Assembly: GCF_002854065.1 (NCBI RefSeq)
Contig: NZ_CP024147.1
Reading direction: 5' to 3' (one strand)
Length of the DNA stretch: 64,000 nucleotides
Origin: Escherichia coli
GTDB taxonomy: Bacteria; Pseudomonadota; Gammaproteobacteria; Enterobacterales; Enterobacteriaceae
How positions within the stretch are numbered: position 1 is the stretch's first letter; each line of letters begins with the position of its first letter. Below, piece after piece: positions 1-64,000 of the stretch. The position numbers were made by a program, and so were the translations under genes. The notes beneath the pieces were generated by a model. That model saw only the letters and a program-made list of their open reading frames with translations. It was not told the origin of the DNA and did no database searches.

Positions 1-187
1 TCAGCGCCTGAAAGCACGCGGCGTGCTGATGGTGCCGGGGCACAACTTCTTCCCAGGGCTGGATAAACCGTGGCCGCATACGCATCAATGTATGCGCATG
101 AACTACGTACCAGAGCCGGAGAAAATTGAGGCGGGGGTGAAGATTCTGGCGGAAGAGATAGAAAGAGCCTGGGCTGAAAGTCACTAA
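1..187 (+). CDS. avtA: valine-pyruvate aminotransferase, 3' end only (gene starts before the window)
   Basis: Open frame from position 2 to TAA at 185-187; C-terminal peptide ...NYVPEPEKIEAGVKILAEEIERAWAESH; position beside ysaA fits the E. coli gene order as I recall it. Confidence 0.7.
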   Translation, partial: QRLKARGVLMVPGHNFFPGLDKPWPHTHQCMRMNYVPEPEKIEAGVKILAEEIERAWAESH

Positions 188-192
188 AAATT

Positions 193-290
193 GCCTGATG
201 CGCTACGCTTATCAGGCCTACATGAGTTCTGCAATATATTGAATTTGGAAGAATTTGTAGGCCGGATAAGGCGTTTACGCCGCATCTGGC
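193..290. repeat. REP/BIME extragenic palindromes
   Basis: gcctgatgcgctacgcttatcaggcctac and inverted partner gtaggccggataaggcgtttacgccgcatc; the same motif recurs elsewhere in the window. Confidence 0.7.
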
Positions 291-337
291 ATAAACAAAG
301 CGCACTATTCCGGCGTTTAGAAACGCTGGAAAACGTT

Positions 338-817
338 TCAAACAGGCTGCTGCCGTAGCCGATGCCGCTGCACTTTCTCGACATCCATGCACTGCAACGC
401 CTTTGTCGGGCAGGCTTCAACACAGGCCGGTCCCGTCGCCCGATGCCAGCACAGATCGCACTTAATCGCCCTCGCCTTTTTGCGCGAAGAAACGACCTCC
501 ATCGCACCAAACGGGCAAGCCAGCATACAGCTTTTACAGCCAATGCAACGTGTTTGTTCAACGAAAATATGCCCATGTTCGCGGCTTATCGCGTCAACAG
601 GGCAGACATTCGCGCACGGTGCATCTTCACACTGATGACAGGCTACTGCCGTGGTCCAGCTGTGGTCTTTAATGACACGAATACGGGAAATAAACTCGTC
701 TGGTGACAACGCAGCGCAATCCTGATTCTCCTGATGCGACACTGCGCAAGCCACTTCACAGGTACGGCAACCGATACATTTCGTCGCATCCGCAATAATA
801 AACCGGTTCATGATCAC
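338..817 (-). CDS. ysaA: 4Fe-4S ferredoxin-type protein
   Basis: 159-aa ORF with repeated CxxCxxCxxxCP cysteine clusters (CIGCRTCEVAC, CHQCEDAPCANVCP, CIGCKSCMLACP, CDLC...CVEACP). Confidence 0.85.
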   Translation of the reverse strand: MIMNRFIIADATKCIGCRTCEVACAVSHQENQDCAALSPDEFISRIRVIKDHSWTTAVACHQCEDAPCANVCPVDAISREHGHIFVEQTRCIGCKSCMLACPFGAMEVVSSRKKARAIKCDLCWHRATGPACVEACPTKALQCMDVEKVQRHRLRQQPV

Positions 818-912
818 TCCTTTGCACTAAAACAGCAGAGTGCCAGAGAGCGCGTCCCTACTGCTTTGATCCAACGAAGGAAATGTTAAAGTTTTGGCAC
901 TTGTCCAAAGCG

Positions 913-1053
913 TTATGTGATCGCGCCCAGGTCATCCCTGACAGTAAATCCCAGTTCATTAGAAATAGCCTGCGCGGTTTCACGCAGTGGTTTCAGGAGA
1001 TTTTTCTCCCCCACCTGTTTCAGACGTGATGTCGAAAGCGAAATCGACACGGC
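913..1053 (-). pseudogene. 3' remnant of an IclR-family regulator gene, plausibly yiaJ
   Basis: Minus-strand translation gives AVSISLSTSRLKQVGEKNLLKPLRETAQAISNELGFTVRDDLGAIT*, the typical IclR-family C-terminus (xISISxPSSRL...ISxxLG). The frame has no start and breaks at about 1053, next to the stop of the AraC gene. Confidence 0.45.
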
Positions 1054-1054
1054 A

Positions 1055-1870
1055 CTACGAATTGATATGTTCCTTGCTGTAACGCCGCTTCCACGCTGCT
1101 GGCGTTAAACCGGTGTGTTTGCGAAAAATCTGCCGGAAATAGCCAACGTCATTAAACCCGCACAACGCCGCCACTTCCGTGAGCGATCGCGCTTCGCTAA
1201 TTAACAGCTTTTCGGCTTCGCGCACCCGCTGGCGATGGATTGCTTCTGTTAACGTCAGATGAAACACCCGCCGGTAGACGCGCCCAAGATAATCGGCATT
1301 GCAGTACAGCTCGCGGGCCAGAAGCGCCGTAGAAAGCGGGCGATGATATTGCGTGCGGATCAGTTTCTGCGCTTTCCAGGCAAGGGTGGTGCCTGCGCCA
1401 TCGGCCTGTTCATCAAGACGCGCGTCACGGGTGAGCTGCTGCAAAATGAGCAGCACAATAAACTCCAGCGCCGGAGTGCGTTGATGCTTTTCCTGTTCGC
1501 TTAAGAACTGGCGAAACAGGGCCACCAGCGCCTGCGGATCGACAACCTTCGTTTGTTGCGGCACGCTAAGATGAGTAAGCCAGCGAGGGTCGTTGTCCGG
1601 CGCTTTAACCTCAAAATGCAGCCAGTAAAATTTGAGATCGGCGGGAAAATCCTCCACCCCAACATGTTGTCGGTTCGGCCAGAGTAATAAACTCTCTCCC
1701 GCATCGACCAGAAATATCCGTTCTTCTTCCTGAATCGTTAATCGACCTTTTTCGACAAAGATAATTTCCCATGACTCCAGCCGCCTTGCAGGATGCCTCC
1801 CTACGCCACGGGAAATAAATAATCCACCATTTTGCACTTTAATCGGTAACGTCATGGATAATTCGAGCAT
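1055..1870 (-). CDS. AraC/XylS-family transcriptional regulator
   Basis: 271-aa ORF; C-terminal half has the double helix-turn-helix AraC signature (...AALCGFNDVGYFRQIFRKHTGLTPAAWKRR); divergent from the transporter gene. Start could be the ATG at 1870 or 1855. Confidence 0.8.
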   Translation of the reverse strand: MLELSMTLPIKVQNGGLFISRGVGRHPARRLESWEIIFVEKGRLTIQEEERIFLVDAGESLLLWPNRQHVGVEDFPADLKFYWLHFEVKAPDNDPRWLTHLSVPQQTKVVDPQALVALFRQFLSEQEKHQRTPALEFIVLLILQQLTRDARLDEQADGAGTTLAWKAQKLIRTQYHRPLSTALLARELYCNADYLGRVYRRVFHLTLTEAIHRQRVREAEKLLISEARSLTEVAALCGFNDVGYFRQIFRKHTGLTPAAWKRRYSKEHINS

Positions 1871-1893
1871 TGATATGTAATTTCCCGCTTATT

Positions 1894-1943
1894 CATTAAT
1901 GATTAAACACATTACCTTTTGATTATTAATCAAAAACATTAAT
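1894..1943. promoter_or_regulatory. candidate AraC-type operator: two direct repeats in the divergent promoter region
   Basis: ATTAATGATTAAACACATTA (1894-1914) and ATTAATCAAAAACATTAAT (1925-1943) are similar direct repeats about 31 bp apart between the regulator and the transporter gene. Confidence 0.3.
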
Positions 1944-2095
1944 TTCACCTGATCTATTTCACACTTTTAAATTCAGGTCGGAATCGTCACCTTTTTTTAC
2001 TCTTTTCTCGCCTTGTTGATATTCCCGTTCACGGCAGAATTAATCAGGTCATTTCAATAAAACTAAAAATTGCTCCCTATTCACGAGGAATATCT

Positions 2096-3496
2096 ATGAC
2101 CTCTACACCGATTACTACCGCTGATATCGCTAAAGGTAAAATTGACGATGCGTTATCTGTACGGGAAAAAATAGGCTACGGCCTGGGTGACGCAGGCGGC
2201 ACCGTAATAACTTGCCTGATCATGAATTTTCTCACCTTTTTCTACACCGACGTTTTTGGATTAACTCCGGCGCTGGTTGGCACGCTGTTTATTGCACTGC
2301 GCGTGTTTGATGCCATCTCCGACCCGGTGATGGGCGTCATTGCCGACCGGACGCAAAGTCGCTGGGGGCGCTTTCGTCCGTGGCAGCTATGGATTGCCAT
2401 TCCCATCGGCATTATCGGCATCCTGACGTTCACCGTGCCAGATGCCAGCATGGGAGTAAAAATCGCCTGGGCGTTCGGTACTTACCTGCTCCTTTCAGTC
2501 GGTTATACCGCCATCAACGTACCGTACTGCGCGCTGATCAACACCATGACCACCCGCCACAATGAAGTGATCTCCTGCCAGTCCTGGCGATTCGTTCTCT
2601 GTGGCGTAGCGGGATTTCTGGTTTCGGTAGGCTTACCGTGGATGGTAGATCTCTTCGGTCAGGGTAATGCCGCGCGCGGCTATCAATTGGGCGTCGGCGT
2701 GCTGTGCGCCATTGCCGTGGTGATGTTCCTGTGCTGTTTTTTCTGGGTTCGTGAACGGGTGCCACTCTCCACAATGGGGAAATTTACCCTGCGCGAACAT
2801 CTTGCCGGGCTGCGGAACAACGACCAACTGCTGCTGATGCTGGTCATGTCTTTCCTGCTGATTAACGTCTTTAACATTCGCGGCGGTGGGTATATGTACT
2901 TCATTACCTACGTCTTACAAGGCAGTACGGGCTACACGTCGCTGTTCTTCACCATGGTCACCTTCGCCTCCATTATCGGCTCGGTGATTGTCAGCCCGTT
3001 AACGCGGCGTTTCGATACCGTCAAAATTTACTACTACACCAACCTGCTCCTCGCTGCGCTGGCAGTGTTGATGTGGTTCCTGCCCTCCGGCCCGGCTTAT
3101 CAAACGCTGTGGCTGGCGGTGATCCTCGGTAATGGCGTAATTCTTGGCTTCACATTGCCACTGCACTTCTCATTGATGGCCTTTGCCGATGACTACGGCG
3201 AGTGGAAAACCCGCGTACGTTCTTCCGGCATGAACTTCGCCTTCAATCTGTTTTTCATCAAGCTGGCCTGGGCCTCCAGCGCCGGGATCATCAGCCTGCT
3301 GTTTATTTTTGTCGCCTACCAGCCTGGCGTGGAAAACCAGACCGCCAGTTCGCTTGGCGGGATCGCGGCGATGGAAACATTACTGCCTGCGCTATTCCAC
3401 CTGCTGCTGGCAGGGGCGATCCGCTTTTGCAAACTCAATCATCCTATGATGTCACGCATAGCTACCGACCTGCGTCAGCGTCATGTACAGCCTTAA
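2096..3496 (+). CDS. GPH-family (glycoside-pentoside-hexuronide:cation symporter) MFS sugar transporter
   Basis: 466-aa ORF, hydrophobic throughout; N-terminal GYGLGDAGG...[21 protein letters not shown] motif is typical of MelB/YicJ-type symporters. Confidence 0.85.
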
Positions 3497-3506
3497 GGAG
3501 CACAAG

Positions 3507-5477
3507 ATGAACATTTCGGAAGTCGATCTGCATAAACTGACGGTCAGCGATCCGTTCCTCGGTCAGTACCAACAACTGGTCCGCGACGTGGTGATTCCTT
3601 ATCAGTGGGATGCTTTGAACGATCGTATCCCAGAAGCGGAACCCAGCCATGCGATTGAAAACTTTCGCATTGCCGCCGGACTTCAGGAGGGTGAATTTTA
3701 CGGGATGGTGTTTCAGGACAGCGACGTCGCCAAATGGCTGGAAGCAGTAGCCTGGTCGCTGTGCCAGAAGCCGGACGCCGAACTGGAAAAAACCGCCGAC
3801 GAGGTGATTGAACTGGTCGCCTCCGCCCAGTGCGAAGACGGCTATCTCAATACTTACTTTACGGTAAAAGCACCCGAAGAACGCTGGAGCAATCTGGCGG
3901 AGTGTCATGAACTTTACTGCGCAGGTCATCTGATTGAAGCCGGAGTCGCCTTCTTCCAGGCCACGGGAAAACGGCGCTTGCTGGGGGTCGTTTGCCGCCT
4001 GGCCGATCATATCGACAGCGTATTTGGTCCAGATGAAAGTAAGTTACACGGTTATCCTGGTCACCCGGAAATTGAACTGGCACTAATGCGCCTGTATGAA
4101 GTGACTGAAGAGCCGCGCTACCTGGCGCTGACGAACTATTTTGTCGAACAGCGTGGTGCGCAACCGCACTATTACGACCAGGAATATGAAAAGCGCGGGC
4201 AGACATCGCACTGGCACACCTACGGCCCGGCATGGATGGTGAAAGACAAAGCCTACAGCCAGGCACATTTGCCCCTTGCGCAACAGCAAACCGCCATCGG
4301 TCACGCGGTACGTTTTGTCTATCTGATGACCGGCGTCGCGCATCTCGCGCGTTTAAGTCACGATGACAGCAAGCGTCAGGACTGCCTGCGGCTGTGGAAC
4401 AATATGGCCCAGCGTCAGTTATATATTACCGGCGGCATTGGCTCGCAAAGCAGCGGCGAAGCGTTCACTAGCGATTACGATCTGCCGAATGACACGGTAT
4501 ACGCTGAAAGTTGCGCCTCCATCGGCCTGATGATGTTTGCCCGACGAATGCTGGAAATGGAAGGCGACAGTCAATATGCCGATGTGATGGAGCGCGCACT
4601 GTACAACACCGTGCTCGGCGGCATGGCGCTGGATGGCAAACATTTCTTCTATGTGAATCCGCTGGAAGTACATCCAAAATCGCTGAAATTCAACCATATC
4701 TACGATCACGTTAAACCGATCCGCCAGCGTTGGTTTGGCTGCGCTTGTTGTCCGCCAAATATCGCCCGCGTGCTGACCTCGATTGGTCATTATCTCTACA
4801 CGCCGCGTGAAGATGCGTTGTATATCAACATATACGCAGGAAACAGCATGGAAGTGCCGGTAGAAAATGGCACGCTGCGCCTGCGGGTTAGCGGGAACTA
4901 TCCGTGGCAGGAGCAGGTGACGATTGCGGTTGAATCGCCCCAGCCGGTACGTCATACGCTGGCTTTACGTCTGCCGGACTGGTGCACACAGCCGCAGATC
5001 ATATTGAATGGGGAAGAGGTCGAGCAGGATATTCGTAAAGGGTATTTGCACATTACCCGCGAATGGCAGGAGGGCGATACGCTGAATCTGACTTTGCCGA
5101 TGCCGGTACGCCGCGTTTACGGTAACCCGCTGGTGCGTCACGTCGCCGGAAAAGTGGCGATTCAGCGCGGCCCGCTGGTGTATTGCCTGGAACAGGCCGA
5201 CAACGGCGAGTCACTGCATAATCTGTGGCTGCCCACCGATGCGCCATTTACGACATTTGAAGGCAAGGGATTGTTTAGCCATAAGATCTTAATCCAGGCA
5301 CCGGGTTACCGGTATGAACAGAGCAATCCAGAGCAGCAACCGCTGTGGCATTACGACAGCGCGCCAGCCAAACGCCAGACGCAAACTCTGACCTTTATCC
5401 CATGGTTTAGCTGGGCCAACCGGGGTGAAGGCGAAATGCGGATCTGGGTGAATGAGGAAAAGCATTGCCATCCGTAG
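3507..5477 (+). CDS. glycoside hydrolase family 127 (DUF1680, beta-L-arabinofuranosidase-like)
   Basis: Start set at ATG 3507, preceded by AAGGAG; 656 aa; Cys-rich WFGCACCPPN motif resembles the GH127 catalytic/zinc site; lies 10 bp after the transporter stop, so probably co-transcribed. Confidence 0.75.
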   Translation: MNISEVDLHKLTVSDPFLGQYQQLVRDVVIPYQWDALNDRIPEAEPSHAIENFRIAAGLQEGEFYGMVFQDSDVAKWLEAVAWSLCQKPDAELEKTADEVIELVASAQCEDGYLNTYFTVKAPEERWSNLAECHELYCAGHLIEAGVAFFQATGKRRLLGVVCRLADHIDSVFGPDESKLHGYPGHPEIELALMRLYEVTEEPRYLALTNYFVEQRGAQPHYYDQEYEKRGQTSHWHTYGPAWMVKDKAYSQAHLPLAQQQTAIGHAVRFVYLMTGVAHLARLSHDDSKRQDCLRLWNNMAQRQLYITGGIGSQSSGEAFTSDYDLPNDTVYAESCASIGLMMFARRMLEMEGDSQYADVMERALYNTVLGGMALDGKHFFYVNPLEVHPKSLKFNHIYDHVKPIRQRWFGCACCPPNIARVLTSIGHYLYTPREDALYINIYAGNSMEVPVENGTLRLRVSGNYPWQEQVTIAVESPQPVRHTLALRLPDWCTQPQIILNGEEVEQDIRKGYLHITREWQEGDTLNLTLPMPVRRVYGNPLVRHVAGKVAIQRGPLVYCLEQADNGESLHNLWLPTDAPFTTFEGKGLFSHKILIQAPGYRYEQSNPEQQPLWHYDSAPAKRQTQTLTFIPWFSWANRGEGEMRIWVNEEKHCHP

Positions 5478-5479
5478 GT

Positions 5480-5600
5480 TGGATAAGGCACTCGCGCCGC
5501 ATCCAACGTAAGGAGCACATTGCCTGATGCGACGCTTAACACGTCTTATCAGGCATACAAGTCGGTGCGAGAGCGTAGGCCAGCCGCACCGACATCCACC
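5480..5600. repeat. REP-like extragenic palindromes
   Basis: gttggataaggcactcgcgccgcatccaac and cctgatgcgacgcttaacacgtcttatcagg between two convergent genes. Confidence 0.55.
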
Positions 5601-5606
5601 GGTGAA

Positions 5607-6347
5607 TTAAAAACGCCAGCTCACGCCGGTGACAAAGGTAAAACTCTCATTACGATCAATCATCGGGCTGTCGGTAATCTCTTCCGGCAGCTCGCTGTAT
5701 CCGGCGCTCGCCATCAATACGACGTGCTCTCCTATCGGGTATTTTGCCGTCAGGCTGACATAGGGCACCCAGGCATCCTGCGCGGAATAACTTGCCAGAC
5801 CGCTACGACGGGACTCACTCTCTGAAATGCCATAGTAATAGTCACTGAAATTCTCGTCATAATAGAGAACGCCCAGCGCAGGTGTCAGCGACAGACGACC
5901 TATCTGCATTTTGTGGAATACCGATAGCTCCCCCACCCAGCCGTTGCTGTTATCCAGAACGTCCGCAGCTGCAGAGGCTTTCACGGTTCCCCAACGCTCG
6001 TGGTGATACCAGGCAACCCCCGCCATAGCCGTACTATCACGCTTATCAAGCTGTTGCATGGCATAATCGTCATTATCGGCAGGGTCAAATTCCAGCGGCA
6101 TCCAGGATGCGGTCAGGCTAAGTTCATTTTTTTCACTTTGCGACAGAATAAAACCTAACGTGGTCTGACGAACATAAAAAGAATCACCTTCATAACTAAT
6201 CAGGGGAATTGCCTTTGTATTTTCATTATAACCGCGATAAGGCGATTCATTATAAGCCGCACCAGCACCAATGGATAATTCAGAAGCAGTTGCGCTTGCC
6301 ATAAAAGGCAACGCAAATAACGCCACAATATTGCGGTTAATTAACAT
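5607..6347 (-). CDS. yiaT: MipA/OmpV-family outer membrane protein
   Basis: 246-aa ORF with signal peptide (MLINRNIVALFALPFMASATA) and C-terminal aromatic residue (…SWRF). Confidence 0.85.
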   Translation of the reverse strand: MLINRNIVALFALPFMASATASELSIGAGAAYNESPYRGYNENTKAIPLISYEGDSFYVRQTTLGFILSQSEKNELSLTASWMPLEFDPADNDDYAMQQLDKRDSTAMAGVAWYHHERWGTVKASAAADVLDNSNGWVGELSVFHKMQIGRLSLTPALGVLYYDENFSDYYYGISESESRRSGLASYSAQDAWVPYVSLTAKYPIGEHVVLMASAGYSELPEEITDSPMIDRNESFTFVTGVSWRF

Positions 6348-6470
6348 GTCCGGTATTCCATTTTAAAATAAGATAAAAAAGAGTCGGCATAGTAATGCTT
6401 ACAATTTCTCCGGTGCAAGATTCATATTTATATAGTAATATATAAAATTATATATAATTGGGCTGTTGCG

Positions 6471-7445
6471 ATGACAAAATTACAACTTAAGTACCGGGAG
6501 TTAAAAATTATCTCGGTAATCGCTGCCAGTGAAAATATCAGCCATGCTGCGACTGTACTTGGCATCGCACAGGCCAACGTCAGCAAATACCTTGCTGATT
6601 TTGAATCAAAAGTGGGTTTAAAAGTCTTTGACCGAACCACCCGGCAGCTGATGCTCACACCTTTTGGTACCGCGCTGTTACCGTACATCAACGACATGCT
6701 GGACAGAAACGAGCAGCTTAATAATTTTATTGCAGATTATAAGCATGAGAAACGTGGTCGGGTCACCATCTACGCCCCAACCGGCATAATTACCTATTTA
6801 TCCAAACATGTAATCGATAAAATTAAAGATATCGGTGATATAACCTTATCGCTAAAAACCTGCAATCTTGAGCGTAATGCCTTTTATGAAGGCGTCGAAT
6901 TTCCTGATGATTGTGATGTTTTAATCAGCTACGCTCCACCAAAAGATGAATCGCTGGTTGCCAGTTTTATTACACAATATGCCGTAACCGCTTATGCCAG
7001 CCAGCGCTATCTTGAGAAACATCCTATTAGCCGTCCTGACGAACTCGAACATCACTCCTGTATTTTGATCGACTCGATGATGATCGACGACGCGAATATC
7101 TGGCGCTTCAACGTCGCCGGGAGTAAAGAGGTGCGGGATTATCGCGTGAAGGGAAATTACGTTTGCGACAACACGCAATCTGCGCTGGAGCTGGCACGAA
7201 ATCACCTGGGGATTGTGTTTGCGCCAGACAAAAGTGTGCAGAGAGATCTGCAAGACGGCACGCTGGTGCCCTGCTTTCAGCACCCGTATGAATGGTGGCT
7301 GGATCTGGTGGCTATCTTCCGTAAACGGGAATACCAGCCCTGGCGGGTCCAGTATGTGCTGGATGAAATGCTGCGTGAAATTCGCCACCAGCTTGCTCAG
7401 TCGCAGCAACTGCGGCCTGAACAAGCGGCGGAAAGCGAAGATTAA
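6471..7445 (+). CDS. yiaU: LysR-family transcriptional regulator
   Basis: 324-aa ORF; N-terminal HTH ([23 protein letters not shown]); divergent from yiaT. Confidence 0.85.
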
Positions 7446-8578
7446 TGATCGAGATAAAGGTAATGCACCCAGCTGGTCATGCGTAATAACACTTTGCGCA
7501 TCACCGAGACATGGCTGAAATGATCAGAGTAGACCGCCACCTGGGCGTAAATACCGTCTGGTAAAGCGCTCAAATCAGTGTGCTCATTCAGTTCAATGGT
7601 CGCGATAACGCCATCTGAACCCGGCGCTGTGTTTAACGTCTGTAAGGTGCCGGTCGACTGATAAGCTCCGCCGGGAACGGCTGGACTAATGGCTGCCAGC
7701 TTACCGCTGAATACCTTACCTGGCAGAGCATTAAACACCACTTCCGCATCGTCGCCAGGGGCCAGTCGCAGCAAGGAGTTCTGACGGAACTGCGCCACAA
7801 TTTGTCGTTTCTGATCGGGTATAAACACCATCACCGGACGTAGCGGCAGCGACGCGGCATAGGTACCCGGACGAATCAGTACCTGGGTCACATAACCATC
7901 GCTCGGCGCACGCACTATCGTCTGCTCAAGGTTATATTTTGCTTCCGCGAGCTGCGCTTTCAGGCTGGCGATTTGAGAATGTTCACCCAACACCAGGCTA
8001 TCCAGCTGGCTCTGGATCTGTTTTTGTTCCGCCGCCGATGACTTCACGGAGGCTTCCTGCGCCAGATAATTTTGCCGCGCCACATCGATATCGCGTTCTG
8101 AAAACGGGTTTACTTTCGCCTGGCTGCCGCGTGCGTAACGCTGATACTCTTTAGCGAATTTATCCCGCGTGGCCTTTGCCTGCTGAGTATTCGCCGCCAT
8201 CTCATCTAACTCTGCGCCCAACGCCCGCTGTTTATGTTCTGCGGTAACGATATCCGCCATCAGCCGATCCACCTGCGCCTGATAACGCGTCGGGTCCAGT
8301 CGAAATAGCACCTCACCTTTTTTAATTAGCGTATTTTTCTTGTCCGTCACTTCGATCACCACGCCTGTCACCTGCGGGACAACAGGAATAGAAATAACCG
8401 CTTTTTGCGCTTTAAAGGTATACGGATGGTTATAGTTCATTAACAGAATTAAACCGCTGACAATAAATATTCCACCCAGGGCCGCGGTGGGAATGGTCCA
8501 TTTATTTACAGGAATTTTGAAGATCTTAAACATTGCCCATGCGAAAGCCACATAGGTCAAAATAATCAGTAAATCCAT
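7442..8578 (-). CDS. yiaV: HlyD-family membrane fusion / periplasmic adaptor protein
   Basis: 378-aa ORF; N-terminal TM anchor then coiled-coil-rich region; about 75-80% identical by eye to the ORF at 17841-18977. Confidence 0.85.
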
Positions 8579-8583
8579 AAGTA

Positions 8584-8907
8584 TTACTCGGCAGAAGAGG
8601 ATTTGATGTCAGCGAGCTGTTTCTCCAGCCCAGCAATACGCTGTTGTAGTTGCACAACGGAGGAGTCATGGTTTTGCATTCCCCATCCCCGCTCCGGGCG
8701 GTAAAGCGTGGCCCAAATCCACAAAAATGGCCAGATAACATGCAGCGTAAAAAGACTCACCCAACCAGCAACATGAATGGCGTCGGCATGAGGATGATTA
8801 CGTTTTTTAGCAATCAGGTAGGGAATATCATGTAAAATAATAATCCCATAGAATATCACCAGAAATACAAAAATAAGCACTCCCAGTGCAAAATAGTCCA
8901 GGAACAT
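8584..8907 (-). CDS. yiaW: small inner-membrane protein (DUF3302)
   Basis: 107 aa from [17 protein letters not shown]...; 5 bp upstream of yiaV; paralogous to the ORF at 18980-19342. Confidence 0.8.
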
Positions 8908-9338
8908 ATTTCCCTCAGAGAATATAAAAAAGAACAATTAACACATATTATGAAATGCCATGATGCAGTGCAATTTCCTTATTTATATAACGACATATTA
9001 TTTTTTATATACTTTCTGAAGTGTGCTGCGTGGCTTTTCAACAGGTCGAGGTTTATCATATTGAAATAATGGAACTATTGGCCAAATTTATGATTAAAAA
9101 CCGTAAAACATCCACAATGCAGATTAAGCGTATTAAACCTTCAATAATCTACCGTTTATTGCTGATTGTCCTCGGAATACCAATGGTGATTTACGGTCTG
9201 GTTTGCCCGCTCACCATCGAAACGCGAGATTAAACTCCTGGCAAAACACACCCCAGAAACGCACTTTTGTTGGCGTAGTCTGGGTTATTGCACACGTAGG
9301 TTTAAAACGTAAATTGTAACAACGTGCGCTTTGTTTAT

Positions 9339-9420
9339 GCCGGATGCGGCGTGTACGCCTTATCCGGCCTACGGTCAGGTCCCCGTAGGCATGATAAGAC
9401 GCGTAAGCGTCGCATCAGGC
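9339..9420. repeat. REP extragenic palindromes
   Basis: gccggatgcggcgtgtacgccttatccggcctac ... gacgcgtaagcgtcgcatcaggc downstream of aldB. Confidence 0.65.
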
Positions 9421-9451
9421 AATTAATACCCGATGCGACCAGCTTCTTACA

Positions 9452-10990
9452 TCAGAACAGCCCCAACGGTTTATCTGAGTAGCTCACCAGCAGGCACTTG
9501 GTTTGCTGGTAATGCTCCAGCATCATCTTGTGGGTTTCGCGTCCAATGCCTGATTGTTTGTAGCCGCCAAACGCCGCATGTGCCGGGTAAGCGTGATAAC
9601 AGTTGGTCCACACGCGCCCGGCCTGAATGCCGCGCCCCATCTTATAGGCCAGATTACCGTTGCGGCTCCAGACGCCTGCGCCCAGGCCATATTGCGTATC
9701 GTTCGCCAGCTCCAGCGCTTCTTCCATCGTTTTGAAGGTGGTCACCGCCAGCACCGGGCCAAAAATCTCTTCCTGGAACACCCGCATATTGTTCTGACCA
9801 AACAGAATCGTCGGTTCAAGGTAGTAGCCGTCTTTCAGTTCGCCTTCCAGCAGCTTGCGCCGCCCGCCGGTGAGCACGTCTGCGCCCTCTTTTTTACCGA
9901 TATCAATGTAGTTGAGGATGGTTTCCAGTTGCCCGTGAGAAACCTGCGCACCCATTTGCGTCACGCTGTCGAGTGGGTTACCGCTGCGAATGCTTTCGAC
10001 ACGGCGGATGGCGCGTTCCATAAAGCGTTCGTAGATTGACTCCTGCACTAAGGCACGACTCGGACAGGTGCAAACTTCGCCCTGGTTAAAGGCAAACAGT
10101 GCAAAGCCTTCCAGCGCTTTATCGAAAAAGGCATCTTCTTCATCCATCACATCAGCAAAGAAGATATTTGGCGACTTACCGCCCAACTCCAGCGTCACCG
10201 GAATAATGTTTTGCGTTGCGTATTGCATAATTTGTTGGCCCACTTCCGTTGAGCCGGTAAACGCCACTTTGGCGATGCGTTTCGAGGTCGCCAGATATTC
10301 GCCAATTTCCCCACCTGCGCCATTGACCACGTTCACCACGCCCGGCGGCAGTAAATCACCGACAATTTCCATTAGCAGCAGTACAGAAAGCGGGGTAAGA
10401 CGTGCGGGTTTCAGCACCACACAGTTGCCCGCCGCCAGCGCGGGAGCCATTTTCCAGCTCGCCATCAGCAGCGGGAAGTTCCACGGGATAATCTGCCCCA
10501 CCACGCCTAACGGTTCATGGAAATGATAGGCCACGGTTTCGCTATCAACTTCACTGATCCCACCTTCCTGCGCCCGAATACACGAGGCGAAATAGCGGAA
10601 ATGGTCAATCGCCAGCGGTACATCCGCAGCACTGGTTTCGCGAATGGGTTTGCCGTTATCCCAGGTTTCAGCTGTCGCTAACAGCTCGAGGTTTTGTTCC
10701 ATTCGATCGGCAATCTTAAACAGAATCGCCGCGCGATCCTGCACCGAGGTGTGCGCCCATTTATCTTTCACTTTGTGCGCAGCATCCAGCGCCAGATCGA
10801 TGTCTCGTTTGCCCGAAGACGCCACTTCGCACAGCAGCTGCCCGGTCACCGGCGTCAGGTTCTGGTAATACTCACCATCGGCAGGGGCTACCCATTCGCC
10901 GCCAATAAAGTTGTCATAGCGGTTTTTTAACTTGAGGGGGAAACCATACTCGCCGGGCTTAATCTGTGCTGAAGGGGGATTATTGGTCAT
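9452..10990 (-). CDS. aldB: NADP-dependent aldehyde dehydrogenase B
   Basis: Start set at ATG 10990 ([17 protein letters not shown]...), giving 512 aa; aldehyde dehydrogenase motifs (ELGGKSP, VCTCPSR); the track ORF over-extends upstream. Confidence 0.9.
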
Positions 10991-11154
10991 GATCGTCTCC
11001 TTGCGGTGTGAGGTATAACAAGGGTAGACGTGACTGGCGAAATCTTCGCCAGTCGGTAACAGCTTTACGACAGCTATCACGAATTTACGGGCAAGGATTA
11101 CAGAGATAGTTGAAAAAGCGGCTGACAATTTGCCAGCCGTTGTTGGAATGATGA

Positions 11155-12167
11155 TTACATTGCGGCGCGATAAATCGCCACAATTTCTTCGTGAGTTGCC
11201 TGGATCGGGTTAGTAAAGCCACAGGCATCTTTCAGGGCATTAGTCGCCAGAACCGCGAAATCTTCTTCTTTCACGTTCAGGTCGCGTAGGCCTGCCGGGA
11301 TATCCACTTTCTTCGCCAGTTCACGGATGGCGTTAATGCAGGCTTCAGCACCTTCCGCGTCGTTTTTACCTGTCACGTTCACGCCCATTGCAGCGGCACA
11401 GTCACGCAGACGTGCAGCGGCGACTTTGCTGTTGAATACCTGAACATGCGGCAGCAGAACGGCGTTACATACACCGTGTGGCAGGTTGTAGAAACCGCCC
11501 AGCTGGTGCGCCATCGCATGAACATAACCCAGAGAAGCATTATTGAACGCCATACCGGCGAGGAACTGGGCATAAGCCATTGCTTCACGCGCTTTCGCAT
11601 TACTGCCATCTTCAACGGCTAACGGCAGGTTTTCGGCAATCATGGTCACGGCTTTCAGTGCACAAGCGTCAGTGATCGGCGTGGCGGCAATAGAAACATA
11701 CGCTTCGATAGCGTGCGTTAAGGCATCCATACCCGTTGCGGCGGTCAGTGACTTCGGCATACCAATCATCAGAGAGGAGTCATTGACAGAAAGCAGCGGA
11801 GTGACATGTTTATCAACAATCGCCATTTTGATATGACGCGCTTCGTCAGTGATGATGCAGAAACGGGTCATTTCAGAGGCCGTACCCGCCGTGGTATTGA
11901 TGGCGATCATCGGCAGCTGCGGTTTTGCAGAGCGGTCAACGCCTTCGTAATCGCGAATATCGCCGCCATTGGCTGCCACCAGCGCAATACCTTTTGCGCA
12001 GTCGTGCGGAGAACCACCGCCTAAGGAAATCACGCTATCGCAATTATTTTCTTTAAGTAATTTCAAACCTGCAGCGACGTTTTCCGTGGTGGGGTTAGGT
12101 TGGGTGCCATCATAAATAATGCTAAAAATATTGCGTTCTTCCAGTGCTTTTTGCACATCGCCCGCCA
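11155..12167 (-). pseudogene. yiaY: iron-containing alcohol dehydrogenase gene, 5'-truncated by IS1
   Basis: Fe-ADH frame (…[20 protein letters not shown]…) reads uninterrupted into the IS1 terminal repeat at 12168; about 45 N-terminal codons and the native promoter are absent. Confidence 0.8.
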
Positions 12168-12182
12168 GGTAATGACTCCAAC

Positions 12183-12686
12183 TTATTGATAGTGTTTTAT
12201 GTTCAGATAATGCCCGATGACTTTGTCATGCAGCTCCACCGATTTTGAGAACGACAGCGACTTCCGTCCCAGCCGTGCCAGGTGCTGCCTCAGATTCAGG
12301 TTATGCCGCTCAATTCGCTGCGTATATCGCTTGCTGATTACGTGCAGCTTTCCCTTCAGGCGGGATTCATACAGCGGCCAGCCATCCGTCATCCATATCA
12401 CCACGTCAAAGGGTGACAGCAGGCTCATAAGACGCCCCAGCGTCGCCATAGTGCGTTCACCGAATACGTGCGCAACAACCGTCTTCCGGAGACTGTCATA
12501 CGCGTAAAACAGCCAGCGCTGGCGCGATTTAGCCCCGACATAGCCCCACTGTTCGTCCATTTCCGCGCAGACGATGACGTCACTGCCCGGCTGTATGCGC
12601 GAGGTTACCGACTGCGGCCTGAGTTTTTTAAGTGACGTAAAATCGTGTTGAGGCCAACGCCCATAATGCGGGCAGTTGCCCGGCAT
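12183..12686 (-). CDS. insB: IS1 InsB (expressed as InsAB' by -1 frameshift)
   Basis: 167-aa [28 protein letters not shown]..., overlapping insA in the -1 frame. Confidence 0.95.
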
Positions 12687-12880
12687 CCAACGCCATTCAT
12701 GGCCATATCAATGATTTTCTGGTGCGTACCGGGTTGAGAAGCGGTGTAAGTGAACTGCAGTTGCCATGTTTTACGGCAGTGAGAGCAGAGATAGCGCTGA
12801 TGTCCGGCGGTGCTTTTGCCGTTACGCACCACCCCGTCAGTAGCTGAACAGGAGGGACAGCTGATAGAAACAGAAGCCAC
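12605..12880 (-). CDS. insA: IS1 InsA
   Basis: 91 aa, [43 protein letters not shown]... Confidence 0.95.
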
Positions 12881-12963
12881 TGGAGCACCTCAAAAACACC
12901 ATCATACACTAAATCAGTAAGTTGGCAGCATCACCTATTATTGTTTAGCAAAATTAATCTAAT

Positions 12964-13007
12964 AAAAAGCACATTGTATTCATTAAACAATGTGCTTTTT
13001 TTAAAAT
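12964..13007. terminator. perfect hairpin, probable bidirectional rho-independent terminator downstream of selB
   Basis: aaaagcacattgt-attcatta-acaatgtgcttttttt: 13-bp perfect stem with an A-tract on one side and T-tract on the other; sits in the 85-bp spacer between the two IS1 copies. Confidence 0.6.
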
Positions 13008-13035
13008 CATAAGAATTTTGGGTAATGACTCCAAC

Positions 13036-13539
13036 TTATTGATAGTGTTTTATGTTCAGATAATGCCCGATGACTTTGTCATGCAGCTCCACCGATTTTG
13101 AGAACGACAGCGACTTCCGTCCCAGCCGTGCCAGGTGCTGCCTCAGATTCAGGTTATGCCGCTCAATTCGCTGCGTATATCGCTTGCTGATTACGTGCAG
13201 CTTTCCCTTCAGGCGGGATTCATACAGCGGCCAGCCATCCGTCATCCATATCACCACGTCAAAGGGTGACAGCAGGCTCATAAGACGCCCCAGCGTCGCC
13301 ATAGTGCGTTCACCGAATACGTGCGCAACAACCGTCTTCCGGAGCCTGTCATACGCGTAAAACAGCCAGCGCTGGCGCGATTTAGCCCCGACGTATCCCC
13401 ACTGTTCGTCCATTTCCGCGCAGACGATGACGTCACTGCCCGGCTGTATGCGCGAGGTTACCGACTGCGGCCTGAGTTTTTTAAATGGCGGAAAATCGTG
13501 TTGAGGCCAACGCCCATAATGCGGGCGGTTGCCCGGCAT
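13036..13539 (-). CDS. insB: IS1 InsB (variant)
   Basis: 167 aa; [21 protein letters not shown]... vs copy 1 [21 protein letters not shown]...; YDRLRKT vs YDSLRKT. Confidence 0.9.
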
Positions 13540-13733
13540 CCAACGCCATTCATGGCCATATCAATGATTTTCTGGTGCGTACCGGGTTGAGAAGCGGTGT
13601 AAGTGAACTGCAGTTGCCATGTTTTACGGCAGTGAGAGCAGAGATAGCGCTGATGTCCGGCAGTGCTTTTGCCGTTACGCACCACCCCATCAGTAGCTGA
13701 ACAGGAGGGACAGCTGATAGAAACAGAAGCCAC
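13458..13733 (-). CDS. insA: IS1 InsA (variant)
   Basis: 91 aa; differs from copy 1 (…NTIFRHLKN… vs …NTILRHLKN…). Confidence 0.9.
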
Positions 13734-13831
13734 TGGAGCACCTCAAAAACACCATCATACACTAAATCAGTAAGTTGGCAGCATCACCGAATTTTGTATT
13801 AATTTATTTTAAAACTTAATTAATCATTTCC

Positions 13832-15676
13832 TTATTTTTCCGGAAATAATAATGCGTCGCGCAATAAATGATCATTTCCACGACGACGCGTAAAGCCAAT
13901 GCGGTCAAAATATTCCAGGATTTGAATCGCCAGTTTTCGCCCAACCCCTAAGCGATCGCGGAAATCCGCCGCGCAGGTTGAACCACATTCCTGATCGAGA
14001 TCGCGGATCATATTGGCAAACTCGACAATCCGATCGTTACGGTAATAACGATCTTTGACGATCGCGGTAATTATCCCCTGTTGGGCCGCCTGGCGTAGCG
14101 TCAGACGCATTGCCTGCTCGTCGGTTCCCGTCTCTTTTGCCAGGTCACGCACCCACCACGGTTCGTCACCAAACAGCGGCTCTGCTTTTTGCCAGATGGC
14201 CTGCTGCTCTTCGCTGAAGCCCGCTTTGTGATCCGGCAGATGCAGCCAACCGTGATGACTGAGGATGTCGCCGCTTTCGCGCATCTTTTCAATCAGCAAC
14301 AGTACCAGCGCTTCATCTTCCATTGGCAACGCCATACGTCGCAGACGTTCGCGCCCAGGACCAGGTTCATCGCGATGTTGCTCATGATAAGTCGCTAATG
14401 TGTCGAGAATTTTCCGCTGCCAGCGGGCGGCAACTGGCGCATTCAACAAGCTATAACCAGCCTGAATATAGCCCGGCTGTTGCAGTAGTTCGCGCATCCC
14501 TTCGCCGTTGAGCTGGCGTGCCCAGGCGAAATCCGCAAGGTTAACCGCTCCGCGTTCCAGATGAACAGATAACGCATCGGCATCGCTCTGCGCCCGTGCA
14601 AGAGACGCCAGCCATTGCAGATATTCCGGCTTACGTTTACCGCGACGCGGCGGGTTAAGCATCACCACACGTGCCCCCGCCAGCGTATTGCGGGCCGAGA
14701 TATCGCGCAACACTAAGCGATCGTTATCCGCCAGCCACAGCGGCGTGTCGAACACCAGCTCGGCAAGGTTATCTTCCAGCAGCGAAACGCGTCCCGTAAC
14801 GTGGCTGGCGGCGTGGTGAATATGCAGCGGCTGCCACTGGGTCAGCGGCGTATGGGTTTGAAGCTCGACAATCACCCGCGTGAACGGCTCTGGCGGCACA
14901 TCGGCAAGCAGCCAGTCGCCACGGTTAATCTGCTCTTTTTCCGCATCCCCCGCGATGTTAAGCGCGATACGCTGGCCGGCATGAGCGGTTTCTGTTGGCT
15001 GGTTTTGTGCATGCAGCGCACGTACACGCATCGGTTTATTTACACCAGTCAGCCATAGTGAATCGCCTACCGTCACTTCCCCGCTTAACGCCGTACCGGT
15101 GACGACCAGCCCGGCACCTTTTACGGTAAATGCGCGGTCGATCGCGAGGCGGAAACTATGTTGGCTGGCGTGTTCACGTTCTGGTAACTGAAGCAGATGC
15201 TCGCGCAGGGCATCAATTCCCCGACCCTCGGTTGCTGCGGTGATAAACAGTTTTGCCTCAGCAAAACCGTATTCCCGCAGCACCTCCTTTACCTGGCGTT
15301 CAACCTCATTAACACGCGCTTCGTCCACGCGATCGGCTTTGGTCAGCGCCACTGTCAGCATCGGGTTACCGGTCAGCTGCAAAATCGCCAGATGCTCACG
15401 GGTCTGTGCCATCACACCGTCATCGCACGCCACCACCAACAGCGCGTGATCGATACCACCAACGCCCGCCAGCATGTTGGAAAGAAACTTTTCATGACCG
15501 GGTACGTCGATAAAACCAGGCACGCGACCATCCGGCTGCGGCCAGTAGGCATAGCCGAGATCGATGGTCATGCCGCGCTTTTTTTCTTCCGGCAGACGAT
15601 CGGCATTTACGCCAGTAATCGCCTGCAATAAGGTTGTTTTGCCGTGGTCAACGTGTCCGGCAGTCGCAATAATCAT
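13832..15676 (-). CDS. selB: selenocysteine-specific translation elongation factor
   Basis: 614-aa ORF; N-terminal GTPase motifs ([24 protein letters not shown]). Confidence 0.95.
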
Positions 15677-17064
15677 TTCAACAACATCTCCAAAAACCGT
15701 TGCTCATCTTCAAGGCAGCGTAAATCCAGCCACAATCGTCCGTCATAAATACGACCAATCACCGGCACTGGCAATTCACGCCAGCGGGCGGCTAATGACT
15801 CAAGGTGGCTACCGCGTCCATCATGGGGTGTAAACGTTAATGCCGCGCTCGGCAGGCGATCAACCGGCAGCGAACCACTGCCAATCTGCGAAAGACATGG
15901 CATAACCTGTACCGCAAACTCCGCGCCGTAATGTGCGGCAAGGGGAGCCTGTAAACGTTGTGCCTGGATTTGAATGACCTCTGCGCTGCGGGTAAGCAGG
16001 CGCAGGGTCGGTAATTTTTCACTCAGAGCTTCAGGGTGTAAATAAAGACGCAACGTGGCTTCCAACGCCGCGAGGGTCATTTTATCCGCGCGTAATGCAC
16101 GCTTCAGCGGGTGGCTTTGCAGGCGGGCGATCATCTCTTTTTTACCAACAATAATTCCTGCCTGCGGCCCGCCTAACAACTTGTCGCCGGAGAAGCTCAC
16201 CAGACTGACGCCCGCCGCAATCAACTCCTGCGGCATTGGCTCTTTCGGCAAACCGTACTGGCTAAGATCGACCAGCGAGCCACTGCCTAAATCAGTCACT
16301 ACGGGAACATCCAGCTCTTTGCCGAGCGCCACCAGTTCAGCTTCGTCTATCGCTTTGGTGAACCCCTGAATGCTGTAGTTACTGGTATGTACTTTCATCA
16401 ACAGTGCGGTATTTTCATTCACCGCCTGACGATAATCATTCGCGTGCGTGCGGTTGGTGGTCCCTACTTCGTGTAGGGTGCAGCCTGCCTGACGCATAAC
16501 ATCGGGAATACGAAACGCGCCGCCAATCTCCACCAGTTCGCCGCGAGATACCACTACCTCTTTCCCGCTGGCAATGGCCGCCAACATCAATAACACCGCC
16601 GCCGCATTGTTATTAACGATACAGGCATCTTCCGCCCCCGTAATACGGCACAGCAACTGCGCCAGCGCACGATCGCGATGTCCGCGTCCGGCGTCGTCCA
16701 GATCGTACTCGAGGGTCACTGGCGAACGCATAGCCTGCGCAACGGCTTCCACCGCGGCTTCCGCCTGTAAAGCTCGCCCAAGGTTGGTATGCAGCACGGT
16801 TCCCGTCAGGTTGATCACCGGACGCAGCGCACTCTGCGCCTCTTTCGTCAACCGGGCATCGACTTCTTGCGCCCAGTTTTCACACCACGCAGGCAGCGTC
16901 TGGCTGCCACGAATCACTTCTCGCGCTTCGTCGAGCATCTGACGCAACAATTCCACCACGCGGGTGTGACCATAAGTATCACGCAAAGAAAGGAAGGAGC
17001 TATCGCGCAATAAGCGATCAATAGCCGGAAGTTGACTATAGAGGGAACGCGTTTCGGTTGTCAT
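15673..17064 (-). CDS. selA: L-seryl-tRNA(Sec) selenium transferase
   Basis: 463-aa ORF; PLP-enzyme signature ([13 protein letters not shown]); 4-bp overlap with selB start. Confidence 0.95.
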
Positions 17065-17161
17065 AGGAAACCTGGCTGATCAAGGCCCTCTCACACGGAG
17101 AAGAGCGTTTAACATAACCACGGATTGTAACGTGAGATGGGTCAGGAGGACATATCGCGCA

Positions 17162-17770
17162 TCAAGCCTTTGGCGGTTCGGTGCGAGCAAAACTTTCGCG
17201 GCTAAACAGGTTTTCGACCAGTTTGACTAAGTGTGGGCGGTCGACACACCAACCTGGCGCAACGCGGCGGAAATTGAGATATCCGACGGCACAGGCAATA
17301 GCGATAGTCGCCAGATTGACCGTATCGGTTTTGAGTGTGCCATCGACCAGATATCCTTCCAGCACATCCAGACTGCGGTTGATTTTCTCCCGCTGGCGTA
17401 ACAATTCATCTTCAGACTGCTGCGCCGCTGGACGCGCCTGTTCACGCACCGATACCAGCCCGGCATCCATAATGCCATCCGCCAGTGCCTCAATTTTGCG
17501 CACCCGCAACGACTCCAGCGGATCGCGCGGCAACATCGCCGGAGCGACATTCATTAATTCAATATATTCAGCGATGATCGGCGAATCAAACCAGCATTCG
17601 CCCTCTTCGGTCACCAGCACCGGCACTTTTCCTAACGGGTTAAATTGCGCCACGCCGTTGTCCGCGTTATAGGGCAGTTCATTAATAAATTCGAAAGTTA
17701 TGCCCTTTTCTAACAACAGAATAGAAAGTTTGCGTACAAACGGGCTGGTGTAGCTACCGACGAGTTTCAT
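17162..17770 (-). CDS. yibF: glutathione S-transferase-like protein
   Basis: 202-aa [31 protein letters not shown]..., GST N-terminal thioredoxin-like fold. Confidence 0.9.
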
Positions 17771-17840
17771 GCCGAGTCCTTTGTGCGAGGAAAAATATCA
17801 GTATGGCTCAGGCTCACGCAAAACACAGGTGATATAAGTC

Positions 17841-18977
17841 TCAATGATCCAAATAAAGATAATGCATCCAGCTGGTCATTCTTAGCAGCACTTTTCGCAT
17901 CACCGAAACATGGCTGAAATGGTCGGAGTAAACTGCCACCTGGGCGTAAATGCCGTCGGGTAAGGCATCGATATCATCGTTAGGGTCCAGTTCAATGGTT
18001 CCCAGCACACCGTCCGTGCCGGGCACGACCGTTAATGATTGCAATACCCCCTGCGCCTGATAAGAACCGCCTGGCACGACAGGTAAAATACTGGTCAGTT
18101 TGCCGTGGAACACCTGCCCAGGTAGCGCGTTAAACACCACTTCCGCATCATCGCCAGGTTTCAGACGTAACAGCGAGTTTTGCCGAAATTGGGCGACAAT
18201 TTGCCGTTTTTGCTCGGGGATGAAAACCATCACCGGACGCAACGGCAAGGCAGCTGCGTATGTGCCTGGGCGGATCAGTACCTGAGTGACGTAGCCATTG
18301 CTTGGTGCGCGAATGACGGTCTGTTCAAGGTTATATTTTGCTTCTGTAAGTTGCGCTCTTAAGCTCACAATCTGCGATTGCTCGCCGTTGACCATACTGT
18401 CGAGCTGACTCTGGATCTGCGCCTGCTCCGCCACCGAGCCTTTCACTAACGCATCCTGCGCGAGGAAATTTTGCCGCGCATCGTCGATGTCACGTTCCGA
18501 GAACGGATTCACCGCCGCCTGGCTGCCTTTCAGATAACGTTGATAATTTTTAAACAGACGGTCGCGCTCCGCTGAAACCTGGGTGGTGTTGGCCTGCGCT
18601 TCAGTGAGCTGCGCGCGCAGCGTCTTTATATTATGCGTCGCCGTCATCAGGTCAGCCTGAAGTCTGTCAACTCGCGCCTGGTAACGAACCGGGTCGAGCT
18701 TAAAAAGCACCTCGCCCTTTTGAATAAGCTGATTATTCTTGTCAGTGACTTCAGTAACAATTCCCGTCACCTGTGGCGTGATGGGGATCGCTATCACTGC
18801 CTTTTGCGCGGTAAAAGTGTAAGGGTGGTTGTAGTTCATCAACAAAATCAAACCACTCACCAGAAACACGCCTCCCAGCGCCGCCGTCGCCAGCGTCCAC
18901 TGATTCACCGGAATGCGGAAGATTTTAAAGACCGCCCACGCCAACGCCACGTAAGTTAAAACAATCAATAGATCCAT
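17841..18977 (-). CDS. yibH: HlyD-family membrane fusion / periplasmic adaptor protein (paralog of yiaV)
   Basis: 378-aa ORF colinear with yiaV ([27 protein letters not shown]..., shared C-terminus ...[19 protein letters not shown]). Confidence 0.85.
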
Positions 18978-18979
18978 AA

Positions 18980-19342
18980 TTAGATCTCCGGGAACGTGGA
19001 ATAGTCAGTCTTTTTCTCGGCGGCGAGTTGGTGCTCCAGCCGGGAAATTCGGTCAGAAAGTGCGGCGATTTCCGGGTCAGTCGCTTTCTCCTGCGACGCA
19101 ACATGTGACTGCATACCCCAGCCACGCTCCGGTTGATAGAGCGTCGCCCAGATCCACAGAAACGGCCAGATAACATGCAGAGTAAACAGGCTCACCCAGC
19201 CCGCCGTATGAATAGCGTCGGCATGGGGATGGTTGCGCTTTTTGGCAATCAGATAAGGGATGTCATGTATCGCGATGATTCCATAAAAAATCACCAGAAA
19301 GACGAAGATCAGCACTCCCAACGCGAAATAGTTTAGAAACAT
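18980..19342 (-). CDS. yibI: small inner-membrane protein DUF3302 (paralog of yiaW)
   Basis: 120-aa [26 protein letters not shown]...; 2 bp upstream of yibH. Confidence 0.85.
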
Positions 19343-19558
19343 ATTTGCCTCGGATTCACGTTTATCAGTGTTGTTTTTTGGCTGGCAGCCAGAAGGGAGT
19401 CAGGCTGATATTTTGACAATAATCCGGGTTCGCGATTCTCGCCATAACACCAAAGAATAATTTTTAGAGGTGATGAGTTGCTTAGTTACATAACGATTGT
19501 ATGACGAAGGCATAACATGCTGTAGATCACATCAGGTGAACGCCGTAAGAAAATATCT

Positions 19559-19735
19559 TGTGATTCAGATCACAAAGATTCAACAAACCATCAAAACAAA
19601 AATGTGACATTAGTCACATTTAAATGCCATTTTTAGCGAAAATCGCCGCCTTGTTGCTTTTTTACACAAGCGTTTTGTGATGAACATCACGTCAATTACC
19701 TCTCTACCCCCTATATTTATGTGATTGATATCACA
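19559..19735. promoter_or_regulatory. mtlA promoter region with an array of CRP-type palindromes
   Basis: TGTGATTCAGATCACA (19559-19574), TGTGACATTAGTCACA (19603-19618), TGTGATGAACATCACG (19676-19691), TGTGATTGATATCACA (19720-19735), all TGTGA-N6-TCACA. Confidence 0.65.
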
Positions 19736-19878
19736 CAAAAGGCCGTCGACTGGACAGTTAACCGATTCAGTGCCAGATTTCGCAGTATCTACAAGGTCCG
19801 GCTACCTCTGCCGCCACATTAACAAAAAACCTCGGGCTTCCAGCCTGCGCGACAGCAAACATAAGAAGGGGTGTTTTT

Positions 19879-21792
19879 ATGTCATCCGATATTAAGATCA
19901 AAGTGCAAAGCTTTGGTCGTTTCCTCAGCAACATGGTGATGCCAAATATCGGCGCGTTTATCGCGTGGGGTATCATCACCGCGTTATTTATTCCAACAGG
20001 GTGGTTACCGAACGAGACGCTGGCGAAGCTGGTCGGGCCGATGATCACTTATCTCCTGCCGCTGCTGATCGGTTATACCGGTGGTAAGCTGGTAGGCGGC
20101 GAACGTGGCGGCGTAGTCGGTGCCATCACCACCATGGGCGTTATCGTCGGCGCAGACATGCCGATGTTCCTCGGTTCTATGATTGCAGGTCCGCTGGGCG
20201 GCTGGTGCATTAAGCACTTCGACCGCTGGGTAGACGGTAAGATCAAATCCGGTTTTGAGATGCTGGTGAATAACTTCTCCGCAGGCATCATCGGGATGAT
20301 CCTCGCCATTCTGGCATTTCTCGGCATTGGCCCGATTGTTGAAGCCCTGTCCAAAATGCTGGCTGCGGGCGTTAACTTCATGGTTGTCCATGACATGCTG
20401 CCGCTGGCGTCTATCTTTGTTGAACCGGCGAAAATCCTGTTCCTCAACAACGCCATTAACCACGGTATCTTCTCGCCGCTGGGTATTCAGCAGTCCCATG
20501 AACTGGGTAAATCCATATTCTTCCTGATTGAAGCTAACCCAGGTCCGGGTATGGGCGTGCTGCTGGCGTACATGTTCTTTGGTCGTGGTAGCGCTAAACA
20601 GTCTGCGGGCGGTGCGGCAATTATCCACTTCCTGGGTGGTATCCACGAAATTTACTTCCCGTATGTGTTGATGAATCCGCGTCTGATCCTGGCCGTTATC
20701 CTCGGCGGTATGACTGGCGTGTTCACGCTGACTATCCTGGGCGGTGGTCTGGTTTCTCCGGCATCTCCGGGTTCTATCCTTGCTGTACTGGCGATGACAC
20801 CAAAAGGTGCTTATTTCGCTAACATCGCGGGTGTGTGTGCGGCGATGGCTGTCTCCTTTGTTGTCTCTGCTATTTTGCTGAAAACCAGCAAAGTGAAAGA
20901 AGAAGATGATATTGAAGCAGCAACTCGTCGTATGCAGGACATGAAAGCTGAGTCTAAAGGTGCATCTCCGCTGTCTGCGGGCGATGTGACTAACGACCTG
21001 AGCCACGTACGTAAAATCATCGTTGCCTGTGACGCCGGTATGGGTTCAAGTGCGATGGGCGCAGGCGTGCTGCGTAAGAAAATTCAGGATGCAGGTCTGT
21101 CGCAGATTTCGGTCACTAACAGTGCGATCAACAACCTGCCGCCAGATGTGGACCTCGTCATCACTCACCGTGACCTGACCGAACGCGCTATGCGCCAGGT
21201 TCCGCAGGCACAGCATATTTCGCTGACCAACTTCCTCGACAGCGGCCTGTACACCAGCCTGACCGAACGTCTGGTTGCTGCCCAGCGCCATACTGAAAAC
21301 GAAGTGAAAGTGAAAGACAGTCTGAAAGACAGCTTTGACGATTCCAGTGCTAACCTGTTCAAACTGGGCGCGGAGAACATCTTCCTCGGTCGCAAAGCGG
21401 CCACCAAAGAAGAAGCGATTCGTTTTGCTGGCGAGCAGCTGGTGAAAGGCGGTTACGTTGAGCCGGAATACGTTCAGGCGATGCTGGATCGTGAAAAACT
21501 GACCCCGACTTATCTGGGTGAGTCTATCGCGGTGCCACACGGTACGGTTGAAGCGAAAGATCGCGTACTGAAAACGGGCGTGGTGTTCTGCCAGTACCCG
21601 GAAGGCGTGCGCTTCGGTGAAGAAGAAGATGACATTGCCCGTCTGGTGATTGGTATTGCTGCCCGTAACAACGAGCACATTCAGGTTATCACCAGCCTGA
21701 CCAATGCACTGGATGATGAGTCCGTCATCGAGCGTCTGGCACACACCACCAGCGTGGATGAAGTGCTGGAACTGCTGGCAGGTCATAAGTAA
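19879..21792 (+). CDS. mtlA: PTS mannitol-specific EIICBA component
   Basis: 637-aa [34 protein letters not shown]..., membrane EIIC followed by EIIB and EIIA domains. Confidence 0.95.
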
Positions 21793-21796
21793 TCCA

Positions 21797-21995
<199 letters not shown>

Positions 21996-22021
21996 TAAAA
22001 ACATTGATGAAGGTTAATACT

Positions 22022-23170
22022 ATGAAAGCATTACATTTTGGCGCAGGTAATATCGGTCGTGGCTTTATCGGTAAACTGCTGGCAGACGCGGGTATACAAC
22101 TGACGTTTGCCGATGTCAATCAGGTGGTACTTGATGCCCTGAATGCCCGTCATAGCTATCAGGTTCATGTGGTAGGTGAAACCGAGCAGGTAGATACCGT
22201 TTCCGGCGTCAATGCTGTCAGCAGCATTGGTGATGATGTCGTTGATCTCATTGCTCAGGTTGATTTAGTCACTACCGCCGTTGGCCCGGTAGTGCTGGAA
22301 CGTATTGCTCCGGCTATCGCCAAAGGGCTGGTGAAACGTAAAGAACAAGGTAATGAATCTCCGCTGAACATCATCGCTTGTGAAAACATGGTCCGCGGCA
22401 CCACGCAACTGAAAGGCCATGTGATGAACGCCCTGCCGGAAGACGCCAAAGCGTGGGTAGAAGAACACGTTGGCTTTGTCGATTCCGCCGTTGACCGCAT
22501 CGTACCGCCTTCGGCTTCGGCAACTAACGATCCGCTGGAAGTGACGGTAGAAACCTTCAGCGAATGGATTGTCGATAAAACTCAGTTCAAAGGCGCACTG
22601 CCGAACATCCCAGGCATGGAGTTAACCGACAACCTGATGGCATTTGTCGAACGTAAACTCTTCACCCTGAACACGGGTCATGCTATAACCGCGTACCTCG
22701 GAAAACTGGCCGGTCATCAGACCATTCGTGACGCTATTCTCGACGAGAAAATCCGCGCGGTGGTAAAAGGTGCGATGGAAGAAAGTGGCGCGGTACTGAT
22801 CAAGCGTTACGGCTTTGACGCTGACAAGCATGCGGCGTACATCCAGAAAATCCTCGGTCGTTTTGAGAACCCGTATCTGAAAGATGATGTAGAGCGCGTA
22901 GGCCGTCAGCCGCTGCGTAAACTGAGCGCAGGCGACCGTCTGATCAAGCCACTGCTCGGTACGCTGGAATACGGCCTCCCGTACAAAAATCTGATTCAGG
23001 GAATTGCCGCTGCAATGCACTTCCGCAGTGAAGATGATCCACAGGCTCAGGAACTGGCAGCACTGATCGCCGACAAAGGTCCGCAGGCGTCGCTGGCACA
23101 GATTTCCGGGCTTGATGCCAACAGCGAGGTTGTATCTGAGGCGGTAACCGCTTATAAAGCAATGCAATAA
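22022..23170 (+). CDS. mtlD: mannitol-1-phosphate 5-dehydrogenase
   Basis: Start set at ATG 22022 ([20 protein letters not shown]-binding motif), giving 382 aa; the track ORF over-extends upstream through the palindromes. Confidence 0.95.
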
Positions 23171-23757
23171 TGGTGGACCAGGCGCAGGACACCCTGCGCC
23201 CGAATAACAGATTGTCAGATATGCAGGCAACAATGGAACAAACCCAGGCCTTTGAAAACCGTGTGCTTGAGCGTCTGAATGCTGGCAAAACCGTGCGAAG
23301 CTTTCTGATCACCGCCGTCGAGCTCCTGACCGAGGCGGTAAATCTTCTGGTGCTTCAGGTATTCCGCAAAGACGATTACGCGGTGAAATATGCTGTAGAA
23401 CCGTTACTCGACGGCGATGGTCCGCTGGGCGATCTTTCTGTGCGTTTAAAACTCATTTACGGGTTGGGCGTCATTAACCGCCTGGAATACGAAGATGCGG
23501 AGCTGCTGATGGCATTGCGTGAAGAACTAAATCACGACGGCAACGAGTACGCCTTTACCGACGACGAGATCCTTGGACCCTTTGGTGAACTGCACTGCGT
23601 GGCGGCGTTACCACCGCCGCCACAGTTTGAACCAGCAGACTCCAGTTTGTATGCAATGCAAATTCAGCGCTATCAACAGGCTGTGCGATCAACAATGGTC
23701 CTTTCACTGACAGAGCTGATTTCCAAAATCAGCTTAAAAAAAGCCTTTCAAAAGTAA
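23170..23757 (+). CDS. mtlR: mannitol operon repressor
   Basis: 195-aa ORF immediately after mtlD (start overlaps mtlD stop). Confidence 0.9.
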   Translation: MVDQAQDTLRPNNRLSDMQATMEQTQAFENRVLERLNAGKTVRSFLITAVELLTEAVNLLVLQVFRKDDYAVKYAVEPLLDGDGPLGDLSVRLKLIYGLGVINRLEYEDAELLMALREELNHDGNEYAFTDDEILGPFGELHCVAALPPPPQFEPADSSLYAMQIQRYQQAVRSTMVLSLTELISKISLKKAFQK

Positions 23758-23768
23758 GCAACGTCTGC

Positions 23769-23978
23769 TTACTGCCCCTCTACCTGCTTCGGCCGATAAA
23801 GCCGACGATAATACTCCAGACGTTGTAGATATAACGGCACGCTTTCATCGGGTATTCCGGACGGAATCGCGTTACGGGGAGGAAGTTTTTTCAGATACTC
23901 CCGGAACGCCTGACTTGATGCCATGAAATCTACGGCTTTATCGATAAGAAGCGGAACGTTTTCACCTAATTTGCCCAT
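23769..23978 (-). CDS. yibT: small protein YibT
   Basis: 69-aa [34 protein letters not shown]... Confidence 0.75.
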
Positions 23979-24262
23979 GATGATATCTCCGTATTACCCC
24001 GCGCCGGGAATGCGCGGCCGCCAATTTTAGTTTAGGTTCCCGGTAAAGATGACATTAAGGAAAACGTGCTGAATCCTCAATAATCATCCGCTTCTGTTTA
24101 TTATCTTTTTTCTATAGATTTCTTAATTAATCAATAAATTGCGTAGTTTTTAAGCATATTAATGATTACGTTGCAGAACTATTGCAATGTCATCAGTTGT
24201 GAACAAAGCACCTGGTCGCGCATACTAGGGGCTATAAATTTATCTTTATCAGAAGCCATCAC

Positions 24263-24625
24263 ATGAAAGAAGTCGAAAAAAACGAAATCAAACGTCTCAG
24301 CGATCGTCTGGACGCCATCCGCCACCAGCAGGCCGATCTGTCGCTGGTTGAAGCCGCAGACAAATATGCCGAGCTGGAAAAAGAGAAAGCCACGCTGGAA
24401 GCAGAAATTGCCCGCCTGCGTGAAGTTCACAGCCAGAAACTGAGTAAAGAAGCACAGAAGCTGATGAAGATGCCGTTTCAGCGCGCAATTACCAAAAAAG
24501 AGCAGGCTGATATGGGCAAGCTGAAGAAAAGTGTTCGCGGACTGGTGGTTGTTCACCCAATGACCGCGCTGGGCCGCGAAATGGGCCTGGAAGAGATGAC
24601 CGGCTTCTCAAAGACCGCGTTTTAA
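24263..24625 (+). CDS. yibL: conserved protein YibL
   Basis: 120-aa [45 protein letters not shown]... Confidence 0.85.
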
Positions 24626-25170
24626 GTCCCCTACTGGTCAATACAACTAAAGTTTCCTCATTTTTATTCGCTCCTGCTGGCACATGCAGGAGCATATTTC
24701 AGATATCGAAATCTATTAACATTATCTTTTCAATTCTTCCCACTCACCTGAATAATTTTAGCAGGTTAAAATCTGAAAATATGTTACGCAATAAAAGTTA
24801 ATATATAATTTACAGCTATAAATATCAGCATAAACATGCTTATATCATAACTATTTATTTATATTTTCCAACTCAAACCGTCCTTGTCATCATAAAACAT
24901 TCACCATATAAATATTATCCTTTGCCTTTTTCTCACCTTATCCCTTTAAAAATTTGACATCGATTGACACCAATCATTAGAATCCGCGCGATTAATATAA
25001 TAATCGGCAACAAACTAAAATATTTCCGCATTGAATAACACATTCACAGTAACGACCAATTAAAAATATTATAAATTTTCACCGTGAATTTATTTAGCTT
25101 AATCATTCATAAAACAAATGATTGTAAAGTAATTTTCAACGCATCAGGATTATGAAAAGGAATTCATCCT

Positions 25171-25854
25171 ATGAATCTAAAAAAGACACTATTAAGCGTG
25201 TTAATGATATCGCCACTCTGCATATTGACAGGGTGTGACTATATTGGAAAAGCAAAACTAATCGACGATCTCTCCAAACAACAAGAGTTGCAAAAAGGTA
25301 AAATAGAGCAACTTGAAAAACAACAAGAACAAGATAAACGCAAGATAGAACTATTTGAAAAACAGCAAACTGCCATCATAAATAGTACCAAAACGCTTGC
25401 TAGTGTGGTGAAGGCGGTTAAAGAAAAGCAGGATGAATTTGTCTTCACAGAATTTAACCCAGCACAAACACAATACTTCATTTTAAATAACGGCTCTGTC
25501 GGTTTGGCGGGTCGGGTGCTGGCTATTGATGCAGTTGAAAACGGCAGCGTTATTCGTATTTCGCTGGTCAACCTATTAAGCGTTCCCGTATCAAATATTG
25601 GTTTTCATGCTACATGGGGCAATGAAAGGCCCACCGATGCCAAAGCTCTGGCGAAGTGGCAACAATTACTTTTCAATACCACCCTGAATTCCACTCTGCA
25701 ATTAATGCCTGGTCAATGGCAAGACATTAATCTGACATTAAAAGGCGTTTCGCCTAATAACCTGAAGTATCTGAAGTTGTCCATCAATATGGACAATCTC
25801 CAGTTCGACACAGTTCAACCTGCTGAAACTCGGCAGCGAAAAAACAAAAAATAA
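25171..25854 (+). CDS. SadB-like inner-membrane lipoprotein (putative trimeric-autotransporter biogenesis helper)
   Basis: 227-aa ORF; signal peptide with lipobox LTGC and Asp at +2 (CD, inner-membrane retention signal); heptad-like coiled coil (QQELQKGKIEQLEKQQEQDKRKIELFEKQQ); AAGGA 8 nt before the ATG; 43 bp upstream of the adhesin gene. Confidence 0.75.
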   Translation: MNLKKTLLSVLMISPLCILTGCDYIGKAKLIDDLSKQQELQKGKIEQLEKQQEQDKRKIELFEKQQTAIINSTKTLASVVKAVKEKQDEFVFTEFNPAQTQYFILNNGSVGLAGRVLAIDAVENGSVIRISLVNLLSVPVSNIGFHATWGNERPTDAKALAKWQQLLFNTTLNSTLQLMPGQWQDINLTLKGVSPNNLKYLKLSINMDNLQFDTVQPAETRQRKNKK

Positions 25855-25897
25855 ATGCAGCTTCTGCGCTTATATCAAGGAATAGAGAACATCAATA

Positions 25898-28800
25898 ATG
25901 AACAAAATATTTAAAGTAATCTGGAATCCGGCGACGGGCAGTTATAGCGTTGCCAGCGAAACGGCGAAGAGCCGTGGTAAGAAATCTGGTCGCAGTAAGC
26001 TGTTAATTTCTGCACTGGTTGCGGGTGGAATGTTGTCGTCGTTTGGGGCAAATGCCAGTGCGACACTTGATGGAGGTTCATCTATTGAAGACCCATCAAT
26101 GGGTACTCGCTGGCTTGCAATCGGTGAGGGCGCAAAAGCAACATCCGCGTTACAAGGTGATGGATATACCGTTGCGATAGGGCTTAATGCACTAGCAGAT
26201 GGTCAGGGTAGTCTTGCATTCGGCTACGATACCCACTCATCGGGTGATCGTTCTATCTCTATTGGCCAATATGCTGAATCCGCAGGAAACAGAACCATTG
26301 CTTTCGGTAGTGGGTCCAAGGCAATAGGAGACTATTCGCTTGCATTAGGAGGAACTACCTATACAGGTGGTGACTACTCCATTGCAGTGGGTAGGGATTC
26401 GAGGGTAGAAGACGATGCTGATTACGCCTCCTCTTTTGGTTACGGCGCCAAGGCAGGCGGGGTCTATAGCATGGCATTCGGTTTCGAAACTAAAGCTAAT
26501 GCCGTTGACAGCCTGGCAATGGGACGACTAGCTACAGCCAGTGCAGCAAACGCTATTGCGATAGGTGCAGAGGCTGAAGCCGCTGAAAATGCGATGGCTA
26601 TTGGCAATAATGCGAAGGCAAAAGGGACTAATAGCATGGCAATGGGGTTCGGAAGCCACGCCGATAAAGTCAATACTATCGCATTAGGAAATGGCAGCCA
26701 GGCTCTGGCAGATAATGCAATCGCCATAGGCCAGGGCAACAAAGCTGATGGCGTGGATGCCATCGCTCTGGGTAATGGTAGCCAGTCGAGAGGCTTAAAC
26801 ACCATTGCCTTAGGCACAGCCAGTAATGCAACTGGTGATAAGAGTCTTGCGCTTGGTAGTGATACCACTGCCAACGGTATTAACTCCGTCGCATTGGGTG
26901 CAGGTTCCACTGCGGATTTAGACAATACCGTCTCTGTCGACAATAGTTCATTAAAACGCAAGATCGTTAATGTGAAAAATGGCGCGATCAAGTCTGACAG
27001 TTACGATGCCATTAATGGTTCACAGCTTTATGCCATTAGCGACTCGGTAGCACAAAGGCTTGGGGGAGGATCATCAGTAGATGTTGATGACGGTACTGTT
27101 ACAGCACCAACCTACAATTTAAAAAATGGTAGCAAAAAGAACGTAGGGGCTGCGCTCACTGTACTTGATGAAAACACCCTGCAATGGGACCAAATCAAAG
27201 GCAAATACAGCGCTGCTCATGGTACTAGTAGCCCAACTGCCAGCGTAATCACCGATGTTGCGGATGGCACGATTTCAGCCTCCAGTAAGGAGGCGGTTAA
27301 CGGCTCCCAACTGCAAGCTACCAATGACGATGTTGAGGCCAACACCACCAATATCACCAACCTGACGGATTCCGTTGGTGACCTTCAGGCTGATGCCCTG
27401 CTCTGGAACGAAACTAAAAAGGCATTCAGTGCAGCTCACGGCCAGGATACCACCAGCAAAATCACCAACGTTAAAGATGGCGACCTGACGGCTGGCAGCA
27501 CTGATGCCGTTAACGGCTCTCAGCTGAAAACCACCAACGATGCTGTGGCGACGAATACCACCAATATCGCCAATAACACTTCCAATATTGCCACTAACAC
27601 CACCAACATCTCTAACCTGACTGAGACGGTGACTAACCTTGGTGAAGATGCGCTGAAATGGGATAAGGACAATTGTGTCTTCACGGCAGCTCATGGCACC
27701 GATGCCACCAGCAAAATCACCAATGTTAAAGATGGCGACCTGACGGCTGGCAGCACTGATGCCGTTAACGGCTCTCAGCTGAAAACTACCAACGATGCTG
27801 TGGCGACGAATACCACCAATATCGCCAATAACACTTCCAATATTGCCACTAACTCCACCAACATCTCTAACCTGACTGAGACGGTGACTAATCTTGGTGA
27901 GGATGCTCTGAAATGGGATAAGGACAATGGTGTCTTCACGGCAGCTCACGGCACCGAGGCCACCAGCAAAATCACCAACGTTAAAGATGCCGACCTGACG
28001 GCTGACAGCACCGATGCCGTTAACGGCTCTCAGCTGAAAACCACCAACGATGCCGTGGCGACGAATACCACCAATATCGCCACTAACACTTCCAATATTG
28101 CCACTAACACCACCAACATCTCTAACCTGACTGAGACGGTGACTAACCTTGGTGAAGATGCGCTGAAATGGGATAAGGACAATGGTGTATTCACGGCAGC
28201 TCACGGCACAGAAGCCACCAGCAAAATCACCAACGTTAAAGATGCCGACCTGACGGCTGGCAGCACTGATGCCGTTAACGGCTCCCAGCTGAAAACCACC
28301 AACGATGCTGTGGCGACGAATACCACCAATATTGCCACTAACACCACCAACATCTCTAACCTGACTGAGACGGTGACTAATCTTGGTGAGGATGCGCTGA
28401 AATGGGATAAGGACAATGGTGTATTCACGGCAGCTCATGGCAACAACACCGCCAGCAAAATCACCAATATCCTGGACGGCACAGTCACTGCAACCAGTTC
28501 CGATGCCATTAACGGCAGCCAGCTTTATGACTTAAGCAGCAATATCGCCACCTACTTCGGCGGCAATGCTTCTGTGAATACTGACGGTGTGTTTACCGGT
28601 CCAACCTACAAAATCGGTGAAACAAATTATTATAACGTCGGCGATGCACTGGCTGCGATTAACTCCTCATTTAGCACGTCTCTCGGCGATGCCCTGCTTT
28701 GGGACGCTTCCGTAGATAAATTTAGTGCCAAACACGGTACTAATGGTGACGCAAGCGTGATCACTGATGTCGCAAACGGGGATGTTTCAAGCACAAGCTC

Positions 28801-31111
28801 TGATGCTGTGAACGGCTCGCAACTCTATACCACCAATAAGTACGTCGTAGATGCGCTGGGTGGTGGTGCCGAAGTCAATGCAGACGGCACCATCACTGCG
28901 CCGACGTACACCATTGCTAATGCTGATTACGATAACGTCGGTGATGCCCTGAACGCCATCGACACCACTCTCGATGATGCTCTGCTCTGGGATACGGACG
29001 CCGGTGAAAATGGTGCATTTAGCGCCGCTCACGGAAAAGATAAAACTGCCAGTGTAATCACTAACGTCGCAAACGGTGCAATTTCCTCCACCAGCAGCGA
29101 TGCTGTTAACGGCTCACAACTCTATACTACCAATCAGTACATAGTCGATGCGCTGGGTGGTGACGCAGAAGTTAACGCTGACGGCACCATCACCGCACCG
29201 ACTTACACCATTGCGAATACCGATTACAACAACGTCGGTGACGCCCTGGATGCGCTTGATGATAACGCCCTGCTGTGGGATGAGACTGCCAATGGCGGTG
29301 CAGGAGCCTACAATGCCAGCCATGACGGTAAAGCCAGCATCATCACTAATGTCGCTGATGGCAGTATTAGTGAGGACAGCACCGATGCAGTGAACGGTTC
29401 TCAGTTGAATGCGACGAATATGATGATTGAGCAGAACAGCCAAATCATCAATCAGCTTGCTGGTAATACCGACGCAACCTATATCGAAGAAAATGGCGCT
29501 GGTATCAACTACGTTCGTACTAACGACAACGGTTTAGCCTTTAACGATGCAAGCGCCTCTGGTGTCGGCGCTACAGCTGTAGGTTATAACGCTGTCGCGT
29601 CTGGTGCCAGCAGCGTAGCCATTGGTCAGAACAGCAGCAGCACCGTTGATACCGGTATTGCGCTGGGTAGCAGCTCCGTTTCCAGCCGTGTAATTGCCAA
29701 AGGTTCTCGTGACACTAGCGTAACGGAAAATGGCGTGGTGATTGGTTATGACACCACTGACGGCGAACTGCTAGGTGCATTGTCAATTGGTGATGACGGT
29801 AAATACCGCCAAATCATCAACGTAGCTGATGGTTCAGAAGCCCATGACGCCGTTACGGTTCGTCAGTTGCAGAACGCTATTGGAGCGGTCGCCACTACGC
29901 CAACCAAGTACTTTCACGCCAACTCAACGGCAGAAGACTCACTGGCCGTTGGTGAAGACTCGCTGGCAATGGGTGCGAAAACTGTCGTTAATGGTAATGC
30001 AGGTATTGGTATCGGTTTGAACACTCTGGTTCTGGCTGATGCGATCAACGGCATTGCTATCGGCAGTAACGCACGCGCAAACCATGCAAACAGTATTGCA
30101 ATGGGTAACGGTTCTCAGACCACCCGTGGTGCACAGACTGGCTACACCGCCTACAACATGGACGCACCGCAGAACTCTGTAGGTGAGTTTTCTGTTGGTA
30201 GTGAAGACGGTCAACGTCAGATCACCAACGTCGCAGCTGGTTCAGCGGATACCGATGCGGTTAACGTGGGTCAGTTGAAAGTCACTGATGAGCGCGTAGC
30301 GCAAAATACCCAGAGCATTACTAACCTGAACAATCAGGTCACTAATCTGGATACTCGCGTTACTAATATCGAAAACGGTATTGGCGATATCGTGACCACC
30401 GGTAGCACCAAGTACTTCAAGACCAACACCGATGGCGTAGATGCCAACGCCCAGGGTAAAGATAGCGTTGCGATTGGTTCTGGTTCCATTGCTGCCGCTG
30501 ACAACAGCGTCGCACTGGGTACAGGCTCCGTGGCCAACGAAGAAAACACGATCTCTGTGGGTTCTTCTACCAACCAGCGCCGTATCACCAACGTAGCTGC
30601 CGGTGTTAATGCCACCGATGCGGTTAACGTGTCGCAGCTGAAATCTTCTGAAGCAGGCGGCGTTCGCTACGACACCAAAGCTGATGGCTCTATCGACTAC
30701 AGCAACATCACTCTTGGTGGTGGCAACGGAGGTACGACTCGCATCAGCAACGTTTCCGCAGGTGTGAACAACAACGACGCGGTGAACTACGCGCAGTTGA
30801 AGCAAAGCGTGCAGGAAACAAAGCAATACACCGATCAGCGCATGGTTGAGATGGATAACAAACTGTCTAAAACTGAAAGCAAGTTGAGCGGGGGTATCGC
30901 TTCTGCAATGGCAATGACCGGTCTGCCGCAGGCTTACACTCCAGGTGCCAGCATGGCTTCTATTGGTGGCGGTACTTACAACGGTGAATCGGCAGTTGCT
31001 TTAGGTGTATCGATGGTGAGCGCCAATGGTCGTTGGGTCTACAAATTACAAGGTAGTACCAATAGCCAGGGTGAATACTCCGCCGCACTCGGTGCCGGTA
31101 TTCAGTGGTAA
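25898..31111 (+). CDS. upaG: trimeric autotransporter adhesin (YadA-like; UpaG/EhaG/SadA family)
   Basis: 1737-aa ORF; extended signal peptide [27 protein letters not shown]...; repetitive head/neck/stalk motifs; C-terminal YadA-type anchor (...[15 protein letters not shown]...[38 protein letters not shown]). Position between yibL and lldP fits what I recall for upaG/ehaG/sadA. Confidence 0.85.
27392..28390 (+). repeat. in-frame tandem repeats inside the adhesin gene (255-bp / 85-aa unit)
   Basis: Units start at 27392, 27647, 27902 and 28157 (the last 21 bp shorter); a degenerate fifth starts at 28391. Units are more than 95% identical by eye ([29 protein letters not shown]...TNLGE). Confidence 0.85.
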
Positions 31112-31152
31112 TGATCCATTAAGTTAGTGTGACTAAGGGCAAACGCCAAATT

Positions 31153-31235
31153 GCCTGATGCGCTACGCTTATCAGGCCTACAGGGTGATTCTGCACATTC
31201 CTATAGGCCGAGTAAGGTGTTCACGCCGCATCTGG
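31153..31235. repeat. REP/BIME extragenic palindromes
   Basis: gcctgatgcgctacgcttatcaggcctac ... ggccgagtaaggtgttcacgccgcatctggc just after the adhesin stop. Confidence 0.7.
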
Positions 31236-31264
31236 CAAGATAAGGCGCACCGGGTCAACAATCT

Positions 31265-31300
31265 AAGGGCAATTCTCTGATGAGGATTGCCCTTTTCTTT
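31265..31300 (+). terminator. rho-independent terminator after the adhesin operon
   Basis: aagggcaat-tctctgatgagg-attgccctt followed by ttctttacc. Confidence 0.6.
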
Positions 31301-31537
31301 ACCAGACATCTCCCCCCACAAGAATTGGCCCTACCAATTCTTCGCTTATCTGACCTCTGGTTCACAATTCCCCAATTAAAACTCACATCAATGTTGCCAA
31401 TACATAACATTTAGTTAACCATTCATTGTCATTATCCCTACACAACACAATTGGCAGTGCCACTTTTACACAACGTGTGACAAGGAGATGAGCAACAGAC
31501 TCATTACACGATGTGCGTGGACTCCAGGAGACCTGCA

Positions 31538-33193
31538 ATGAATCTCTGGCAACAAAACTACGATCCCGCCGGGAATATCTGGCTTTCCAGCCTGATAGCA
31601 TCGCTTCCCATCCTGTTTTTCTTCTTTGCGCTGATTAAGCTCAAACTGAAAGGATACATCGCCGCCTCATGGACAGTGGCAATCGCCCTTGCCGTGGCTT
31701 TGCTGTTCTATAAAATGCCGGTCGCTAACGCGCTGGCCTCGGTGATTTATGGCTTCTTCTACGGGTTGTGGCCCATCGCGTGGATCATTATTGCAGCGGT
31801 GTTCGTCTATAAGATCTCGGTGAAAACCGGGCAGTTTGACATCATTCGCTCGTCTATTCTTTCGATAACCCCTGACCAGCGTCTGCAAATGCTGATCGTC
31901 GGTTTCTGTTTCGGCGCGTTCCTCGAAGGAGCTGCAGGCTTTGGCGCACCGGTAGCAATTACCGCCGCATTGCTGGTCGGTCTGGGCTTTAAACCACTGT
32001 ACGCCGCCGGGCTGTGCCTGATTGTTAACACCGCGCCAGTGGCATTTGGCGCGATGGGCATTCCAATCCTGGTTGCCGGACAGGTAACAGGTATCGACAG
32101 CTTTGAGATTGGCCAGATGGTGGGGCGGCAGCTACCGTTTATGACCATTATCGTGCTGTTCTGGATCATGGCGATTATGGACGGCTGGCGCGGTATCAAA
32201 GAGACGTGGCCTGCGGTCGTGGTTGCGGGCGGCTCGTTTGCCATCGCTCAGTACCTTAGCTCTAACTTCATTGGGCCGGAGCTGCCGGATATTATCTCTT
32301 CGCTGGTATCACTGCTCTGCCTGACGCTGTTCCTCAAACGCTGGCAGCCAGTGCGCGTATTCCGTTTTGGTGATTTGGGGGCGTCACAGGTTGATATGAC
32401 GCTGGCCCACACCGGTTACACTGCGGGTCAGGTGTTACGTGCCTGGACACCGTTCCTGTTCCTGACCGCTACCGTAACACTGTGGAGTATCCCGCCGTTT
32501 AAAGCCCTGTTCGCATCGGGTGGCGCGCTGTATGAGTGGGTGATCAATATTCCGGTGCCGTACCTCGATAAACTGGTTGCCCGTATGCCGCCAGTAGTCA
32601 GCGAGGCTACAGCCTATGCCGCCGTGTTTAAGTTCGACTGGTTCTCTGCCACCGGTACCGCCATTCTGTTTGCTGCGTTGCTCTCGGTTGTCTGGCTGAA
32701 GATGAAACCGTCTGACGCTATCAGCACCTTCGGCAGCACGCTGAAAGAACTGGCTCTGCCCATCTACTCCATCGGTATGGTGCTGGCATTCGCCTTTATT
32801 TCGAACTATTCCGGACTGTCATCAACACTGGCGCTGGCACTGGCGCACACCGGTCATGCATTCACCTTCTTCTCGCCGTTCCTCGGCTGGCTGGGGGTAT
32901 TCCTGACCGGGTCGGATACCTCATCTAACGCCCTGTTCGCCGCGCTGCAAGCCACCGCAGCACAACAAATTGGCGTCTCTGATCTGTTGCTGGTTGCCGC
33001 CAATACCACCGGTGGCGTCACCGGTAAGATGATCTCCCCGCAATCTATCGCTATCGCCTGTGCGGCGGTAGGCCTGGTGGGCAAAGAGTCTGATTTGTTC
33101 CGCTTTACTGTCAAACACAGCCTGATCTTCACCTGTATGGTGGGCGTGATCACCACGCTTCAGGCCTATGTCTTAACGTGGATGATTCCTTAA
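31538..33193 (+). CDS. lldP: L-lactate permease
   Basis: Start set at ATG 31538 ([19 protein letters not shown]...), giving 551 aa; polytopic membrane protein. Confidence 0.95.
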
Positions 33194-33969
33194 TGATTGT
33201 TTTACCCAGACGCCTGTCAGACGAGGTTGCCGATCGTGTGCGGGCGCTGATTGATGAAAAAAACCTGGAAGCGGGCATGAAGTTGCCCGCTGAGCGCCAA
33301 CTGGCGATGCAACTCGGCGTATCACGTAATTCACTGCGCGAGGCACTGGCAAAACTGGTGAGCGAAGGCGTGCTGCTCAGTCGACGCGGCGGCGGGACGT
33401 TTATTCGCTGGCGTCATGACACATGGTCGGAGCAAAACATCGTCCAGCCGCTAAAAACGCTGATGGCCGATGATCCGGATTACAGTTTCGATATTCTGGA
33501 AGCCCGCTACGCCATTGAAGCCAGCACCGCATGGCATGCGGCAATGCGCGCCACACCTGGCGACAAAGAAAAGATTCAGCTTTGCTTTGAAGCAACGCTC
33601 AGCGAAGACCCGGATATCGCCTCACAAGCGGACGTTCGTTTTCATCTGGCGATTGCCGAAGCCTCACATAACATCGTGCTGCTGCAAACCATGCGCGGTT
33701 TCTTCGATGTCCTGCAATCCTCAGTGAAGCATAGCCGTCAGCGGATGTATCTGGTGCCACCGGTTTTTTCACAACTGACCGAACAACATCAGGCTGTCAT
33801 TGACGCCATTTTTGCTGGTGATGCCGACGGGGCGCGTAAAGCAATGATGGCGCACCTTAGTTTTGTTCACACCACCATGAAACGATTCGATGAAGATCAG
33901 GCTCGCCACGCACGGATTACCCGCCTGCCCGGTGAGCATAATGAGCATTCGAGGGAGAAAAACGCATGA
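33193..33969 (+). CDS. lldR: GntR-family L-lactate operon regulator
   Basis: Start set at ATG 33193 ([23 protein letters not shown]...), giving 258 aa; GntR/FadR-type HTH. Confidence 0.9.
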
Positions 33970-35156
33970 TTATTTCCGCAGCCAGCGATTATCGCGCCGC
34001 AGCGCAACGCATTCTGCCGCCGTTCCTGTTCCACTATATGGATGGGGGTGCATATTCTGAATACACGCTGCGCCGCAACGTGGAAGATTTGTCAGAAGTG
34101 GCGCTGCGCCAGCGTATTCTGAAAAACATGTCCGACTTAAGCCTGGAAACGACGCTGTTTAATGAGAAATTGTCGATGCCGGTGGCGCTAGGTCCGGTAG
34201 GTTTGTGTGGCATGTATGCGCGACGCGGCGAAGTTCAGGCAGCCAAAGCGGCGGATGCGCATGGCATTCCGTTTACTCTCTCGACGGTTTCCGTTTGCCC
34301 GATTGAAGAAGTCGCGCCAGCCATCAAGCGCCCAATGTGGTTCCAGCTTTATGTACTGCGCGATCGCGGCTTTATGCGTAACGCGCTGGAGCGAGCAAAA
34401 GCAGCGGGTTGTTCGACGCTGGTTTTCACCGTGGATATGCCGACACCGGGAGCGCGTTATCGTGATGCGCATTCTGGAATGAGCGGCCCGAACGCGGCAA
34501 TGCGCCGCTATTTGCAGGCGGTGACGCATCCGCAATGGGCGTGGGATGTGGGCCTGAACGGTCGTCCGCATGATTTAGGAAATATTTCGGCTTACCTCGG
34601 CAAACCGACCGGACTGGAAGATTACATCGGCTGGCTGGGGAATAACTTCGATCCGTCCATCTCATGGAAAGACCTTGAGTGGATCCGCGATTTCTGGGAT
34701 GGCCCGATGGTGATCAAAGGGATCCTCGATCCGGAAGATGCGCGCGATGCAGTACGTTTTGGTGCTGATGGGATTGTAGTTTCTAACCACGGTGGCCGCC
34801 AGTTGGACGGTGTACTCTCTTCCGCTCGTGCGTTGCCCGCTATTGCAGATGCGGTGAAAGGTGATATAGCCATTCTGGCGGATAGCGGAATTCGTAACGG
34901 GCTTGATGTCGTGCGTATGATTGCGCTCGGTGCCGACACCGTACTGCTGGGTCGTGCTTTCTTGTATGCGCTGGCAACAGCTGGCCAGGCGGGTGTAGCT
35001 AACCTGCTAAATCTGATCGAAAAAGAGATGAAAGTGGCGATGACGCTGACTGGCGCGAAATCGATCAGCGAAATTACGCAAGATTCGCTGGTGCAGGGGC
35101 TGGGTAAAGAGTTGCCTGCGGCACTGGCTCCCATGGCGAAAGGGAATGCGGCATAG
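33966..35156 (+). CDS. lldD: FMN-dependent L-lactate dehydrogenase
   Basis: 396-aa ORF; alpha-hydroxy-acid oxidase family motifs (…[10 protein letters not shown]…). Confidence 0.95.
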
Positions 35157-35159
35157 TCG

Positions 35160-35340
35160 TTTGCGCCCCCTCACCCTAACCCTCTCCCTCAGGGAGAGGG
35201 GAACGTTCGGCGCTGTATGTACTCCCTCACTCTGAAACGACACCGCACTCTTTTTTTCTCCCTCGCCCCTCTGGGGAGAGGCCGGGGTGAGGGGAAAAGG
35301 CCGCACGGCTCACCAATTTTCTGCTATCCTGCCCCCGCAC
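35160..35340. repeat. ccctctcc/ggagaggg-type extragenic palindromic elements
   Basis: ccctcaccctaaccctctccctcagggagagggg and cccctctggggagaggccggggtgagggg between lldD and trmL. Confidence 0.6.
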
Positions 35341-35352
35341 TAAGGGGGCAGT

Positions 35353-35826
35353 ATGCTAAACATCGTACTTTACGAACCAGAAATTCCGCCAAATACTGGC
35401 AACATCATCCGTCTTTGCGCTAATACCGGCTTTCGTCTGCATATCATCGAACCGATGGGATTTGCCTGGGACGATAAGCGCCTGCGCCGCGCAGGGCTGG
35501 ACTATCACGAATTTACCGCCGTTACGCGTCATCATGACTATCGCGCGTTCCTCGAAGCAGAAAATCCCCAACGGCTGTTTGCCCTTACGACCAAAGGTAC
35601 GCCCGCACATAGCGCCGTAAGCTATCAGGATGGCGACTATCTGATGTTTGGCCCGGAAACGCGCGGCCTGCCAGCGAGCATTCTTGATGCCCTGCCCGCT
35701 GAACAAAAAATTCGTATTCCAATGGTGCCGGACAGCCGCAGCATGAACCTGTCCAATGCGGTGTCGGTGGTGGTGTATGAAGCCTGGCGCCAGCTGGGGT
35801 ATCCGGGAGCGGTGTTGAGAGATTAG
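35353..35826 (+). CDS. trmL: tRNA (cytidine/uridine-2'-O)-methyltransferase, SpoU family
   Basis: 157-aa [37 protein letters not shown]... Confidence 0.9.
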
Positions 35827-35828
35827 TT

Positions 35829-35875
35829 ACGCCAGGCCGGATAAGATGCGTTATGAACTGCATCGCATCCGGCAC
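35829..35875. repeat. REP extragenic palindrome
   Basis: acgccaggccggataagatgcgttatgaactgcatcgcatccggcacg. Confidence 0.6.
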
Positions 35876-35887
35876 GATCACAAGGCG

Positions 35888-36709
35888 TCAGATCCCATCC
35901 CCATACTCAAATGTATGGTTAATACCGTTGAAATGCTGGTCCATATCCATTGATGGCTTATCGCTGTCTGGTTTACCGACAATGCGTGCCGGAACGCCAG
36001 CGGCGGTGGTATGCGGCGGCACCGGTTGCAGCACTACAGAACCTGCACCAATCTTCGCGCCGCGCCCAACTTCAATATTGCCGAGAATTTTCGCGCCCGC
36101 GCCAATCATCACACCTTCACGAATTTTCGGGTGACGGTCACCACCAGATTTACCCGTACCGCCAAGCGTCACAGATTGCAGAATCGATACGTCGTTTTCA
36201 ATCACCGCCGTTTCACCAACGACGATGCCTGTCGCGTGGTCAAGCATGATACCGCGACCAATTTTTGCTGCCGGGTGAATATCAACCTGGAACATCACAG
36301 AAACCTGGTTTTGCAGAAAGATTGCCAGTGCGCGACGCCCCTGATTCCACAACCAGTGACCGATGCGATAGGCCTGCAAGGCATGAAAACCCTTCAGGTA
36401 TAACAACGGGGTTGAGTATTTATCGACTGCCGGGTCGCGGGTACGCACCGCCTGAATATCACAGGCCGCAGAGGCGATCATTTCCGGGTCAGCGGCGTAG
36501 GCTTCTTCCACCACTTCACGGATAGCAATAGCAGGCATAATTGGCGATGACAGCTTGTTCGCCAGCATGTAGCTCAGTGCACTGCCAAGGTTTTCGTGCT
36601 TGAGTAGCGTCGCGTGGTAAAAACTGGCCAGCATTGGCTCACAGTCCGCCAGCGTTCTGGCTTCGGCTTTAATATTGTTCCAGACAATTTCCAGTTCTTC
36701 ACACGACAT
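35888..36709 (-). CDS. cysE: serine O-acetyltransferase
   Basis: 273-aa ORF; hexapeptide-repeat left-handed beta-helix region (GETAVIENDVSILQSVTLGGTGK...). Confidence 0.95.
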   Translation of the reverse strand: MSCEELEIVWNNIKAEARTLADCEPMLASFYHATLLKHENLGSALSYMLANKLSSPIMPAIAIREVVEEAYAADPEMIASAACDIQAVRTRDPAVDKYSTPLLYLKGFHALQAYRIGHWLWNQGRRALAIFLQNQVSVMFQVDIHPAAKIGRGIMLDHATGIVVGETAVIENDVSILQSVTLGGTGKSGGDRHPKIREGVMIGAGAKILGNIEVGRGAKIGAGSVVLQPVPPHTTAAGVPARIVGKPDSDKPSMDMDQHFNGINHTFEYGDGI

Positions 36710-36788
36710 TGCTTACTCCACACGATGAGATAATGACCGGCCCGTTCTGCGCGGGCCGGGTCATAGCGGTAACAAAGGTTCCCTGGGG

Positions 36789-37808
36789 TTAGTGGCTGCT
36801 GCGCTCGTCCTTGCGTGCACGACCTAATAACGTCAATGCTGCCTCGCGCGCGTTTTTTCCGCAATATAATACTTGATAAATTTCCTCGGTTATTGGCATT
36901 TCAACGCCGAAGCGATGCGCCAGTTCGCGGACTTCTTTCGTATTGCGGTAGCCTTCCACCACCTGACCAATCTTCTCCTGCGCGCTTTGTACATCCATGC
37001 CCTGACCGAGCATCATGCCAAAACGGCGGTTACGCGACTGGTTGTCGGTACAGGTAAGCACCAGATCCCCCAGCCCCGCCATGCCCATAAAGGTGGCAGG
37101 ATCGGCACCCAGCGCCGCGCCAAGACGCGACATTTCAGCCAGCCCACGGGTGATCAGCGCCGTACGCGCATTCGCACCAAAACCGATACCGTCGGACATC
37201 CCCGCACCAATGGCAATGACGTTTTTCACCGCGCCGCCAAGCTGCACGCCAATGAAATCCGGGTTACTGTAAACGCGGAAACTTTTGCCGCAGTGCAGCA
37301 GCTGCTGAAGATCATCAGCAAAGGTCTGATCGGTCGAGGCCAGCGAAATAGCTGTCGGTAAACCTGCCGCCAGTTCTTTCGCAAACGTTGGGCCAGAGAT
37401 AACCGCCAGCGGAATTTGATCGCCTAACGCCTCGCGGGCCACGTCCTGTAACAGACGCCCGGTTTCCGCTTCCAGCCCTTTGGTCGCCCACACCAGACGC
37501 GCATCAGGACGCATCAGCGGTTTAATCTGGCGCAGCACTTCACCAAAGACATGGCTGGGTACGACGACGAGAATATTACGGCTGGCTGCCAGCGCAGTGG
37601 CGAGATCGCTTTCAAGATGGAGCGTATCGGGAAAAGGCACATCGGGGAGAAACGCGGCGTTACAGCGGTCGCGTTCAAGCGTTGCGATATGTTCAGGGTC
37701 ATGGCCCCAGAGGACAACCTCGTGGCCATTTCTTGCCAGGGTGATGGCAAGAGCGGTGCCGTACGAGCCGGCACCGATCACAGTCATTGAAGCATTACGT
37801 TGGTTCAT
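36789..37808 (-). CDS. gpsA: NAD(P)H-dependent glycerol-3-phosphate dehydrogenase
   Basis: 339-aa ORF; N-terminal Rossmann motif [12 protein letters not shown]. Confidence 0.95.
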
Positions 37809-38275
37809 CAGGCATCCTGATGTTCTTCAGTACCTTCGCCAGCCTGCTGCTGCAAATAGTTCATGAACAGCGCATCGAAGTTAACCGGCGCAAGGTTCAG
37901 TTGCGGGAATGTACCGCGGGATACCATGCTGGTGATGCACTCACGAGCATACGGGAACAGAATGTTCGGGCAGTATGCGCCCAGGCAATGTGCCATCTGG
38001 GTGCCTTCGATACCCGCGATGGAGAAAATACCGCCCTGCTGAACTTCACACAGGAACGCGGTTTCTTCGCCCAGGGAGGCCGTTACGGTAACACGCAGTA
38101 CCACTTCGTAAACGTCATCTGCCAGTTGAGTAGATGCCGTATCCAGATCAAGTTTAACTTCTGGCTGCCAATCTTTCTGGAAAACGTGCGGCGCGTTCGG
38201 CGCTTCGAAAGAAATATCCTTGGTATAAATACGTTGGATCTGGAAAGTCATTTCGGTGTTGTTTTGTTCTGACAT
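37808..38275 (-). CDS. secB: protein-export chaperone SecB
   Basis: 155-aa [32 protein letters not shown]...; 1-nt overlap with gpsA. Confidence 0.95.
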
Positions 38276-38337
38276 GTGTAGAAAACCCTTAAGTGTTGTC
38301 CTTAAATACTGCGCAATGTAATGCCAACGTTCACACG

Positions 38338-38589
38338 TTATTTCAGCAGGGGATCCAGTCCACCACGTGCATCCAATGCATACAAGTCATCACAGCCGCC
38401 AATGTGCTGTGCGTCAATAAAAATCTGGGGAACCGTGGTGCGACCGCTGCGTTTGATCATCTCTTCACGCTTGGCGGCGTTGCCATCGATCGGCAGCTCC
38501 TGGAAACTCACGCCTTTGCTGCTCAGCAGTGCTTTTGCACGATGGCAATACGGGCAGGTTTCTTTGGTATAGATTTCAACATTGGCCAT
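38338..38589 (-). CDS. grxC: glutaredoxin 3
   Basis: 83-aa ORF with CPYC active site. Confidence 0.95.
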
Positions 38590-38730
38590 AAATTAGCTCC
38601 TGTTTTTTTACCCTGAAATTTCATGTTGCAGGGCGGCAGCAAAATGGAGTGTCCCCAGAAGCTTATAACAATAAGTCGCTGGGGGCCTAATTGCAGCTAA
38701 CGGCCTGCATCATGAAAGACGACAGGTAAA

Positions 38731-39162
38731 TTATTTGCCGCGCACCAAAGGCAAGTTTTCGCCAGCCCAGCCAGCGACGCCTTCTTTCAGCACGAATACT
38801 TGCGCAAAACCAGCTTTCGTCAGTGCGTTTGCAGGCTCCTGGCACTGCATGCCAGAACCGTCTACCACGATAACCGGTTTGTCTTTGTGCTTCTCAAGCT
38901 CACCAACATTGTTGGCTTTGATTTCGCTCGGCAACAGATTAATAGAACCTGCGATATGGCCTTTACGGAAGTCATCACGCTGACGTAAATCCACAACCAC
39001 AGCGTCTTCTTTGTTGATCAGACGCGTAGCTTCACCACGACTAATCACCTTCACTTTCGAGGTCAGGCTCTTAAACGTAGTCACAAGAACCGCCACCAGT
39101 AACGCGATCCAGGCGATACTCAGTATGGGATGACGGCCAACAAATTGCATAATTTCTTGCAT
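38731..39162 (-). CDS. yibN: rhodanese-domain inner-membrane protein
   Basis: About 143 aa from [23 protein letters not shown]...; N-terminal TM helix plus rhodanese domain. Start is uncertain (39162 or 39174). Confidence 0.8.
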
Positions 39163-39406
39163 GGGGGGTAACAACTCCCGACGTAGTGATTAAAAAAACC
39201 AGGAAAGGAGTATACCTGCGCGGTGCGGCAAATACAGCCAGCGCGTTAACTGGAATGCAATTTTGCGGGGCGCGACGAAAAAAAAGCGTAAATCTGGCAT
39301 CGGCTTGCCGCGAGCGGTCGTATATTTTGATCTTCAGAGGCTATTTTATCGATTCAGCTGTAGTAAAATTACGCAAATTTTGACTCTTGAGTATGAGGTT
39401 GTCGCA

Positions 39407-40951
39407 ATGTCGGTTTCTAAAAAACCTATGGTACTGGTGATTCTGGATGGCTATGGCTATCGCGAAGAACAGCAGGATAACGCCATTTTTAGTGCTAAAA
39501 CCCCGGTAATGGATGCACTGTGGGCCAATCGTCCGCATACCCTGATCGACGCTTCCGGTCTGGAAGTCGGTCTGCCTGACCGTCAGATGGGTAACTCCGA
39601 AGTAGGCCACGTTAACCTGGGTGCCGGCCGCATCGTGTATCAGGACCTGACTCGTCTGGACGTTGAAATCAAAAATCGCGCTTTCTTTGCTAATCCAGTG
39701 CTGACTGGCGCGGTAGATAAAGCGAAAAACGCAGGCAAAGCGGTACACATTATGGGTCTGCTCTCCGCAGGCGGCGTACACAGCCACGAAGATCACATCA
39801 TGGCGATGGTAGAACTGGCAGCTGAACGCGGCGCAGAAAAAATCTACCTGCACGCATTCCTTGACGGTCGCGACACTCCGCCGCGCAGTGCTGAATCCTC
39901 GCTGAAAAAATTCGAAGAGAAATTTGCCGCGCTGGGTAAAGGCCGCGTAGCGTCCATCATTGGTCGTTACTACGCGATGGACCGCGATAACCGTTGGGAT
40001 CGCGTTGAAAAAGCTTATGACCTGCTGACTCTGGCGCAGGGTGAGTTCCAGGCCGATACCGCCGTTGCTGGTTTGCAGGCTGCTTATGCTCGCGACGAAA
40101 ACGACGAGTTCGTGAAAGCGACCGTTATTCGTGCAGAAGGTCAGCCAGATGCGGCAATGGAAGACGGCGATGCGCTGATTTTCATGAACTTCCGTGCTGA
40201 CCGTGCGCGTGAAATCACTCGTGCTTTCGTGAACGCTGATTTCGATGGCTTCGCGCGTAAGAAAGTGGTTAACGTCGATTTCGTGATGCTGACCGAATAC
40301 GCCGCTGACATCAAAACTGCGGTTGCTTACCCACCCGCTTCCCTGGTTAACACCTTCGGCGAGTGGATGGCGAAAAACGACAAAACTCAGTTGCGTATTT
40401 CCGAAACCGAAAAATATGCCCACGTTACTTTCTTCTTCAACGGTGGCGTAGAAGAGTCGTTCAAAGGCGAAGATCGCATTCTGATCAACTCACCGAAAGT
40501 GGCTACCTACGATCTGCAACCGGAAATGAGCTCCGCAGAGCTGACCGAAAAACTGGTTGCGGCCATCAAGAGCGGCAAATACGACACCATCATCTGTAAC
40601 TATCCGAACGGCGACATGGTAGGTCACACCGGGGTGATGGAAGCGGCGGTTAAAGCGGTTGAAGCACTGGATCACTGCGTGGAAGAAGTCGCGAAAGCGG
40701 TTGAGTCCGTGGGTGGACAACTGCTGATCACCGCTGACCACGGTAACGCTGAGCAGATGCGCGATCCGGCAACGGGTCAGGCACATACGGCACACACCAA
40801 CCTGCCAGTTCCGCTGATTTACGTTGGCGATAAGAACGTGAAAGCGGTTGAAGGCGGCAAACTTTCTGACATCGCGCCGACCATGTTGTCGCTGATGGGT
40901 ATGGAAATCCCGCAAGAGATGACTGGTAAGCCGCTGTTCATCGTGGAATAA
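39407..40951 (+). CDS. gpmM: 2,3-bisphosphoglycerate-independent phosphoglycerate mutase
   Basis: Start set at ATG 39407 ([20 protein letters not shown]...), giving 514 aa; the track ORF over-extends upstream. Confidence 0.95.
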
Positions 40952-40984
40952 TCCCTCCCCATGAGGGGAAAGGCGATTAATACC

Positions 40985-42244
40985 ATGACACGGGCCGTGA
41001 AACCGCGCAGGTTTGCAATCAGGCCCATCATCTACGCCAGCGTTCTTAGCGCTGGCGTATTGTTGTGCGCCTTTTCCGCCCACGCGGATGAGCGTGACCA
41101 ACTCAAATCTATTCAGGCCGATATCGCCGCGAAAGAGCGCGCGGTACGCCAAAAGCAACAACAACGCGCAAGCCTGCTCGCACAATTGAAAAAGCAGGAA
41201 GAAGCGATCTCTGAATCCACCCGTAAGCTGCGCGAAACGCAAAACACGCTCAATCAACTCAATAAACAGATTGATGAGATGAACGCGTCGATTGCCAAAC
41301 TGGAGCAGCAAAAAGCCGCCCAGGAGCGCAGCCTCGCCGCACAACTGGATGCCGCATTCCGTCAGGGCGAGCATACCGGTATTCAGCTGATTCTCAGCGG
41401 TGAAGAAAGCCAGCGTGGACAGCGTTTACAGGCTTATTTCGGCTATCTCAACCAGGCGCGACAAGAAACCATTGCCCAGTTGAAGCAAACGCGTGAAGAA
41501 GTCGCCATGCAGCGTGCTGAACTGGAAGAGAAACAGAGCGAGCAACAAACGCTGTTATATGAGCAGCGCGCCCAACAGGCGAAACTGACTCAGGCGCTGA
41601 ACGAGCGTAAAAAGACGCTGGCAGGGCTGGAGTCTTCCATCCAGCAAGGTCAGCAACAGTTGAGCGAGCTGCGCGCCAACGAATCCCGTCTGCGTAACAG
41701 CATTGCCCGTGCGGAAGCCGCGGCGAAAGCGCGTGCAGAACGAGAAGCACGTGAGGCCCAGGCGGTTCGCGACCGCCAGAAAGAAGCGACGCGTAAAGGC
41801 ACCACCTACAAACCGACTGAAAGCGAAAAATCGCTGATGTCCCGTACCGGTGGTCTGGGCGCGCCGCGTGGTCAGGCATTCTGGCCGGTTCGCGGGCCGA
41901 CGCTGCATCGCTATGGCGAACAGCTACAGGGTGAATTACGCTGGAAAGGGATGGTGATTGGTGCCTCTGAAGGTACTGAAGTTAAAGCGATTGCCGACGG
42001 TCGGGTGATTCTGGCTGACTGGCTGCAAGGCTACGGTCTGGTGGTGGTGGTTGAGCATGGTAAAGGCGACATGAGTCTTTACGGCTATAATCAGAGCGCA
42101 CTGGTGAGCGTTGGTTCGCAGGTTCGCGCGGGCCAGCCAATTGCACTGGTGGGCAGCAGTGGCGGTCAGGGTCGGCCTTCACTCTATTTCGAAATTCGCC
42201 GCCAGGGTCAGGCGGTCAATCCACAGCCGTGGTTGGGAAGATAA
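40985..42244 (+). CDS. envC: murein hydrolase activator (LytM/M23-domain, coiled-coil)
   Basis: Start set at ATG 40985 (MTRAVKPRRFAIRP...), giving 419 aa; long coiled coil then C-terminal M23-like domain. Confidence 0.9.
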   Translation: MTRAVKPRRFAIRPIIYASVLSAGVLLCAFSAHADERDQLKSIQADIAAKERAVRQKQQQRASLLAQLKKQEEAISESTRKLRETQNTLNQLNKQIDEMNASIAKLEQQKAAQERSLAAQLDAAFRQGEHTGIQLILSGEESQRGQRLQAYFGYLNQARQETIAQLKQTREEVAMQRAELEEKQSEQQTLLYEQRAQQAKLTQALNERKKTLAGLESSIQQGQQQLSELRANESRLRNSIARAEAAAKARAEREAREAQAVRDRQKEATRKGTTYKPTESEKSLMSRTGGLGAPRGQAFWPVRGPTLHRYGEQLQGELRWKGMVIGASEGTEVKAIADGRVILADWLQGYGLVVVVEHGKGDMSLYGYNQSALVSVGSQVRAGQPIALVGSSGGQGRPSLYFEIRRQGQAVNPQPWLGR

Positions 42245-42247
42245 GTT

Positions 42248-43207
42248 TTGTTTCCATTTCGTCGTAACGTTCTTGCATTTGCCGCTCTGTTGGCGCTCTC
42301 CTCCCCCGTAATTGCTGGCAAACTTGCCATCGTCATTGATGATTTTGGGTATCGCCCGCACAACGAAAACCAGGTGCTGGCGATGCCTTCCGCTATCTCC
42401 GTCGCTGTATTACCCGATTCACCGCACGCCAGAGAGATGGCGACCAAAGCGCATAACAGCGGTCACGAAGTGTTGATTCATCTCCCGATGGCACCGTTGA
42501 GTAAACAGCCGCTGGAGAAAAATACGCTACGCCCGGAGATGAGCAGCGACGAAATTGAGCGCATTATTCGTAGTGCGGTCAATAACGTGCCCTATGCCGT
42601 GGGGATCAACAACCACATGGGCAGCAAGATGACCTCTAACCTGTTTGGTATGCAGAAAGTGATGCAGGCGCTGGAGCGTTACAATCTTTACTTCCTCGAC
42701 AGCGTAACCATTGGTAATACCCAGGCGATGCGCGCCGCGCAAGGCACTGGCGTGAAGGTTATTAAACGGAAGGTGTTCCTCGACGATTCACAGAACGAAG
42801 CGGACATCCGTGTGCAGTTCAATCGCGCAATTGATCTGGCGCGTCGCAACGGTTCAACCATTGCCATTGGGCATCCTCACCCTTCAACGGTACGCGTGCT
42901 ACAACAGATGGTTTATAACCTGCCGCCAGACATTACGCTGGTAAAAGCCAGCAGCTTGCTGAATGAACCGCAGGTTGATACGTCTACACCGCCGAAAAAC
43001 ACTGTGCCCGACACACCGCGTAATCCGTTCCGTGGCGTGAAGCTGTGCAAACCGAAGAAACCGATAGAACCTGTTTATGCTAATCGCTTCTTTGAAGTAT
43101 TAAGCGAAAGCATCAGCCAGAGCACGCTGATCGTTTACTTCCAGCATCAGTGGCAAGGCTGGGGCAAACAGCCCGAAGCGGCGAAACTTAACGCTAGCGC
43201 AAATTAA
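42248..43207 (+). CDS. yibQ: divergent polysaccharide deacetylase family protein
   Basis: 319-aa ORF with N-terminal signal/TM; directly follows envC. Confidence 0.85.
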   Translation: MFPFRRNVLAFAALLALSSPVIAGKLAIVIDDFGYRPHNENQVLAMPSAISVAVLPDSPHAREMATKAHNSGHEVLIHLPMAPLSKQPLEKNTLRPEMSSDEIERIIRSAVNNVPYAVGINNHMGSKMTSNLFGMQKVMQALERYNLYFLDSVTIGNTQAMRAAQGTGVKVIKRKVFLDDSQNEADIRVQFNRAIDLARRNGSTIAIGHPHPSTVRVLQQMVYNLPPDITLVKASSLLNEPQVDTSTPPKNTVPDTPRNPFRGVKLCKPKKPIEPVYANRFFEVLSESISQSTLIVYFQHQWQGWGKQPEAAKLNASAN

Positions 43208-44228
43208 AGGCGCTACGCGTAATGCGATGGTGCGACCGCGTTTTGTCGCGCCATTGCCATAAGCGGAAAGACCACAGTAACGCCTGGTAACCCACCTTCA
43301 CGCTGCGCACATTGGTAATCAGGCGCTTATACATACCGGAAGTAAATATCTCGGCAATCATCCGTTGGCGGGTAAGAATATCCGGCTCTTTGCGCACCGC
43401 ATGGCAAACACGCAATGCTTCGTAAGTTATTTGCTGATGAAATTCCGGATAAATCGTAATTTTGTCGGCATAATTTCGATTTAATTTCTCCAGCAGGCGG
43501 GTAATCTTAATATAGTGACGTTGATAATTAAGGTTTTTATTCCCTTGTCTATGCAACCGACTCACTGACGTATTATGCAGATAATATTTATATAATGATT
43601 GCTCGGTATATCGCGCACGCAGCGCATTAAACATGAATTCTGTTGTCCAGACAATATCCTGATGATGTAATCCGGCAATAAATTTAATGTTATTTTTAAC
43701 AATAACATCGCGGCGATAAACCCCCATCCAGACAACGTGAGTCCAACGGCGCGAAGAAAGCCCCATCCGCAGCCAGTCCGGGCCGGTTAAGACACCGGTT
43801 GAGCGAAGGCGATCGCTGGGGATGGATTGCCAGGTTTCTCCCGTTTCACGAAAACACCAGTCAGCGTTGCACTGCGCCACGTCGAGGTCGTCCTCTAACG
43901 CCATGGTCATCAGCGTTTCGTACATGGTGGGATAGACTTCATCGTCAGCATCGACAAAAGCGACATATTTGCCCGTTGCCACTTCAATCCCACGATTACG
44001 CGCCACCGATGCGCCAGCATTCGCCTGATGCAACAAACGAACGTGCGGATAGTTTTCTGCGTAATGCTTTGCTATTTCAACAGAATTATCCGTTGAACCA
44101 TCGTTAATAATAATGATTTCCAGAGCAGTCCAGGTTTGCGTAATTAAAGATTCCATACAAGTGCGGAAATCATCGCCCGCATTATATAACGGAATAATAA
44201 CACTAAGTTTATTGGTGCTGTTCATCAT
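43194..44228 (-). CDS. waaH: family 2 glycosyltransferase (LPS core modification)
   Basis: 344-aa ORF; GT2 signature (SVIIPLYNAG...VAFVDADD). Confidence 0.85.
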   Translation of the reverse strand: MMNSTNKLSVIIPLYNAGDDFRTCMESLITQTWTALEIIIINDGSTDNSVEIAKHYAENYPHVRLLHQANAGASVARNRGIEVATGKYVAFVDADDEVYPTMYETLMTMALEDDLDVAQCNADWCFRETGETWQSIPSDRLRSTGVLTGPDWLRMGLSSRRWTHVVWMGVYRRDVIVKNNIKFIAGLHHQDIVWTTEFMFNALRARYTEQSLYKYYLHNTSVSRLHRQGNKNLNYQRHYIKITRLLEKLNRNYADKITIYPEFHQQITYEALRVCHAVRKEPDILTRQRMIAEIFTSGMYKRLITNVRSVKVGYQALLWSFRLWQWRDKTRSHHRITRSAFNLR

Positions 44229-44435
44229 AAATTACCGACAACCTCTGAAGTTATCCTGACGTTTTACAGGCTTTGTATTAAGAAACTATTAAGCCTGTGA
44301 GATATTCTTTTTACAGGTGAGAGAGTCACTTCAGGGTAGAGAGATAATGAGAGCAGCTATATAAGAGATCAGCACAATTACGAACTCTTTATTACACTGA
44401 CAGGATTTTACATATTTAACAGATTATCCTCAGAT

Positions 44436-44462
44436 AAAAGGGCTGGAATACCAGCCCTTGTT
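44436..44462 (-). terminator. rho-independent terminator after tdh
   Basis: Minus-strand aagggctgg-tatt-ccagccctt followed by TTTATCTG, just past the tdh stop. Confidence 0.6.
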
Positions 44463-44466
44463 CGTG

Positions 44467-45492
44467 TTAATCCCAGCTCAGAATAACTTTCCCGGACTGG
44501 CCCGAACGCATAGCGTCAAAGCCCTTCTGGAAATCATCGATAGAGAAACGATGGGTAATGATCGGCGAGAGATCGAGGCCAGACTGAATCAGCGCCGCCA
44601 TCTTGTACCAGGTTTCAAACATCTCACGACCGTAAATGCCTTTAATGAACAAGCCCTTAAAGATCACTTTTGTCCAGTCTATCGACATGTCAGAAGGTGG
44701 AATACCCAGCATCGCAATGCGACCGCCGTGGTTCATGGTGTCGAGCATGGTACGAAACGCTGGCGGCGCACCAGACATTTCCAGACCGACATCAAAGCCT
44801 TCGGTCATGCCTAACTCCGCCATCACGTCATTGAGATTTTCTTTGGCGACGTTAACCGCACGGGTGATACCCATTTTACGCGCCAGCTCAAGGCGGTATT
44901 CATTAACATCCGTGATCACCACGTTGCGTGCACCAACGTGTTTCGCCACCGCCGCAGCCATGATACCTATCGGCCCTGCACCAGAGACCAGCACATCCTC
45001 GCCAACCAGATCGAACGACAGCGCGGTATGCACGGCGTTACCGAAGGGATCAAAAATGGAAGCTAGGTCGTCGGAGATATTGTCTGGGATTTTGAAGGCG
45101 TTGAACGCCGGGATCACCAGATATTCGGCGAAGCAGCCCGGACGGTTAACGCCGACGCCGATCGTGTTGCGGCACAGATGGGTACGACCGCCACGACAGT
45201 TGCGACAGTGACCGCAAGTGATATGGCCTTCGCCAGAAACGCGATCGCCAATCTTGAAGCCTTTCACTTCCTGACCAATACCTACCACTTCACCGACATA
45301 TTCATGGCCCACGACCATCGGCACCGGGATGGTTTTTTGCGACCACTCATCCCAGTTATAGATGTGAACGTCAGTCCCGCAGATGGCTGTTTTACGGATT
45401 TTAATCAGCAGATCGTTATGCCCGAGTTCCGGTACAGGAACGTCGGTCATCCAGATGCCCTCTTCCGCTTTCAGTTTGGATAACGCTTTCAT
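44467..45492 (-). CDS. tdh: L-threonine 3-dehydrogenase
   Basis: 341-aa ORF; zinc-ADH family (…GHEYVGEVV…, [18 protein letters not shown]). Confidence 0.95.
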
Positions 45493-45501
45493 CTCACATC
45501 C

Positions 45502-46698
45502 TCAGGCAATAACGCCCAGTTGTTTACCAATACGCGTGAATGCTTCTACTGCACGCGTAATTTGCTCAGGGGTATGCGCCGCAGACATCTGGGTACGAAT
45601 ACGCGCCTGACCTTTCGGAACGACCGGATAGAAGAAACCGGTGACGTAAATGCCCTCTTTTTGCAGCTCACGGGCAAATTTCTGCGCCACTACCGCATCA
45701 CCAAGCATGACCGGAATAATGGCGTGATCGGCTCCCGCCAGGGTAAAGCCCGCCGCCGACATTTGCTCACGGAACTGACGCGCGTTCGCCCACAGACGGT
45801 CACGCAGCTCGCTACCCGCTTCGACCATCTCCAGTACTTTGATGGATGCGGCAACAATGGCTGGAGCCAGCGAGTTGGAGAACAGATACGGACGAGAACG
45901 CTGGCGCAGCCACTCAACCACTTCTTTGCGCGCCGCGGTATAACCACCAGAAGCCCCGCCCAGCGCTTTACCAAGCGTACCGGTGATAATATCGACCCGG
46001 CCCATCACATCGCAGTATTCATGGGAACCACGACCATTTTCACCGACAAAACCGACCGCGTGGGAGTCGTCTACCATCACCAGGGCATCGTATTTATCTG
46101 CCAGATCGCAAACGCCTTTCAGGTTGGCAATCACGCCGTCCATCGAGAACACACCATCGGTGGCAATCAGCACATGACGCGCACCGGCTTCACGCGCTTC
46201 TTTCAGACGTGCTTCCAGCTCCTGCATATCGTTGTTGGCATAGCGATAGCGTTTAGCTTTACACAGACGCACACCATCAATAATAGACGCGTGGTTCAGT
46301 GCGTCGGAGATAATGGCGTCTTCCGCGCCCAGCAGCGTTTCAAACAGGCCACCGTTAGCATCAAAGCAGGAAGAGTAGAGAATCGCATCTTCCATCCCCA
46401 GGAATGCCGCCAGTTTTTGTTCAAGCTCTTTATGGCTGTCCTGAGTGCCGCAAATAAAACGCACCGAAGCCATGCCGAAACCGTGAGAATCCATTCCCGC
46501 CTTTGCCGCCGCAATCAGATCCGGATGATTCGCCAGCCCGAGATAGTTATTGGCACAAAAGTTAATGACGTGGCTTCCATCAGCCACAGTGATATCTGCT
46601 TGCTGCGCAGACGTAATAATGCGCTCTTCTTTAAACAACCCTTCCGCCCGTGCGGTTTCCAGATCGTTGGTTAACTGCTGATAAAATTCTCCACGCAT
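45502..46698 (-). CDS. kbl: 2-amino-3-ketobutyrate CoA ligase (glycine C-acetyltransferase)
   Basis: 398-aa ORF; PLP aminotransferase class II fold; directly upstream of tdh. Confidence 0.95.
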
Positions 46699-46972
46699 TG
46701 CGATTCTCCAGACAGGGCAAATTCCAGCACATATTACCCAAACTTATAGGTCGCGACGAGATGACGCGTTAACACTTCTGCAAAATTCAGGATAAATAAC
46801 GTGTATCTTGATGTCTCTCAACACCTACAGATAGTAGAAAAACTGTACAGTTTTGGCTGAGCATAATGATGAGTGATTTTACTGCATTGATATAAAAAGA
46901 AAAAATGATGCCAAAACATCATTTTTCCTATCTCAGTTGGCATCAAAACGCTACCCACTAATGGCGGGAAAC

Positions 46973-47830
46973 CTATTTTCTTGAAAGGAAAATTCTCAGC
47001 GCCTGCATTTTTGCCCCTAAAGTGTTACTCCTGAAGCAGCGAAACAAATCGAACCATTTTCCTCTTCCCAGATAGTTTAGGTTGAAGAGATCGGAACGTT
47101 TGTAATAGCACATGACAAAAATGCCCTGGTCATCGTCCACAATGTTATTGTTTAGTGTTATTTTTTGACTTTCCAGAACTAATTTATAGAATTCTTTCCA
47201 TTTATGCTGTGAACCAACAATTGCGCCCCCAATAATATATACATGATTGCCAATCATGAAATCAAAAGCCTGTTGTTGAGATGTAACAGTAAGCCCTTTT
47301 TTTATAGTGAAAAGATGCATCTTATTTTCATCAAATGGGAAATCCCAAATTTTCAATCCTCGAGTCACATTTGGCTTACGGCAATAGCCAAAATCTATCC
47401 ACGCAACAAGAGGCGTTTTCACTAAGCCCATGTTGATAGCTTTATTTACAAAATAGGCCTTAAGGTTACATACCAAAACATACTCTGGTGACCAGTACTC
47501 TGGGTTTTTTAATTGTCGAGGCTCAAGTCTATTTGTAAACGACTCATCTTTTTGAATTTTTTCGATACGACTTCTGATATATCTAAATTTCTTTTTTATA
47601 TCGATAGCGATAACCGTTGTTGGTTTTCCGTTGCGAATCGCTTCAACCCTTGGTTTCAAATCGGGAGAAGTGAAAATAATCATCTCATTTTCAAGTACGG
47701 CCAGACGCTCAAAGTAACTAAAATAAACATCAACTGAACGAGCTAGTTTTTCACGGAACCCTTTATTAGCAGTCCAATCCCCTCTACCAATGTCAAAATA
47801 TGCAGTGATAATTGTGGTGGATGATTTCAT
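46973..47830 (-). CDS. htrL: HtrL-family protein (LPS-related)
   Basis: AT-rich ORF, about 285 aa from MKSSTTIITAYFDIGRGDWT...; start could instead be 47845. Confidence 0.75.
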   Translation of the reverse strand: MKSSTTIITAYFDIGRGDWTANKGFREKLARSVDVYFSYFERLAVLENEMIIFTSPDLKPRVEAIRNGKPTTVIAIDIKKKFRYIRSRIEKIQKDESFTNRLEPRQLKNPEYWSPEYVLVCNLKAYFVNKAINMGLVKTPLVAWIDFGYCRKPNVTRGLKIWDFPFDENKMHLFTIKKGLTVTSQQQAFDFMIGNHVYIIGGAIVGSQHKWKEFYKLVLESQKITLNNNIVDDDQGIFVMCYYKRSDLFNLNYLGRGKWFDLFRCFRSNTLGAKMQALRIFLSRK

Positions 47831-48133
47831 TACTAATAAGACCATTAATATAAAAAAATAATTATATCATAAATATTAACAGAATGTATACTGTATATTA
47901 TCCATTCAAATGCTTCCGTTATTTACCATACATCGGAATATTGATACTAAAGCACTATTCACGTGCAAAACCAACATCCGCCATGAAGGACTAGCTAAAA
48001 CCCAAACTAGTTTGTTGCAATTAGCATCCTTGCATCTCTATGTAAAGGGCTGAAGGGATTCGGATGTGATGGTATGATTACAGACATTCATGTCTGAGAT
48101 TGTCTCTGACTCCATAATTCGAAGGTTACAGTT

Positions 48134-49066
48134 ATGATCATCGTTACCGGCGGCGCGGGCTTTATCGGCAGCAACATCGTTAAGGCCCTGAATGATAAAG
48201 GCATCACCGATATTCTGGTGGTGGACAACCTGAAAGACGGCACCAAGTTTGTGAACCTGGTGGATCTGGATATCGCGGACTATATGGATAAGGAAGACTT
48301 CCTGATCCAGATTATGGCTGGCGAAGAGTTCGGCGATGTCGAAGCGATTTTCCACGAAGGCGCATGCTCTTCCACCACCGAGTGGGATGGCAAGTATATG
48401 ATGGATAACAACTATCAATACTCCAAAGAGCTGCTGCACTACTGTATGGAGCGCGAAATCCCGTTCCTGTATGCATCTTCCGCGGCCACTTACGGCGGAC
48501 GCACCTCCGACTTTATTGAATCCCGCGAGTACGAAAAACCGTTGAACGTCTACGGTTACTCAAAATTCCTGTTTGATGAATATGTTCGTCAAATCCTGCC
48601 TGAAGCGAACTCGCAGATTGTTGGATTCCGTTATTTCAACGTTTATGGACCGCGTGAAGGCCATAAAGGCAGCATGGCGAGCGTCGCTTTCCATCTCAAC
48701 ACCCAGCTTAACAACGGTGAATCACCGAAGCTGTTTGAAGGTAGCGAGAACTTCAAACGCGACTTCGTCTATGTGGGCGACGTGGCTGATGTGAATCTGT
48801 GGTTCCTGGAAAATGGCGTTTCCGGCATCTTCAATCTCGGTACTGGTCGTGCGGAATCCTTCCAGGCTGTAGCTGATGCTACGCTGGCTTATCACAAGAA
48901 AGGCCAGATCGAATACATTCCGTTCCCGGATAAACTGAAAGGCCGCTATCAGGCGTTCACTCAGGCAGATCTGACGAATCTGCGCGCGGCGGGTTACGAC
49001 AAACCGTTCAAAACCGTTGCTGAAGGTGTAACGGAATACATGGCCTGGCTGAATCGCGACGCATAA
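48134..49066 (+). CDS. hldD: ADP-L-glycero-D-manno-heptose 6-epimerase
   Basis: 310-aa [26 protein letters not shown]... (NAD-binding GxxGxxG). Confidence 0.95.
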
Positions 49067-49075
49067 GAGCTCTGC

Positions 49076-50122
49076 ATGAAAATACTGGTGATCGGCCCGT
49101 CTTGGGTTGGCGACATGATGATGTCGCAAAGTCTCTATCGCACGCTCCAGGCGCGCTATCCCCAGGCGATAATCGATGTGATGGCACCGGCATGGTGCCG
49201 TCCATTATTATCGCGGATGCCGGAAGTTAACGAAGCTATTCCTATGCCTCTCGGTCACGGAGCGCTGGAAATCGGCGAACGCCGCAAACTGGGTCATAGT
49301 CTGCGTGAAAAGCGCTACGACCGCGCCTACGTCTTACCCAACTCCTTCAAATCTGCATTAGTGCCTTTCTTCGCGGGTATTCCTCATCGCACCGGCTGGC
49401 GCGGCGAGATGCGCTACGGTTTACTCAACGATGTACGCGTGCTCGATAAAGAAGCCTGGCCGCTAATGGTGGAACGCTATATAGCGCTGGCCTATGACAA
49501 AGGCATTATGCGCACAGCACAAGATCTGCCGCAGCCATTGTTATGGCCGCAGTTGCAGGTGAGCGAAGGTGAAAAATCATATACCTGTAATCAATTTTCG
49601 CTTTCATCAGAACGTCCGATGATTGGTTTTTGCCCGGGTGCGGAGTTTGGTCCGGCAAAACGCTGGCCACACTACCACTATGCGGAGCTGGCAAAGCAGC
49701 TGATTGATGAAGGTTATCAGGTGGTTCTGTTTGGCTCGGCGAAAGATCATGAAGCGGGCAATGAGATTCTTGCCGCTTTGAATACCGAGCAGCAGGCATG
49801 GTGTCGGAACCTGGCGGGGGAAACACAGCTTGATCAAGCGGTTATCCTGATTGCAGCCTGTAAAGCCATTGTCACTAACGATTCTGGCCTGATGCATGTT
49901 GCGGCGGCGCTCAATCGTCCGCTGGTTGCCCTGTATGGTCCGAGTAGCCCGGACTTCACACCGCCGCTATCCCATAAAGCGCGCGTGATCCGTTTGATTA
50001 CCGGCTATCACAAAGTGCGTAAAGGTGACGCTGCGGAGGGTTATCACCAGAGCTTAATCGACATTACTCCCCAGCGCGTACTGGAAGAACTCAACGCGCT
50101 ATTGTTACAAGAGGAAGCCTGA
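49076..50122 (+). CDS. waaF: LPS heptosyltransferase II
   Basis: 348-aa ORF, GT9 family. Confidence 0.95.
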   Translation: MKILVIGPSWVGDMMMSQSLYRTLQARYPQAIIDVMAPAWCRPLLSRMPEVNEAIPMPLGHGALEIGERRKLGHSLREKRYDRAYVLPNSFKSALVPFFAGIPHRTGWRGEMRYGLLNDVRVLDKEAWPLMVERYIALAYDKGIMRTAQDLPQPLLWPQLQVSEGEKSYTCNQFSLSSERPMIGFCPGAEFGPAKRWPHYHYAELAKQLIDEGYQVVLFGSAKDHEAGNEILAALNTEQQAWCRNLAGETQLDQAVILIAACKAIVTNDSGLMHVAAALNRPLVALYGPSSPDFTPPLSHKARVIRLITGYHKVRKGDAAEGYHQSLIDITPQRVLEELNALLLQEEA

Positions 50123-50125
50123 CGG

Positions 50126-51100
50126 ATGCGGGTTTTGATCGTTAAAACATCGTCGATGGGCGATGTTCTCCATACGTTGCCCGCACTCACTGATGCCCAG
50201 CAGGCAATCCCAGGGATTAAATTTGACTGGGTGGTGGAAGAAGGGTTCGCACAGATTCCTTCCTGGCACGCTGCCGTTGAGCGAGTTATTCCTGTGGCAA
50301 TACGTCGCTGGCGTAAAGCCTGGTTCTCGGCCCCCATAAAAGCGGAACGCAAAGCGTTTCGTGAAGCGCTACAAGCAGAGAACTATGACGCAGTTATCGA
50401 CGCTCAGGGGCTGGTAAAAAGCGCGGCGCTGGTGACGCGTCTGGCGCATGGCGTAAAGCATGGCATGGACTGGCAAACCGCTCGCGAACCTTTAGCCAGC
50501 CTGTTTTACAATCGTAAGCATCATATTGCAAAACAGCAGCACGCCGTAGAACGCACCCGCGAACTGTTTGCCAAAAGTTTGGGCTATAGCAAACCGCAAA
50601 CCCAGGGCGATTATGCTATCGCACAGCATTTTCTGACGAACCTGCCTACAGATGCTGGCGAATATGCCGTATTTCTTCATGCGACGACCCGTGATGATAA
50701 ACACTGGCCGGAAGAACACTGGCGAGAATTGATTGGTTTACTGGCTGATTCAGGAATACGGATTAAACTTCCGTGGGGCGCGCCGCATGAGGAAGAACGG
50801 GCGAAACAACTGGCGGAAGGATTTGCTTATGTTGAAGTATTGCCGAAGATGAGTCTGGAAGGCGTTGCCCGCGTGCTGGCCGGGGCTAAATTTGTAGTGT
50901 CGGTGGATACGGGATTAAGCCATTTAACGGCGGCACTGGATAGACCCAATATCACGGTTTATGGACCAACCGATCCGGGATTAATTGGTGGGTATGGGAA
51001 GAATCAAGTAGAGTGTCGTTCTACAAGTATGTCTCTTGCAGATTTGCCAGCTCAAACCGTTTTTCAAAATTTAAATCTTGAAATAATAATCAATAAGTGA
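50126..51100 (+). CDS. waaC: LPS heptosyltransferase I
   Basis: 324-aa ORF, GT9 family; last ~30 residues differ from the K-12 C-terminus as I recall it. Confidence 0.9.
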   Translation: MRVLIVKTSSMGDVLHTLPALTDAQQAIPGIKFDWVVEEGFAQIPSWHAAVERVIPVAIRRWRKAWFSAPIKAERKAFREALQAENYDAVIDAQGLVKSAALVTRLAHGVKHGMDWQTAREPLASLFYNRKHHIAKQQHAVERTRELFAKSLGYSKPQTQGDYAIAQHFLTNLPTDAGEYAVFLHATTRDDKHWPEEHWRELIGLLADSGIRIKLPWGAPHEEERAKQLAEGFAYVEVLPKMSLEGVARVLAGAKFVVSVDTGLSHLTAALDRPNITVYGPTDPGLIGGYGKNQVECRSTSMSLADLPAQTVFQNLNLEIIINK

Positions 51101-51113
51101 CATCGGAGATAAG

Positions 51114-52322
51114 ATGACCTCAACATTATTTTTCTCTCTCGAGAAAAAAAACTGGATAGCGTACTGGAACAGAGCTCTCGTATTCTTATTCATTACCACC
51201 TATTTTTTGGGTGAGATTACAAGGTATAAACATCTTATTGTTATTCTTATGACAATAACGACAATCGTCTATCTCTGCAAACGGCCAAAACACTATCTCT
51301 CACTATTTAAAACATTTCTTTTTGGTAGTGTTGCCATATTAACTATTGCTGCATTGCTGTCACTTCTTCAATCCCCTGATGCAGGTGCTAGCATGAAGGA
51401 AATTTTCAAAGCTATTATTGAGAATACTTTACTATGCACAATAGCAATACCGGTCATATTGAGAGACGAGAAAAGAGAAGATGTCGAAAAAATCGTTTTC
51501 TTCTCATTTATTAGTGCGTTGGGCTTACGCTGTTTTTCTGAATTGATTACCTATTATAAGGACTATCAACAAGGGATAATGCCATTCGCAGATTATAGAC
51601 ACCGTAGCATTTCTGACTCGATGGTCTTTTTATTCCCTGCATTGTTAAATCTCTGGCTTATCAAATCAGCAAAATACCGCATTTCTTTTGTGGTTCTAAG
51701 CTTTATTTTTATTTTTCTGATATTAGGAACTTTATCCAGAGGGGCCTGGCTTTCCGTGTTAGTCATTGGATTAATATGGATTCTGATGTTTAAACAATGG
51801 AAGTTACTATTAGTAGGAGTAATGGTTTCCATCATTGCATTGTCGGTTATTTTCACACATAAGGAGATGACCGCAAAGCTAACGTATAAACTTCAACAAA
51901 CTAATAGTTCTTATCGCTATGCAAATGGTACTCAAGGCAGCGCACTCGATCTAATATTAGAAAATCCTGTTATTGGTTATGGTTACGGTAACGTTGCATA
52001 TAAAGATGTCTATAATAAACGTGTCGTTGATTATCCAGAATGGACCTTTAGACAATCAATAGGGCCACATAATTTTGCGCTATTCATCTGGTTTGGCACT
52101 GGTTTATTAGGACTGGTAAGTCTTATGATGCTATACTGTGCAATATTGAAAGAGTGTATAAAAAATGGCGTCCAGAATAAATACCGCTCACCATATAATG
52201 CATATTATATAATCTTACTATCTTTTATAGGTTATTTTGTTATCCGTGGAAACGTAGAACAAATTGAACCAAATTTATTAGGCGTTTACGCCGGCTTATT
52301 ATTAGCGATGAAAAACAAGTAA
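51114..52322 (+). CDS. waaL: O-antigen ligase
   Basis: 402-aa AT-rich polytopic membrane ORF at the waaL position after waaC. Confidence 0.85.
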   Translation: MTSTLFFSLEKKNWIAYWNRALVFLFITTYFLGEITRYKHLIVILMTITTIVYLCKRPKHYLSLFKTFLFGSVAILTIAALLSLLQSPDAGASMKEIFKAIIENTLLCTIAIPVILRDEKREDVEKIVFFSFISALGLRCFSELITYYKDYQQGIMPFADYRHRSISDSMVFLFPALLNLWLIKSAKYRISFVVLSFIFIFLILGTLSRGAWLSVLVIGLIWILMFKQWKLLLVGVMVSIIALSVIFTHKEMTAKLTYKLQQTNSSYRYANGTQGSALDLILENPVIGYGYGNVAYKDVYNKRVVDYPEWTFRQSIGPHNFALFIWFGTGLLGLVSLMMLYCAILKECIKNGVQNKYRSPYNAYYIILLSFIGYFVIRGNVEQIEPNLLGVYAGLLLAMKNK

Positions 52323-52323
52323 A

Positions 52324-52356
52324 AAATAAAAAAGGCTGCATAATGCGGCCTTTTTA
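52324..52356. terminator. bidirectional rho-independent terminator between convergent waaL and outer-core genes
   Basis: aaaaaaggctgcat-aatgcggcctttttatttatt: GC stem flanked by A- and T-tracts. Confidence 0.6.
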
Positions 52357-52357
52357 T

Positions 52358-53500
52358 TTATTCAAACCAATTATGAATAACCTCTTCGAATCTTTGAGTT
52401 ACGCCATCCCAACTGTAGTGATCAAACACAAAATCCTGACCTTGCTTTGCAACTGCTGTTAATTCAGGATTCGCTAACGTTTTTAAAATATCGCTGCTTA
52501 TGGAGTCTGCAGTCATAGGTTCTTTTAAATGGAATCCCGTAGTATTTTCTTTGACAAATTCCGTCATCCCCCCACGCGTACTCACTAAAACAGGCTTACC
52601 AGCACCCATAGCTTCAATTGCCACCATGCAAAATGGTTCCTGGAACTGGGAAGGAATGACGACTAAATCTGCCAGTGGGTAATAACAATGCATCTTTTCA
52701 GGCGGTATGCTTCCTAACATAATGCAACGATCCTTCAAACGTTTTGCAATTTCCCTGACATTGCGTTGATATGCACCTTTGTCACTTTTACTCATTTCTG
52801 TATAATCACCAATCACAACTAATTTTAAATTTTTGTGAGCAGCGGCCAATTTTTCGAATGATTGCATCAACAGCAATATGCCTTTGTCAGGGACGATACG
52901 CCCAGCATAAAAAATAATTTTCTCTTCAGGGGAGATATTAAGTTCGCTTCTAGTGATCGGCTGAAAAGTAGATTGATAGGTTTCTAAATCAATTCCATTT
53001 GGTACAATCTCAATATCTGCATTTGCTAAATAAGATTGGTAATACTTTTTCAAGTATAAACTAGGCACTATCATTTTAACATTTTGCTCAAGCAATTTTG
53101 GTTCAAATGCATTATGCATATGTATAACCACTCTTGCCTGAGGAGCTCGCTTACGAATTTGAGTGTATAGCTTCATACTATTATGTACTACAATAACACT
53201 TTCTTTCGTTATAGGAAAATCATGTGCAATATTCAATATTCTCTGTGAATATGGAAGAGGATCAAGTCTTGTCCATTTTTGAAATAACCGCTTATATATG
53301 CGACTGAATCCAACCCTATGAATACTACAATTATCATTAACAAAGGTGTAATTTGAGTATCCTGGATTCTTGATACAAACAATACGATTTGGGAAATTGG
53401 TACGCTGAGCAACCTGATACATCCACGTTTCAACAGCGGCCGCTCCGCGAGGAGGAATTGAAAAAATAGGAGTAACTGTAAATATTATTTTATCAACCAT
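52358..53500 (-). CDS. waaD: family 1 glycosyltransferase of the LPS outer core (R3-type WaaD-like)
   Basis: 380-aa ORF with GT1 (GT-B) C-terminal motifs; last gene of the waaQ operon. The symbol is from the R3 gene order as I recall it. Confidence 0.6.
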   Translation of the reverse strand: MVDKIIFTVTPIFSIPPRGAAAVETWMYQVAQRTNFPNRIVCIKNPGYSNYTFVNDNCSIHRVGFSRIYKRLFQKWTRLDPLPYSQRILNIAHDFPITKESVIVVHNSMKLYTQIRKRAPQARVVIHMHNAFEPKLLEQNVKMIVPSLYLKKYYQSYLANADIEIVPNGIDLETYQSTFQPITRSELNISPEEKIIFYAGRIVPDKGILLLMQSFEKLAAAHKNLKLVVIGDYTEMSKSDKGAYQRNVREIAKRLKDRCIMLGSIPPEKMHCYYPLADLVVIPSQFQEPFCMVAIEAMGAGKPVLVSTRGGMTEFVKENTTGFHLKEPMTADSISSDILKTLANPELTAVAKQGQDFVFDHYSWDGVTQRFEEVIHNWFE

Positions 53501-53508
53501 CTCGAATG

Positions 53509-54522
53509 TTAACCTTTCATAAAATTATATTTAATTGCTGTAAAAAAACCATCGAGAAATTTTTTCTGGTAAAGCAAGTGTTTATATTCTTCTTTGTACT
53601 CATGTTTTTTAACAGCTTTTTTATAAGGTATATTTCTCCATGGTGATATATTATAAATATTACGAAAATAATCTGCAGATGCGTAGTTCGCCCAATCATG
53701 CCATGGCTTTGTTACACCAGTATAATGTATGAAGACAGTTTCATCATTAATAAACCGGGTGTAATATTCACTATTTTTTTCTTCAAATTCTGACTTTATA
53801 GTATAAATACAGTTATATTTTCTCGGTAATATTTTAGCATGATGTAGAAACATTAAGTTTAAAATATCTTGATCCGGATATTTTAATTTTTTGATAATTG
53901 ACTCATCTGATAATAGTTCAAAGAATTTCTCCGTTAGTCTTTGTTTTAACCATTCCCGTAAATTAATATACATTACACCAGAGTTAAAATAGCTACCGTT
54001 AAAATCCTCATTACCTAAACGCTCAGCGCTTTTACTTTGCATAGCATCTACATCAATTACCACAGCCCCATATTCATCTTTAAACTCTAATGCTATTAAC
54101 TCGTTCAATGAACCCTTACAGACGATATCAGCATCAAGATATAATAATGAATCCAATCGCGCAGAAAAATAGTCAAATGAAAGCAAACGATAATAAATAG
54201 ATACTGGCCAGATATTTGATTGAGGTAGCGTCTTCAATGGCTCAGAATCAATATGATATAATTTAATTACTGTTTGATACTTCGTTGCTAATTGTGATAA
54301 TAATTCAATATAATCTTTGTCTAAGTAATCAGCGATTATGTGAAAGGTAAATTTGTTTTGTTTATTATTTTCAAGAATTGAAGCAATTGAAATCGCAGCC
54401 CCAACCTGGTAGTTCTCATCAATACCCCATGAGACATTAAACGTTTCCCGTTCATCAAGTTTAACGGGGCGCTTGTCCAGTTCAATTATATCTTTAAATT
54501 GAGTAAGATGTTTAAAATCCAA
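53509..54522 (-). CDS. waaJ: family 8 glycosyltransferase of the LPS outer core (R3-type WaaJ-like)
   Basis: 337-aa AT-rich ORF; GT8 motifs (DxD region …YLDADIVC…). Confidence 0.6.
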   Translation of the reverse strand: MDFKHLTQFKDIIELDKRPVKLDERETFNVSWGIDENYQVGAAISIASILENNKQNKFTFHIIADYLDKDYIELLSQLATKYQTVIKLYHIDSEPLKTLPQSNIWPVSIYYRLLSFDYFSARLDSLLYLDADIVCKGSLNELIALEFKDEYGAVVIDVDAMQSKSAERLGNEDFNGSYFNSGVMYINLREWLKQRLTEKFFELLSDESIIKKLKYPDQDILNLMFLHHAKILPRKYNCIYTIKSEFEEKNSEYYTRFINDETVFIHYTGVTKPWHDWANYASADYFRNIYNISPWRNIPYKKAVKKHEYKEEYKHLLYQKKFLDGFFTAIKYNFMKG

Positions 54523-54546
54523 TTTAATTACCCTTCATCATAATCA

Positions 54547-55254
54547 TTATTTGCTCTTCAAACCTAGTTTGACTTTTACATCCCTGATTGCTTTTTTAAT
54601 TTTCTTTTTGAATATAAGATATGTATAGCCAAAGTCTTTCAATTCATTTTTTATATTATAGTGCCGTTCAAGATCAATGCGATCTTTTGCTTTTAAAACT
54701 GCGGTTGTTTTTTTACCTGAAAGGTCAATTAGTCTTAAACCTTTTTCGGATACTATAAAATTTCCTTTATGAGGATCGCCAGACACCATTCCATGCTGAT
54801 GCAACTCTTTTATCGATTCTGATAATTGATCCTTCAGTTCTTCAGAAATTTCCAAATACTCATTTAACCCGATACCTTCAATATACTCAATGAGCATAAT
54901 ATAATAATGCGCGAAATTTAATGTTTTACGTTCAGCAAGCAAAAAATAGTCATTAATTGATTGAATGCCTTCACCACGTACCCGATCGGTTTGATAAATT
55001 AAATTTTCATAATAATCTTTTTTTATGCAAGATTTTAAGAAACGTTCGATCATTTTATGCTTTGGCGCATAAACTTTAAGTACAAGAGGTCCACGAGCAG
55101 TGTCAATAAGAATAACTTTAGTATCATCAATAGAACGAAAAACTTTTAATGTTTTAACCCTGCAAGTTAAAAAATCATTCAGAACTTGCTCATAAAAGGG
55201 ATCATTATCTTTTATGAAAACTTTCAACCCATTTATCGTTTTATTATATATCAT
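54547..55254 (-). CDS. waaY: LPS core heptose II kinase
   Basis: 235-aa ORF; kinase-like motifs (…HQHGMVSGDPHKGNFIV…). Confidence 0.8.
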   Translation of the reverse strand: MIYNKTINGLKVFIKDNDPFYEQVLNDFLTCRVKTLKVFRSIDDTKVILIDTARGPLVLKVYAPKHKMIERFLKSCIKKDYYENLIYQTDRVRGEGIQSINDYFLLAERKTLNFAHYYIMLIEYIEGIGLNEYLEISEELKDQLSESIKELHQHGMVSGDPHKGNFIVSEKGLRLIDLSGKKTTAVLKAKDRIDLERHYNIKNELKDFGYTYLIFKKKIKKAIRDVKVKLGLKSK

Positions 55255-55279
55255 ATTGAATTATTTTAACCTTAAATCT

Positions 55280-56287
55280 TTAAAAGCATTTTTCTTTATA
55301 ATACTTTAAATAATTAAAAATGCCCGCCATATAATGCTTTTGTTTAAATTTATGTTTTGCACAATACCGATACTGATTGCTATTTACAGGTTTAAGTAAA
55401 TCTTCTTTACACCACGGAGAAGATGCTTTGGCGATCAAAAAACTACGTGACACCGGATAGTCAGCCCATTCATGCCAGGGTTTTGTAGGTCCCACATAGT
55501 GTATAAACACAGTGTCATCATTGACTGGATTATCAACTTTGTCTTTTAATTCATAGTTAATACTATATCGGGTATTATATTTCCCAGAAATAAACTTCAC
55601 TTTACCATTCAATAATACATTCAGTACATCTTGATCAAGGTGGGTGATTTTACTTACCCAATCTGGATCACGCAACATTTCAATAGCTTTTGACGAAATG
55701 TTATTAAGATTCCACTCATCAATATTTATCAGTAAAAAACCAGCATTGAAATATCCAGAAGCTAATTGTGGTGTAGTTAATACCGAGGCTCGATTCTGCC
55801 ACCATTCAACATCTCTTTCAGCTACAACTGCGGCAATTTCATTAGTAGAGAATTGATAATCTAAGAGTTCTTTAATACTACCCTTGCAAGCAATATCTGC
55901 ATCAAGATATAGTATTTTTTCATGTTTATTATAGAAATAGTCTGCAATTATAAATCGAAAATATGTAGCGTAAGTCCAGTTTTTCGTGCTTGGTAATGAC
56001 TTCAGCTTATCACAATTGATAACATAAATATTAATTCTTGAATTATATTGTTTTGCTAAATCGGAAAAATATAACTTGTCTTTATCACTGATATAATCTG
56101 TGAAAACATGAAATTCACAAGAGATTTCTCTATTGTTTAATAGAATAGATGCGATGGCTACACCACATCCAAAAAGAAAATTTCTGTCAATACCAAATGC
56201 TATATCAAGAGTATTTTTAGATCTTATATTTTGATAATGAAAATTATACTCAAAAAGGATGATGTCACTATCATTGAGTTGAGACAT
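55280..56287 (-). CDS. waaI: family 8 glycosyltransferase of the LPS outer core (R3-type WaaI-like)
   Basis: 335-aa AT-rich ORF paralogous to the ORF at 53509-54522 (…YLDADIACKG…). Confidence 0.6.
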   Translation of the reverse strand: MSQLNDSDIILFEYNFHYQNIRSKNTLDIAFGIDRNFLFGCGVAIASILLNNREISCEFHVFTDYISDKDKLYFSDLAKQYNSRINIYVINCDKLKSLPSTKNWTYATYFRFIIADYFYNKHEKILYLDADIACKGSIKELLDYQFSTNEIAAVVAERDVEWWQNRASVLTTPQLASGYFNAGFLLINIDEWNLNNISSKAIEMLRDPDWVSKITHLDQDVLNVLLNGKVKFISGKYNTRYSINYELKDKVDNPVNDDTVFIHYVGPTKPWHEWADYPVSRSFLIAKASSPWCKEDLLKPVNSNQYRYCAKHKFKQKHYMAGIFNYLKYYKEKCF

Positions 56288-56329
56288 ATTTATTCTGTAT
56301 CCAAAATTTTGGCAAAAATAAGTTACGGG

Positions 56330-57136
56330 TTACAACGATTTTCGAATCGTTCTTTCCCTGATTTTTGTGGCTTTTGCTTCTGCTTGCGACAGCAGTCCTT
56401 GTTCCTGCTTGAGAATGTCTTTAAGCGGGGCGGCAAAATACACTTTCATAAACCGCCAGATATCCCGCTGAGTCAGGCCGATATTCATCGAAGAAAAATA
56501 AAGCCCTATAAGATCTTTATCGCGCCAACGACGTGGAACGCGCGTGCGAAGCTGCGCCCGGTGCAGGTCAATTACCGAAATTTTTAACTCCTCTTCCTTA
56601 CCGGAAAAAGGCAAGTGCAACAGGAAATGACAGATATAACAGTCACGGTGGTTAATGCCCGCAGCATGCATATCGCGCACCATCGTCGCGACACGCTTAA
56701 TAAGCATACGCTTTACGCGAACATCTGGAGGGTTAGTCGCCCAGTCAGCACAGTAATCTTCCAGACTTATGGTTGGTGTCAGATCTTCGGTAATAATAAA
56801 TGAAGTTCTGGTCAGCGGATTCATGCCTTTTTCGCCAAATGCCACCCCATACATAGTATCAACGCCGACATCCCGCAGTCGATGAATCGCATTCCATTCG
56901 CGGTCTGCGCCTAATACTGGCATCCGCAATGAGAGTAAATTTTTGATTATCTCTTTCAGGGTCGTGCCGCGATGCCATTTGAGAAAATAGCTTTTGCCCG
57001 CCATTTCAAAGCGCAGAGTACGGCGAGTTTCCAGTTCACGAAATACCTCACCCTGCAAGGTTTTAACTTCCTCAAAAGGATCTTTACCGCGCCATAACGT
57101 GGCAAACGGCTCTTTAAGTTCAACCATCCAGACCAC
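56330..57136 (-). CDS. waaP: LPS core heptose I kinase
   Basis: 268-aa ORF; kinase-fold motifs (…[13 protein letters not shown]…). Confidence 0.9.
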
Positions 57137-58244
57137 CCGTTATGATATCCGCCGCTTTCTCTGGCAGACTGTATAAATCTTGTGTATCAGCATAATGTCG
57201 CGCATTTTCCGCCCAGGCCTGGCGCAATGAAGATTGCGTTAACGCTTTGCGTAAAATCTCATTCAATGTTTCCTGGCGGAATGGCTCAACAATAGCCTCG
57301 CCGCAATTGGCCTCGACAATATAATGCGCATAGCCACAAACGGCTGTTGTTAGTACCGGTAATCCTGCAGTAATCGCTTCCAGCAGCACAATTCCCGCCG
57401 CTTCCTGGTAGGCAGGATGCAGTAATAAATCCGCCGCCGCCATTAATTCCGAGACATCGTTGCGCCCCGAGAAGAAGTGAACATTACTGCGCACGCCGCG
57501 TTTTTCTGCCAGCGCCTCAAATTTTCGCGGTTTATCCTGCCCAACAACATATAGCAATGTGTTGTGGCGCAGCGAATCCGGTAACGAAGCAAGTGCTTCA
57601 ATGGAACGATCGACACCTTTACGCGTGAAGTCTGAACCGACCTGCAACAATAAATATTGTTGTTCGGTTATTCCATTCTTCTTACGGAAGATTTCACGGC
57701 TATTAGCTGGCTGCTGGCTATATTTACGATCAGGATAAATCCCCGGTGGCAGAATATGAAAACGCTCCGCTTCAGTCTGATAATGTTTCTGGAAATCGGC
57801 GATTTGCTTATCTGTCAGCATCAGCAGCTGTGTCGGCTTGCCCTGTTCGAAGGTTGCCCGCTCAAAGGCGGCATAATGGCGATAACGTGACGTCAGGCGA
57901 TAGAAAAAGCCTTTTTCCTGCGCTACTTTCTCGGCATAACAAACATCAGCGGCATAATAAACGTCCAGCCCCGGCATTTTATTGAATCCAACGACTTTAT
58001 CGACGGGATGTTCGCGTAAATGTTTTTGCACCCAGGCAAAATACTCCGCATTGCGCCCGTGATTGGTATGCGATTTAACCGGCACTTTGATCAGTTCAAA
58101 TACATCAGGGCATTCGCCTTCCCACGACTGGGTATAAACCCGAACATGATGACCTCGGGCGGCGACTGTCTGAGCAATACGCATAAAATCGCGCTGCAAA
58201 CCGCCAAAGGGAAAATATTTATATAAACAAAAAGCAACGATCAT
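57120..58244 (-). CDS. waaG: LPS glucosyltransferase I
   Basis: 374-aa ORF, GT1 family; 17-bp overlap with waaP start. Confidence 0.95.
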
Positions 58245-59299
58245 AACGACGTACCTGTCGTGGAGGAGGGCAGTAATTTATCGACAGCAGCAATGATATC
58301 TGCCGCCGGAATAACCGAAAGATACATCTCATTTCGGTCACGCTGATCGCGCGTTGGCATTTCCCGGTAATCTCCCGCCCAGAATTGAATCATGTTATTT
58401 GACCAGGGACGCCAGAAAATATGGTCTGTCGCACCAAACAGCGATATCAGCGGCGTATTAACTGCAGCGGCAATATGCGCCGGTGCGGAATCAACGCCAA
58501 TAAACAGCTGCGCATGATCGATTAACGCACCAAGTTCCGGGAAGGTCACCTTTCCAGCCAGCGCCGTTACTGGTGGCGTCTGGCATCCCTGCGCAATTTC
58601 ATTGACGCAGGCCAGATCGTCTTTATCTGGGCCGGACGTCAGAACGACTTCATAACCACGAGCATGTAAGGCATCAATCACAGCGGAAAACTTGGCGTTG
58701 TCCCAGCATTTGAAGATTTGCCGCGCCGTAGGTTGGATAACCACATAATTTTGTCCAACACCAGCGTGATCAAGTTCGCGACGCATACGTTTCCAGCTTG
58801 CAGGCGGGTAACTCATGGTTGTCTGCTTCACCAACGAATCAAGTCCCAATGGTGTCAGCACGGATAAGTTACTTTCCACCACATTTCCACCCTGCAACGG
58901 CACCAAATGGGTGAAACTTTTACGCCAAAAAGCAGACTGCCGATGATGATAATCCTGGGAAATTTTCACACGGGCATTTAATAAGCGAACCAGTATAGCA
59001 ACCATCCATTGATCGGTAAGATTGACGATAAGGTCATACTTATTGGCACGTAATACCTTGATGAGATGAAAAAAGTTGGCAATTTTTTCTGAGGCTTTTG
59101 CTTTTTTATTTTTTATGCCGTAGAGCGCGTTAATCTCTGGATTTTCAGACAGGATCGGGATGGTGTCCTGATAAAGCAGCACATCGATTTTTGCGTCAGG
59201 GTAATTTTTTTTCAGCGAACTAATGACGGGAGTAGTTAATAACATATCCCCATGAAAACGCATCTTAATGAGCAAAATTCTTCGAAATGGCTTATCCAC
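58241..59299 (-). CDS. waaQ: LPS heptosyltransferase III
   Basis: 352-aa ORF, GT9 family; first gene of the operon; 4-bp overlap with waaG. Confidence 0.9.
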   Translation of the reverse strand: MDKPFRRILLIKMRFHGDMLLTTPVISSLKKNYPDAKIDVLLYQDTIPILSENPEINALYGIKNKKAKASEKIANFFHLIKVLRANKYDLIVNLTDQWMVAILVRLLNARVKISQDYHHRQSAFWRKSFTHLVPLQGGNVVESNLSVLTPLGLDSLVKQTTMSYPPASWKRMRRELDHAGVGQNYVVIQPTARQIFKCWDNAKFSAVIDALHARGYEVVLTSGPDKDDLACVNEIAQGCQTPPVTALAGKVTFPELGALIDHAQLFIGVDSAPAHIAAAVNTPLISLFGATDHIFWRPWSNNMIQFWAGDYREMPTRDQRDRNEMYLSVIPAADIIAAVDKLLPSSTTGTSL

Positions 59300-59348
59300 A
59301 AGTAACTCTTTTTGTTGAGATTATCCGATTAAGGTGAAGCAGAAAAAG

Positions 59349-59360
59349 CACGCTACCGCC
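59349..59360 (-). promoter_or_regulatory. ops element (RfaH recruitment site) in the waaQ operon leader
   Basis: Plus strand CACGCTACCGCC is the reverse complement of GGCGGTAGCGTG, 50 nt upstream of the waaQ start. Confidence 0.75.
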
Positions 59361-59711
59361 CCAGGCTCAACAGCTACCTGAATACTGATACCGCACTGAT
59401 ATTGACGCGCTAGTGTATCACTTCTTTCGCGGCAATCCGACCCGAATGATTTTTAAGCACACTGTTGATTTTCAATAAAGAAATCAATCAAATATAATCA
59501 TTAGCAACCATATTCTTTCACTGTTGCTCTGCGATTTCTTCCTGCACGTACAGCAGAAATCAATGAATCGCATAAAAATACAAAAAAAGTATAGATGTTC
59601 AGCAAGAATTGGCGGGTAAATTGCTATTTAAGTCAAAAACGGGAAAAGTAATGGTAAAGCCACAGCTAAATACATAGAATCCCCAGCACATCCATAAGTC
59701 AGCTATTTACT

Positions 59712-61476
<1,765 letters not shown>

Positions 61477-61514
61477 CGTTTATGCCGGATGGTATGCCAT
61501 CCGGCGCGCATGAA

Positions 61515-62324
61515 TTACTTCTGGCACTGCCGACAATAAAACGTTGCCCGCTGCGCATGTTTAGTCGCCACAATCGGCGTACCGCACACCCGACAGGGCT
61601 CGCCTTTTCGCCCGTAAACCTGCAATTCCTGCGCGAAATAGCCCGGTTTACCATCACTTTGCAGAAAATCTTTCAGCGTTGTACCGCCCTGCTCAATCGA
61701 ACGCAGCAACACCGCTTTAATCACCCGAGCCAGCAATTCGCACTCCGCCAGCGACAGTGATGACGCCAGCCGATTCGGATGGATCCCCGCCGCAAACAGA
61801 GATTCGCTGGCATAGATATTCCCTACGCCTACCACCAGCTTGTTATCCATCAGCCACGGTTTAATCGCCGTTTTTTTCTTCGCGCACTTCTGATGCAGAT
61901 ACTCACCATTGAAATCGACGCTAAGCGGCTCCGGCCCAAGATGAGCCAGCACGTTGTGCCCTTCCAGCTCTTTGGTCCACAGCCAGGCACCAAAGCGGCG
62001 CGGATCGGTGTAGCGCAGCACTTTACCGTTGCTCATCACCAAATCCACATGGTCATGCTTTTCAGGGGGAAGTTCTTCTGGAAGGATACGCAGGCTGCCA
62101 GACATCCCCAAATGAATGATAATCCAGCCCTCAGGCAGCTCCAGCAGCAGATATTTAGCCCGCCGCTGCACGCTAAGCACTGGTTGATCGCTTAATCGGT
62201 AGATCTCTTCTGAAACCGGCCAGCGCAAGCGTCCGTTGCGCACCACCGCATGAAGAATGGTTGCACCAACGAGATGCGGTTCTATGCCGCGGCGGCTGGT
62301 TTCAACTTCGGGTAATTCAGGCAT
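61515..62324 (-). CDS. mutM: formamidopyrimidine-DNA glycosylase
   Basis: Start set at ATG 62324 ([18 protein letters not shown]...), giving 269 aa; C-terminal zinc finger (CRVCGTPI...CRQC). Confidence 0.95.
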
Positions 62325-62421
62325 AGCATCTCCAGGAATGAACAGATGCAATCAATATGGGGGCAAGCAGATAACAAAAAACCCCGCCGGAGCGAGGTTT
62401 TTCGTTACATCAAAGCGAGAA

Positions 62422-62592
<171 letters not shown>

Positions 62593-62609
62593 TTATTTCC
62601 TCTAAGTAC

Positions 62610-62867
<258 letters not shown>

Positions 62868-63062
62868 TTAGCTCGAGCTTCGTATGGGGTATTGGCGCCT
62901 CGTCAGGCTTTACAGCCCGGTCATCGCAGTTCTATGTGAACTCTCGATTGCCAGGCCCAAATGCCAAACCCGAGATTCTCAAAGGTGGCGTAGTATACGC
63001 TGACTCAGCGATGTGCTCAAGTCCCGAACAGACAAAGATCCCGAAGGATCGCGCATAGCGGG

Positions 63063-63737
63063 TTAAATCCAGCCGCGTTCGGCAAAAGAAACATACTCTC
63101 CACGCCCAATCACGATATGGTCGAGCACGCGTAAATCCATGAACTGACAACTCTTTATTATCCGTTCAGTAATGAGTTTATCCGCTTTACTGGGTTCAGC
63201 ACAACCCGAAGGGTGATTATGTGCAAGGATCAGCGCCGAGGCGTTTATTTTTATCGCTTCGCGGATAATTTCCCGAGGATGGACTTCAACATGGTTTAGC
63301 GTGCCGGAAAAAAGACGGCTATGCGTTATAACCCGGTGTTGTGAGTCGAGAAAGATCACCATAAAGATCTCCCGCTCCTCACCCGTGAGCTGGCTTTGTA
63401 AAAATTCCCGCGTCATCTCCGGGCTGAGTAAAGGGCTTTCTTCACGCATCCGCACGTTGTAGTAACGCCGCGCCAGTTCAGCAATCCCCTTTAACTGGGC
63501 AAATTTCGCCACGCCAATTCCATGAACACCACTAAATTGTTCATATTCAGAGGTTAACAAGCCATAAAGAGAGCCGAAATTCTCCAGCATCTCTTTTGCC
63601 AGGGTTAATACATCTTTACCGCGCGTTCCGGTACGCAGAAATAGCGCCAGCAGCTCGACATCCGTTAAGGCGCTAATACCAAACTTCAGCATTTTTTCGC
63701 GCGGCATCAACAGCTGTGCATTGTTTTTCACCTTCAC
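63063..63737 (-). CDS. yicR: RadC-like JAB-domain protein (UPF0758)
   Basis: 224-aa ORF; JAMM-like motif (…HNHPSG…); start could be a few codons downstream. Confidence 0.85.
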
Positions 63738-63902
63738 CTCCTTTGTGGTGCTCGCATCCTGTCATAGCCGTTCCGTTAAATCGACGGCCAGTTTTCAATC
63801 CTGGAAAGCGCCTCGCAAAGTGATTCTCAGGTGAAGGCACGACAACAAAAGTATTGTGATAAAATCGCCAACTTCTGGTGTCACCCAACAGGAAAAATCA
63901 TC

Positions 63903-64000
63903 ATGAGCCTGGCCGGTAAAAAAATCGTTCTCGGCGTTAGCGGCGGTATTGCTGCCTATAAAACCCCTGAACTGGTGCGTCGTTTGCGCGATCGCGGGGC
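63903..64000 (+). CDS. coaBC: bifunctional phosphopantothenoylcysteine decarboxylase/synthetase, 5' end only (runs off window end)
   Basis: ATG at 63903; [32 protein letters not shown] flavoprotein N-terminus. Confidence 0.85.

Follow-up and report, generated by a model that had tools for sequence, protein, structure and literature searches.

The Escherichia coli chromosome segment analysed here (a stretch of 64,000 nucleotides from contig NZ_CP024147.1, assembly GCF_002854065.1; hereafter the window) differs in arrangement from full-type E. coli such as EC0026B (locus L001) by a single 8,987-bp deletion. In full-type genomes the yiaJ-sgbE operon and a module of three genes, for an AraC-family regulator, a GPH symporter and a GH127 hydrolase, lie in tandem between ysaA and yiaT; the window has lost the first of these gene sets, and K-12 went the opposite way, deleting the three-gene module and retaining yiaJ-sgbE. 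Taken jointly, deletion from a tandem ancestor and a function in inducible uptake and hydrolysis of a beta-L-arabinofuranoside provide the best explanation of the locus, one that we consider quite probable from the sequence comparisons. The three-gene sugar-uptake operon itself is ordinary, already annotated, and widespread in enterobacteria.

Window positions 913-5606 hold a start-less 3' remnant of yiaJ, the regulator, the symporter, the hydrolase and two REP elements (Table 1); an Rfam search returned no match within the module region. The three gene families named in the original prediction agree with Pfam and NCBIfam profile matches, and the predicted 10-bp spacing of the symporter and hydrolase genes was confirmed, with the GPH stop ending at 3496 and the GH127 ATG at 3507.

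Table 1. Features of the ysaA-yiaT interval, in window coordinates
Feature	Position	Strand	Description or basis
ysaA	338..817	-	4Fe-4S ferredoxin-like, 159-aa ORF; HydN-like NCBIfam match; ysaA in RefSeq genomes; left flank
yiaJ 3' remnant (IclR family)	913..1053	-	46 codons and stop, without start codon
Deletion junction	1043..1053	.	ATCGACACGGC, surviving copy of imperfect 11-bp repeat; breakpoint 1053/1054
AraC/XylS-family regulator, 271 aa	1055..1870	-	N-terminal cupin/AraC_binding, C-terminal double HTH; Pfam
Divergent control region	1871..2095	.	Alignment of 21 intergenic regions
Conserved block TTGATTATTAA	1919-1929		Control region
Conserved CRP-like block CCTGAtctattTCACA	1948-1963		Control region
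Conserved block GTCGGAAT	1977-1984		Control region
Conserved block TTTTT(A/T)TACT	1992-2001		Control region
Conserved block CCTTGTTG	2011-2018		Control region
Conserved block GCAGAATTA	2034-2042		Control region
GPH cation symporter, 466 aa	2096..3496	+	TIGR00792; end-to-end alignment with MelB
Shine-Dalgarno AAGGAG of GH127 gene	3495..3500	+	Read off sequence
GH127 glycoside hydrolase, 656 aa	3507..5477	+	Three GH127 Pfam domains
Two REP-type palindromes	5478..5556	.	Cores 5481-5503 and 5523-5553
Unique hairpin GTCGGTGCG-N15-CGCACCGAC	5561..5593	.	Directly downstream of yiaT stop
yiaT (MipA/OmpV family)	5607..6347	-	Right flank

The yiaJ Remnant and the Deletion Junction

Read on the minus strand, 913-1053 encodes AVSISLSTSRL...GAIT followed by a stop codon, and 46/46 residues are identical to residues 237-282 of YiaJ in full-type E. 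coli, so that the earlier reading of this start-less IclR C-terminus as a yiaJ remnant holds; at the DNA level, 818-1053 matches the 3' end of yiaJ in L001 at 235 of 236 nucleotides (99.6%). RefSeq annotates the remnant as an IclR-family pseudogene with its N-terminus missing, and NCBIfam gave no match in the 46 amino acids, as expected for that length. In contrast to intact YiaJ, the IclR-family repressor of the yiaK-sgbE operon, the remnant retains 16% of the protein and has neither start codon nor DNA-binding domain; judged by its sequence, it is a scar and not a gene.

Two blocks align to L001 without any further indel, window 1-1053 to 3972-5024 and window 1043-8999 to 14001-21957; the breakpoint agrees with the junction that had been predicted near 1053-1057. 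The deletion extends from within yiaJ to the hairpin after sgbE, and its ends coincide with an imperfect 11-bp repeat (9/11 match, of which 4 bp, CGGC, form the exact stretch) with copies at L001 5014-5024, within yiaJ, and 14001-14011, in the 3' arm of that hairpin; the intervening 8,987 bp are missing from the window. In the lineage of the window this DNA was lost via illegitimate recombination or slippage between the two repeats, an event that left the AraC stop codon fused to 141 bp of yiaJ tail. In other genera where ysaA adjoins the AraC gene, a search for left-over yiaJ or sgbE sequence found none.

It is nearly an even question whether this same deletion arose more than once at the repeat. 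The window-type junction occurs as two alleles: 77 genomes, the window among them, have ATCGACACGGC, and 349, most of them O157:H7, have ATCGCCCCGGC (426 in sum). The alleles differ from each other only at the two positions that distinguish the parental repeats. Escherichia sp. E1V33 has the window allele too, with flanks of only 93% identity and dS of 0.43-0.63, which excludes recent transfer; moreover, at positions 929 and 934 the window haplotype is that of a full-type strain and not that of O157. These observations favour recurrence, yet the AraC-side flank of the window shows only 4 differences from O157 in approximately 1,450 bp (dS 0), compared to 19 differences from full-type L001. This likeness fits a single event in which a heteroduplex with two mismatches segregated into two daughter alleles, and an imperfect 11-bp repeat with copies 9 kb apart is a poor slippage substrate. 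The haplotype comparison draws on a handful of informative SNPs at few loci.

The two E. coli alleles, and a cryptic Escherichia lineage that shares the junction at dS of about 0.5, make recurrent and site-specific loss possible. The wider proposal, that loss of yiaJ-sgbE is recurrent and site-specific, driven by the 11-bp repeat by the terminator hairpin and favoured in module-keeping lineages such as O157:H7, perhaps in connection with living on plant material or cross-feeding on extensin fragments, is speculative and in our view rather unlikely; a literature search found nothing specific on the O157 yiaJ-sgbE deletion.

The AraC-Family Regulator and the Control Region

The regulator matched PF12833 (HTH_18; 4e-19, residues 184-263) and PF02311 (AraC_binding; 1.3e-9, residues 26-132). 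Its best NCBIfam match, the AraC equivalog NF007860, reached 61.1 bits, far under the cut-off of 208; orthology with araC was therefore rejected, and the database name "Arabinose operon regulatory protein" is not justified for this gene. In an alignment of 21 intergenic regions from about 20 genera, the blocks listed in Table 1 are conserved at 80-100% and the DNA around them is scrambled; the window region also contains a 23-nt direct repeat (1892-1914 and 1919-1941). A promoter scan of 1871-2095 found no sigma-70 consensus site, and a terminator scan gave weak terminator-like matches only; the roles of individual blocks, and any promoter and operator assignments, are guesses from the alignment. 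Through its cupin domain the regulator would detect a sugar or glycoside, and it would activate the divergently transcribed GPH-GH127 operon, probably with the help of CRP; the three genes would work as a single inducible unit of catabolism.

The GPH Symporter

The carrier exceeded the cut-off of TIGR00792, "GPH:cation symporter" (331.5 bits vs. 231.35, residues 25-462), and fell below that of the YagG subfamily NF007237 (353.8 bits vs. 610); its identification as a YagG orthologue was accordingly rejected in favour of a related carrier. It aligns end to end with MelB (PDB 4M64, 2e-37), with D72 and D76 corresponding to MelB D55 and D59, the helix-II acidic residues of the cation site. S75 takes the place of MelB N58, a Na+ ligand, so that the coupling ion is not predictable; the carrier would import a small glycoside by cation symport. 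Operons that combine a GPH carrier with a cytoplasmic glycosidase are familiar in E. coli (melAB, uidAB, yicJI, yagGH), and the module resembles them in encoding a symporter of the same family beside an intracellular glycosidase, with a dedicated regulator and probably CRP; it differs from them in that the enzyme belongs to GH127 and the regulator is an uncharacterised AraC-family protein.

The GH127 Hydrolase

The original prediction of a GH127-like hydrolase was borne out by a profile search, in which the 656-aa protein matched all three GH127 Pfam domains, PF07944 (1.1e-111, residues 12-427), PF20736 (1.3e-23) and PF20737 (3.1e-25), corresponding to the catalytic (alpha/alpha)6 domain and the middle and C-terminal beta domains. 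The Shine-Dalgarno sequence ahead of its start codon overlaps the GPH stop, which suggests translational coupling of the two genes; an upstream in-frame ATG at 3483 is without such a site. The N-terminus (MNISEVDLHKLTVSDPF) contains no signal-peptide-like hydrophobic stretch, and the enzyme is predicted to be cytoplasmic.

The two strongest, full-length PDB matches, 4QJY (782 bits; 55% identity over 628 residues), which we take to be the Geobacillus stearothermophilus T-6 enzyme, and HypBA1 (3WKW; 507 bits), were both deposited as beta-L-arabinofuranosidases and share the three-domain architecture of the enterobacterial protein; the remaining PDB GH127 chains align over the C-terminal two thirds only. 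Residues E319, E335, C337, C414 and C415 align with HypBA1 E322, E338, C340, C417 and C418 (phmmer, 3WKW), the last four of which are presumably the HypBA1 zinc ligands, and three histidines aligned with HypBA1 H142, H194 and H270, which we assume to contact the sugar, are all conserved. HypBA1 is described as using Cys417 as nucleophile and Glu322 as acid/base, with a (Cys)3-Glu zinc site (PMC8106489); the cysteine nucleophile, the glutamate acid/base and the aligned zinc-site residues are all kept in the enterobacterial protein, which would act as a cytoplasmic retaining glycosidase with a zinc-held cysteine nucleophile and cleave a beta-L-arabinofuranosyl linkage. HypBA1 is likewise cytoplasmic, and its partners in Bifidobacterium longum are a secreted GH121 arabinobiosidase and an ABC importer (PMC8106489). 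The enterobacterial enzyme differs in being paired with a GPH symporter, and the loci examined showed no neighbouring gene for a secreted enzyme able to free beta-arabino-oligosaccharides; the substrate would have to be supplied by other organisms or be a small glycoside from plants.

Family membership, conserved synteny and conserved residues, together with the 55% identity to 4QJY, leave beta-L-arabinofuranoside uptake and hydrolysis, as originally proposed, the best functional guess; the module probably serves to take up a small beta-L-arabinofuranoside, under inducible control, and to hydrolyse it in the cytoplasm. The likeliest substrate would be beta-1,2-arabinobiose or some comparable piece of the hydroxyproline-rich glycoproteins of plants, and the L-arabinose freed from it would enter the araBAD pathway. 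A literature search found no experiment or assay on the enterobacterial GH127 (DUF1680) enzyme, its carrier or its regulator. A less probable reading is that the module is functional and the enzyme acts on another glycoside, be it a different furanoside, an aceric-acid-type sugar or a plant secondary-metabolite glycoside. Known GH127 enzymes do not all share one specificity; the sole NCBIfam match of the protein is "aceric acid hydrolase" (455.7 bits, far below the cut-off of 950, over residues 260-657 only); PDB 6EX6, deposited only as a "six-hairpin glycosidase", scores 386 bits; the closest of the deposited beta-L-arabinofuranosidases is only 55% identical; and the carrier is YagG-like but under the subfamily cut-off. 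Against this stand the deposited activity of both of the strongest full-length matches and the conservation of every catalytic, zinc-site and aligned histidine residue, which argue for the beta-L-arabinofuranoside.

Reciprocal Deletions Instead of Replacement

Comparison with full-type genomes shows the ancestral Escherichia arrangement avtA-ysaA-yiaJ-yiaKLMNO-lyxK-sgbHUE-[AraC regulator < > GPH symporter-GH127]-yiaT. Relative to it, the K-12-type scar consists of two deletions (L001 14117-18137 and 18328-18537) that left 102 bp from the 3' end of the AraC gene and a 190-bp piece from inside the GH127 gene; its sequence is 100% identical in K-12 AB1157, and its right breakpoint falls in the loop of the hairpin at 5561-5593. 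According to a published line on strain construction, the MG1655 loci ysaC and ysaD sit between yiaS (sgbE) and yiaT in the order yiaS-ysaC...ysaD-yiaT (PMC12361893), and from this position they appear to be leftovers of the AraC/GPH/GH127 module. In contrast to ysaC and ysaD, the window genes are intact and under purifying selection; the K-12 GH127 fragment is only 89.5% identical.

At the right-hand side, the original prediction had placed a replacement boundary at REP-like palindromes at 5480-5600. Two REP elements are indeed present: the core at 5481-5503 is one of 4 members of its palindromic family in the window, and that at 5523-5553 one of 3, compared to 0 expected by chance, and the further copies (264, 9343 and 21906 for the first family; 194 and 31154 for the second) all fall between mapped ORFs, so that both families are palindromic, extragenic and dispersed. 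A strict 33-nt pattern matched itself only, and it was shorter gapped cores that revealed these copies. The palindrome at 5561-5593 was rejected as a REP; it is a unique hairpin with a 9-bp stem and probably the yiaT terminator. The REP elements do not mark a boundary, since GH127, REPs and yiaT are colinear with full-type genomes without indels and the GH127 gene lies beside yiaT in Citrobacter, Enterobacter and Leclercia as well.

The claim that a horizontally acquired three-gene island had replaced yiaJ-sgbE, with junctions near 1053 and at the REPs, draws on the comparison with K-12 alone, in which the two gene sets look mutually exclusive at one site; it is refuted by L001, L005 and the K-12 scars, and is to be regarded as highly improbable, given approximately 1,300 to 1,900 complete E. 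coli genomes (by subtraction) with both sets in tandem, the AraC and GH127 fragments still held by K-12 itself, the colinear right-hand side, and the status of the module as a conserved resident of this slot across Enterobacteriaceae in which yiaJ-sgbE is the variable part. The window has one novel junction only, and full-type E. coli has the supposed island in tandem alongside yiaJ-sgbE, and other genera have it also. Since the window represents one deletion and K-12 two deletions relative to the full-type arrangement, there is neither an insertion nor a right-hand replacement junction; the window resembles a replacement because its strain deleted yiaJ-sgbE while K-12 deleted the three-gene operon. 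The apparent island swap thus reflects reference bias, with two reciprocal deletions from a tandem ancestor and K-12 as the genome that lost a conserved enterobacterial operon; beyond such bookkeeping, its importance is slight.

Distribution and Conservation

Among 5,426 complete E. coli genomes, the module was at least 80% present in 2,311 (~43%), including O157:H7 and B-strain derivatives, the K-12 scar in 2,461 (~45%) and the window-type junction in 426 (~8%); the module adjoins aldB in 567 genomes, and sgbE adjoins aldB in 481. Over 800-5700 the window is 100% identical to strain 100416, yet the two lose colinearity further along; the window lacks the internal stop in aldB of that strain and has additional IS1 copies, so that it derives from a different strain. 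Approximately 43% of complete E. coli genomes have an intact, conserved operon for putative beta-L-arabinofuranoside uptake and hydrolysis, with a putative role in the use of plant cell-wall glycoprotein fragments. In a scan of one genome per species, the AraC(-)/GPH(+)/GH127(+) triad was found in ~70 of the best 80 loci, in Escherichia, Citrobacter, Klebsiella, Enterobacter, Salmonella diarizonae, Pantoea and others; most of these triad loci have recognisable avtA/ysaA/sgbE or yiaT/aldB flanks and occupy the same chromosomal slot. By its dN/dS ratios (0.02-0.14 across all three genes; 0.05-0.14 for the AraC regulator and 0.03-0.08 for GH127), the triad is under strong purifying selection. One study includes the GH127 gene in its set of accessory genes co-segregating with the invasiveness of IBD isolates (PMC11879602).

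The Window Locus as a Deletion Derivative

The three-gene module of the window, consisting of divergent AraC-family regulator and GPH symporter genes followed by a GH127 hydrolase gene, had been predicted to replace the K-12 yiaJ-sgbE operon between ysaA and yiaT. This apparent replacement is an artefact of a K-12-only comparison, since both gene sets stand in tandem in E. coli EC0026B (L001), in the order ysaA-yiaJ-yiaK-yiaL-yiaM-yiaN-yiaO-lyxK-sgbH(ulaD)-sgbU-sgbE(araD)-AraC-MFS-GH127-yiaT. In a megablast comparison of window positions 800-5700 with 5,426 complete genomes of E. coli, many of the matched genomes aligned only from the 3' end of the AraC gene onward. Window positions 1-1053 align to EC0026B positions 3972-5024, and window positions 1043-8999 to 14001-21957, with no other indel; the two collinear blocks indicate that one deletion of 8,987 bp (EC0026B positions 5025-14011) separates the window from the tandem arrangement. 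The start-less IclR-family C-terminus left at the junction had correctly been read as a yiaJ remnant, its translation being identical to the end of YiaJ. The window is E. coli chromosome, and all elements named in the earlier prediction lie at the coordinates given there.

The parental sequences carry an imperfect 11-bp repeat, ATCGACACGGC inside yiaJ and ATCGCCCCGGC in the sgbE-AraC interval, whose copies match at 9 of 11 positions and share 4 bp exactly (CGGC) at the breakpoint; ATCGCCCCGGC is the 3' arm of a perfect hairpin in the same intergenic stretch, GCCGGGGC-ttcatc-GCCCCGGC. Such a junction sequence is typical of illegitimate recombination or slippage and does not indicate an insertion. 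The 426 junction carriers represent two alleles, whose only differences are the two positions at which the parental repeats disagree: ATCGACACGGC is the allele of 77 genomes, among them the window, ETEC O169:H41, O157:H16 and O78, and ATCGCCCCGGC that of 349, mostly O157:H7. The window allele also occurs in Escherichia sp. E1V33, with flanks only 93% identical and dS of 0.43-0.63; the flanks of the window itself are mixed, the AraC side being near-identical to O157 and two left-flank SNPs matching a full-type strain. This allele pattern points to recurrent deletion, or to one event with a segregated heteroduplex.

Features of the first 9 kb of the window
Feature	Position	Strand	Remarks
avtA 3' end			Leftmost element
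ysaA	338-817	-	
yiaJ tail without start codon	913-1053	-	Last 46 YiaJ residues
AraC-family regulator gene	1055-1870	-	Pfam HTH_18 and AraC_binding
Divergent spacer	1871-2095		225 bp, between regulator and GPH genes
Conserved block TTGATTATTAA	1919-1929		
Conserved block CCTGA-N6-TCACA	1948-1963		CRP-like
Conserved block GTCGGAAT	1977-1984		
Conserved block TTTTT(A/T)TACT	1992-2001		Resembles -10 element
Conserved block CCTTGTTG	2011-2018		
Conserved block GCAGAATTA	2034-2042		
GPH symporter gene	2096-3496	+	TIGR00792
GH127 gene	3507-5477	+	Three GH127 Pfam domains
Two REP palindromes	5481-5503, 5523-5553		Dispersed copies in window
Hairpin	5561-5593		Single copy
yiaT	5607-6347	-	Followed by yiaU, yiaV, yiaW

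K-12, a Second Deletion Derivative

K-12-type genomes (L002; K-12 AB1157 is 100% identical) retain yiaJ-sgbE, and nothing remains in their sgbE-yiaT interval but 102 bp from the 3' end of the AraC gene and 190 bp from the interior of the GH127 gene (89.5% identical), both partial pseudogenes in RefSeq. Relative to EC0026B, positions 14117-18137 and 18328-18537 are missing. The second of these deletions shows a 6-bp CCAGCC microhomology, and its right end falls within the loop formed by the hairpin beside yiaT; as the window deletion ends in the 3' arm of the hairpin following sgbE, both deletions end in stem-loops (L002 positions 3117 and 3301-3306; window 5561-5593). In MG1655, ysaC and ysaD are located between yiaS (sgbE) and yiaT (PMC12361893), and from this position we infer that they are the two scars of K-12. 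All four features are already annotated in thousands of RefSeq genomes, and K-12 already has named loci at the scar positions. The finding is real but ordinary, and the gene calls are right.

Distribution of the Module

Among the 5,426 complete E. coli genomes, the module is at least 80% present in 2,311 (43%); this set includes the 426 genomes (7.9%) with the window-type yiaJ'-AraC junction, 567 in which the module abuts aldB without yiaTUVW (GmM077-like, L005), and, by subtraction and with the classes taken as disjoint, about 1,300 of the full tandem type. The K-12 scar is found in 2,461 genomes (45%), sgbE directly abuts aldB without module or yiaTUVW in 481 (Nissle-like, L004), and about 170 were assigned to no class. 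The locus is a deletion mosaic around a common tandem ancestor. Further regional mosaicism was seen in the Nissle-type L004, where the yiaK-sgbE operon includes an additional DUF4862 gene separating yiaL from yiaM (16506-17426), and where aldB and yiaY flank a gene of the Fic family. Escherichia whittamii (L007, 5480-5600) shows an almost ORF-precise loss of sgbE alone (EC0026B positions 13283-13973), another independent loss at this boundary, adjoining the same AraC gene.

In a one-genome-per-species scan, with the best 80 of 265 related loci mapped by tblastn, the AraC(-)/GPH(+)/GH127(+) triad was recovered in about 70 of these 80, among others in Escherichia, Citrobacter, Klebsiella, Raoultella, Enterobacter, Leclercia, Kluyvera and Pantoea, and also in Salmonella diarizonae. 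Its slot is nearly constant, with avtA-ysaA or lyxK-sgbU-sgbE on the left and yiaT-yiaU or aldB on the right, and both left-flank states occur inside single genera, for example Citrobacter and Enterobacter; the conserved slot and varying left flank identify the module as the conserved resident and yiaJ-sgbE as the variable cassette. Where ysaA adjoins the AraC gene outside Escherichia, no yiaJ/sgbE scar is left. GH127 homologs with ca. 71% identity occur without AraC or GPH partners in several Bradyrhizobium genomes (L076-L079, L081, L083), and Citrobacter gillenii and an Enterobacteriaceae MAG (L084, L085) carry, at another location, a second GPH-GH127 pair of ca. 70% identity.

Predicted Functions and Control Region

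All three module ORFs are full length, and against orthologs in cryptic Escherichia, Citrobacter, Salmonella, Klebsiella and Enterobacter their dN/dS ranges from 0.02 to 0.14. Profile searches bear out the three gene families of the original prediction, including every GH127 domain in the 656-aa protein. The GPH carrier scores 331.5 bits against curated TIGR00792 (cut-off 231.35) and aligns end to end with MelB, its D72 and D76 matching MelB D55 and D59. With 61 bits where the araC model requires 208, the regulator is distinct from araC. The GH127 protein has two full-length matches, PDB 4QJY (782 bits, 55% identity over 628 residues), whose deposition names it a beta-L-arabinofuranosidase of family GH127, and Bifidobacterium longum HypBA1 (507 bits), in which Cys417 is the nucleophile, Glu322 the acid/base and (Cys)3-Glu the zinc site (PMC8106489). 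C414 and E319 align with this catalytic pair, and E335, C337 and C415 with zinc-site residues; the histidines matching HypBA1 H142, H194 and H270 are also conserved. The N-terminus has no signal-peptide-like segment, and the enzyme should therefore be cytoplasmic.

From these sequence matches we infer a putative inducible catabolic unit in three steps: a glycoside would be imported by GPH symport, L-arabinose would be released from it in the cytoplasm by the GH127 enzyme, and the arabinose would then enter the araBAD pathway. The most plausible substrate would be beta-arabinobiose or a related extensin-derived fragment, supplied by other gut or plant-associated organisms; a GH127 enzyme of alternative specificity seems unlikely. 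In B. longum, HypBA1 is fed by a secreted GH121 enzyme and an ABC importer (PMC8106489), in contrast to the GPH symporter here. In one study of IBD isolates, the E. coli GH127 gene is listed as an accessory gene that correlates with invasiveness (PMC11879602); our literature search found no biochemical or genetic characterization of an enterobacterial AraC/GPH/GH127 system.

The GPH stop codon (TAA, 3494-3496) and the GH127 ATG are separated by 10 bp, as predicted. A Shine-Dalgarno sequence (AAGGAG, 3495-3500) overlaps this stop codon; its placement supports a GH127 start at 3507, not 3483, and the overlap suggests translational coupling. The REP-like palindromes predicted for 5480-5600 are only in part REPs: the first two belong to dispersed palindrome families, represented in the window by 4 and 3 copies where chance would give none, and are thus genuine REP elements, whereas the third is a unique hairpin, probably the yiaT terminator.

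Alignment of 21 divergent spacers revealed short blocks with 80-100% conservation amid otherwise scrambled DNA. A consensus promoter scan of the divergent spacer gave no match; TTGTTG-N16-CAGAAT is a possible -35/-10 pair. Beside the regulator start codon lies a 23-nt AT-rich direct repeat (1892-1941; 78% identical, 27-bp spacing); of its two copies, only the second extends over one of the blocks shared among genera.

Other Observations in the Window

A match to the Rfam sRNA ES036 (CssrF) at 214-256 (-), with 39.7 bits vs. a gathering score of 37.6, coincides in part with a REP element located between avtA and ysaA and probably derives from a REP. Two tandem IS1 copies (12157-13800) lie within the 5' part of yiaY, each encoding InsA (91 aa) and InsB (167 aa) (ORFs 12183-12880 and 13036-13733, -), and cut yiaY to a 333-aa ORF (11155-12156) compared to 383 aa in E. 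coli strain 100416. At 17162-18977, yibF and yibH are adjacent, ca. 70 bp apart and with no Rhs element between them, unlike EC0026B, where an RHS core protein follows yibF. Finally, a 1,737-aa ORF at 25898-31111 (+) has a positional counterpart in strain 100416 that is annotated as a YadA-like trimeric autotransporter.

Follow-up and report, generated by a model that had tools for sequence, protein, structure and literature searches.

Two pairs of adjacent genes in Escherichia coli, yiaW-yiaV and yibI-yibH, each encode a small DUF3302 membrane protein followed by an EmrA-like periplasmic adaptor. The DUF3302 and adaptor genes form an evolutionarily conserved core, and this core occurs without a classical pump gene in its operon. 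Each module may form an envelope-spanning, TolC-dependent conduit in which the DUF3302 protein is the fixed inner-membrane partner of the adaptor. This reading is tentative and is placed somewhat below an even chance.

The Two Modules in Escherichia coli

The window analysed is a stretch of 64 kb of E. coli DNA. The features of relevance are as follows.

yiaT, 5607-6347: MipA-family outer-membrane protein near yiaV (K-12 annotation)
yiaU, 6471..7445, plus strand: LysR-type regulator, convergent with yiaV with a 4-nt overlap (K-12 annotation; context only)
yiaV, 7442..8578, minus strand: 378-aa EmrA-like periplasmic adaptor (membrane fusion protein, MFP) (open reading frame, translation, Pfam, K-12 annotation)
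yiaW, 8584..8907, minus strand: 107-aa DUF3302 protein, two transmembrane (TM) helices and a helical tail (Pfam, K-12 annotation)
Intervening block outside the modules, 8938..17161: aldB, a 5′-truncated yiaY, two IS1 copies, selB and selA
yibF, 17162..17770, minus strand: glutathione-transferase-like, 70 nt downstream of yibH on the same strand (context only)
yibH, 17841..18977, minus strand: 378-aa paralogue of yiaV (BLASTP, Pfam, AlphaFold model)
yibI, 18980..19342, minus strand: 120-aa DUF3302 protein, paralogue of yiaW (BLASTP, Pfam, AlphaFold)

The open reading frames of all four genes are present at exactly the coordinates given in the original prediction, with both modules on the minus strand and the two adaptors equal in length. 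The adaptor start had been placed 2–5 bp past the stop codon of the small gene; the spacing is 5 nt between yiaW and yiaV, and 2 nt between yibI and yibH. The 107 aa chain length of YiaW is counted from an ATG, while the mechanical open reading frame list extends to a TTG at 8937 (117 aa). A block of 10 kb was expected between the modules. The block is there but measures 8.9 kb in this genome, with yibF included alongside aldB, yiaY, IS1, selB and selA. In K-12 the rhsA island, which lies there between yibH and yibF, widens the inter-module distance to ~16 kb. The yibF gene is the usual downstream neighbour of yibH in Enterobacteriaceae.

Genes of the adaptor (HlyD) superfamily usually adjoin the gene of their inner-membrane transporter. 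This arrangement is not found in the 64-kb window. All open reading frames of the window were scanned by phmmer with TolC/MdtP, AaeB/YdhK/MdtO, EmrB, AcrB, MacB and the CPA neighbours described below as queries. The matches are yiaV, yiaW, yibH and yibI only, and no RND, ABC, MFS, FUSC, CPA or TolC-family homologue appears, in agreement with the earlier statement that pump and outer-membrane channel genes are not adjacent. The E. coli TolC gene is located away from both modules. The outer-membrane protein encoded by yiaT, near yiaV, does not have the identity of a TolC-type channel.

LysR genes recur next to DUF3302-adaptor pairs in several genera. A role of YiaU as a regulator of yiaWV is unsupported: its ChIP-exo/RNA-seq targets are yiaT, waa and adeP, and yiaV and yiaW are missing from them. 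A consensus scan for promoters and terminators over positions 7000–20000 yields promoter-like sites no more often than chance would, and no informative site close to the modules. None of the four proteins matches a PADLOC anti-phage defence model. The GST-like yibF gene downstream of yibH, together with glyoxalase genes near two relatives, hints at a glutathione/electrophile theme; the cases are too few to make this more than a lead.

Sequence Relationships and Descent

The YiaV and YibH aa sequences are identical at 290 of 378 positions (77%, BLASTP) with zero gaps, which falls within the 75%–80% first estimated. YiaW and YibI share 84 of 113 positions (74%, E = 8e-62, BLASTP). The two modules are paralogous, as had been proposed.

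YiaV and YibH are above the Pfam cut-offs for CusB_dom_1 (57 bits vs 26.5) and HlyD_D23 (42–45 vs 30), and they display the lipoyl domain, alpha-helical hairpin, beta-barrel and membrane anchor that define the HlyD adaptor superfamily. Their best partial matches in NCBIfam are MdtN, EmrA and AaeA, all far below the family cut-offs: the adaptors reach 111–113 bits for MdtN (NF007785, cut-off 376), 113 for EmrA/EmrK (TIGR00998, cut-off 390.8) and 62–75 for AaeA (NF007850, cut-off 400). In the phylogenetic tree the DUF3302-linked adaptors group apart, in a clade of their own whose sister is AaeA/YdhJ/MdtN.

YiaW and YibI match DUF3302 (PF11742) over the full model length with 147 and 140 bits (cut-off 32). 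The family comprises 819 clusters at 50% identity and has invariant residues at P29, A33, H38, P39, A43, W49, S51, W59, P60 and W65. A derivation of DUF3302 from AaeX/DUF1656 was considered and rejected (hhalign probability 1.1%, no Pfam cross-matches); none of 22 DUF3302 members matches DUF1656 even at E ≤ 10. A search of PDB sequences with the DUF3302 profile yields marginal matches to rhodopsin TM helices only (E ~1e-3), and these are read as hydrophobic composition.

In yiaWV-type loci both genes are nearer to YiaW/YiaV than to YibI/YibH, and the distances of DUF3302 and adaptor across pairs correlate (r = 0.89), a sign of co-divergence. Thus, yiaWV and yibIH are true paralogues, old copies of a module that was duplicated as a whole.

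Conservation of the Pair and Its Neighbours in Other Genomes

The pairing was surveyed in ~200 genomic and metagenomic loci outside this genome, and the adaptor gene comes directly after the DUF3302 gene wherever the contig extends far enough. In 71 of 75 genome loci a 378-aa adaptor gene follows the DUF3302 gene within 2–10 nt; the remaining four lie at contig ends. The same order is found in 111 of 126 non-enteric loci; nearly all others are again at contig ends.

An RND, ABC, MFS or FUSC pump gene is not found in an operon with the pair in any of the ~200 loci, and the 71 related genome loci show no co-operonic RND, ABC, MFS, FUSC or CPA gene. The absence of an adjacent classical pump is therefore family-wide and not a peculiarity of E. 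coli.

Two other types of gene do recur outside Enterobacterales. In 24 of 126 loci, spread over several adaptor clades, a gene for a TolC-family outer-membrane channel (OEP or OMF) lies directly before or after the pair. An NhaP-like antiporter gene (PF00999, ~405 aa) is co-operonic in 20 of the 126, in at least four gene orders and three adaptor clades. Its best NCBIfam match is a K+/H+ antiporter family, and the source databases term it “NhaP-type”. Core-only loci make up 14 of the 24 non-enteric loci that have at least 1.5 kb of sequence on both sides.

Predicted Structures

The AlphaFold model of YibH (pLDDT 84.5) shows TM1 at positions 2–19, TM2 at 26–50, a hairpin at 97–152 and 161–218, and a C-terminal helix at 355–374. 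The double-TM N-terminus and the C-terminal amphipathic helix are conserved features of this type of adaptor. Among 75 members, the TM hairpin with its loop and the C-terminal helix are at least as conserved (0.63–0.80) as the periplasmic core (0.53–0.67); the value for the hairpin is 0.34. In an alignment with EmrA, MdtN and AaeA among its members, the residue at the tip of the hairpin, Arg147, is almost invariant.

The top Foldseek matches of YibH are the EmrA chains of EmrAB-TolC (8zal, 8zar; E = 2e-19), with a TM-score of 0.64–0.70 over 308–336 columns and a hairpin of equal length. MacA and AcrA are further matches.

The small partner had been described as an N-terminal TM hairpin with a C-terminal coiled-coil tail, and the YibI AlphaFold model fits a hairpin with a helical tail: helices at 2–26, 28–35 and 41–67 are followed by a disordered linker and a helix at 90–111. 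A linker-fused monomer, YibI-(GGGGS)6-YibH, was modelled by AlphaFold2 with a paired 23-sequence alignment as a crude interface test (mean pLDDT 72.4; YibI 43–74). The YibH TM helices lose confidence in this model, and no confident interface signal emerges, a result that speaks neither for nor against contact between the two proteins.

The original prediction also held that the pair could be self-contained. The two-gene core is indeed conserved, but in other phyla it shares operons with an OMF gene and/or an NhaP-like CPA1 antiporter gene. Given these operons and the EmrA fold of YibH, the idea has partial support only, and “self-contained” is not supported as worded. Since YibH superposes on TolC-docked EmrA and OMF genes neighbour the pair in relatives, an outer-membrane channel, at the least, must most likely be provided in trans.

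Expression and Phenotypes in the Literature

No published function or defined partner of yiaWV or yibIH, a finding that would have spoken against the prediction, was found in the literature, which holds only incidental screen hits. A yibH knockout is sensitive to ornidazole in one screen, and there is a TCDB listing (8.A.1.1.4). Both modules are expressed. Urine induces yibI and yibH, and the competitive index of a yibI deletion in urine is 0.33; the deletion also reduces adhesion to bladder cells (PMC5404293). Expression increases on entry to stationary phase (PMC2241611). In K. pneumoniae, deletion of yibH results in fewer plaques from evolved phages (PMC11796411). The yibH gene also serves as a neutral integration site (PMC5852967).

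Alternative Explanations

It is possible, though on the unlikely side, that YiaV and YibH are orphan adaptors serving a transporter encoded elsewhere in E. coli, with DUF3302 as an accessory or modulator in the way AcrZ is for AcrB. The candidates, to which the same doubt attaches, are FUSC/PET proteins (AaeB, YdhK, MdtO, YccS, YhfK), the MFS protein EmrB and CPA proteins (CvrA, YjcE, Kef). The partial NCBIfam matches fit such an arrangement, as does the fact that the sister adaptors AaeA, YdhJ and MdtN all have FUSC-type pumps as partners and are preceded by a gene for a small membrane protein; the CPA gene in cis in 20 relatives points the same way. However, the sister adaptors always have a co-operonic pump gene, whereas the DUF3302-linked adaptors never do in ~200 loci. 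One locus (L088) carries a complete FUSC-OEP-DUF1656-adaptor operon and, 2 kb away, a separate DUF3302-adaptor-OEP-CPA operon. A TM hairpin as strongly conserved as this one speaks for a dedicated partner in the membrane, and DUF3302 is the only universal candidate. The linked CPA subfamily is only 22%–30% identical to CvrA and YjcE, which are thus distant relatives, and E. coli may therefore lack that partner.

Most loci are core-only, and this can also be read as a self-contained inner-membrane/periplasmic complex that has no part in efflux (envelope-stress sensing, membrane remodelling or tethering) and can dispense with channel and transporter. The recurrent Enterobacterales neighbours are envelope-related (LysR regulators, DUF3313 lipoproteins, BhsA-like DUF1471 proteins and MipA-family YiaT), and the plaque phenotype of K. 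pneumoniae yibH (PMC11796411) and the adhesion phenotype of yibI (PMC5404293) concern the surface. This is improbable in view of the OEP genes that abut the pair in several adaptor clades, and of the fold and hairpin length of YibH, which match a TolC-docking adaptor. Moreover, an OEP gene of their own is consistently present in adaptor clades with a short hairpin, which would be expected if docking matters. That the modules are remnants of an old efflux operon, redundant, decaying and functionless today, is hardly credible. A strong laboratory phenotype is lacking, yibH is in use as a neutral insertion site, and yiaWV is missing from ~30% of complete E. coli genomes. Against this, all four reading frames are intact and under strong purifying selection (dN/dS ≤ 0.07 with dS saturated), orthologues in Enterobacterales are 75%–93% identical, of 5426 complete E. 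coli genomes, 5406 (99.6%) carry yibIH, expression is regulated, and the yibI deletion is less fit in urine.

Proposed Mechanism and Significance

In the TolC-dependent conduit proposed here, each module would be a fixed inner-membrane pair, the two-TM DUF3302 protein presumably contacting the EmrA-like adaptor. The adaptor would be anchored through its own conserved TM hairpin and would also contribute its C-terminal amphipathic helix. If EmrA is a guide, adaptor oligomers may form a periplasmic tube whose long alpha-hairpins may dock onto a channel of the TolC family. For E. coli this would be TolC itself, whose gene lies elsewhere, an arrangement shared with AcrAB, EmrAB and MacAB; both E. 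coli loci are without an OMF or transporter gene, so that the use of TolC is an extrapolation. The core-only non-enteric loci, the distance of CvrA and YjcE from the linked antiporters and the use of yibH as a neutral integration site also weigh against this reading. The inner-membrane end would consist of DUF3302 and the adaptor TM helices in place of an RND, ABC, MFS or FUSC pump. In some lineages the NhaP-like cation/proton antiporter may join and supply proton-motive coupling. Transport itself is inferred, as are the contact, the docking and the oligomeric state, whereas the anatomy, the pairing, the fold, the lack of classical pumps, the OMF and CPA neighbours and the purifying selection are observed. 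The substrate may be a cation or a small solute.

A bolder proposal, and a doubtful one, is that these systems are a further tripartite class beside the RND, ABC, MFS and FUSC types, built from a TolC-family channel with either a CPA1 antiporter or a DUF3302/adaptor TM bundle, of which E. coli would have two TolC-dependent copies. These copies might serve to export a cation or small solute in urine or in stationary phase.

In the E. coli efflux inventory, only YiaV and YibH are still “orphan” adaptors; like their DUF3302 partners, they are encoded by genes of the uncharacterised y-ome. With the comparative data, a pump-less adaptor becomes a testable model with an obligatory DUF3302 protein and a TolC-family channel. 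The CPA-type antiporter of some lineages is the only transporter ever linked to the pair. If the model is correct, the range of inner-membrane engines driving transport across both membranes would be wider, and a role would be assigned to the DUF3302 family. As conditions for phenotyping, it points to urine, to stationary phase and to stress by cations or pH.

Comparison with Known Systems

Operons of the AaeXAB/YdhIJK/FusABCDE type (PET/FUSC) likewise have a small two-TM membrane-protein gene followed by an adaptor gene, and a LysR regulator gene (aaeR) adjoins AaeXAB as one adjoins yiaWV. Unlike the DUF3302 modules, these operons have a FUSC pump gene. AaeX (DUF1656) has no detectable relationship to DUF3302. 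The sister adaptors AaeA, YdhJ and MdtN are without the second N-terminal TM helix and the conserved C-terminal helix of the DUF3302-linked adaptors.

EmrAB-TolC provides the closest adaptor, EmrA being the best match in both sequence and structure. EmrA and YibH both have a long alpha-hairpin and lipoyl and beta-barrel domains, and both are anchored by an inner-membrane helix, not by a lipid. EmrA has an MFS partner, whereas YibH has none and displays an extra TM helix as well as the C-terminal helix; its obligatory partner is DUF3302.

The linked antiporter shares PF00999 with the NhaP-type CPA1 proteins CvrA/NhaP2 and YjcE; at ~405 aa, it is without their C-terminal regulatory domain. No description of a CPA antiporter as part of an adaptor/OMF system was found in the literature searched. 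A two-TM protein as the inner-membrane component of a tripartite system is, to our knowledge, unprecedented. Small membrane proteins encoded with an efflux-type assembly are known, e.g. AcrZ (with AcrB) and YtcA (upstream of mdtNOP), and DUF3302 resembles them in this respect. AcrZ and YtcA accompany a real pump, however, while DUF3302 occurs without a pump gene and is far more conserved.

The Two Modules and Their Sequence Relationship

The window has two modules, each consisting of a small DUF3302 gene and an adaptor gene; the gene names are from the K-12 annotation. The open reading frames and Pfam assignments are:

7442–8578, minus strand: yiaV, 378 aa, HlyD/CusB-type adaptor
8584–8907, minus strand: yiaW, 107 aa counted from ATG, DUF3302
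17841–18977, minus strand: yibH, 378 aa, HlyD/CusB-type adaptor
18980–19342, minus strand: yibI, 120 aa, DUF3302

The original prediction of four minus strand open reading frames, with paralogous adaptors of equal length and 75%–80% identity, is borne out by the open reading frame listing and by a gap-free alignment of YiaV and YibH, where 290 of 378 residues are identical (77%). YiaW and YibI display a 74% identity and differ mostly in the C-terminal tail. The small gene, predicted to lie 2–5 bp ahead of the adaptor, stops 5 nt short of the adaptor start codon for yiaW and 2 nt short of it for yibI. A pump or channel gene was said to be missing nearby, and this extends to the full 64 kb: a phmmer search of all open reading frames of the window with TolC, MdtP, AaeB, YdhK, MdtO, EmrB, AcrB, MacB and the NhaP-like cation/proton antiporters (CPA) as queries matched the four module genes only, thus no cognate transporter or channel is encoded in the window. 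The closest outer membrane gene is yiaT, which is of the MipA family and not a TolC-type channel. The observation is therefore confirmed; the interpretation, a self-contained pair, is only partly supported.

Pairing, Duplication and Distribution

In 71 of 75 reference-genome loci the 378 aa adaptor begins 2–10 nt past DUF3302, and the other four loci are all at contig ends. A non-enteric sample (120 metagenome loci, retrieved by a DNA pattern encoding a 13-residue motif, together with distant members looked up singly) has the same gene order in 111 of 126 loci, nearly all of the other 15 being at contig ends. Pairwise distances of DUF3302 and adaptor correlate (r = 0.89). Both genes of yiaWV-type loci are nearer to YiaW/YiaV than to YibI/YibH, thus the duplication involved the entire module. 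Synonymous sites of the paralogues are saturated (pS 0.73–0.76) and dN/dS is ≤0.07 in all comparisons, which indicates an old duplication and purifying selection on each of the four genes.

Most sampled Enterobacteriaceae loci show yibIH in the setting mtlA-[yibI yibH]-yibF-selA-selB. Among sampled loci, yiaWV is found between aldB and yiaU in Escherichia, Citrobacter and Pseudocitrobacter only. Complete E. coli genomes carry yibIH in 5406 of 5426 cases and yiaWV in 3800 of 5426; strain 100416 has a yiaWV region 100% identical to that of the window. In at least one genome (H8), an IS5-like element splits yiaV.

Other copies were also found. Serratia (L066, L069, L073) has a third, more divergent paralogue of the pair, 59%–60% identical to YibH; a DUF3313 lipoprotein gene and a divergently oriented LysR gene precede it. 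Genes for DUF3313 or DUF4136 lipoproteins also adjoin the pair repeatedly in further genera (L062, L071; L207; L078). A pair 80% identical to YibH is on the 927-kb megaplasmid pSOD02 of Pantoea sp. SOD02 (L061), where LysR and DUF1471 genes adjoin it.

Other Features of the Window

Two identical IS1 copies, starting at 12168 and 13021 (853 nt apart), are present in the region 11155–13831 between yiaY and selB. At least 80% of this stretch is matched in only seven complete E. coli genomes. The yiaY open reading frame is 333 aa here and 383 aa in K-12; its 5′ end thus appears to have been removed by IS insertion or rearrangement. In K-12 the rhsA island (rhsA, yibA, yibJ, yibG and others; ~8.3 kb; positions 21956–30244 of the K-12 comparison locus, L001) splits yibF from yibH. 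The island is missing at 17770–17841 of the window; here yibF follows yibH at a distance of 70 nt, the arrangement of most Enterobacteriaceae. A 1737 aa open reading frame on the plus strand (25898–31111) is found downstream of mtl; the K-12 mtlR-lldP interval has none as large.

Published Data

In the literature searched, no paper was found on the function of yiaV, yiaW, yibH or yibI, and DUF3302 is confined to gene tables. YiaV is listed in TCDB as 8.A.1.1.4, uncharacterised (PMC10971958). Human urine induces yibI and yibH in uropathogenic E. coli, and deleting yibI lowers adhesion and gives a urine competitive index of 0.33 (PMC5404293). Expression of yiaW and yibH rises at stationary-phase entry in O157:H7 (PMC2241611), and growth in mixed biofilm mildly induces yiaV (PMC3646849). 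Ornidazole-sensitive strains include a yibH knockout (PMC9405208), a K. pneumoniae yibH deletion yields fewer plaques from evolved phages (PMC11796411), and yibH is in use as a neutral integration site (PMC5852967).

Neighboring Genes in Other Genomes

No transporter gene recurs beside the pair in Enterobacterales loci; the recurrent neighbors are LysR regulators, a DUF3313 lipoprotein, DUF1471 proteins and yiaT. Beyond Enterobacterales, a gene for a TolC-family outer membrane channel (OEP) is next to the pair in 24 loci, either directly upstream (gaps of 3–12 nt in L080–L086 and 113–336 nt in a clade with 437 aa adaptors) or directly downstream (11–22 nt). A ~405 aa PF00999 (Na_H_Exchanger) gene is present in 20 loci. 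It is called NhaP-type in the source databases, and its top NCBIfam match, an NhaP2-type K+/H+ antiporter, is far under the cut-off. This CPA gene is found in at least four arrangements, spread over three separate adaptor clades that include long-hairpin (376–378 aa, E. coli-like) and short-hairpin (315–321 aa) forms.

Arrangements of the CPA gene relative to the DUF3302-adaptor pair
DUF3302-adaptor-OEP-CPA: L088, L149, L159, L166, L177, L215 (OEP-CPA spacing 0–37 nt)
CPA-DUF3302-adaptor: L103, L145, L152, L164, L169, L206 (gaps 45–99 nt)
DUF3302-adaptor-CPA: L112, L113, L187
CPA convergent to the pair: L100, L148, L175, L188

Collapsing DUF3302 at 90% identity leaves 86 clusters; an OEP gene is present in 19 of them and a CPA gene in 13. 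In the 24 loci whose flanks reach 1.5 kb or more on each side, the core pair stands alone in 14, is joined by an OEP gene in eight and by a CPA gene in two. Short-hairpin clades have their own OEP gene and E. coli-like long-hairpin clades do not, as would be expected if the long-hairpin forms use TolC encoded elsewhere. The linked CPA proteins are 32%–98% identical to one another (median 43%) and share just 22%–30% identity with CvrA and YjcE of E. coli; thus E. coli may lack the CPA partner.

In two distant relatives (JGI contig V0QMxy3M; L083, 3292–3801) the pair is closely followed by glyoxalase-family genes, and in Enterobacteriaceae the glutathione-transferase-like yibF (window 17162–17770) has this position. 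These cases are few and may hint at an electrophile-detoxification theme. In one lineage (L131, L088, L089, L215 and about six more loci), a DUF2092 LolA-like periplasmic gene is divergently upstream of DUF3302 in 10 loci, and a ~290 aa Gly/Arg/Pro-rich gene with a weak DUF6515 match in eight.

Predicted Protein Structure and Proposed Mechanism

DUF3302 is a family of modest size (819 clusters at 50% identity). It has two transmembrane helices, the second rich in Trp and Pro, an almost invariant connecting loop (H-D-I-P-Y and 14 further residues), and a tail of variable sequence that is helical in every case. The positive-inside rule suggests a cytoplasmic loop and a periplasmic tail.

The AlphaFold2 model of YibH (input alignment of 31 sequences; mean pLDDT 84.5) shows two N-terminal helices (2–19 and 26–50), a hairpin with a first helix of 56 residues (97–152) and a return arm (161–218), lipoyl halves, a beta-barrel, and a C-terminal helix (355–374). 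EmrA is the nearest solved relative by sequence, and the top Foldseek matches are EmrA chains of EmrAB-TolC cryo-EM complexes (E = 2e-19, TM-score 0.64–0.70, 308–336 columns). Across 75 DUF3302-linked adaptors, the membrane segments are conserved at least as well as the periplasmic core, and the hairpin least. Segments that serve purely as an anchor are not usually so conserved, which points to specific intramembrane contacts. A crude fused-chain AlphaFold run of DUF3302 and adaptor yielded no confident interface.

It is proposed that DUF3302 and the adaptor form an inner membrane complex by direct contact, and that the adaptors assemble, possibly as hexamers, into a periplasmic tube. The tube would dock on a TolC-family channel, supplied in trans by TolC in E. 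coli, and the result would be a substrate-transporting conduit that lacks a classical pump. The energised partner may in some lineages be the NhaP-like antiporter; in the literature searched, no paper was found that joins a CPA antiporter, adaptor and TolC in one system. The main rival explanation is that a pump encoded elsewhere serves the adaptors. This rival loses weight because pump genes in cis are missing throughout the family: no RND, ABC, MFS or FUSC gene is co-operonic with the pair among the examined loci, and the ABC and RND matches around them are 1.5–9 kb away or on the opposite strand. The function, substrate and energy source of the proposed pump-less conduit are now testable.

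Comparison with Known Systems

The adaptors give only partial, below-threshold NCBIfam matches to MdtN, EmrA/EmrK and AaeA. Alignment with E. coli AaeA, YdhJ, MdtN and EmrA shows a second N-terminal transmembrane helix only in YiaV/YibH, and the four comparison proteins also lack the motif F-K-x-F-K-x-P-V-N-K-W ... L-L-M-N-Y-N-H-P-Y and the C-terminal R-K-x-L-L-R-M-x-S-W helix. The second helix, the motif and the C-terminal helix are common to all DUF3302-linked adaptors. On one metagenome-derived contig (L088), a classical FUSC-OEP-DUF1656-AaeA-like adaptor operon (1–4851) is followed 2 kb downstream by a separate DUF3302-adaptor-OEP-NhaP-like CPA operon (7001–10933); thus the FUSC-type and DUF3302-type systems coexist and are distinct. 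The E. coli genes themselves were annotated long ago, and what is new is the comparative picture, which groups yiaWV and yibIH as a distinct variant among tripartite systems, one that is pump-less and has links to outer membrane channel and CPA genes.

Follow-up and report, generated by a model that had tools for sequence, protein, structure and literature searches.

The window analysed here is a 64,000-nucleotide stretch of Escherichia coli DNA in which yiaW (8587–8907, minus strand) and aldB (9452–10990, minus strand) are separated by a spacer of 544 nt. The product of yiaW matches the domain DUF3302, and a second DUF3302 paralogue, ≈70–75% identical to YiaW, occupies another locus in Escherichia and in many other Enterobacteriaceae (L044, L062–L064, L068, and similar loci). 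An open frame of 70 codons runs through the spacer on the plus strand, from a GTG at 9021 to the TAA at 9233. The in-frame ATG at 9069 that the first-pass annotation had offered as an internal start is present as claimed, and further in-frame ATG codons follow at 9090 and 9117. The description of the translation as a hydrophobic stretch with a basic flank is likewise borne out: the best 19-residue Kyte–Doolittle window (LLLIVLGIPMVIYGLVCPL) scores 2.53, with lysine and arginine residues upstream. The DNA upstream of the frame is AT-rich, with 25–30% GC relative to 50% for the whole window, and a Shine–Dalgarno sequence is absent before every candidate start, both as first reported. The features of the spacer are collected in Table 1.

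Table 1 Features of the yiaW–aldB spacer, with positions numbered from the first letter of the window
Feature	Position	Strand	Basis and remarks
yiaWV promoter equivalent; in K-12 CAGACA-17-TATAAA	9004–9032	−	PMC3946193; motif placed by reading the alignment
In-frame extension, 23 codons, with GTG 9021 and ATG 9069	9021–9089	+	Non-synonymous:synonymous counts, broken frames, TAA in L086
Upstream 19-nt motif GGTTTATCATATTGAAATA	9050–9068	+	Nucleotide conservation, Escherichia versus Citrobacter-like L086
Remnant ORF, 47 codons plus stop	9090–9233	+	Ancestral start and ancestral stop kept; alignment, PGAP calls
Transmembrane helix 1, codons 19–39, IIYRLLLIVLGIPMVIYGLVC	9144–9206	+	Only helix retained; hydropathy
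Deletion junction TACGGTCTGGTTTGC	9192–9206	+	Hybrid of both 15-nt direct repeats flanking the lost 171 bp
hicB antitoxin 3′ remnant, ≈24 codons, 12-nt internal deletion	9230–9301	−	BLAST
REP-type repeats downstream of aldB	9333–9458		Three sub-threshold Rfam naRNA4 (RF02564) matches, 34–39 bits against a gathering threshold of 59.5

Whether the frame counts as annotated depends on the genome that is consulted. The first-pass description of it as unannotated is correct for curated MG1655 (NC_000913.3), which has zero genes between yiaW and aldB, but not for many other E. coli genomes, in which PGAP or GenBank records list a "hypothetical protein" here. In K-12-like strains, PGAP calls a 47-aa protein (WP_001066080.1) that starts at the equivalent of window position 9090, and in other E. 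coli strains a 67-aa hypothetical protein (WP_000885435.1) is called at the same site; strain 100416 and O157:H7 carry the ORF without a PGAP call. The exact 47-aa and 54-aa products of the window are already present in NCBI and UniRef as hypothetical proteins. The spacer of the window is 100% identical to that of strain 100416 and 93.9% identical to that of K-12. In strain 100416 (L001, NZ_CM128593.1), PGAP also assigns aldB to the pseudogenes on account of an "internal stop"; in the window, the frame of aldB is open. A literature search for an ORF between yiaW and aldB, for the peptide, and for the WP accessions found no paper that mentions them.

A database search with the 70-aa frame returned matches solely to Escherichia proteins, and we therefore compared the yiaW loci of other species, taken from one genome per species and selected independently of the ORF. 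The homologous frame is intact in E. whittamii (L008) and in Escherichia sp. E1V33 (L007), where it spans 127 codons, giving 104 aa from a conserved methionine. E. coli itself carries the intact 104-aa gene in 28 of 5426 complete genomes, as judged by the presence of a 171-bp segment, and PGAP annotates a 104-aa CDS at the equivalent site in EC42405 (WP_001064341.1) and 2013C-4282 (WP_001064340.1; loci L087 and L088). The form from which this segment is deleted is found in ≈3800 complete E. coli genomes, K-12 included, when at least 80% of the query is required to be covered, and thus makes up ≈99% of the locus-bearing E. coli genomes. Genomes with neither form contain a fragment of the locus or nothing, and about one in five to one in four of the complete E. 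coli genomes lack the region altogether. When the intact 104-aa protein was searched against truncated loci by tblastn, residues 1–38/39 were matched with 82–97% identity. The intact gene is convergent with aldB in L087, L088, L008, L086, and L098, the same arrangement as that of the window ORF; the gene order is yiaT-yiaU-gene-aldB in the Citrobacter-like locus L086 and aminotransferase-gene-aldB-ROK-yiaY in the Franconibacter locus L098. Among the intact Escherichia genes, dN/dS is 0.10–0.17, with ≈8 non-synonymous to 21 synonymous changes (p = 2e-7 relative to neutrality), a pattern that shows purifying selection on the intact 104-aa gene.

Alignment of the common E. coli form with the intact genes shows one gap of 171 columns, equivalent to 57 codons. 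A repeat search in L008 and L007 located 15-nt direct repeats, identical at 13 of 15 positions, that start exactly 171 nt from each other. Codons 39–95 were lost between these repeats (TACgGCCTGGTTyGC) in the ancestor of most E. coli, and perhaps more than once, with replication slippage or short-homology recombination at the direct repeats as the likely mechanism. Since the 171 bp make up whole codons, the deletion joined the start codon and helix 1 in frame to the last nine codons with the stop, and the resulting 47-codon ORF resembles a typical single-pass small membrane protein. Two junction types occur among the truncated alleles, TGC in the window and CGC in K-12, and they fit two crossover points or one point mutation alike. 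In neighbor-joining trees, which are short and unbootstrapped, intact E. coli alleles nest among truncated ones; this nesting may reflect polymorphism that pre-dates the deletion, more than one deletion, or recombination. The opposite polarity, with the 171-bp segment as an insertion, conflicts with the occurrence of full-length homologues in Citrobacter, Franconibacter, and more distant groups. Overall, we put at roughly 97% the probability that the ORF arose from a conserved 104-aa membrane-protein gene by an in-frame deletion mediated by repeats and that its true start is at 9090. The proposal of an independent gene for a small membrane protein gives way to that of a 47-codon derivative of a 104-codon gene, although the hydrophobic stretch on which the proposal was built is a real transmembrane helix, namely helix 1 of a conserved membrane protein.

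The ancestral product is a 104-residue inner-membrane protein with two long hydrophobic helices and a short conserved hairpin. A profile made from four full-length sequences was searched against 1.84 billion cluster representatives and retrieved 239 proteins at E ≤ 1e-3 and 56 at E ≤ 1e-10, nearly all of them 100–125 aa in length and aligned from ≈9 to 102; the truncated proteins P0001 and P0030 were recovered as well. Family members come from Citrobacter, Franconibacter, Pseudocitrobacter, Klebsiella, and Enterobacter isolates, the orthologues from Citrobacter amalonaticus/farmeri and Franconibacter being 51–58% identical to the intact protein, and distant members occur in Agarivorans and in metagenome-assembled genomes of Deltaproteobacteria and Elusimicrobiota. 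Members share a basic N-terminal tail followed by helix 1, a WN...HG hairpin, and a long second helix that ends in GLWxYS(K/R)x(R/K)P, and seven alignment columns are invariant or near-invariant (G27, G40, G46, G59, G88, L89, and W90). An AlphaFold2 model of the intact protein, built on an 80-sequence alignment, has a mean pLDDT of 80 and places helices at 17–44 and 62–95 and the hairpin at 51–56. Pfam and NCBIfam scans of the 70-aa ORF, of the 127-aa and 104-aa proteins, and of 80 family members gave nothing above noise, and neither a sequence-profile search of the PDB nor a Foldseek search of the PDB with the AlphaFold2 model produced a meaningful match. Some sources label homologues as DUF3566 or DUF4190; the Pfam HMMs of these domains are unmatched in eight family members even at E ≤ 10, and none of 59 family matches has a precomputed Pfam domain. 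A yiaU-like LysR regulator lies directly upstream on the same strand in L086 (2952–4315) and in L101 (2939–4363), a distant metagenomic relative, and yiaVW intervenes between yiaU and the 104-aa gene in E. coli. The arrangement hints at a pairing of the yiaU-like LysR protein and the 104-aa family gene as regulator and target.

Other relics share the spacer with the ORF. By BLAST, positions 9192–9301 of the window align to positions 1666–1787 of L087, in which hicB is annotated at 1704–2114; the hicB remnant also matches annotated HicB genes, and L007 has HicA and HicB Pfam matches. In EC42405, E1V33, and ST648, hicB and hicA are both intact and occupy the interval from the membrane-protein gene to aldB, and in EC42405 hicB overlaps the stop of the 104-aa gene by 4 nt. 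In the window, hicA and the rest of hicB are gone. The REP-type repeats lie outside the ORF; their repetitive nature shows in a median of three matching places per genome when the whole spacer is the query. In the two strains inspected among the E. coli genomes where the query finds neither yiaVW nor ORF sequence beside aldB, S2 (L005) and ST648 (L089), genes for an MFS transporter and a GH127 glycoside hydrolase take the place of yiaVW; ST648 keeps the last 27 nt of the gene beside its intact hicB and has, in addition to hicAB, a gene for a type I restriction endonuclease. The spacer next to aldB is a hotspot of rearrangement. In Escherichia sp. MOD1-EC7003, a different deletion has removed the 5′ half of the gene, and in the Citrobacter freundii group and Pseudocitrobacter yiaW adjoins aldB with the gene absent between them, so the same gene appears to have decayed independently in other lineages. 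On the far side of aldB, yiaY is interrupted by two tandem copies of what we take, from the InsA and InsB frames and the terminal sequence, to be IS1 (≈12168–12935 and ≈13020–13790, with InsA 91-aa and InsB 167-aa ORFs). Agreement of the window with K-12 yiaY begins only near codon 50, the 5′ part being replaced by putative IS1 end sequence.

The starts first proposed for the frame, GTG 9021 and ATG 9069, do not agree with its homologues. In the 104-aa proteins P0048 and P0051, of the Citrobacter amalonaticus/farmeri type, and in the 103-aa Franconibacter protein P0052, translation starts at the methionine equivalent to 9090, which makes ATG 9090 the ancestral start; in L086, a TAA stands directly ahead of the ATG equivalent to 9090. 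Upstream of this position the sequence behaves as non-coding. Pairwise comparisons of the extension among intact alleles give non-synonymous to synonymous ratios of 5:4, 9:2, and 6:2 (≈10 versus 4 changes), and the frame is not continuous in O157:H7, which has a stop in it, or in strain 103, which lacks 1 nt (L090 and L091). ATG 9069, moreover, reads GTG in K-12. Shimada et al. (2014) reported an RpoD holoenzyme and H-NS site in the yiaW–aldB spacer by genomic SELEX (PMC3946193), and the extension overlaps the published yiaWV promoter, the −35 element of which reads CACGCA in the window. A reading in which the 70-aa or 54-aa frame is the true product can point to the frame being open from 9021 in the window, to an ATG at that position in K-12, E. 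whittamii, and E1V33, and to the calls of 54-aa, 67-aa, and 127-aa versions by GenBank submitters and PGAP. The orthologue starts, the excess of non-synonymous changes, the interruptions, and the promoter overlap make it very improbable that either upstream start is used. From its sequence, 9021–9089 is most likely a non-coding leader combined with the divergent promoter region. The conserved 19-nt motif within it may be a candidate promoter, with TATCAT as the −10 element, or an operator for the 104-aa gene; a promoter scan for consensus promoters found none on the plus strand and one site on the minus strand, at 9084–9055.

Even less credible is the reading that regulatory DNA or a non-coding RNA locus contains this frame by chance, without any coding history. 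Frame length gives such a reading some room, in that 32% of the sequences obtained by first-order resampling of the 544-nt spacer hold a complete ORF of 70 codons or more, and length was dropped as coding evidence after this shuffle test. The region is also AT-rich and H-NS-bound (PMC3946193), and a Shine–Dalgarno sequence is missing. The last point is uninformative, however, because the intact orthologues, which are under purifying selection, likewise have none. The coding ancestry of the frame follows from homology, not from ORF length, and an origin by chance is refuted by the evident relationship, at the protein level, with the intact 104-aa genes and the wider family; that the family itself might consist of spurious gene calls is argued against by the purifying selection on it. 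An RNA element was dropped as an explanation because no Rfam match covers the ORF at a permissive threshold, the Rfam matches being confined to sub-threshold ones downstream, and because RNA folding of 9060–9240 is no better than that of shuffled sequence (z = +0.58).

The 47-aa product keeps residues 1–38, comprising the tail and helix 1, and the last nine residues; residues 39–95 are gone. Helix 2 and the conserved WN, HG, and GLWxYS motifs were lost with the deleted segment, from which we infer that the original function was lost too. Six of the seven near-invariant family positions fall in that segment, and the seventh carries the substitution G27V in the window. The ORF is most probably a tolerated relic without function, which would be decaying slowly, tolerated rather than selected. 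The earlier remark that the frame may well be non-coding comes near this verdict on its present-day function, although the reason differs and the frame was coding in origin. Because the upstream region is unchanged in the truncated alleles, the 47-aa peptide may still be transcribed and translated.

The alternative that weighs most against a functionless relic is translation of the 47-aa ORF into a single-pass inner-membrane peptide with a kept or gained function, in which case the deletion allele would be advantageous; the peptide would, for example, act as a modulator of the ancestral protein's partner or as a regulatory micro-protein. We regard this as unlikely, although not negligibly so, and the evidence divides as follows. 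The deletion preserves the reading frame exactly and leaves the start codon, the upstream region, and the stop in place. In 11 truncated alleles drawn from the complete-genome collection, the 47-codon frame is open without exception, and gene callers predict the ORF in most E. coli genomes; on the opposite side, databases contain a few variants of the truncated ORF with a frameshift, a lost stop, or a replaced N terminus, a sign that it is dispensable. A core comprising residues 11–26 (QIKRIKPSIIYRLLLI) has zero amino-acid changes among the 11 alleles, with a nucleotide diversity of 0.016. In K-12, helix 1 lies above the hydropathy threshold, at 1.71 for the best 19-residue Kyte–Doolittle window, and the window protein is more hydrophobic still (2.53) through G27V and T30I. 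Selection for the deletion could, in addition, explain why the deletion allele is carried by nearly all locus-bearing genomes. Against a functional peptide, the part of the protein that is conserved in the family is the part that was lost, G27 is itself mutated in the window, and the nucleotide diversity of the ORF in the 11 alleles (0.047) equals that of non-coding flanks (0.057 in the upstream spacer, as compared with 0.031 in the yiaW and aldB coding sequence). The window lineage differs from the intact allele by 9.5 non-synonymous and 2.5 synonymous changes. The many E. coli genomes from which the region is missing, the absence of the ORF from the curated MG1655 gene set, and the silence of the literature search count on the same side.

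The substitution counts in the truncated alleles can be read for or against such a peptide. Counted by parsimony at all sites, there are 12 non-synonymous to 8 synonymous changes, a ratio compatible with neutrality (p = 0.12) and marginally different from that of the intact genes (Fisher p = 0.04–0.06). Six of the 12 non-synonymous changes, however, lie in codons 2–5 (9093–9104), where five of eight adjacent bases differ between the type shared by the window and strain 103 (AAAAACCG) and the K-12 type (AACTCCAG), a cluster that looks like one complex event. Without codons 2–5 the count is 6:8, which is below the neutral expectation (p = 0.01) and similar to the intact genes (p = 0.44), with the qualification that some of this polymorphism may pre-date the deletion. 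Because intact alleles nest inside truncated ones in the neighbor-joining trees, the 6:8 signal could be inherited from intact ancestors or, just as well, result from constraint on a peptide that is still functional. The argument that relaxed selection proves a pseudogene was dropped, since the outcome hinges on whether codons 2–5 are counted. More doubtful than a functional peptide in general is a further version that would have the truncation create an expressed neo-peptide from helix 1, brought near fixation by a possibly recurrent deletion, with G27V, T30I, R39C, and the rewritten N-terminal tail as adaptive changes in the O157/O145-like lineage to which the window belongs. If true, it would document the birth of a small protein through truncation.

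Viewed against known systems, the relic most resembles its own parent. With the WP_001064341.1-type protein, the window ORF shares residues 1–38 and the last nine, the start, the stop, the position, and the orientation, and it is 82–97% identical to the intact E. coli allele over residues 1–39; what it lacks is residues 39–95, that is, the hairpin, helix 2, and the WN, HG, and GLWxYS motifs. The 104-aa family itself is without known function, Pfam or NCBIfam model, or solved structure. Like validated small inner-membrane proteins of E. coli such as MgrB and YohP, the 47-aa product has a positive N-terminal tail and one predicted helix and is encoded in an intergenic region. Members of that class (≤50 aa), which were found by tagging and ribosome profiling, owe their status to experimental detection and, as a rule, to the short ORF itself being conserved. 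Unlike them, the short form in the window is a recent deletion product and a predicted peptide. In common with pseudogenes formed by deletion between direct repeats, it has an intact homologue in relatives and in a minority of its own species, end-points in 15-nt direct repeats, a loss of conserved residues, and independent losses elsewhere. It differs from them in that the deletion is in frame, without a frameshift or premature stop, so that a product could be made, and for this reason PGAP calls the ORF a normal CDS rather than a pseudogene. In contrast to a hicAB type II toxin–antitoxin module, the window has only a 3′ stump of hicB and no toxin–antitoxin capacity.

The 47-aa or 67-aa "hypothetical protein" found in thousands of RefSeq E. 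coli genomes is, in these terms, the internally deleted allele of a 104-aa gene, and screens for small ORFs that rank candidates by hydrophobicity will keep rediscovering this remnant. The truncated gene, the hicB stump, and the REP elements together make the yiaW–aldB spacer a small graveyard. The intact gene represents an uncharacterised membrane-protein family, with linkage to aldB and in some cases also to a LysR regulator resembling yiaU, and because intact, truncated, and absent states segregate within E. coli, natural isogenic comparisons are possible.

Follow-up and report, generated by a model that had tools for sequence, protein, structure and literature searches.

Within the window analysed here, a stretch of 64,000 nucleotides (64 kb) of Escherichia coli DNA, the gene yiaY breaks off inside its coding region against an IS1 element, which raises the question of how this junction arose and what is left of the gene. 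A preliminary description had proposed an IS1 insertion followed by an adjacent deletion that took away the yiaY start and promoter. It was right about the positions it gave, but overlooked a second IS1 copy nearby (13021-13788). In the following, the element at the junction is called copy A and the second one copy B; they are the only two IS1 copies within the 64-kb window.

Copy A is a complete IS1 of 768 bp and of the IS1A type, located on the minus strand at 12168-12935. Its terminus at 12168 reads GGTAATGACTCCAACTTATTGAT and the opposite one, ending at 12935, reads GGTGATGCTGCCAACTTACTGAT (reverse complement); the two match at 18 of 23 positions, as imperfect terminal inverted repeats of ~23 bp. 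Both insA (12605-12880, minus strand, 91 aa) and insB (12183-12686, minus strand, 167 aa) are intact and transcribed in the same direction as yiaY. They are joined by an A6C -1 frameshift motif, TTAAAAAAC, on the minus strand at ~12625-12633. The element is identical at 768/768 positions to IS1 copies of strains VTB97420v and EC23HZZ201 and differs by 1 nucleotide (99.87% identity) from RefSeq-annotated IS1A elements. Since the 9-bp flanks, cgcccgcca (12159-12167) and tattattgt (12936-12944), differ from each other, copy A has no target-site duplication, and IS1 does adjoin an internal yiaY codon in the way first described. The duplication of 8-9 bp that marks a simple IS1 insertion is present at copy B, but not at copy A.

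Alignment to the yiaY-selB region of E. coli K-12 MG1655, which served as the reference for the locus, defines what has been lost. Window positions 9001-12167 correspond to K-12 3754522-3757688, positions 12936-13020 to K-12 3757897-3757981, and the window from 13789 onward to K-12 from 3757974 onward. The flanks of copy A map to K-12 3757688 and 3757897, and exactly 208 bp are missing between them (K-12 3757689-3757896, equivalent to 6966-7173 in the relative locus L009). These 208 bp are contiguous in K-12 and the gap falls precisely at both termini of copy A; that is, the termini adjoin sequences which lie 208 bp apart in IS-free relatives, as expected of a deletion scar. Of the missing segment, 139 nt belong to yiaY (its first 46 codons plus one base of codon 47), and the other 69 bp lie upstream. 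The earlier estimate that the frame is about 45 codons short was thus close to the actual 46 codons and one base, and in practice residues 1-47 are lost. In the intact relative examined, the segment contains the AGGAG ribosome-binding site and the ATG of yiaY. As to the start and promoter, then, the proposal is borne out for the ATG, the ribosome-binding site and the 69 bp, whereas a consensus scan of the deleted 69 bp in the intact relative gave no match to a promoter on the yiaY strand. It is reasonable to suppose, rather than demonstrated, that the promoter went along with the 69 bp upstream.

A protein identical to the SelB of the window occurs in many E. coli assemblies, and eight loci from public assemblies that encode this exact protein were used as a same-lineage set. 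All eight carry a 383-aa yiaY, no IS1 and the 208 bp, so the N-terminus is not simply absent from the whole lineage. Their flanks are 99.9-100% identical to those of the window, with 0-2 mismatches over the 3,168-bp left flank and 1-6 over the 5,212-bp right flank; the closest locus shows 0 mismatches over 3,168 bp and 1 mismatch over 5,212 bp. At the site of copy A, the only difference between the window and the eight loci is those 208 bp. Because the flanks are nearly identical, the relatives have an intact yiaY and no IS1, and the yiaY remnant has acquired neither a frameshift nor an internal stop, we regard the event as recent. Judged from these sequence comparisons, the insertions and the deletion are confined to the strain of the window or to a narrow sublineage. 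A Shigella origin, which had been considered on account of the IS1, is not supported: the flanks are 99.9-100% identical to ordinary E. coli assemblies, and the 64 kb hold just two IS1.

The remnant of yiaY, a 5'-truncated pseudogene for an Fe-dependent alcohol / L-threonine dehydrogenase, occupies 11155-12167 on the minus strand and was delimited by reading frame, protein alignment and Pfam. Besides two bases of codon 47, it retains codons 48-383 together with the stop codon, and its product would be identical to residues 48-383 of K-12 YiaY at 335/336 positions, with one substitution. From the stop codon, which ends at 11155, the frame stays open as far as 12167 and continues into the terminus of IS1, so the dehydrogenase frame indeed runs into IS1 at 12168. 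The nearest in-frame stop upstream lies 20 codons inside copy A, and the first ATG, GTG or TTG after it is the GTG at 12156 (Val51), the same GTG from which the remaining ORF had been said to start. This GTG is preceded by GGCGGGCGAT, a poor Shine-Dalgarno sequence, and the remnant contains no ATG and no ribosome-binding site. An exact look-up of the 333-aa protein that would start at the GTG found it not to be on record. Beyond the 3' end of yiaY, a terminator-like hairpin is present at 11139-11119, and the neighbouring aldB is intact in the window.

At the protein level, the match to the Pfam model PF00465 (Fe-ADH, 168 positions) begins only at position 42, positions 1-41 being missing, whereas PF25137 (ADH_Fe_C) is covered completely (1-194/194, E = 1.6e-83), which leaves the C-terminal metal-binding domain intact. 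The alignment of full-length YiaY with the solved structure of Zymomonas ADH2 (3OWO) begins at residue 1, and the lost residues are therefore part of the conserved fold. We take them to include the aspartate at about position 39 through which enzymes of this family touch the ribose of NAD. The remnant would accordingly lack the first strands of the nucleotide-binding domain. With the start codon and ribosome-binding site gone and the N-terminal domain incomplete, yiaY is probably a dead gene in the strain of the window, as the preliminary description also held. At the IS1 end that faces the remnant, a promoter scan detected neither a hybrid promoter nor one directed outwards. The only nearby promoter-like sites are the insA promoters, one in each IS1, so a transcript of the remnant would presumably arise solely by read-through from an IS1 insA promoter, which points in the same direction.

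The far side of copy A joins the terminator-like region downstream of selB, in agreement with what had been reported before. Here, 85 bp of the yiaY-selB spacer (12936-13020, 19% G+C) have remained in situ and now lie between the two IS1 copies; they are 96.5% identical to K-12 3757897-3757981 and 100% identical to the same-lineage loci. Within them, a terminator-like hairpin on the minus strand (12964-13000) has a 14-bp stem between A and U runs. Its RNA fold has a predicted energy of -18.6 kcal/mol (z = -4.69), and 0/200 shuffled sequences were as stable; owing to its 9-nt loop, it escaped the consensus scan. An Rfam scan of the locus returned no RNA family. Copy B (13021-13788, minus strand), an IS1B-type isoform in the same orientation as copy A and 85 bp away from it, follows directly. 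Its flanks map to K-12 3757981 and 3757974, an 8-bp overlap that corresponds to the duplication gaattttg on its left (13013-13020) and right (13789-13796), and copy B is therefore a simple insertion. It differs from copy A at 9 positions between alignment columns 325 and 669, and since the two represent different isoforms (IS1A-type versus IS1B-type), we consider them independent arrivals. The gene selB itself (13832-15676, minus strand, 614 aa) is intact. Copy B was inserted 37 bp downstream of its stop codon, so that the 3' flank of selB now runs into copy B and the gene is separated from the hairpin at 12964-13000.

Two directly oriented IS1 around a short segment resemble a composite transposon of the Tn9 type, and we considered this reading for the IS1-85 bp-IS1 arrangement. 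It was rejected. Unlike in a Tn9-like composite, the outer flanks (cgcccgcca and gaattttgt) form no duplication and the isoforms differ. The 85-bp segment, moreover, is native spacer in its original position, which means that the arrangement did not arrive as a unit.

A survey of 5,426 complete RefSeq E. coli genomes was carried out with queries for the left and right junctions of copy A, for the 85-bp bridge and for the junction of copy B. With these junction-specific queries, the exact structure of the window was found in 0 of the 5,426 genomes. Full-length matches to the bridge query proved to be unrelated IS1 tandems on plasmids with 76-78% identity, and the high-coverage matches H7 and H17 were artefacts that join yiaY with an IS1 upstream of aldB and share no junction. 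The exact 27-mer of the left junction likewise had 0 matches in the GTDB species representatives. A structure seen in no other genome may raise the suspicion of an assembly artefact, in which a true order of IS1, the 208 bp (with duplications) and a further IS1 was collapsed; yiaY would then be interrupted, not deleted. IS1 repeats are a classic cause of such collapse, and short reads would have difficulty with three of them within ~2 kb. On the other hand, copy B is resolved with nine isoform-specific differences and clean junctions, and the 208 bp occur nowhere else in the 64-kb window, which hence contains no intact yiaY 5' end in another place. We consider a collapsed assembly most unlikely.

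The junction queries matched 34 and 31 genomes, and we mapped the IS1 junctions of 23 loci from other strains to K-12 coordinates. At least 20 genomes carry IS1 within 303 bp (K-12 3757679-3757981), at no fewer than 18 distinct positions. Inside the zone, I3, 22F46, E3, STEC276, BS90R-A, 19KM1863, Eco_23-3511, WP2-S18, ZH142, 2012EL-2448 and EC931 carry simple insertions flanked by 9-bp duplications; two simple insertions are located deeper in yiaY, in GDSC2239PM and as the second one of E3. Nine zone genomes show IS1-bounded rearrangements of 3-14 kb in which the IS1 has no duplication. In seven of these (NH-21, PM7, TUM2820, cM8a, LR-71-1, 730V1 and TOK-001) 12-14 kb are lost and IS1 is joined to yiaL, yiaM, yiaN or the yiaL-yiaM spacer, while EC23HZZ201 has lost 3.4 kb at its IS1 and VTB97420v exhibits an inversion-type IS1 junction. 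All nine have IS1 in the same orientation, with the selB-side junction in the zone and the other end 3.4-14 kb off, the deletions extending mostly leftwards; the apparent bias in orientation results from the queries, which were orientation-specific. The event in the window shares with these other E. coli cases the element, its orientation and the 303-bp zone. It differs in extent: the deletions elsewhere span 3.4-14 kb and remove aldB and yia genes, whereas that of the window comprises 208 bp and leaves aldB in place.

Several cut sites have been used more than once. The right junction of the window (K-12 3757897) recurs exactly in NH-21, the left cut site (K-12 3757680-88) in cM8a and LR-71-1, with the simple insertion of I3 1 bp away, and the site of copy B in EC931 and TOK-001. 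As controls, the same IS1 end was joined to a 50-mer of the mtlA upstream spacer or of aldB; these chimeric queries found no true junction at either locus, and the five matches obtained with each were chance extensions elsewhere. The 303-bp zone, which covers the 5' end of yiaY and the yiaY-selB spacer, has at least 18 distinct sites in 20 of the 5,426 genomes, against none at the two control loci. It may be a genuine IS1 hot spot, hitherto undescribed, whose 9-bp cut sites are used again and again and which would seed IS1-bounded deletions of 0.2-14 kb in unrelated E. coli lineages, removing yiaY, aldB and yiaL-yiaW; the window would then represent the smallest deletion. We give this reading an even chance. 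A preference of IS1 for AT-rich DNA has long been known. The excess of IS1 could simply reflect this preference, because the yiaY-selB spacer has 14-19% G+C and the control loci are less AT-rich; the counts, besides, are uncorrected for kinship among lineages.

For the origin of the copy A structure, our best explanation is a classical IS1 adjacent deletion by intramolecular replicative transposition, which we hold at middling confidence. According to this proposal, an IS1A-type element would have inserted at tattattgt in the very AT-rich yiaY-selB spacer, with its transposase genes pointing in the direction of yiaY. Its other end would then have attacked cgcccgcca, a 9-bp site within yiaY 208 bp off, in an intramolecular replicative transposition. 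The DNA between would have been lost as a circle, and the one IS1 left behind would combine an old flank with a new one, free of any target duplication. Independently, a second IS1, copy B, landed 85 bp from copy A as a simple insertion. We infer in which order the steps of the deletion took place, which junction marks the original insertion and that transposase was required. An intermediate of the copy A structure was found neither in the complete RefSeq E. coli genomes and the GTDB species representatives nor by exact-protein look-up.

A missing target duplication has two standard routes, usually adjacent deletion or recombination between IS copies (PMC11708052). The earlier proposal is upheld as regards an IS1-associated deletion of 208 bp, while its insertion followed by adjacent deletion is one of these two routes. 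Along the other, two IS1 would have inserted in the same orientation, one in yiaY with cgcccgcca duplicated (K-12 3757680-88) and one in the spacer with tattattgt duplicated (K-12 3757897-905). RecA-type homologous recombination between the 768-bp copies would subsequently have removed the 208 bp together with one copy. What would be left is one IS1 whose two flanks stem from different parents, the outcome for yiaY being unchanged. We regard this history as a serious candidate, albeit one that we would on balance not back.

Several observations speak for such recombination. Both half-sites are used elsewhere, the right one in NH-21 and the left one in cM8a and LR-71-1 (one base away in I3); because cgcccgcca is the right half-site of the IS1 in cM8a and LR-71-1, an independent insertion there is plausible. 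Multiple IS1 hits in the zone do occur, since the window itself carries two directly oriented copies with 85 bp between them, and in strain E3 yiaY contains two IS1. Recombination between IS copies is also a frequent cause of missing target duplications (PMC11708052). A mosaic test, in which copy A was compared with 24 other IS1 copies, detected a mosaic IS1 in NH-21 and possibly in LR-71-1. The IS1 of NH-21, which has the same right junction as the window, combines a divergent IS1 (columns 1-307) with IS1A, and IS1 x IS1 recombination has consequently taken place at this locus. Copy A, however, gave no mosaic signal; it is the common IS1A isoform, and identical parents would leave no mark. 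Nor was a genome with the double insertion present among the complete RefSeq E. coli. Recombination would furthermore need three events rather than two since the short divergence from IS1-free relatives. This difference in the number of events slightly favours the adjacent deletion, and so do the nine genomes that keep the selB-side junction of IS1 while the other end lies 3.4-14 kb away. The two routes give an identical product.

A third conceivable origin is a single step, in which the insertion of IS1 took place at a DNA break or coincided with a deletion, and a target duplication never existed (the 'IS-del' type). The final structure is compatible with it, and IS movements may coincide with deletions that leave no duplication, but in the same study the small IS-del cases are in the end attributed to adjacent deletion (PMC11708052). 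IS-del has been proposed for IS5 and IS481, and both junctions of the window are IS1 cut sites elsewhere, which fits normal target choice by the transposase. A one-step event is accordingly improbable.

Returning to the adjacent deletion, the arrangement has well-known counterparts, and IS1-mediated deletion of this kind has been known for fifty years. The classical IS1 adjacent deletions are reportedly those at gal (Reif and Saedler 1975), and Turlan and Chandler (1995) are said to have described replicative intramolecular IS1 deletions. As in IS1 adjacent deletions generally, an intact IS1 is kept in the window, one of its ends has a neighbour that is not the original one, there is no target duplication, and the missing DNA begins exactly at the IS terminus. 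Mechanistically we see no difference; the deletion in the window is small (208 bp), and the anchor could lie on either side. When IS1/Tn9 produces deletions by intramolecular transposition, the element that stays behind has no direct repeats around it (PMC9330008, section 5.2.1). Homologous recombination between directly repeated IS copies, as discussed for IS-flanked deletions in the long-term evolution experiment (PMC11708052), leaves a single IS with mismatched flanks as well; copy A differs in having no mosaic signature, and no two-copy ancestor was found.

Taken as a whole, the locus is a real, recent, strain-specific and mechanistically ordinary IS1-mediated pseudogenisation of yiaY. Its importance is mainly one of annotation: yiaY should be listed as a pseudogene next to two IS1 copies, and selB is cut off from the terminator-like hairpin. 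YiaY is an accessory dehydrogenase that is not essential, and the main threonine dehydrogenase is encoded by tdh, at another place in the window region. A strong phenotype is not to be expected. With its two IS1 in tandem, the locus is an unstable substrate: if copy A recombined with copy B, another 853 bp would be lost. At the level of populations, the pattern is that of a small AT-rich spacer which is repeatedly hit by IS1 and forms one boundary of recurrent deletions in the yia region. The repeated hits of IS1 on this spacer in different E. coli are the sole aspect that may merit a separate look, and they could serve as a natural data set on IS1 target choice and IS-driven gene loss.

Insertions of IS1 in the 5' end of yiaY and in the yiaY-selB spacer are found in 20 of the 5,426 complete E. 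coli genomes searched, and they occupy at least 18 distinct positions. The region counted comprises the equivalents of K-12 (MG1655) 3757679-3757981 in loci fetched from other E. coli genomes (L002, L003, L014, L017-L031 and L033-L035). Nine of these IS1 copies lack a target-site duplication and bound rearrangements of 3.4-14 kb, most of which extend to yiaL-yiaN. At two control loci we found no true IS1 junction. The yiaY 5' end together with the yiaY-selB spacer is possibly a regional hot spot for IS1 and a recurrent deletion boundary.

In strain NH-21, a mosaic IS1 (2783-3550 of locus L017) is located exactly at the position that forms the right junction of copy A, the IS1 truncating yiaY in the window (K-12 3757897). 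Columns 1-307 of this element represent a divergent IS1 type, which is about 95% identical to IS1A and resembles the copy of strain I3, and the remainder is IS1A. The mosaic is direct evidence that different IS1 copies have recombined at the yiaY-selB locus. The IS1 of LR-71-1 also contains a short stretch of the divergent type.

Other parts of the window also differ from K-12. At 1043-1053, about 9 kb of K-12 sequence (3741825-3750800, most of plaR/yiaJ through sgbE) are missing. This junction, an 11-bp overlap without an IS, is common to 426 of the 5,426 complete genomes and therefore represents a lineage polymorphism. Next to it lies a three-gene cluster (1055-5477) that is not present in K-12, where only the pseudogene remnants ysaC/ysaD are found as its counterpart. 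Its products are a regulator of the AraC family, a sugar:cation symporter of the GPH family and a relative of aceric acid hydrolase (664 aa) that scores below the curated cut-off. In the avtA-ysaA spacer region, which also holds a REP-like repeat, an Rfam match to the sRNA ES036 (CssrF) was obtained on the minus strand (214-256), its score of 39.7 bits being slightly above the gathering score of 37.6 bits.

At 17807-17840 the window lacks the rhsA-yibU segment of K-12 (about 8.2 kb, 3761993-3770241); yibH and yibI follow almost directly after yibF. Between yibL and lldP (25171-31111), the window carries a 6.5-kb insertion relative to K-12 with two products: a putative lipoprotein of 227 aa that matches no family, and a trimeric autotransporter adhesin of 1,737 aa whose internal units are highly repetitive. 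The LPS core (waa) region (51006-64000), which includes a JUMPstart element on the minus strand (59349-59387), is likewise unlike that of K-12: 51006-56434 has no match there and 56434-64000 shows only 88.9% identity, indicating a different core type.

Beside selB, a second complete IS1 (copy B, 13021-13788) is present in the same orientation as copy A; its isoform is another one, with 9 differences. Copy B is a simple insertion 37 bp past the selB stop codon, flanked by an 8-bp target duplication (13013-13020 and 13789-13796), and it separates a terminator-like hairpin (12964-13000) from selB. Copies A and B constitute a direct IS1 pair, and recombination between them could remove a further 853 bp.

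Follow-up and report, generated by a model that had tools for sequence, protein, structure and literature searches.

Two full-length copies of IS1 lie between selB and yiaY in the stretch of E. coli DNA that we analyzed (64 kb; we will call it the window). They are arranged head-to-tail, 85 bp apart. Very probably, this locus was struck twice, independently, by two different IS1 alleles: copy 2 is an "IS1B"-type element, and copy 1 is an "IS1A"-type element that is accompanied by the loss of 208 bp. The original prediction described the pair, but it missed that copy 1 lacks a target duplication and comes with the loss of 208 bp that inactivates yiaY, that the hairpin in the spacer is simply native to selAB, and that IS1 repeatedly targets this AT-rich region in E. 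coli.

The region around the two elements is the aldB-yiaY-selB-selA part of the E. coli chromosome, and the window as a whole spans the yia genes, mtlADR, and lldPRD, up to the waa cluster. The neighboring genes aldB (9452-10990), selB (13832-15676), and selA (15673-17064) are all on the minus strand. selB is intact. Its exact 614-amino-acid protein is widespread in E. coli, and it is encoded on many contigs that have no insertion sequence at the locus. A look-up of the exact AldB protein likewise gave only common E. coli contigs. As the reference for the empty site, we used E. coli strain 100416 (NZ_CM128593.1; our loci L005 and L029), which is free of insertion sequences between selB and yiaY. 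This strain is closely related to the window: there are 17 mismatches between them over 49.9 kb (0.034%).

IS1 elements encode insA and then insB' in the -1 frame. Slippage at an A6C motif yields the fusion protein InsAB', which has zinc finger, helix-turn-helix, and DDE domains. Both copies in the window have the size and the ends of IS1: each is 768 bp, and the imperfect inverted repeats of ~23 bp, GGTGATGCTGCCAACTTACTGAT and GGTAATGACTCCAACTTATTGAT, are intact. A search of all 64 kb for the 23-nt left inverted repeat (IRL) gave exactly two matches, versus 0 expected by chance, so this search found no third copy of IS1 in the window. Each copy also has a 91-codon insA, the slippery sequence TTAAAAAAC at IS positions 305-313, and an insB' frame that is open. 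In both copies, the conceptual frameshift yields an InsAB' of 232 amino acids. With NCBIfam model NF033558 ("IS1 family transposase"), InsAB' from copy 1 scores 243.2 bits and InsAB' from copy 2 scores 243.8 bits, as compared to a cut-off of 100. A homologous IS1 from strain CUWW06 (L012) carries the Pfam domains PF03811, PF12759, and PF03400. Also, the InsA and InsB proteins of the two copies are common: each of the four sequences is found on at least 1,000 contigs. In both copies, the coding capacity and the ends are intact.

Copy 2 (13021-13788, minus strand) has its IRL at 13788-13766 (minus strand), its right inverted repeat at 13021-13043, and insA at 13458-13733 (minus strand), followed by the A6C motif and the insB' frame. 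The octamer GAATTTTG (CAAAATTC on the strand of selB) is present on both sides of copy 2, at 13013-13020 and at 13789-13796. The empty site in strain 100416 has this octamer only once. This shows that the 8-bp duplication is real and rules out coincidence. The original prediction had proposed that copy 2 inserted independently, as a simple insertion that duplicated 8 bp of its target, and the comparison to the empty site proves it. The insertion point is 43 bp past the stop codon of selB (from the stop to the end of the IRL). Presumably, copy 2 entered by the usual staggered cut, in intergenic DNA with a GC content of 25%, and this would have left the duplication of GAATTTTG.

Copy 1 (12168-12935, minus strand) is also complete, and its insA (12605-12880, minus strand), its A6C motif, and its insB' are all intact. 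But no target duplication surrounds it: the flanking sequences are CGCCCGCCA (12159-12167) and TATTATTGT (12936-12944). At the position of copy 1, the ancestral locus has lost 208 bp (5966-6173 of L005; the deletion junction in the window is 12167/12168). As compared to the empty site of strain 100416, one end of copy 1 is joined to codon 47 of yiaY. The missing 208 bp comprise 69 bp upstream of yiaY and 139 nt of its coding sequence (46 codons plus 1 nt), and both the ribosome-binding region and the ATG of yiaY fall within them.

What is left of yiaY is a 5'-truncated remnant (11155-12167, minus strand) that matches positions 51-383 of the 383 positions of NF007363. In relatives, the intact gene encodes 383 amino acids. 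(YiaY is an iron-dependent alcohol dehydrogenase and is annotated as L-threonine dehydrogenase.) With its start codon and 46 codons lost, yiaY is a 5'-truncated pseudogene that was inactivated in association with copy 1. We found no record of the truncated YiaY protein. A scan for consensus promoters found nothing convincing for yiaY on its strand. The sole promoter-like matches in the region were CTGCCA-16 nt-TATGAT in each of the IRLs (12901-12928 and 13754-13781, both on the minus strand). These two matches are identical, and their position corresponds to that of the known insA promoter.

IS1 elements are usually flanked by target duplications of 8-9 bp, which copy 2 has (8 bp) and copy 1 does not. 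The lack of a duplication is a known signature of deletion or recombination after insertion, so it is not evidence against copy 1 being a member of the IS1 family. Both of the routes by which target duplications can be lost, adjacent deletion and recombination between two insertion sequences, have been documented (PMC11708052). For copy 1, we lean towards adjacent deletion as the origin of the 208-bp loss: an IS1 that was previously present at one of the junctions would have given rise to a transposase-mediated deletion of the DNA next to it. We favor this route because it requires fewer events and because it is classical for IS1. Indeed, adjacent deletion by IS1 is said to be a classical single-step event, going back to Reif and Saedler in 1975. 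As with the adjacent deletions that have been described for insertion sequences (PMC11708052), and as with the classical gal deletions of IS1, copy 1 lacks a duplication, 208 bp have been replaced by the element, and one of its ends is joined to new DNA. The difference is that the mechanism for copy 1 is one that we infer: the intermediate, which would be an insertion sequence with its target duplication, was not observed here.

The other route is that the deletion was made by RecA-dependent recombination between two IS1 copies that had the same orientation and were once 208 bp apart. One of these would have been near codon 47 of yiaY and the other just upstream of the hairpin that we discuss below. 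We consider this to be the less likely of the two routes. It is a recognized cause of missing target duplications (PMC11708052), and other E. coli strains have IS1 insertions in the same orientation near both of the junctions: those in strains RS571 and E3 are 5-20 bp from the yiaY-side junction, and the one in strain Eco_23-3511 is 16 bp from the intergenic junction. So, the recombination route is not far-fetched. Against it, three insertions in about 300 bp would be required within one lineage. Also, copy 1 is identical to a known allele and has no mosaic signature, although a crossover between two identical copies would not leave one. If recombination did form copy 1, then it was the same process that the original prediction foresees for the present pair.

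To compare the two copies, we used an ungapped alignment of the full 768 bp. It contains nine mismatches (98.8% identity) and no indels. As originally predicted, the copies are in direct orientation, 85 bp apart, and non-identical, and the predicted coordinates are also correct. The mismatches are at IS positions 100, 127, 262, 298, 301, 304, 393, 396, and 444. The original prediction mentioned two clusters of differences. The first (aagtgacgt versus aaatggcgg) is real and corresponds to positions 298, 301, and 304. It was described as lying just after the frameshift site, but this holds on the plus strand only: in the reading direction of the transposase, the cluster is just 5' of the A6C motif (IS 305-313). 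The second cluster, which was placed around 12500 and 13355, corresponds to positions 393, 396, and 444 and is correct. In the translated frames, 7 of the 9 differences are synonymous, and L81F and S130R are the only changes between the two InsAB' proteins.

Each copy can be matched to a different established allele. Copy 1 is identical (768/768) to an IS1 from plasmid pNDM5_020007 (L002:1501-2268), which PGAP names "IS1A family." Copy 2 belongs with the "IS1B family," and it is one nucleotide away (767/768; C100T, which is synonymous) from the IS1 elements of strains TOK-001 and CUWW06. Among the matches listed, the exact sequence of copy 2 is found in one RefSeq record only, and the others are 99.9% identical and are named "IS1B family." The InsA proteins of the two copies even have separate names in UniProt (INSA1_ECOLX and INSA2_ECOLX). 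These allele names are the labels given by PGAP and UniProt.

Because IS1 is a multi-copy repeat that often confuses assemblers, the pair might be an artefact, with one real IS1 and with a second copy and a spacer that came from mis-joined repeat reads or contigs. Also, the arrangement of IS1-85 bp-IS1 is known from one assembly: we found it in none of 5,426 complete E. coli genomes, nor in GTDB's representative genomes, nor in metagenome contigs. Nevertheless, an artefact seems very unlikely. The copies are distinct bona fide alleles, one of which is identical to an element that is known from elsewhere while the other is 1 nt off, and most of their differences are synonymous. All four junctions and the spacer are exactly the native sequence, and the collapse or duplication of repeats during assembly would not yield a correct target duplication along with 85 bp of intact native spacer.

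Could the pair instead be a recent tandem duplication of a single IS1, or the remnant of a cointegrate, that later diverged or underwent gene conversion? The two copies are close together and in direct orientation, and their last 324 bp are identical. But the divergence between the copies is 1.2%, which is ~35 times the divergence of the flanking DNA from the nearest relative (0.034%). And the nine differences coincide with known polymorphisms between IS1A and IS1B in other genomes. The distinct alleles and the excess divergence imply that there were two separate arrivals; this bears out the original view that these are different variants of IS1 and not a recent duplication. Furthermore, the target duplication brackets copy 2 alone, while a cointegrate would place the duplication outside of the pair, and the repeat of GAATTTTG did not already exist in the sequence of the empty site. 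The position of the target duplication thus contradicts a tandem duplication or a cointegrate, which we consider to be very improbable.

The spacer between the two copies (12936-13020) is native DNA from between selB and yiaY, and its 85 bp are 100% identical to strain 100416. The architecture of the pair is formally that of Tn9, with direct repeats of IS1 around a passenger, and tandems of IS1-79 bp-IS1 do occur on NDM-5 plasmids, but the idea that IS1-85 bp-IS1 arrived as one Tn9-like composite transposon, bringing the spacer's hairpin from elsewhere, has a negligible probability and is refuted by the local origin of the spacer, which is colinear with the empty site, and by the lack of an outer duplication (CGCCCGCCA versus GAATTTTG at the outer flanks), and the spacer of the plasmid tandems is unrelated to the spacer in the window.

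As an aside, we found the direct tandems of IS1-79 bp-IS1 repeatedly, mostly on NDM-5/IncF-type plasmids but also on a few chromosomes. For instance, in pNDM5_020007 (L002 1501-3115), the first copy is the same as copy 1 from the window, the second copy differs from copy 1 of the window at 27 sites, and the spacer is AT-rich.

The spacer was originally thought to carry a terminator hairpin, and the hairpin is indeed present, both as an inverted repeat and by its predicted fold. It comprises an A-tract, a 14-bp stem, and a T-tract (12957-13007). When folded on the strand of selB, the arms of the stem are AAAAAGCACAUUGU and ACAAUGUGCUUUUU, and the free energy is -20.1 kcal/mol (z = -4.18). In the empty site, the hairpin begins 52 bp after the stop codon of selB, so it natively belongs to the 3' end of the selAB operon. 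A run of five U's overlaps the 3' arm. A rule-based scanner for consensus terminators did not call this hairpin because its 9-nt loop is too long for the rule. When we compared the spacer to Rfam, no curated family reached the threshold, and there was one sub-threshold match, to a eukaryotic miRNA model, which we attribute to chance. From its structure and its location, the hairpin is probably the intrinsic and bidirectional terminator of the selAB operon.

Since copy 2 is located 43 bp past the stop codon of selB, selB is now separated from this hairpin and is without the native context of its 3' end. Transcripts of selAB would now enter IS1 before they reach the native hairpin.

The original prediction also raised the hazard of recombination between the two copies. 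The longest uninterrupted stretch of identity between them is 324 bp (IS positions 445-768), and the next-longest are 134, 99, and 88 bp. These stretches should be ample for RecA-dependent recombination, so the hazard is a sound expectation from established knowledge. Homologous recombination would lead either to the loss of 853 bp (one IS1 and the spacer with its hairpin) or to the amplification of this unit. Such behavior is known for Tn9 and for the r-determinant of R100; for example, Tn9 loses cat by recombination between its IS1 elements. As in Tn9 and the r-determinant of R100/NR1, a direct pair of IS1 brackets a short segment, and we would expect the segment to be subject to RecA-dependent loss or amplification. 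Unlike in those systems, the passenger is gene-free intergenic DNA (85 bp) of local origin, and instead of inserting as a unit, the pair was built in place by two events, without an outer duplication. A single-IS1 recombinant of the pair was not found among the complete E. coli genomes, but the source lineage is absent from the collections that we searched. The 1.6-kb block of IS1-spacer-IS1 is likely to be unstable: it may collapse or amplify, and it may confuse assemblers.

IS1 has inserted in the selB-yiaY region of other E. coli as well, in at least eight lineages. Within about 350 bp of this locus, there are eight further sites with independent insertions of IS1, and one more insertion is deeper in yiaY; these are from a total of eight strains (L001, L003, L012, and L024-L028). 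To describe these sites, we use the reverse complement of L005, in which the ATG of yiaY is at 3811 and the stop codon of selB is at 4001. The insertion deeper in yiaY is from strain E3 (3216-3224) and is in the inverted orientation. E3 has a second IS1 at 3684-3692, which is close to the insertion in RS571 (3677-3684, with an 8-bp duplication). The element in CUWW06 (3797) is inverted and is associated with a deletion of ~5.3 kb that reaches window position 6599. The insertions in BS90R-A, Eco_23-3511, and 2012EL-2448 are at 3801-3809, 3896-3904, and 3931-3939, respectively. In TOK-001, the insertion (3957) is one base away from the site of copy 2, and yiaN-yiaY are deleted. Finally, ETEC1701 has a 93% identical variant of IS1 inside the 3' end of selB (4022). 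As some of these examples illustrate, several of the insertions accompany deletions of yiaY that extend up to yiaN or yiaU.

Across the 5,426 complete genomes, IS1 is present at the selB-yiaY locus in 12, at nine distinct sites (the window is not counted). In 8 of these 12 genomes, as in the window, yiaY has been interrupted or deleted. Including the two copies in the window, 9 of 11 elements have the same orientation as those in the window, but this bias is not statistically significant (two-sided binomial test, p ~ 0.07). IS1 itself is very common: it is present in 4,970 of the 5,426 genomes, at a median of 11 places in each. Under a crude uniform model, with ~10 copies of IS1 per 5-Mb genome, we would expect to see IS1 within a 400-bp stretch in ~4 of the 5,426 genomes, as compared to the 12 that we observed. 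So, by this crude estimate, the enrichment of IS1 at the locus is modest at most. IS1 prefers AT-rich DNA, and the GC content of the intergenic DNA between selB and yiaY (25%, versus 51-56% in the flanking genes) fits this preference.

A broader reading of this recurrence is that selB-yiaY is a true hot spot for IS1 and that, in several lineages, selection favors losing yiaY through IS1, often along with aldB and neighboring yia genes. We think that this is unlikely. If it were true, then the tandem would be one snapshot of a recurrent and parallel inactivation of genes.

Of the other strains with IS1 at the locus, CUWW06 (NZ_CP182139.1) is related to the window no less closely than strain 100416 is. 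It has a single IS1B-type element, in the inverted orientation, at codon 5 of yiaY (L012 6050-6817). The IS1-associated deletion in CUWW06 removes yiaY, aldB, and the genes up to just upstream of a mipA-family gene, and it is independent of the events in the window. Because strain 100416, CUWW06, and the window belong to one clone, we see three members of a clone with three different states of the locus. This illustrates how quickly IS1 can reshape one AT-rich intergenic region within a clone.

Everything that we observed is classical IS1 biology with catalogued alleles, so this is an already-known type of system and not a new one. The elements have the same length, ends, A6C frameshift, 232-amino-acid InsAB', preference for AT-rich DNA, and association with adjacent deletions as other IS1 elements (of the IS1A/IS1R and IS1B types), and, besides C100T in copy 2, the elements themselves show no difference from them. 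In practice, yiaY should be flagged in the annotation as an IS1-truncated pseudogene; beyond that, the finding is of little importance.

We also noticed a few other differences between the window and related genomes. Some lineages of E. coli have a gene for a 431-amino-acid Fic-family protein between yiaY and aldB (4598-5893 in L015, L016, L018, and L020; 1-626 in L025), and the window lacks this gene. In the annotation of strain 100416, rfaC has a frameshift (L029 12887-13878), and at the corresponding place in the window there is an open reading frame of 324 amino acids (50126-51100). The window also encodes a YadA-like adhesin of 1,737 amino acids (25898-31111). Its gene is 5,214 nt long in the window and 5,277 nt long in strain 100416. 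This is a 63-bp difference in the number of repeats, at about 27339-28470 of the window. The region is internally repetitive, and the repeats are 80-92% identical to one another.

Follow-up and report, generated by a model that had tools for sequence, protein, structure and literature searches.

An uninterrupted yibH–yibF spacer in Escherichia coli as the probable ancestral, unoccupied allele of the RhsA locus

The window analysed here is a 64-kb stretch of the E. coli chromosome (64,000 nucleotides), and all positions refer to it unless another sequence is named. According to its open reading frame (ORF) list, selB (13832–15676), selA (15673–17064), yibF, yibH and yibI follow one another along the minus strand, and mtlA (19879–21792), on the plus strand, is next after yibI. 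Exactly 70 bp, positions 17771–17840, separate the yibF start codon, which reads CAT on the plus strand (17768–17770), from the yibH stop codon, which reads TCA on the plus strand (17841–17843). No ORF of the list is contained entirely in this interval. The interval divides into two unequal segments and a single base, distinguished by what they share with the chromosome of K-12 (Table 1).

Table 1 Features of the yibF–yibH junction and its flanks.
Feature	Position	Strand	Evidence
yibF, glutathione S-transferase-like, 202 aa; left flank	17162..17770	-	ORF; NCBIfam NF007682; K-12 identity
37 bp immediately 5' of the yibF start codon, common to empty and Rhs-occupied alleles	17771..17807	-	blastn against K-12
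AAGGA Shine-Dalgarno-like motif, in the 37-bp segment upstream of yibF	17781-17777	-	
CCATACTGAT block, conserved across genera, in the 37-bp segment upstream of yibF	17796-17805	-	14-sequence alignment
32-bp predicted ancestral spacer, TCAGGCTCACGCAAAACACAGGTGATATAAGT on the plus strand; without counterpart in K-12-type alleles	17808..17839	.	blastn breakpoints
One shared base, then yibH (HlyD-family membrane-fusion protein, 378 aa, 17841-18977); right flank	17840..18977	-	blastn; ORF; family matches
yibI, DUF3302, 120 aa; co-oriented with and upstream of yibH and yibF	18980..19342	-	ORF; annotation of near-identical genome

The identity of the flanking genes is well supported. The 202-aa product matches the NCBIfam equivalog NF007682 (YibF-type glutathione S-transferase) over its full length (1–202 of 202, E = 7e-123), and family matches of the 378-aa product place it among the HlyD/EmrA-type adaptors. 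The RefSeq annotation of near-identical genomes names the same two genes yibF and yibH. Compared with K-12, 202 of 202 residues are identical in YibF and 378 of 378 in YibH, and YibI is 100% identical. The yibH–yibI pair (17841–19342) has a paralogous pair in the window, yiaV–yiaW (7442–8937), which likewise encodes an HlyD-family adaptor and a DUF3302 protein. The pairs have the same orientation, are separated by 9 kb and share about 73% nucleotide identity over 685 bp.

In K-12 MG1655 (NC_000913.3) yibF and yibH are 8,287 bp apart, and the interval holds rhsA, yibA, yibJ', yibG, yibS', yibW', yibV and yibU'. The initial annotation had given 70 bp as the distance between the yibF start and the yibH stop and had placed the RhsA element of K-12, with its associated ORFs, at this point; the ORF list and the sequence confirm the first statement to the base, and the MG1655 annotation agrees with the second. 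It had also proposed an alignment with the K-12 junctions. In this alignment, done with blastn, window positions 17000–17807 correspond to positions 4186–4993 of the extracted MG1655 locus (L001) with 99.75% identity, and window positions 17840–19000 to L001 positions 13243–14403 with 97.9% identity. Between these matching flanks lie 8,249 bp in K-12 (L001 4994–13242) and 32 bp in the window (17808–17839). The K-12 RhsA element (rhsA-yibA-yibJ-yibG-yibS-yibW-yibV-yibU) therefore occupies the same chromosomal point, between the same flanks, as the junction in the window, and it possesses a YD-repeat core, tips and immunity genes, whereas the window lacks all three. In each of the occupied alleles compared (K-12, TUM18530 and O157:H7) homology to the window stops exactly at both ends of the element, which is the structure of an unoccupied allele. 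A 10-nt identity (GGTGATATAA) between the 32-bp spacer and the region upstream of rhsA in K-12 was considered and dismissed as a relic, about 0.4 such matches being expected by chance.

The search for Rhs sequence covered the whole window. The 8,249-bp K-12 element gave only chance matches of 14–23 nt in the 64 kb by blastn, and tblastn with RhsA, YibA, YibJ, YibG and YibV returned nothing at E ≤ 1. The window contains no large GC-rich core ORF (about 1,200–1,400 aa) with YD repeats of the clade I RhsA type, and tblastn detected in it neither an AT-rich C-terminal tip nor an immunity gene nor orphan tip fragments. The junction had been described at the outset as free of Rhs core and tip fragments, and these negative blastn and tblastn results uphold that description. 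The window is 99.96–99.98% identical to E. coli strain 100416 (NZ_CM128593.1; human stool, The Gambia), two IS1 copies and a repeat difference in an adhesin gene excepted, and between avtA/ysaA and mutM the RefSeq annotation of that genome lists nothing related to RHS.

The two IS1 copies are the main differences between the window and strain 100416, its closest public genome. They occupy positions 12168–12935 and 13021–13788, between yiaY and selB, and are 768 bp long each, 85 bp apart, in the same orientation and distinguished by 9 differences. Through the first copy yiaY is truncated at its 5' end, and 208 bp are deleted there in comparison with strain 100416; the second copy is accompanied by an 8-bp target duplication, GAATTTTG. 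The adhesin is a YadA-like trimeric autotransporter of the EhaG/UpaG type (25898–31111; 1,737 aa) with internal repeats, whose repeat content differs from that of strain 100416, where the gene measures 5,277 bp. Another variable cassette of the window (913–5477) consists of a remnant of the IclR-type gene yiaJ followed by genes for an AraC-family regulator, an MFS transporter and a GH127 glycoside hydrolase, and lies at the place of the yiaK–sgbE operon of K-12. The lipopolysaccharide core (waa) cluster at 48134–59299 has the order rfaD-F-C-L, waaQ-G-P-O-Y, a GT8 gene and a GlcNAc transferase gene, an order that presumably denotes the R3 core type. Within it rfaC is a 324-aa ORF in the window and is annotated as frameshifted in strain 100416.

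The state of the junction was determined in 5,426 complete E. coli genomes. The empty junction was found in 1,523 of the 5,426 (28%), both as an unbroken match to a 1.5-kb query across the junction and with a 68-bp query centred on the 32-bp spacer; 80-bp queries spanning the K-12-type junctions detected the left one in 3,751/5,426 genomes (69%) and the right one in 3,729/5,426 (69%), and the remainder, about 150/5,426 (about 3%), show neither state, all of these percentages being descriptive only, for an unevenly sampled collection that is no population sample. The matches to the 68-bp query cover at least 80% of its length in 1,522 of the 1,523 empty-junction genomes. At least 99% identity to the empty junction of the window is seen in 379 genomes, O145:H28 included, and 1,143 genomes carry a variant with two substitutions, of which strain 536 and a Nissle derivative are sampled matches. 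The empty allele thus recurs in independent E. coli genomes (1,523/5,426). The 32-bp spacer was not found inside occupied alleles, as the 68-bp query matched only the 1,523 genomes with the empty site. In the three occupied strains examined the breakpoints are identical and the content and length between them differ: 8,249 bp in K-12, 9,511 bp in TUM18530 and 6,495 bp in O157:H7. The 9,511 bp of TUM18530 comprise an rhsC-like core, ybfB, an rhsB fragment, yhhH, yibA' and Imm57. The remainder is exemplified by QL57EC, in which an IS1-associated deletion extends from the 5' end of yibF through yibT. E. coli has essentially two alleles at this position, the occupied one being of single origin.

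The ancestral arrangement was examined through a scan for YibF in one genome per species, which yielded 55 loci, E. fergusonii not being among them; neighbouring proteins were identified by tblastn. No RhsA match was detected by tblastn at any of the 55 outgroup yibF loci. In 13 outgroup loci yibI–yibH lies directly upstream of yibF. The arrangement is seen in two E. coli representatives, E. whittamii, Escherichia sp. E1V33, Citrobacter amalonaticus, C. koseri, another Citrobacter, Kluyvera cryocrescens, Lelliottia, Huaxiibacter, Pluralibacter and several further Enterobacteriaceae. The more distant Enterobacter, Kosakonia, Buttiauxella and Mangrovibacter lack yibHI, and there mtlA neighbours yibF. 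The spacer between yibH and yibF measures 70 bp in every Escherichia that has the adjacency, 72 bp in C. amalonaticus and 61–92 bp in the other genera, with the exception of C. koseri (174 bp). In an alignment of 14 spacer sequences, namely 13 outgroup or reference loci and the window, the 32-bp sequence is nearly identical in E. whittamii and Escherichia sp. E1V33 and can still be aligned in C. amalonaticus; it is thus common to species that do not carry the element. Because the Escherichia outgroups conserve these 32 bp, which can also be recognised in C. amalonaticus, and because the gene order yibI-yibH-yibF is found in outgroups, the empty site is best regarded as ancestral. As judged from these comparisons, the junction is the never-interrupted form of the sequence and not the scar of a deletion.

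That the junction arose when a resident RhsA element was deleted or excised has been considered, since large deletions do occur at the locus, as in QL57EC, which lost the stretch from yibF' through yibT beside an IS1, and since Rhs loci decay and lose genes (Jackson et al. 2009, PMC2935791). However, the junction holds 32 bp that are missing from occupied alleles and conserved in outgroup species, so that a deletion in an occupied allele could not have recreated the spacer. Neither residual element ends nor a target-site duplication nor any other footprint was found at the junction, and repeats by which an exact excision might be driven are lacking in the K-12 element. An excision scar is thus effectively refuted and is given only a very remote probability.

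A short junction might also be produced by the assembly process, through collapse of an Rhs repeat. Rhs cores are present in several copies, and such repeats fragment or mislead assemblies; the assembly of strain HH97 (NZ_CP116409.1) contains 2.4 kb of low-complexity junk exactly at the yibH–yibF spacer. Nonetheless, 1,523 independent complete genomes, 536 and Nissle-type strains among them, share the junction, as do other species, and the collapse of a repeat would not yield a conserved 32-bp spacer. The chance that the junction in the window is such an artefact is practically nil. The HH97 insert itself (locus L006, 3608–6000) is unannotated, lies within the 32-bp spacer and is made of GC-rich homopolymer-like sequence that gives way to long A/T runs, with proline/glycine-rich pseudo-ORFs only. 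It contains no credible ORF and has no Rfam match. It was judged an assembly artefact and not a real element, from its homopolymer-like sequence and from the lack of annotation and of an Rfam match.

With both a scar and an artefact set aside, the 70-bp interval is very probably the original, uninterrupted spacer between yibH and yibF, that is, the unoccupied allele of the RhsA locus, the 32 bp having been replaced by an Rhs insertion in other strains. The proposed course of events begins, in an ancestor of most non-B2 E. coli, with the entry of a composite Rhs element, in which a GC-rich core gene with YD repeats is combined with AT-rich toxin tips, immunity genes and orphan fragments; this entry would have replaced the 32 bp of spacer that correspond to window positions 17808–17839. 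On the yibF side 37 bp would have survived the insertion, and on the yibH side all sequence starting with the base that follows the stop codon. Thereafter the occupied allele would have changed in its internal content and been passed between lineages through homologous recombination in the conserved flanks, and lineages such as that of the present strain would have either retained the ancestral allele or got it back.

The structure of the K-12 element bears on how the insertion took place. Terminal inverted repeats are not detectable in it above shuffled controls (score 12 against a shuffle mean of 11.7), and neither is a flanking direct repeat of the kind left by target-site duplication (score 9 against a shuffle mean of 10.5). 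Its composition is foreign to the locus, with 62% GC in the core and 39% in the remainder, compared with 53% in the flanks. The lack of repeats, the foreign composition and the single breakpoint pair argue for one illegitimate insertion with replacement. One historical event of this kind, followed by homologous recombination, fits the data, and a repeatedly hit site does not. Later movement of either allele probably occurred by homologous recombination in the flanks. Consistent with such movement, flank haplotypes do not group according to occupancy: identity of the window to the occupied TUM18530 is 99.0% (left) and 99.3% (right), that to the empty strain 536 is 97.7%, and that to K-12 is about 99.7% on the left and 97.4–97.9% on the right.

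The same haplotypes raise the question of whether the ancestral sequence is primary in this lineage. It may be secondary, an ancestor of the strain having had its RhsA element swapped out by homologous recombination, in the yibF/selA and yibH/yibI flanks, with DNA of a donor that had no Rhs. That the flanks of the window are nearer to those of TUM18530 than to those of the empty B2 strain 536 would be in keeping with a swap; the mosaic comparison with K-12 (99.7% on the left, 97.4% on the right) is the expected product of recombination around the site, and the empty allele occurs in scattered non-B2 strains such as O145:H28, whereas O157:H7 is occupied. However, the same flank mosaic could arise by movement of the occupied allele, and an empty allele that was swapped in would be indistinguishable in sequence from one inherited vertically. 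A secondary acquisition is thus considered unlikely, though it deserves some weight, and on either course the sequence at the junction would be the ancestral one.

Two further Escherichia loci suggest that the occupied allele has a history of more than one step, with no effect on the verdict for the window. In the E. albertii representative NBRC 107761 (locus L014, 89–838) a YiiM-like gene for a MOSC-domain protein, instead of yibH, adjoins yibF. Homology to the window stops at base 17807, as it does for the Rhs insertion, and some 17 bp past the equivalent of this base are similar to the left terminus of the K-12 element; the contig is cut off 838 bp upstream. Escherichia sp. MOD1-EC7003 (locus L013, 1–2962) has a K-12-type left junction (147 bp, 94% identity) and a yibU-like segment (79% identity), between which lie two unassigned small ORFs and the remnant of an ISAs1/H-repeat transposase. 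No Rhs core is present in the 2.9 kb available, the contig stopping short of yibH. The MOD1-EC7003 locus may represent a decayed Rhs element or a forerunner of one.

Three unrelated sequences adjoin yibF at the 17807/17808 boundary: the yibH-proximal ancestral spacer, the Rhs element and the YiiM-like MOSC gene of E. albertii. All three leave the 37 bp in place, which begin with the CCATACTGAT block. This boundary could be a point at which rearrangements break the sequence repeatedly, or the upstream edge of a yibF control region that is essential, although the likelihood of this is judged to be slim. If it were so, the Rhs insertion would have rewired yibF from read-through out of yibIH to a promoter made partly of element DNA. 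Within the 37-bp segment upstream of yibF, the CCATACTGAT block is kept from Escherichia to Lelliottia and Kluyvera in the alignment, and the rest of the spacer varies. To go by this conservation, the CCATACTGAT block may be part of the promoter or control region of yibF, or a candidate site for a regulator.

A scan of the 70-bp spacer for promoter- and terminator-like consensus sequences gave none, and the spacer has no stable RNA fold, its z score of +1.25 being no better than that of shuffled sequences. A TTGCGT-16 nt-GATATT pair, noticed by eye across the boundary of the 32-bp and 37-bp segments, scores 7/12, which is too weak for a promoter claim. In the empty allele yibF is probably read through from yibI–yibH, with yibI as the first gene of a predicted yibI-yibH(-yibF) unit, because the genes are co-oriented, are only 70 bp apart and have no terminator between them. 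Read-through from yibIH into yibF would be impossible in K-12, since there the 8.2-kb element, which is oppositely transcribed, intervenes. SELEX and y-ome papers mention yibF and rhsA and contain nothing useful on the yibF promoter.

The polymorphism as such is an ordinary one and is already known, from work of the Hill laboratory and from Jackson et al. 2009. Feulner et al. in 1990 reportedly described a natural strain without RhsA (RhsA-null, 'Rhs0') in which 32 bp of unrelated sequence stand in place of 8,249 bp of K-12. The present alignment independently arrives at the same two figures, 8,249 bp and 32 bp, and there is no difference in substance from what was reportedly found. The survey of Jackson et al. 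2009 (BMC Genomics 10:584, PMC2935791), made at the gene level on 20 strains, lists the interval between yibF and yibH as rhs locus 10, which is present in some E. coli and Shigella strains and missing from others. Its flanking genes and chromosomal position are those of the junction described here. Locus 10 was inferred there to be younger than the split from Rhs-poor pathogenic strains and to have arisen through duplication of the element at locus 5 (Jackson et al. 2009, PMC2935791), and an ancestral empty junction agrees with this inference. That survey gives neither the junction sequence nor the outgroup spacer, both of which are provided here.

The initial annotation had called the junction an empty site at a known Rhs integration point. 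The position is indeed a published variable one, rhs locus 10 of Jackson et al. 2009. The word 'empty' can be refined, from the conservation of the 32 bp in outgroups, to the ancestral configuration. The term 'integration point' is overstated, since about 69% of the genomes share one breakpoint pair and the K-12 element has neither terminal repeats nor a target duplication.

What is added here are the counts over 5,426 genomes and the recognition that the '32 unrelated bp' would be an ancestral spacer conserved into other genera. A short yibH–yibF spacer is to be read as the native state and as neither damage nor misassembly, and a strain that has it is without the RhsA toxin/immunity module at the yibF–yibH position, which is useful to annotators; beyond such bookkeeping the importance is small. 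The junction can serve as a simple PCR or in-silico marker of the presence or absence of RhsA. For E. coli as a species, the picture of two alleles, with 28% of the genomes empty, about 69% occupied with one breakpoint pair and about 3% in other states, argues for a single entry of RhsA that would later have moved only by homologous recombination.
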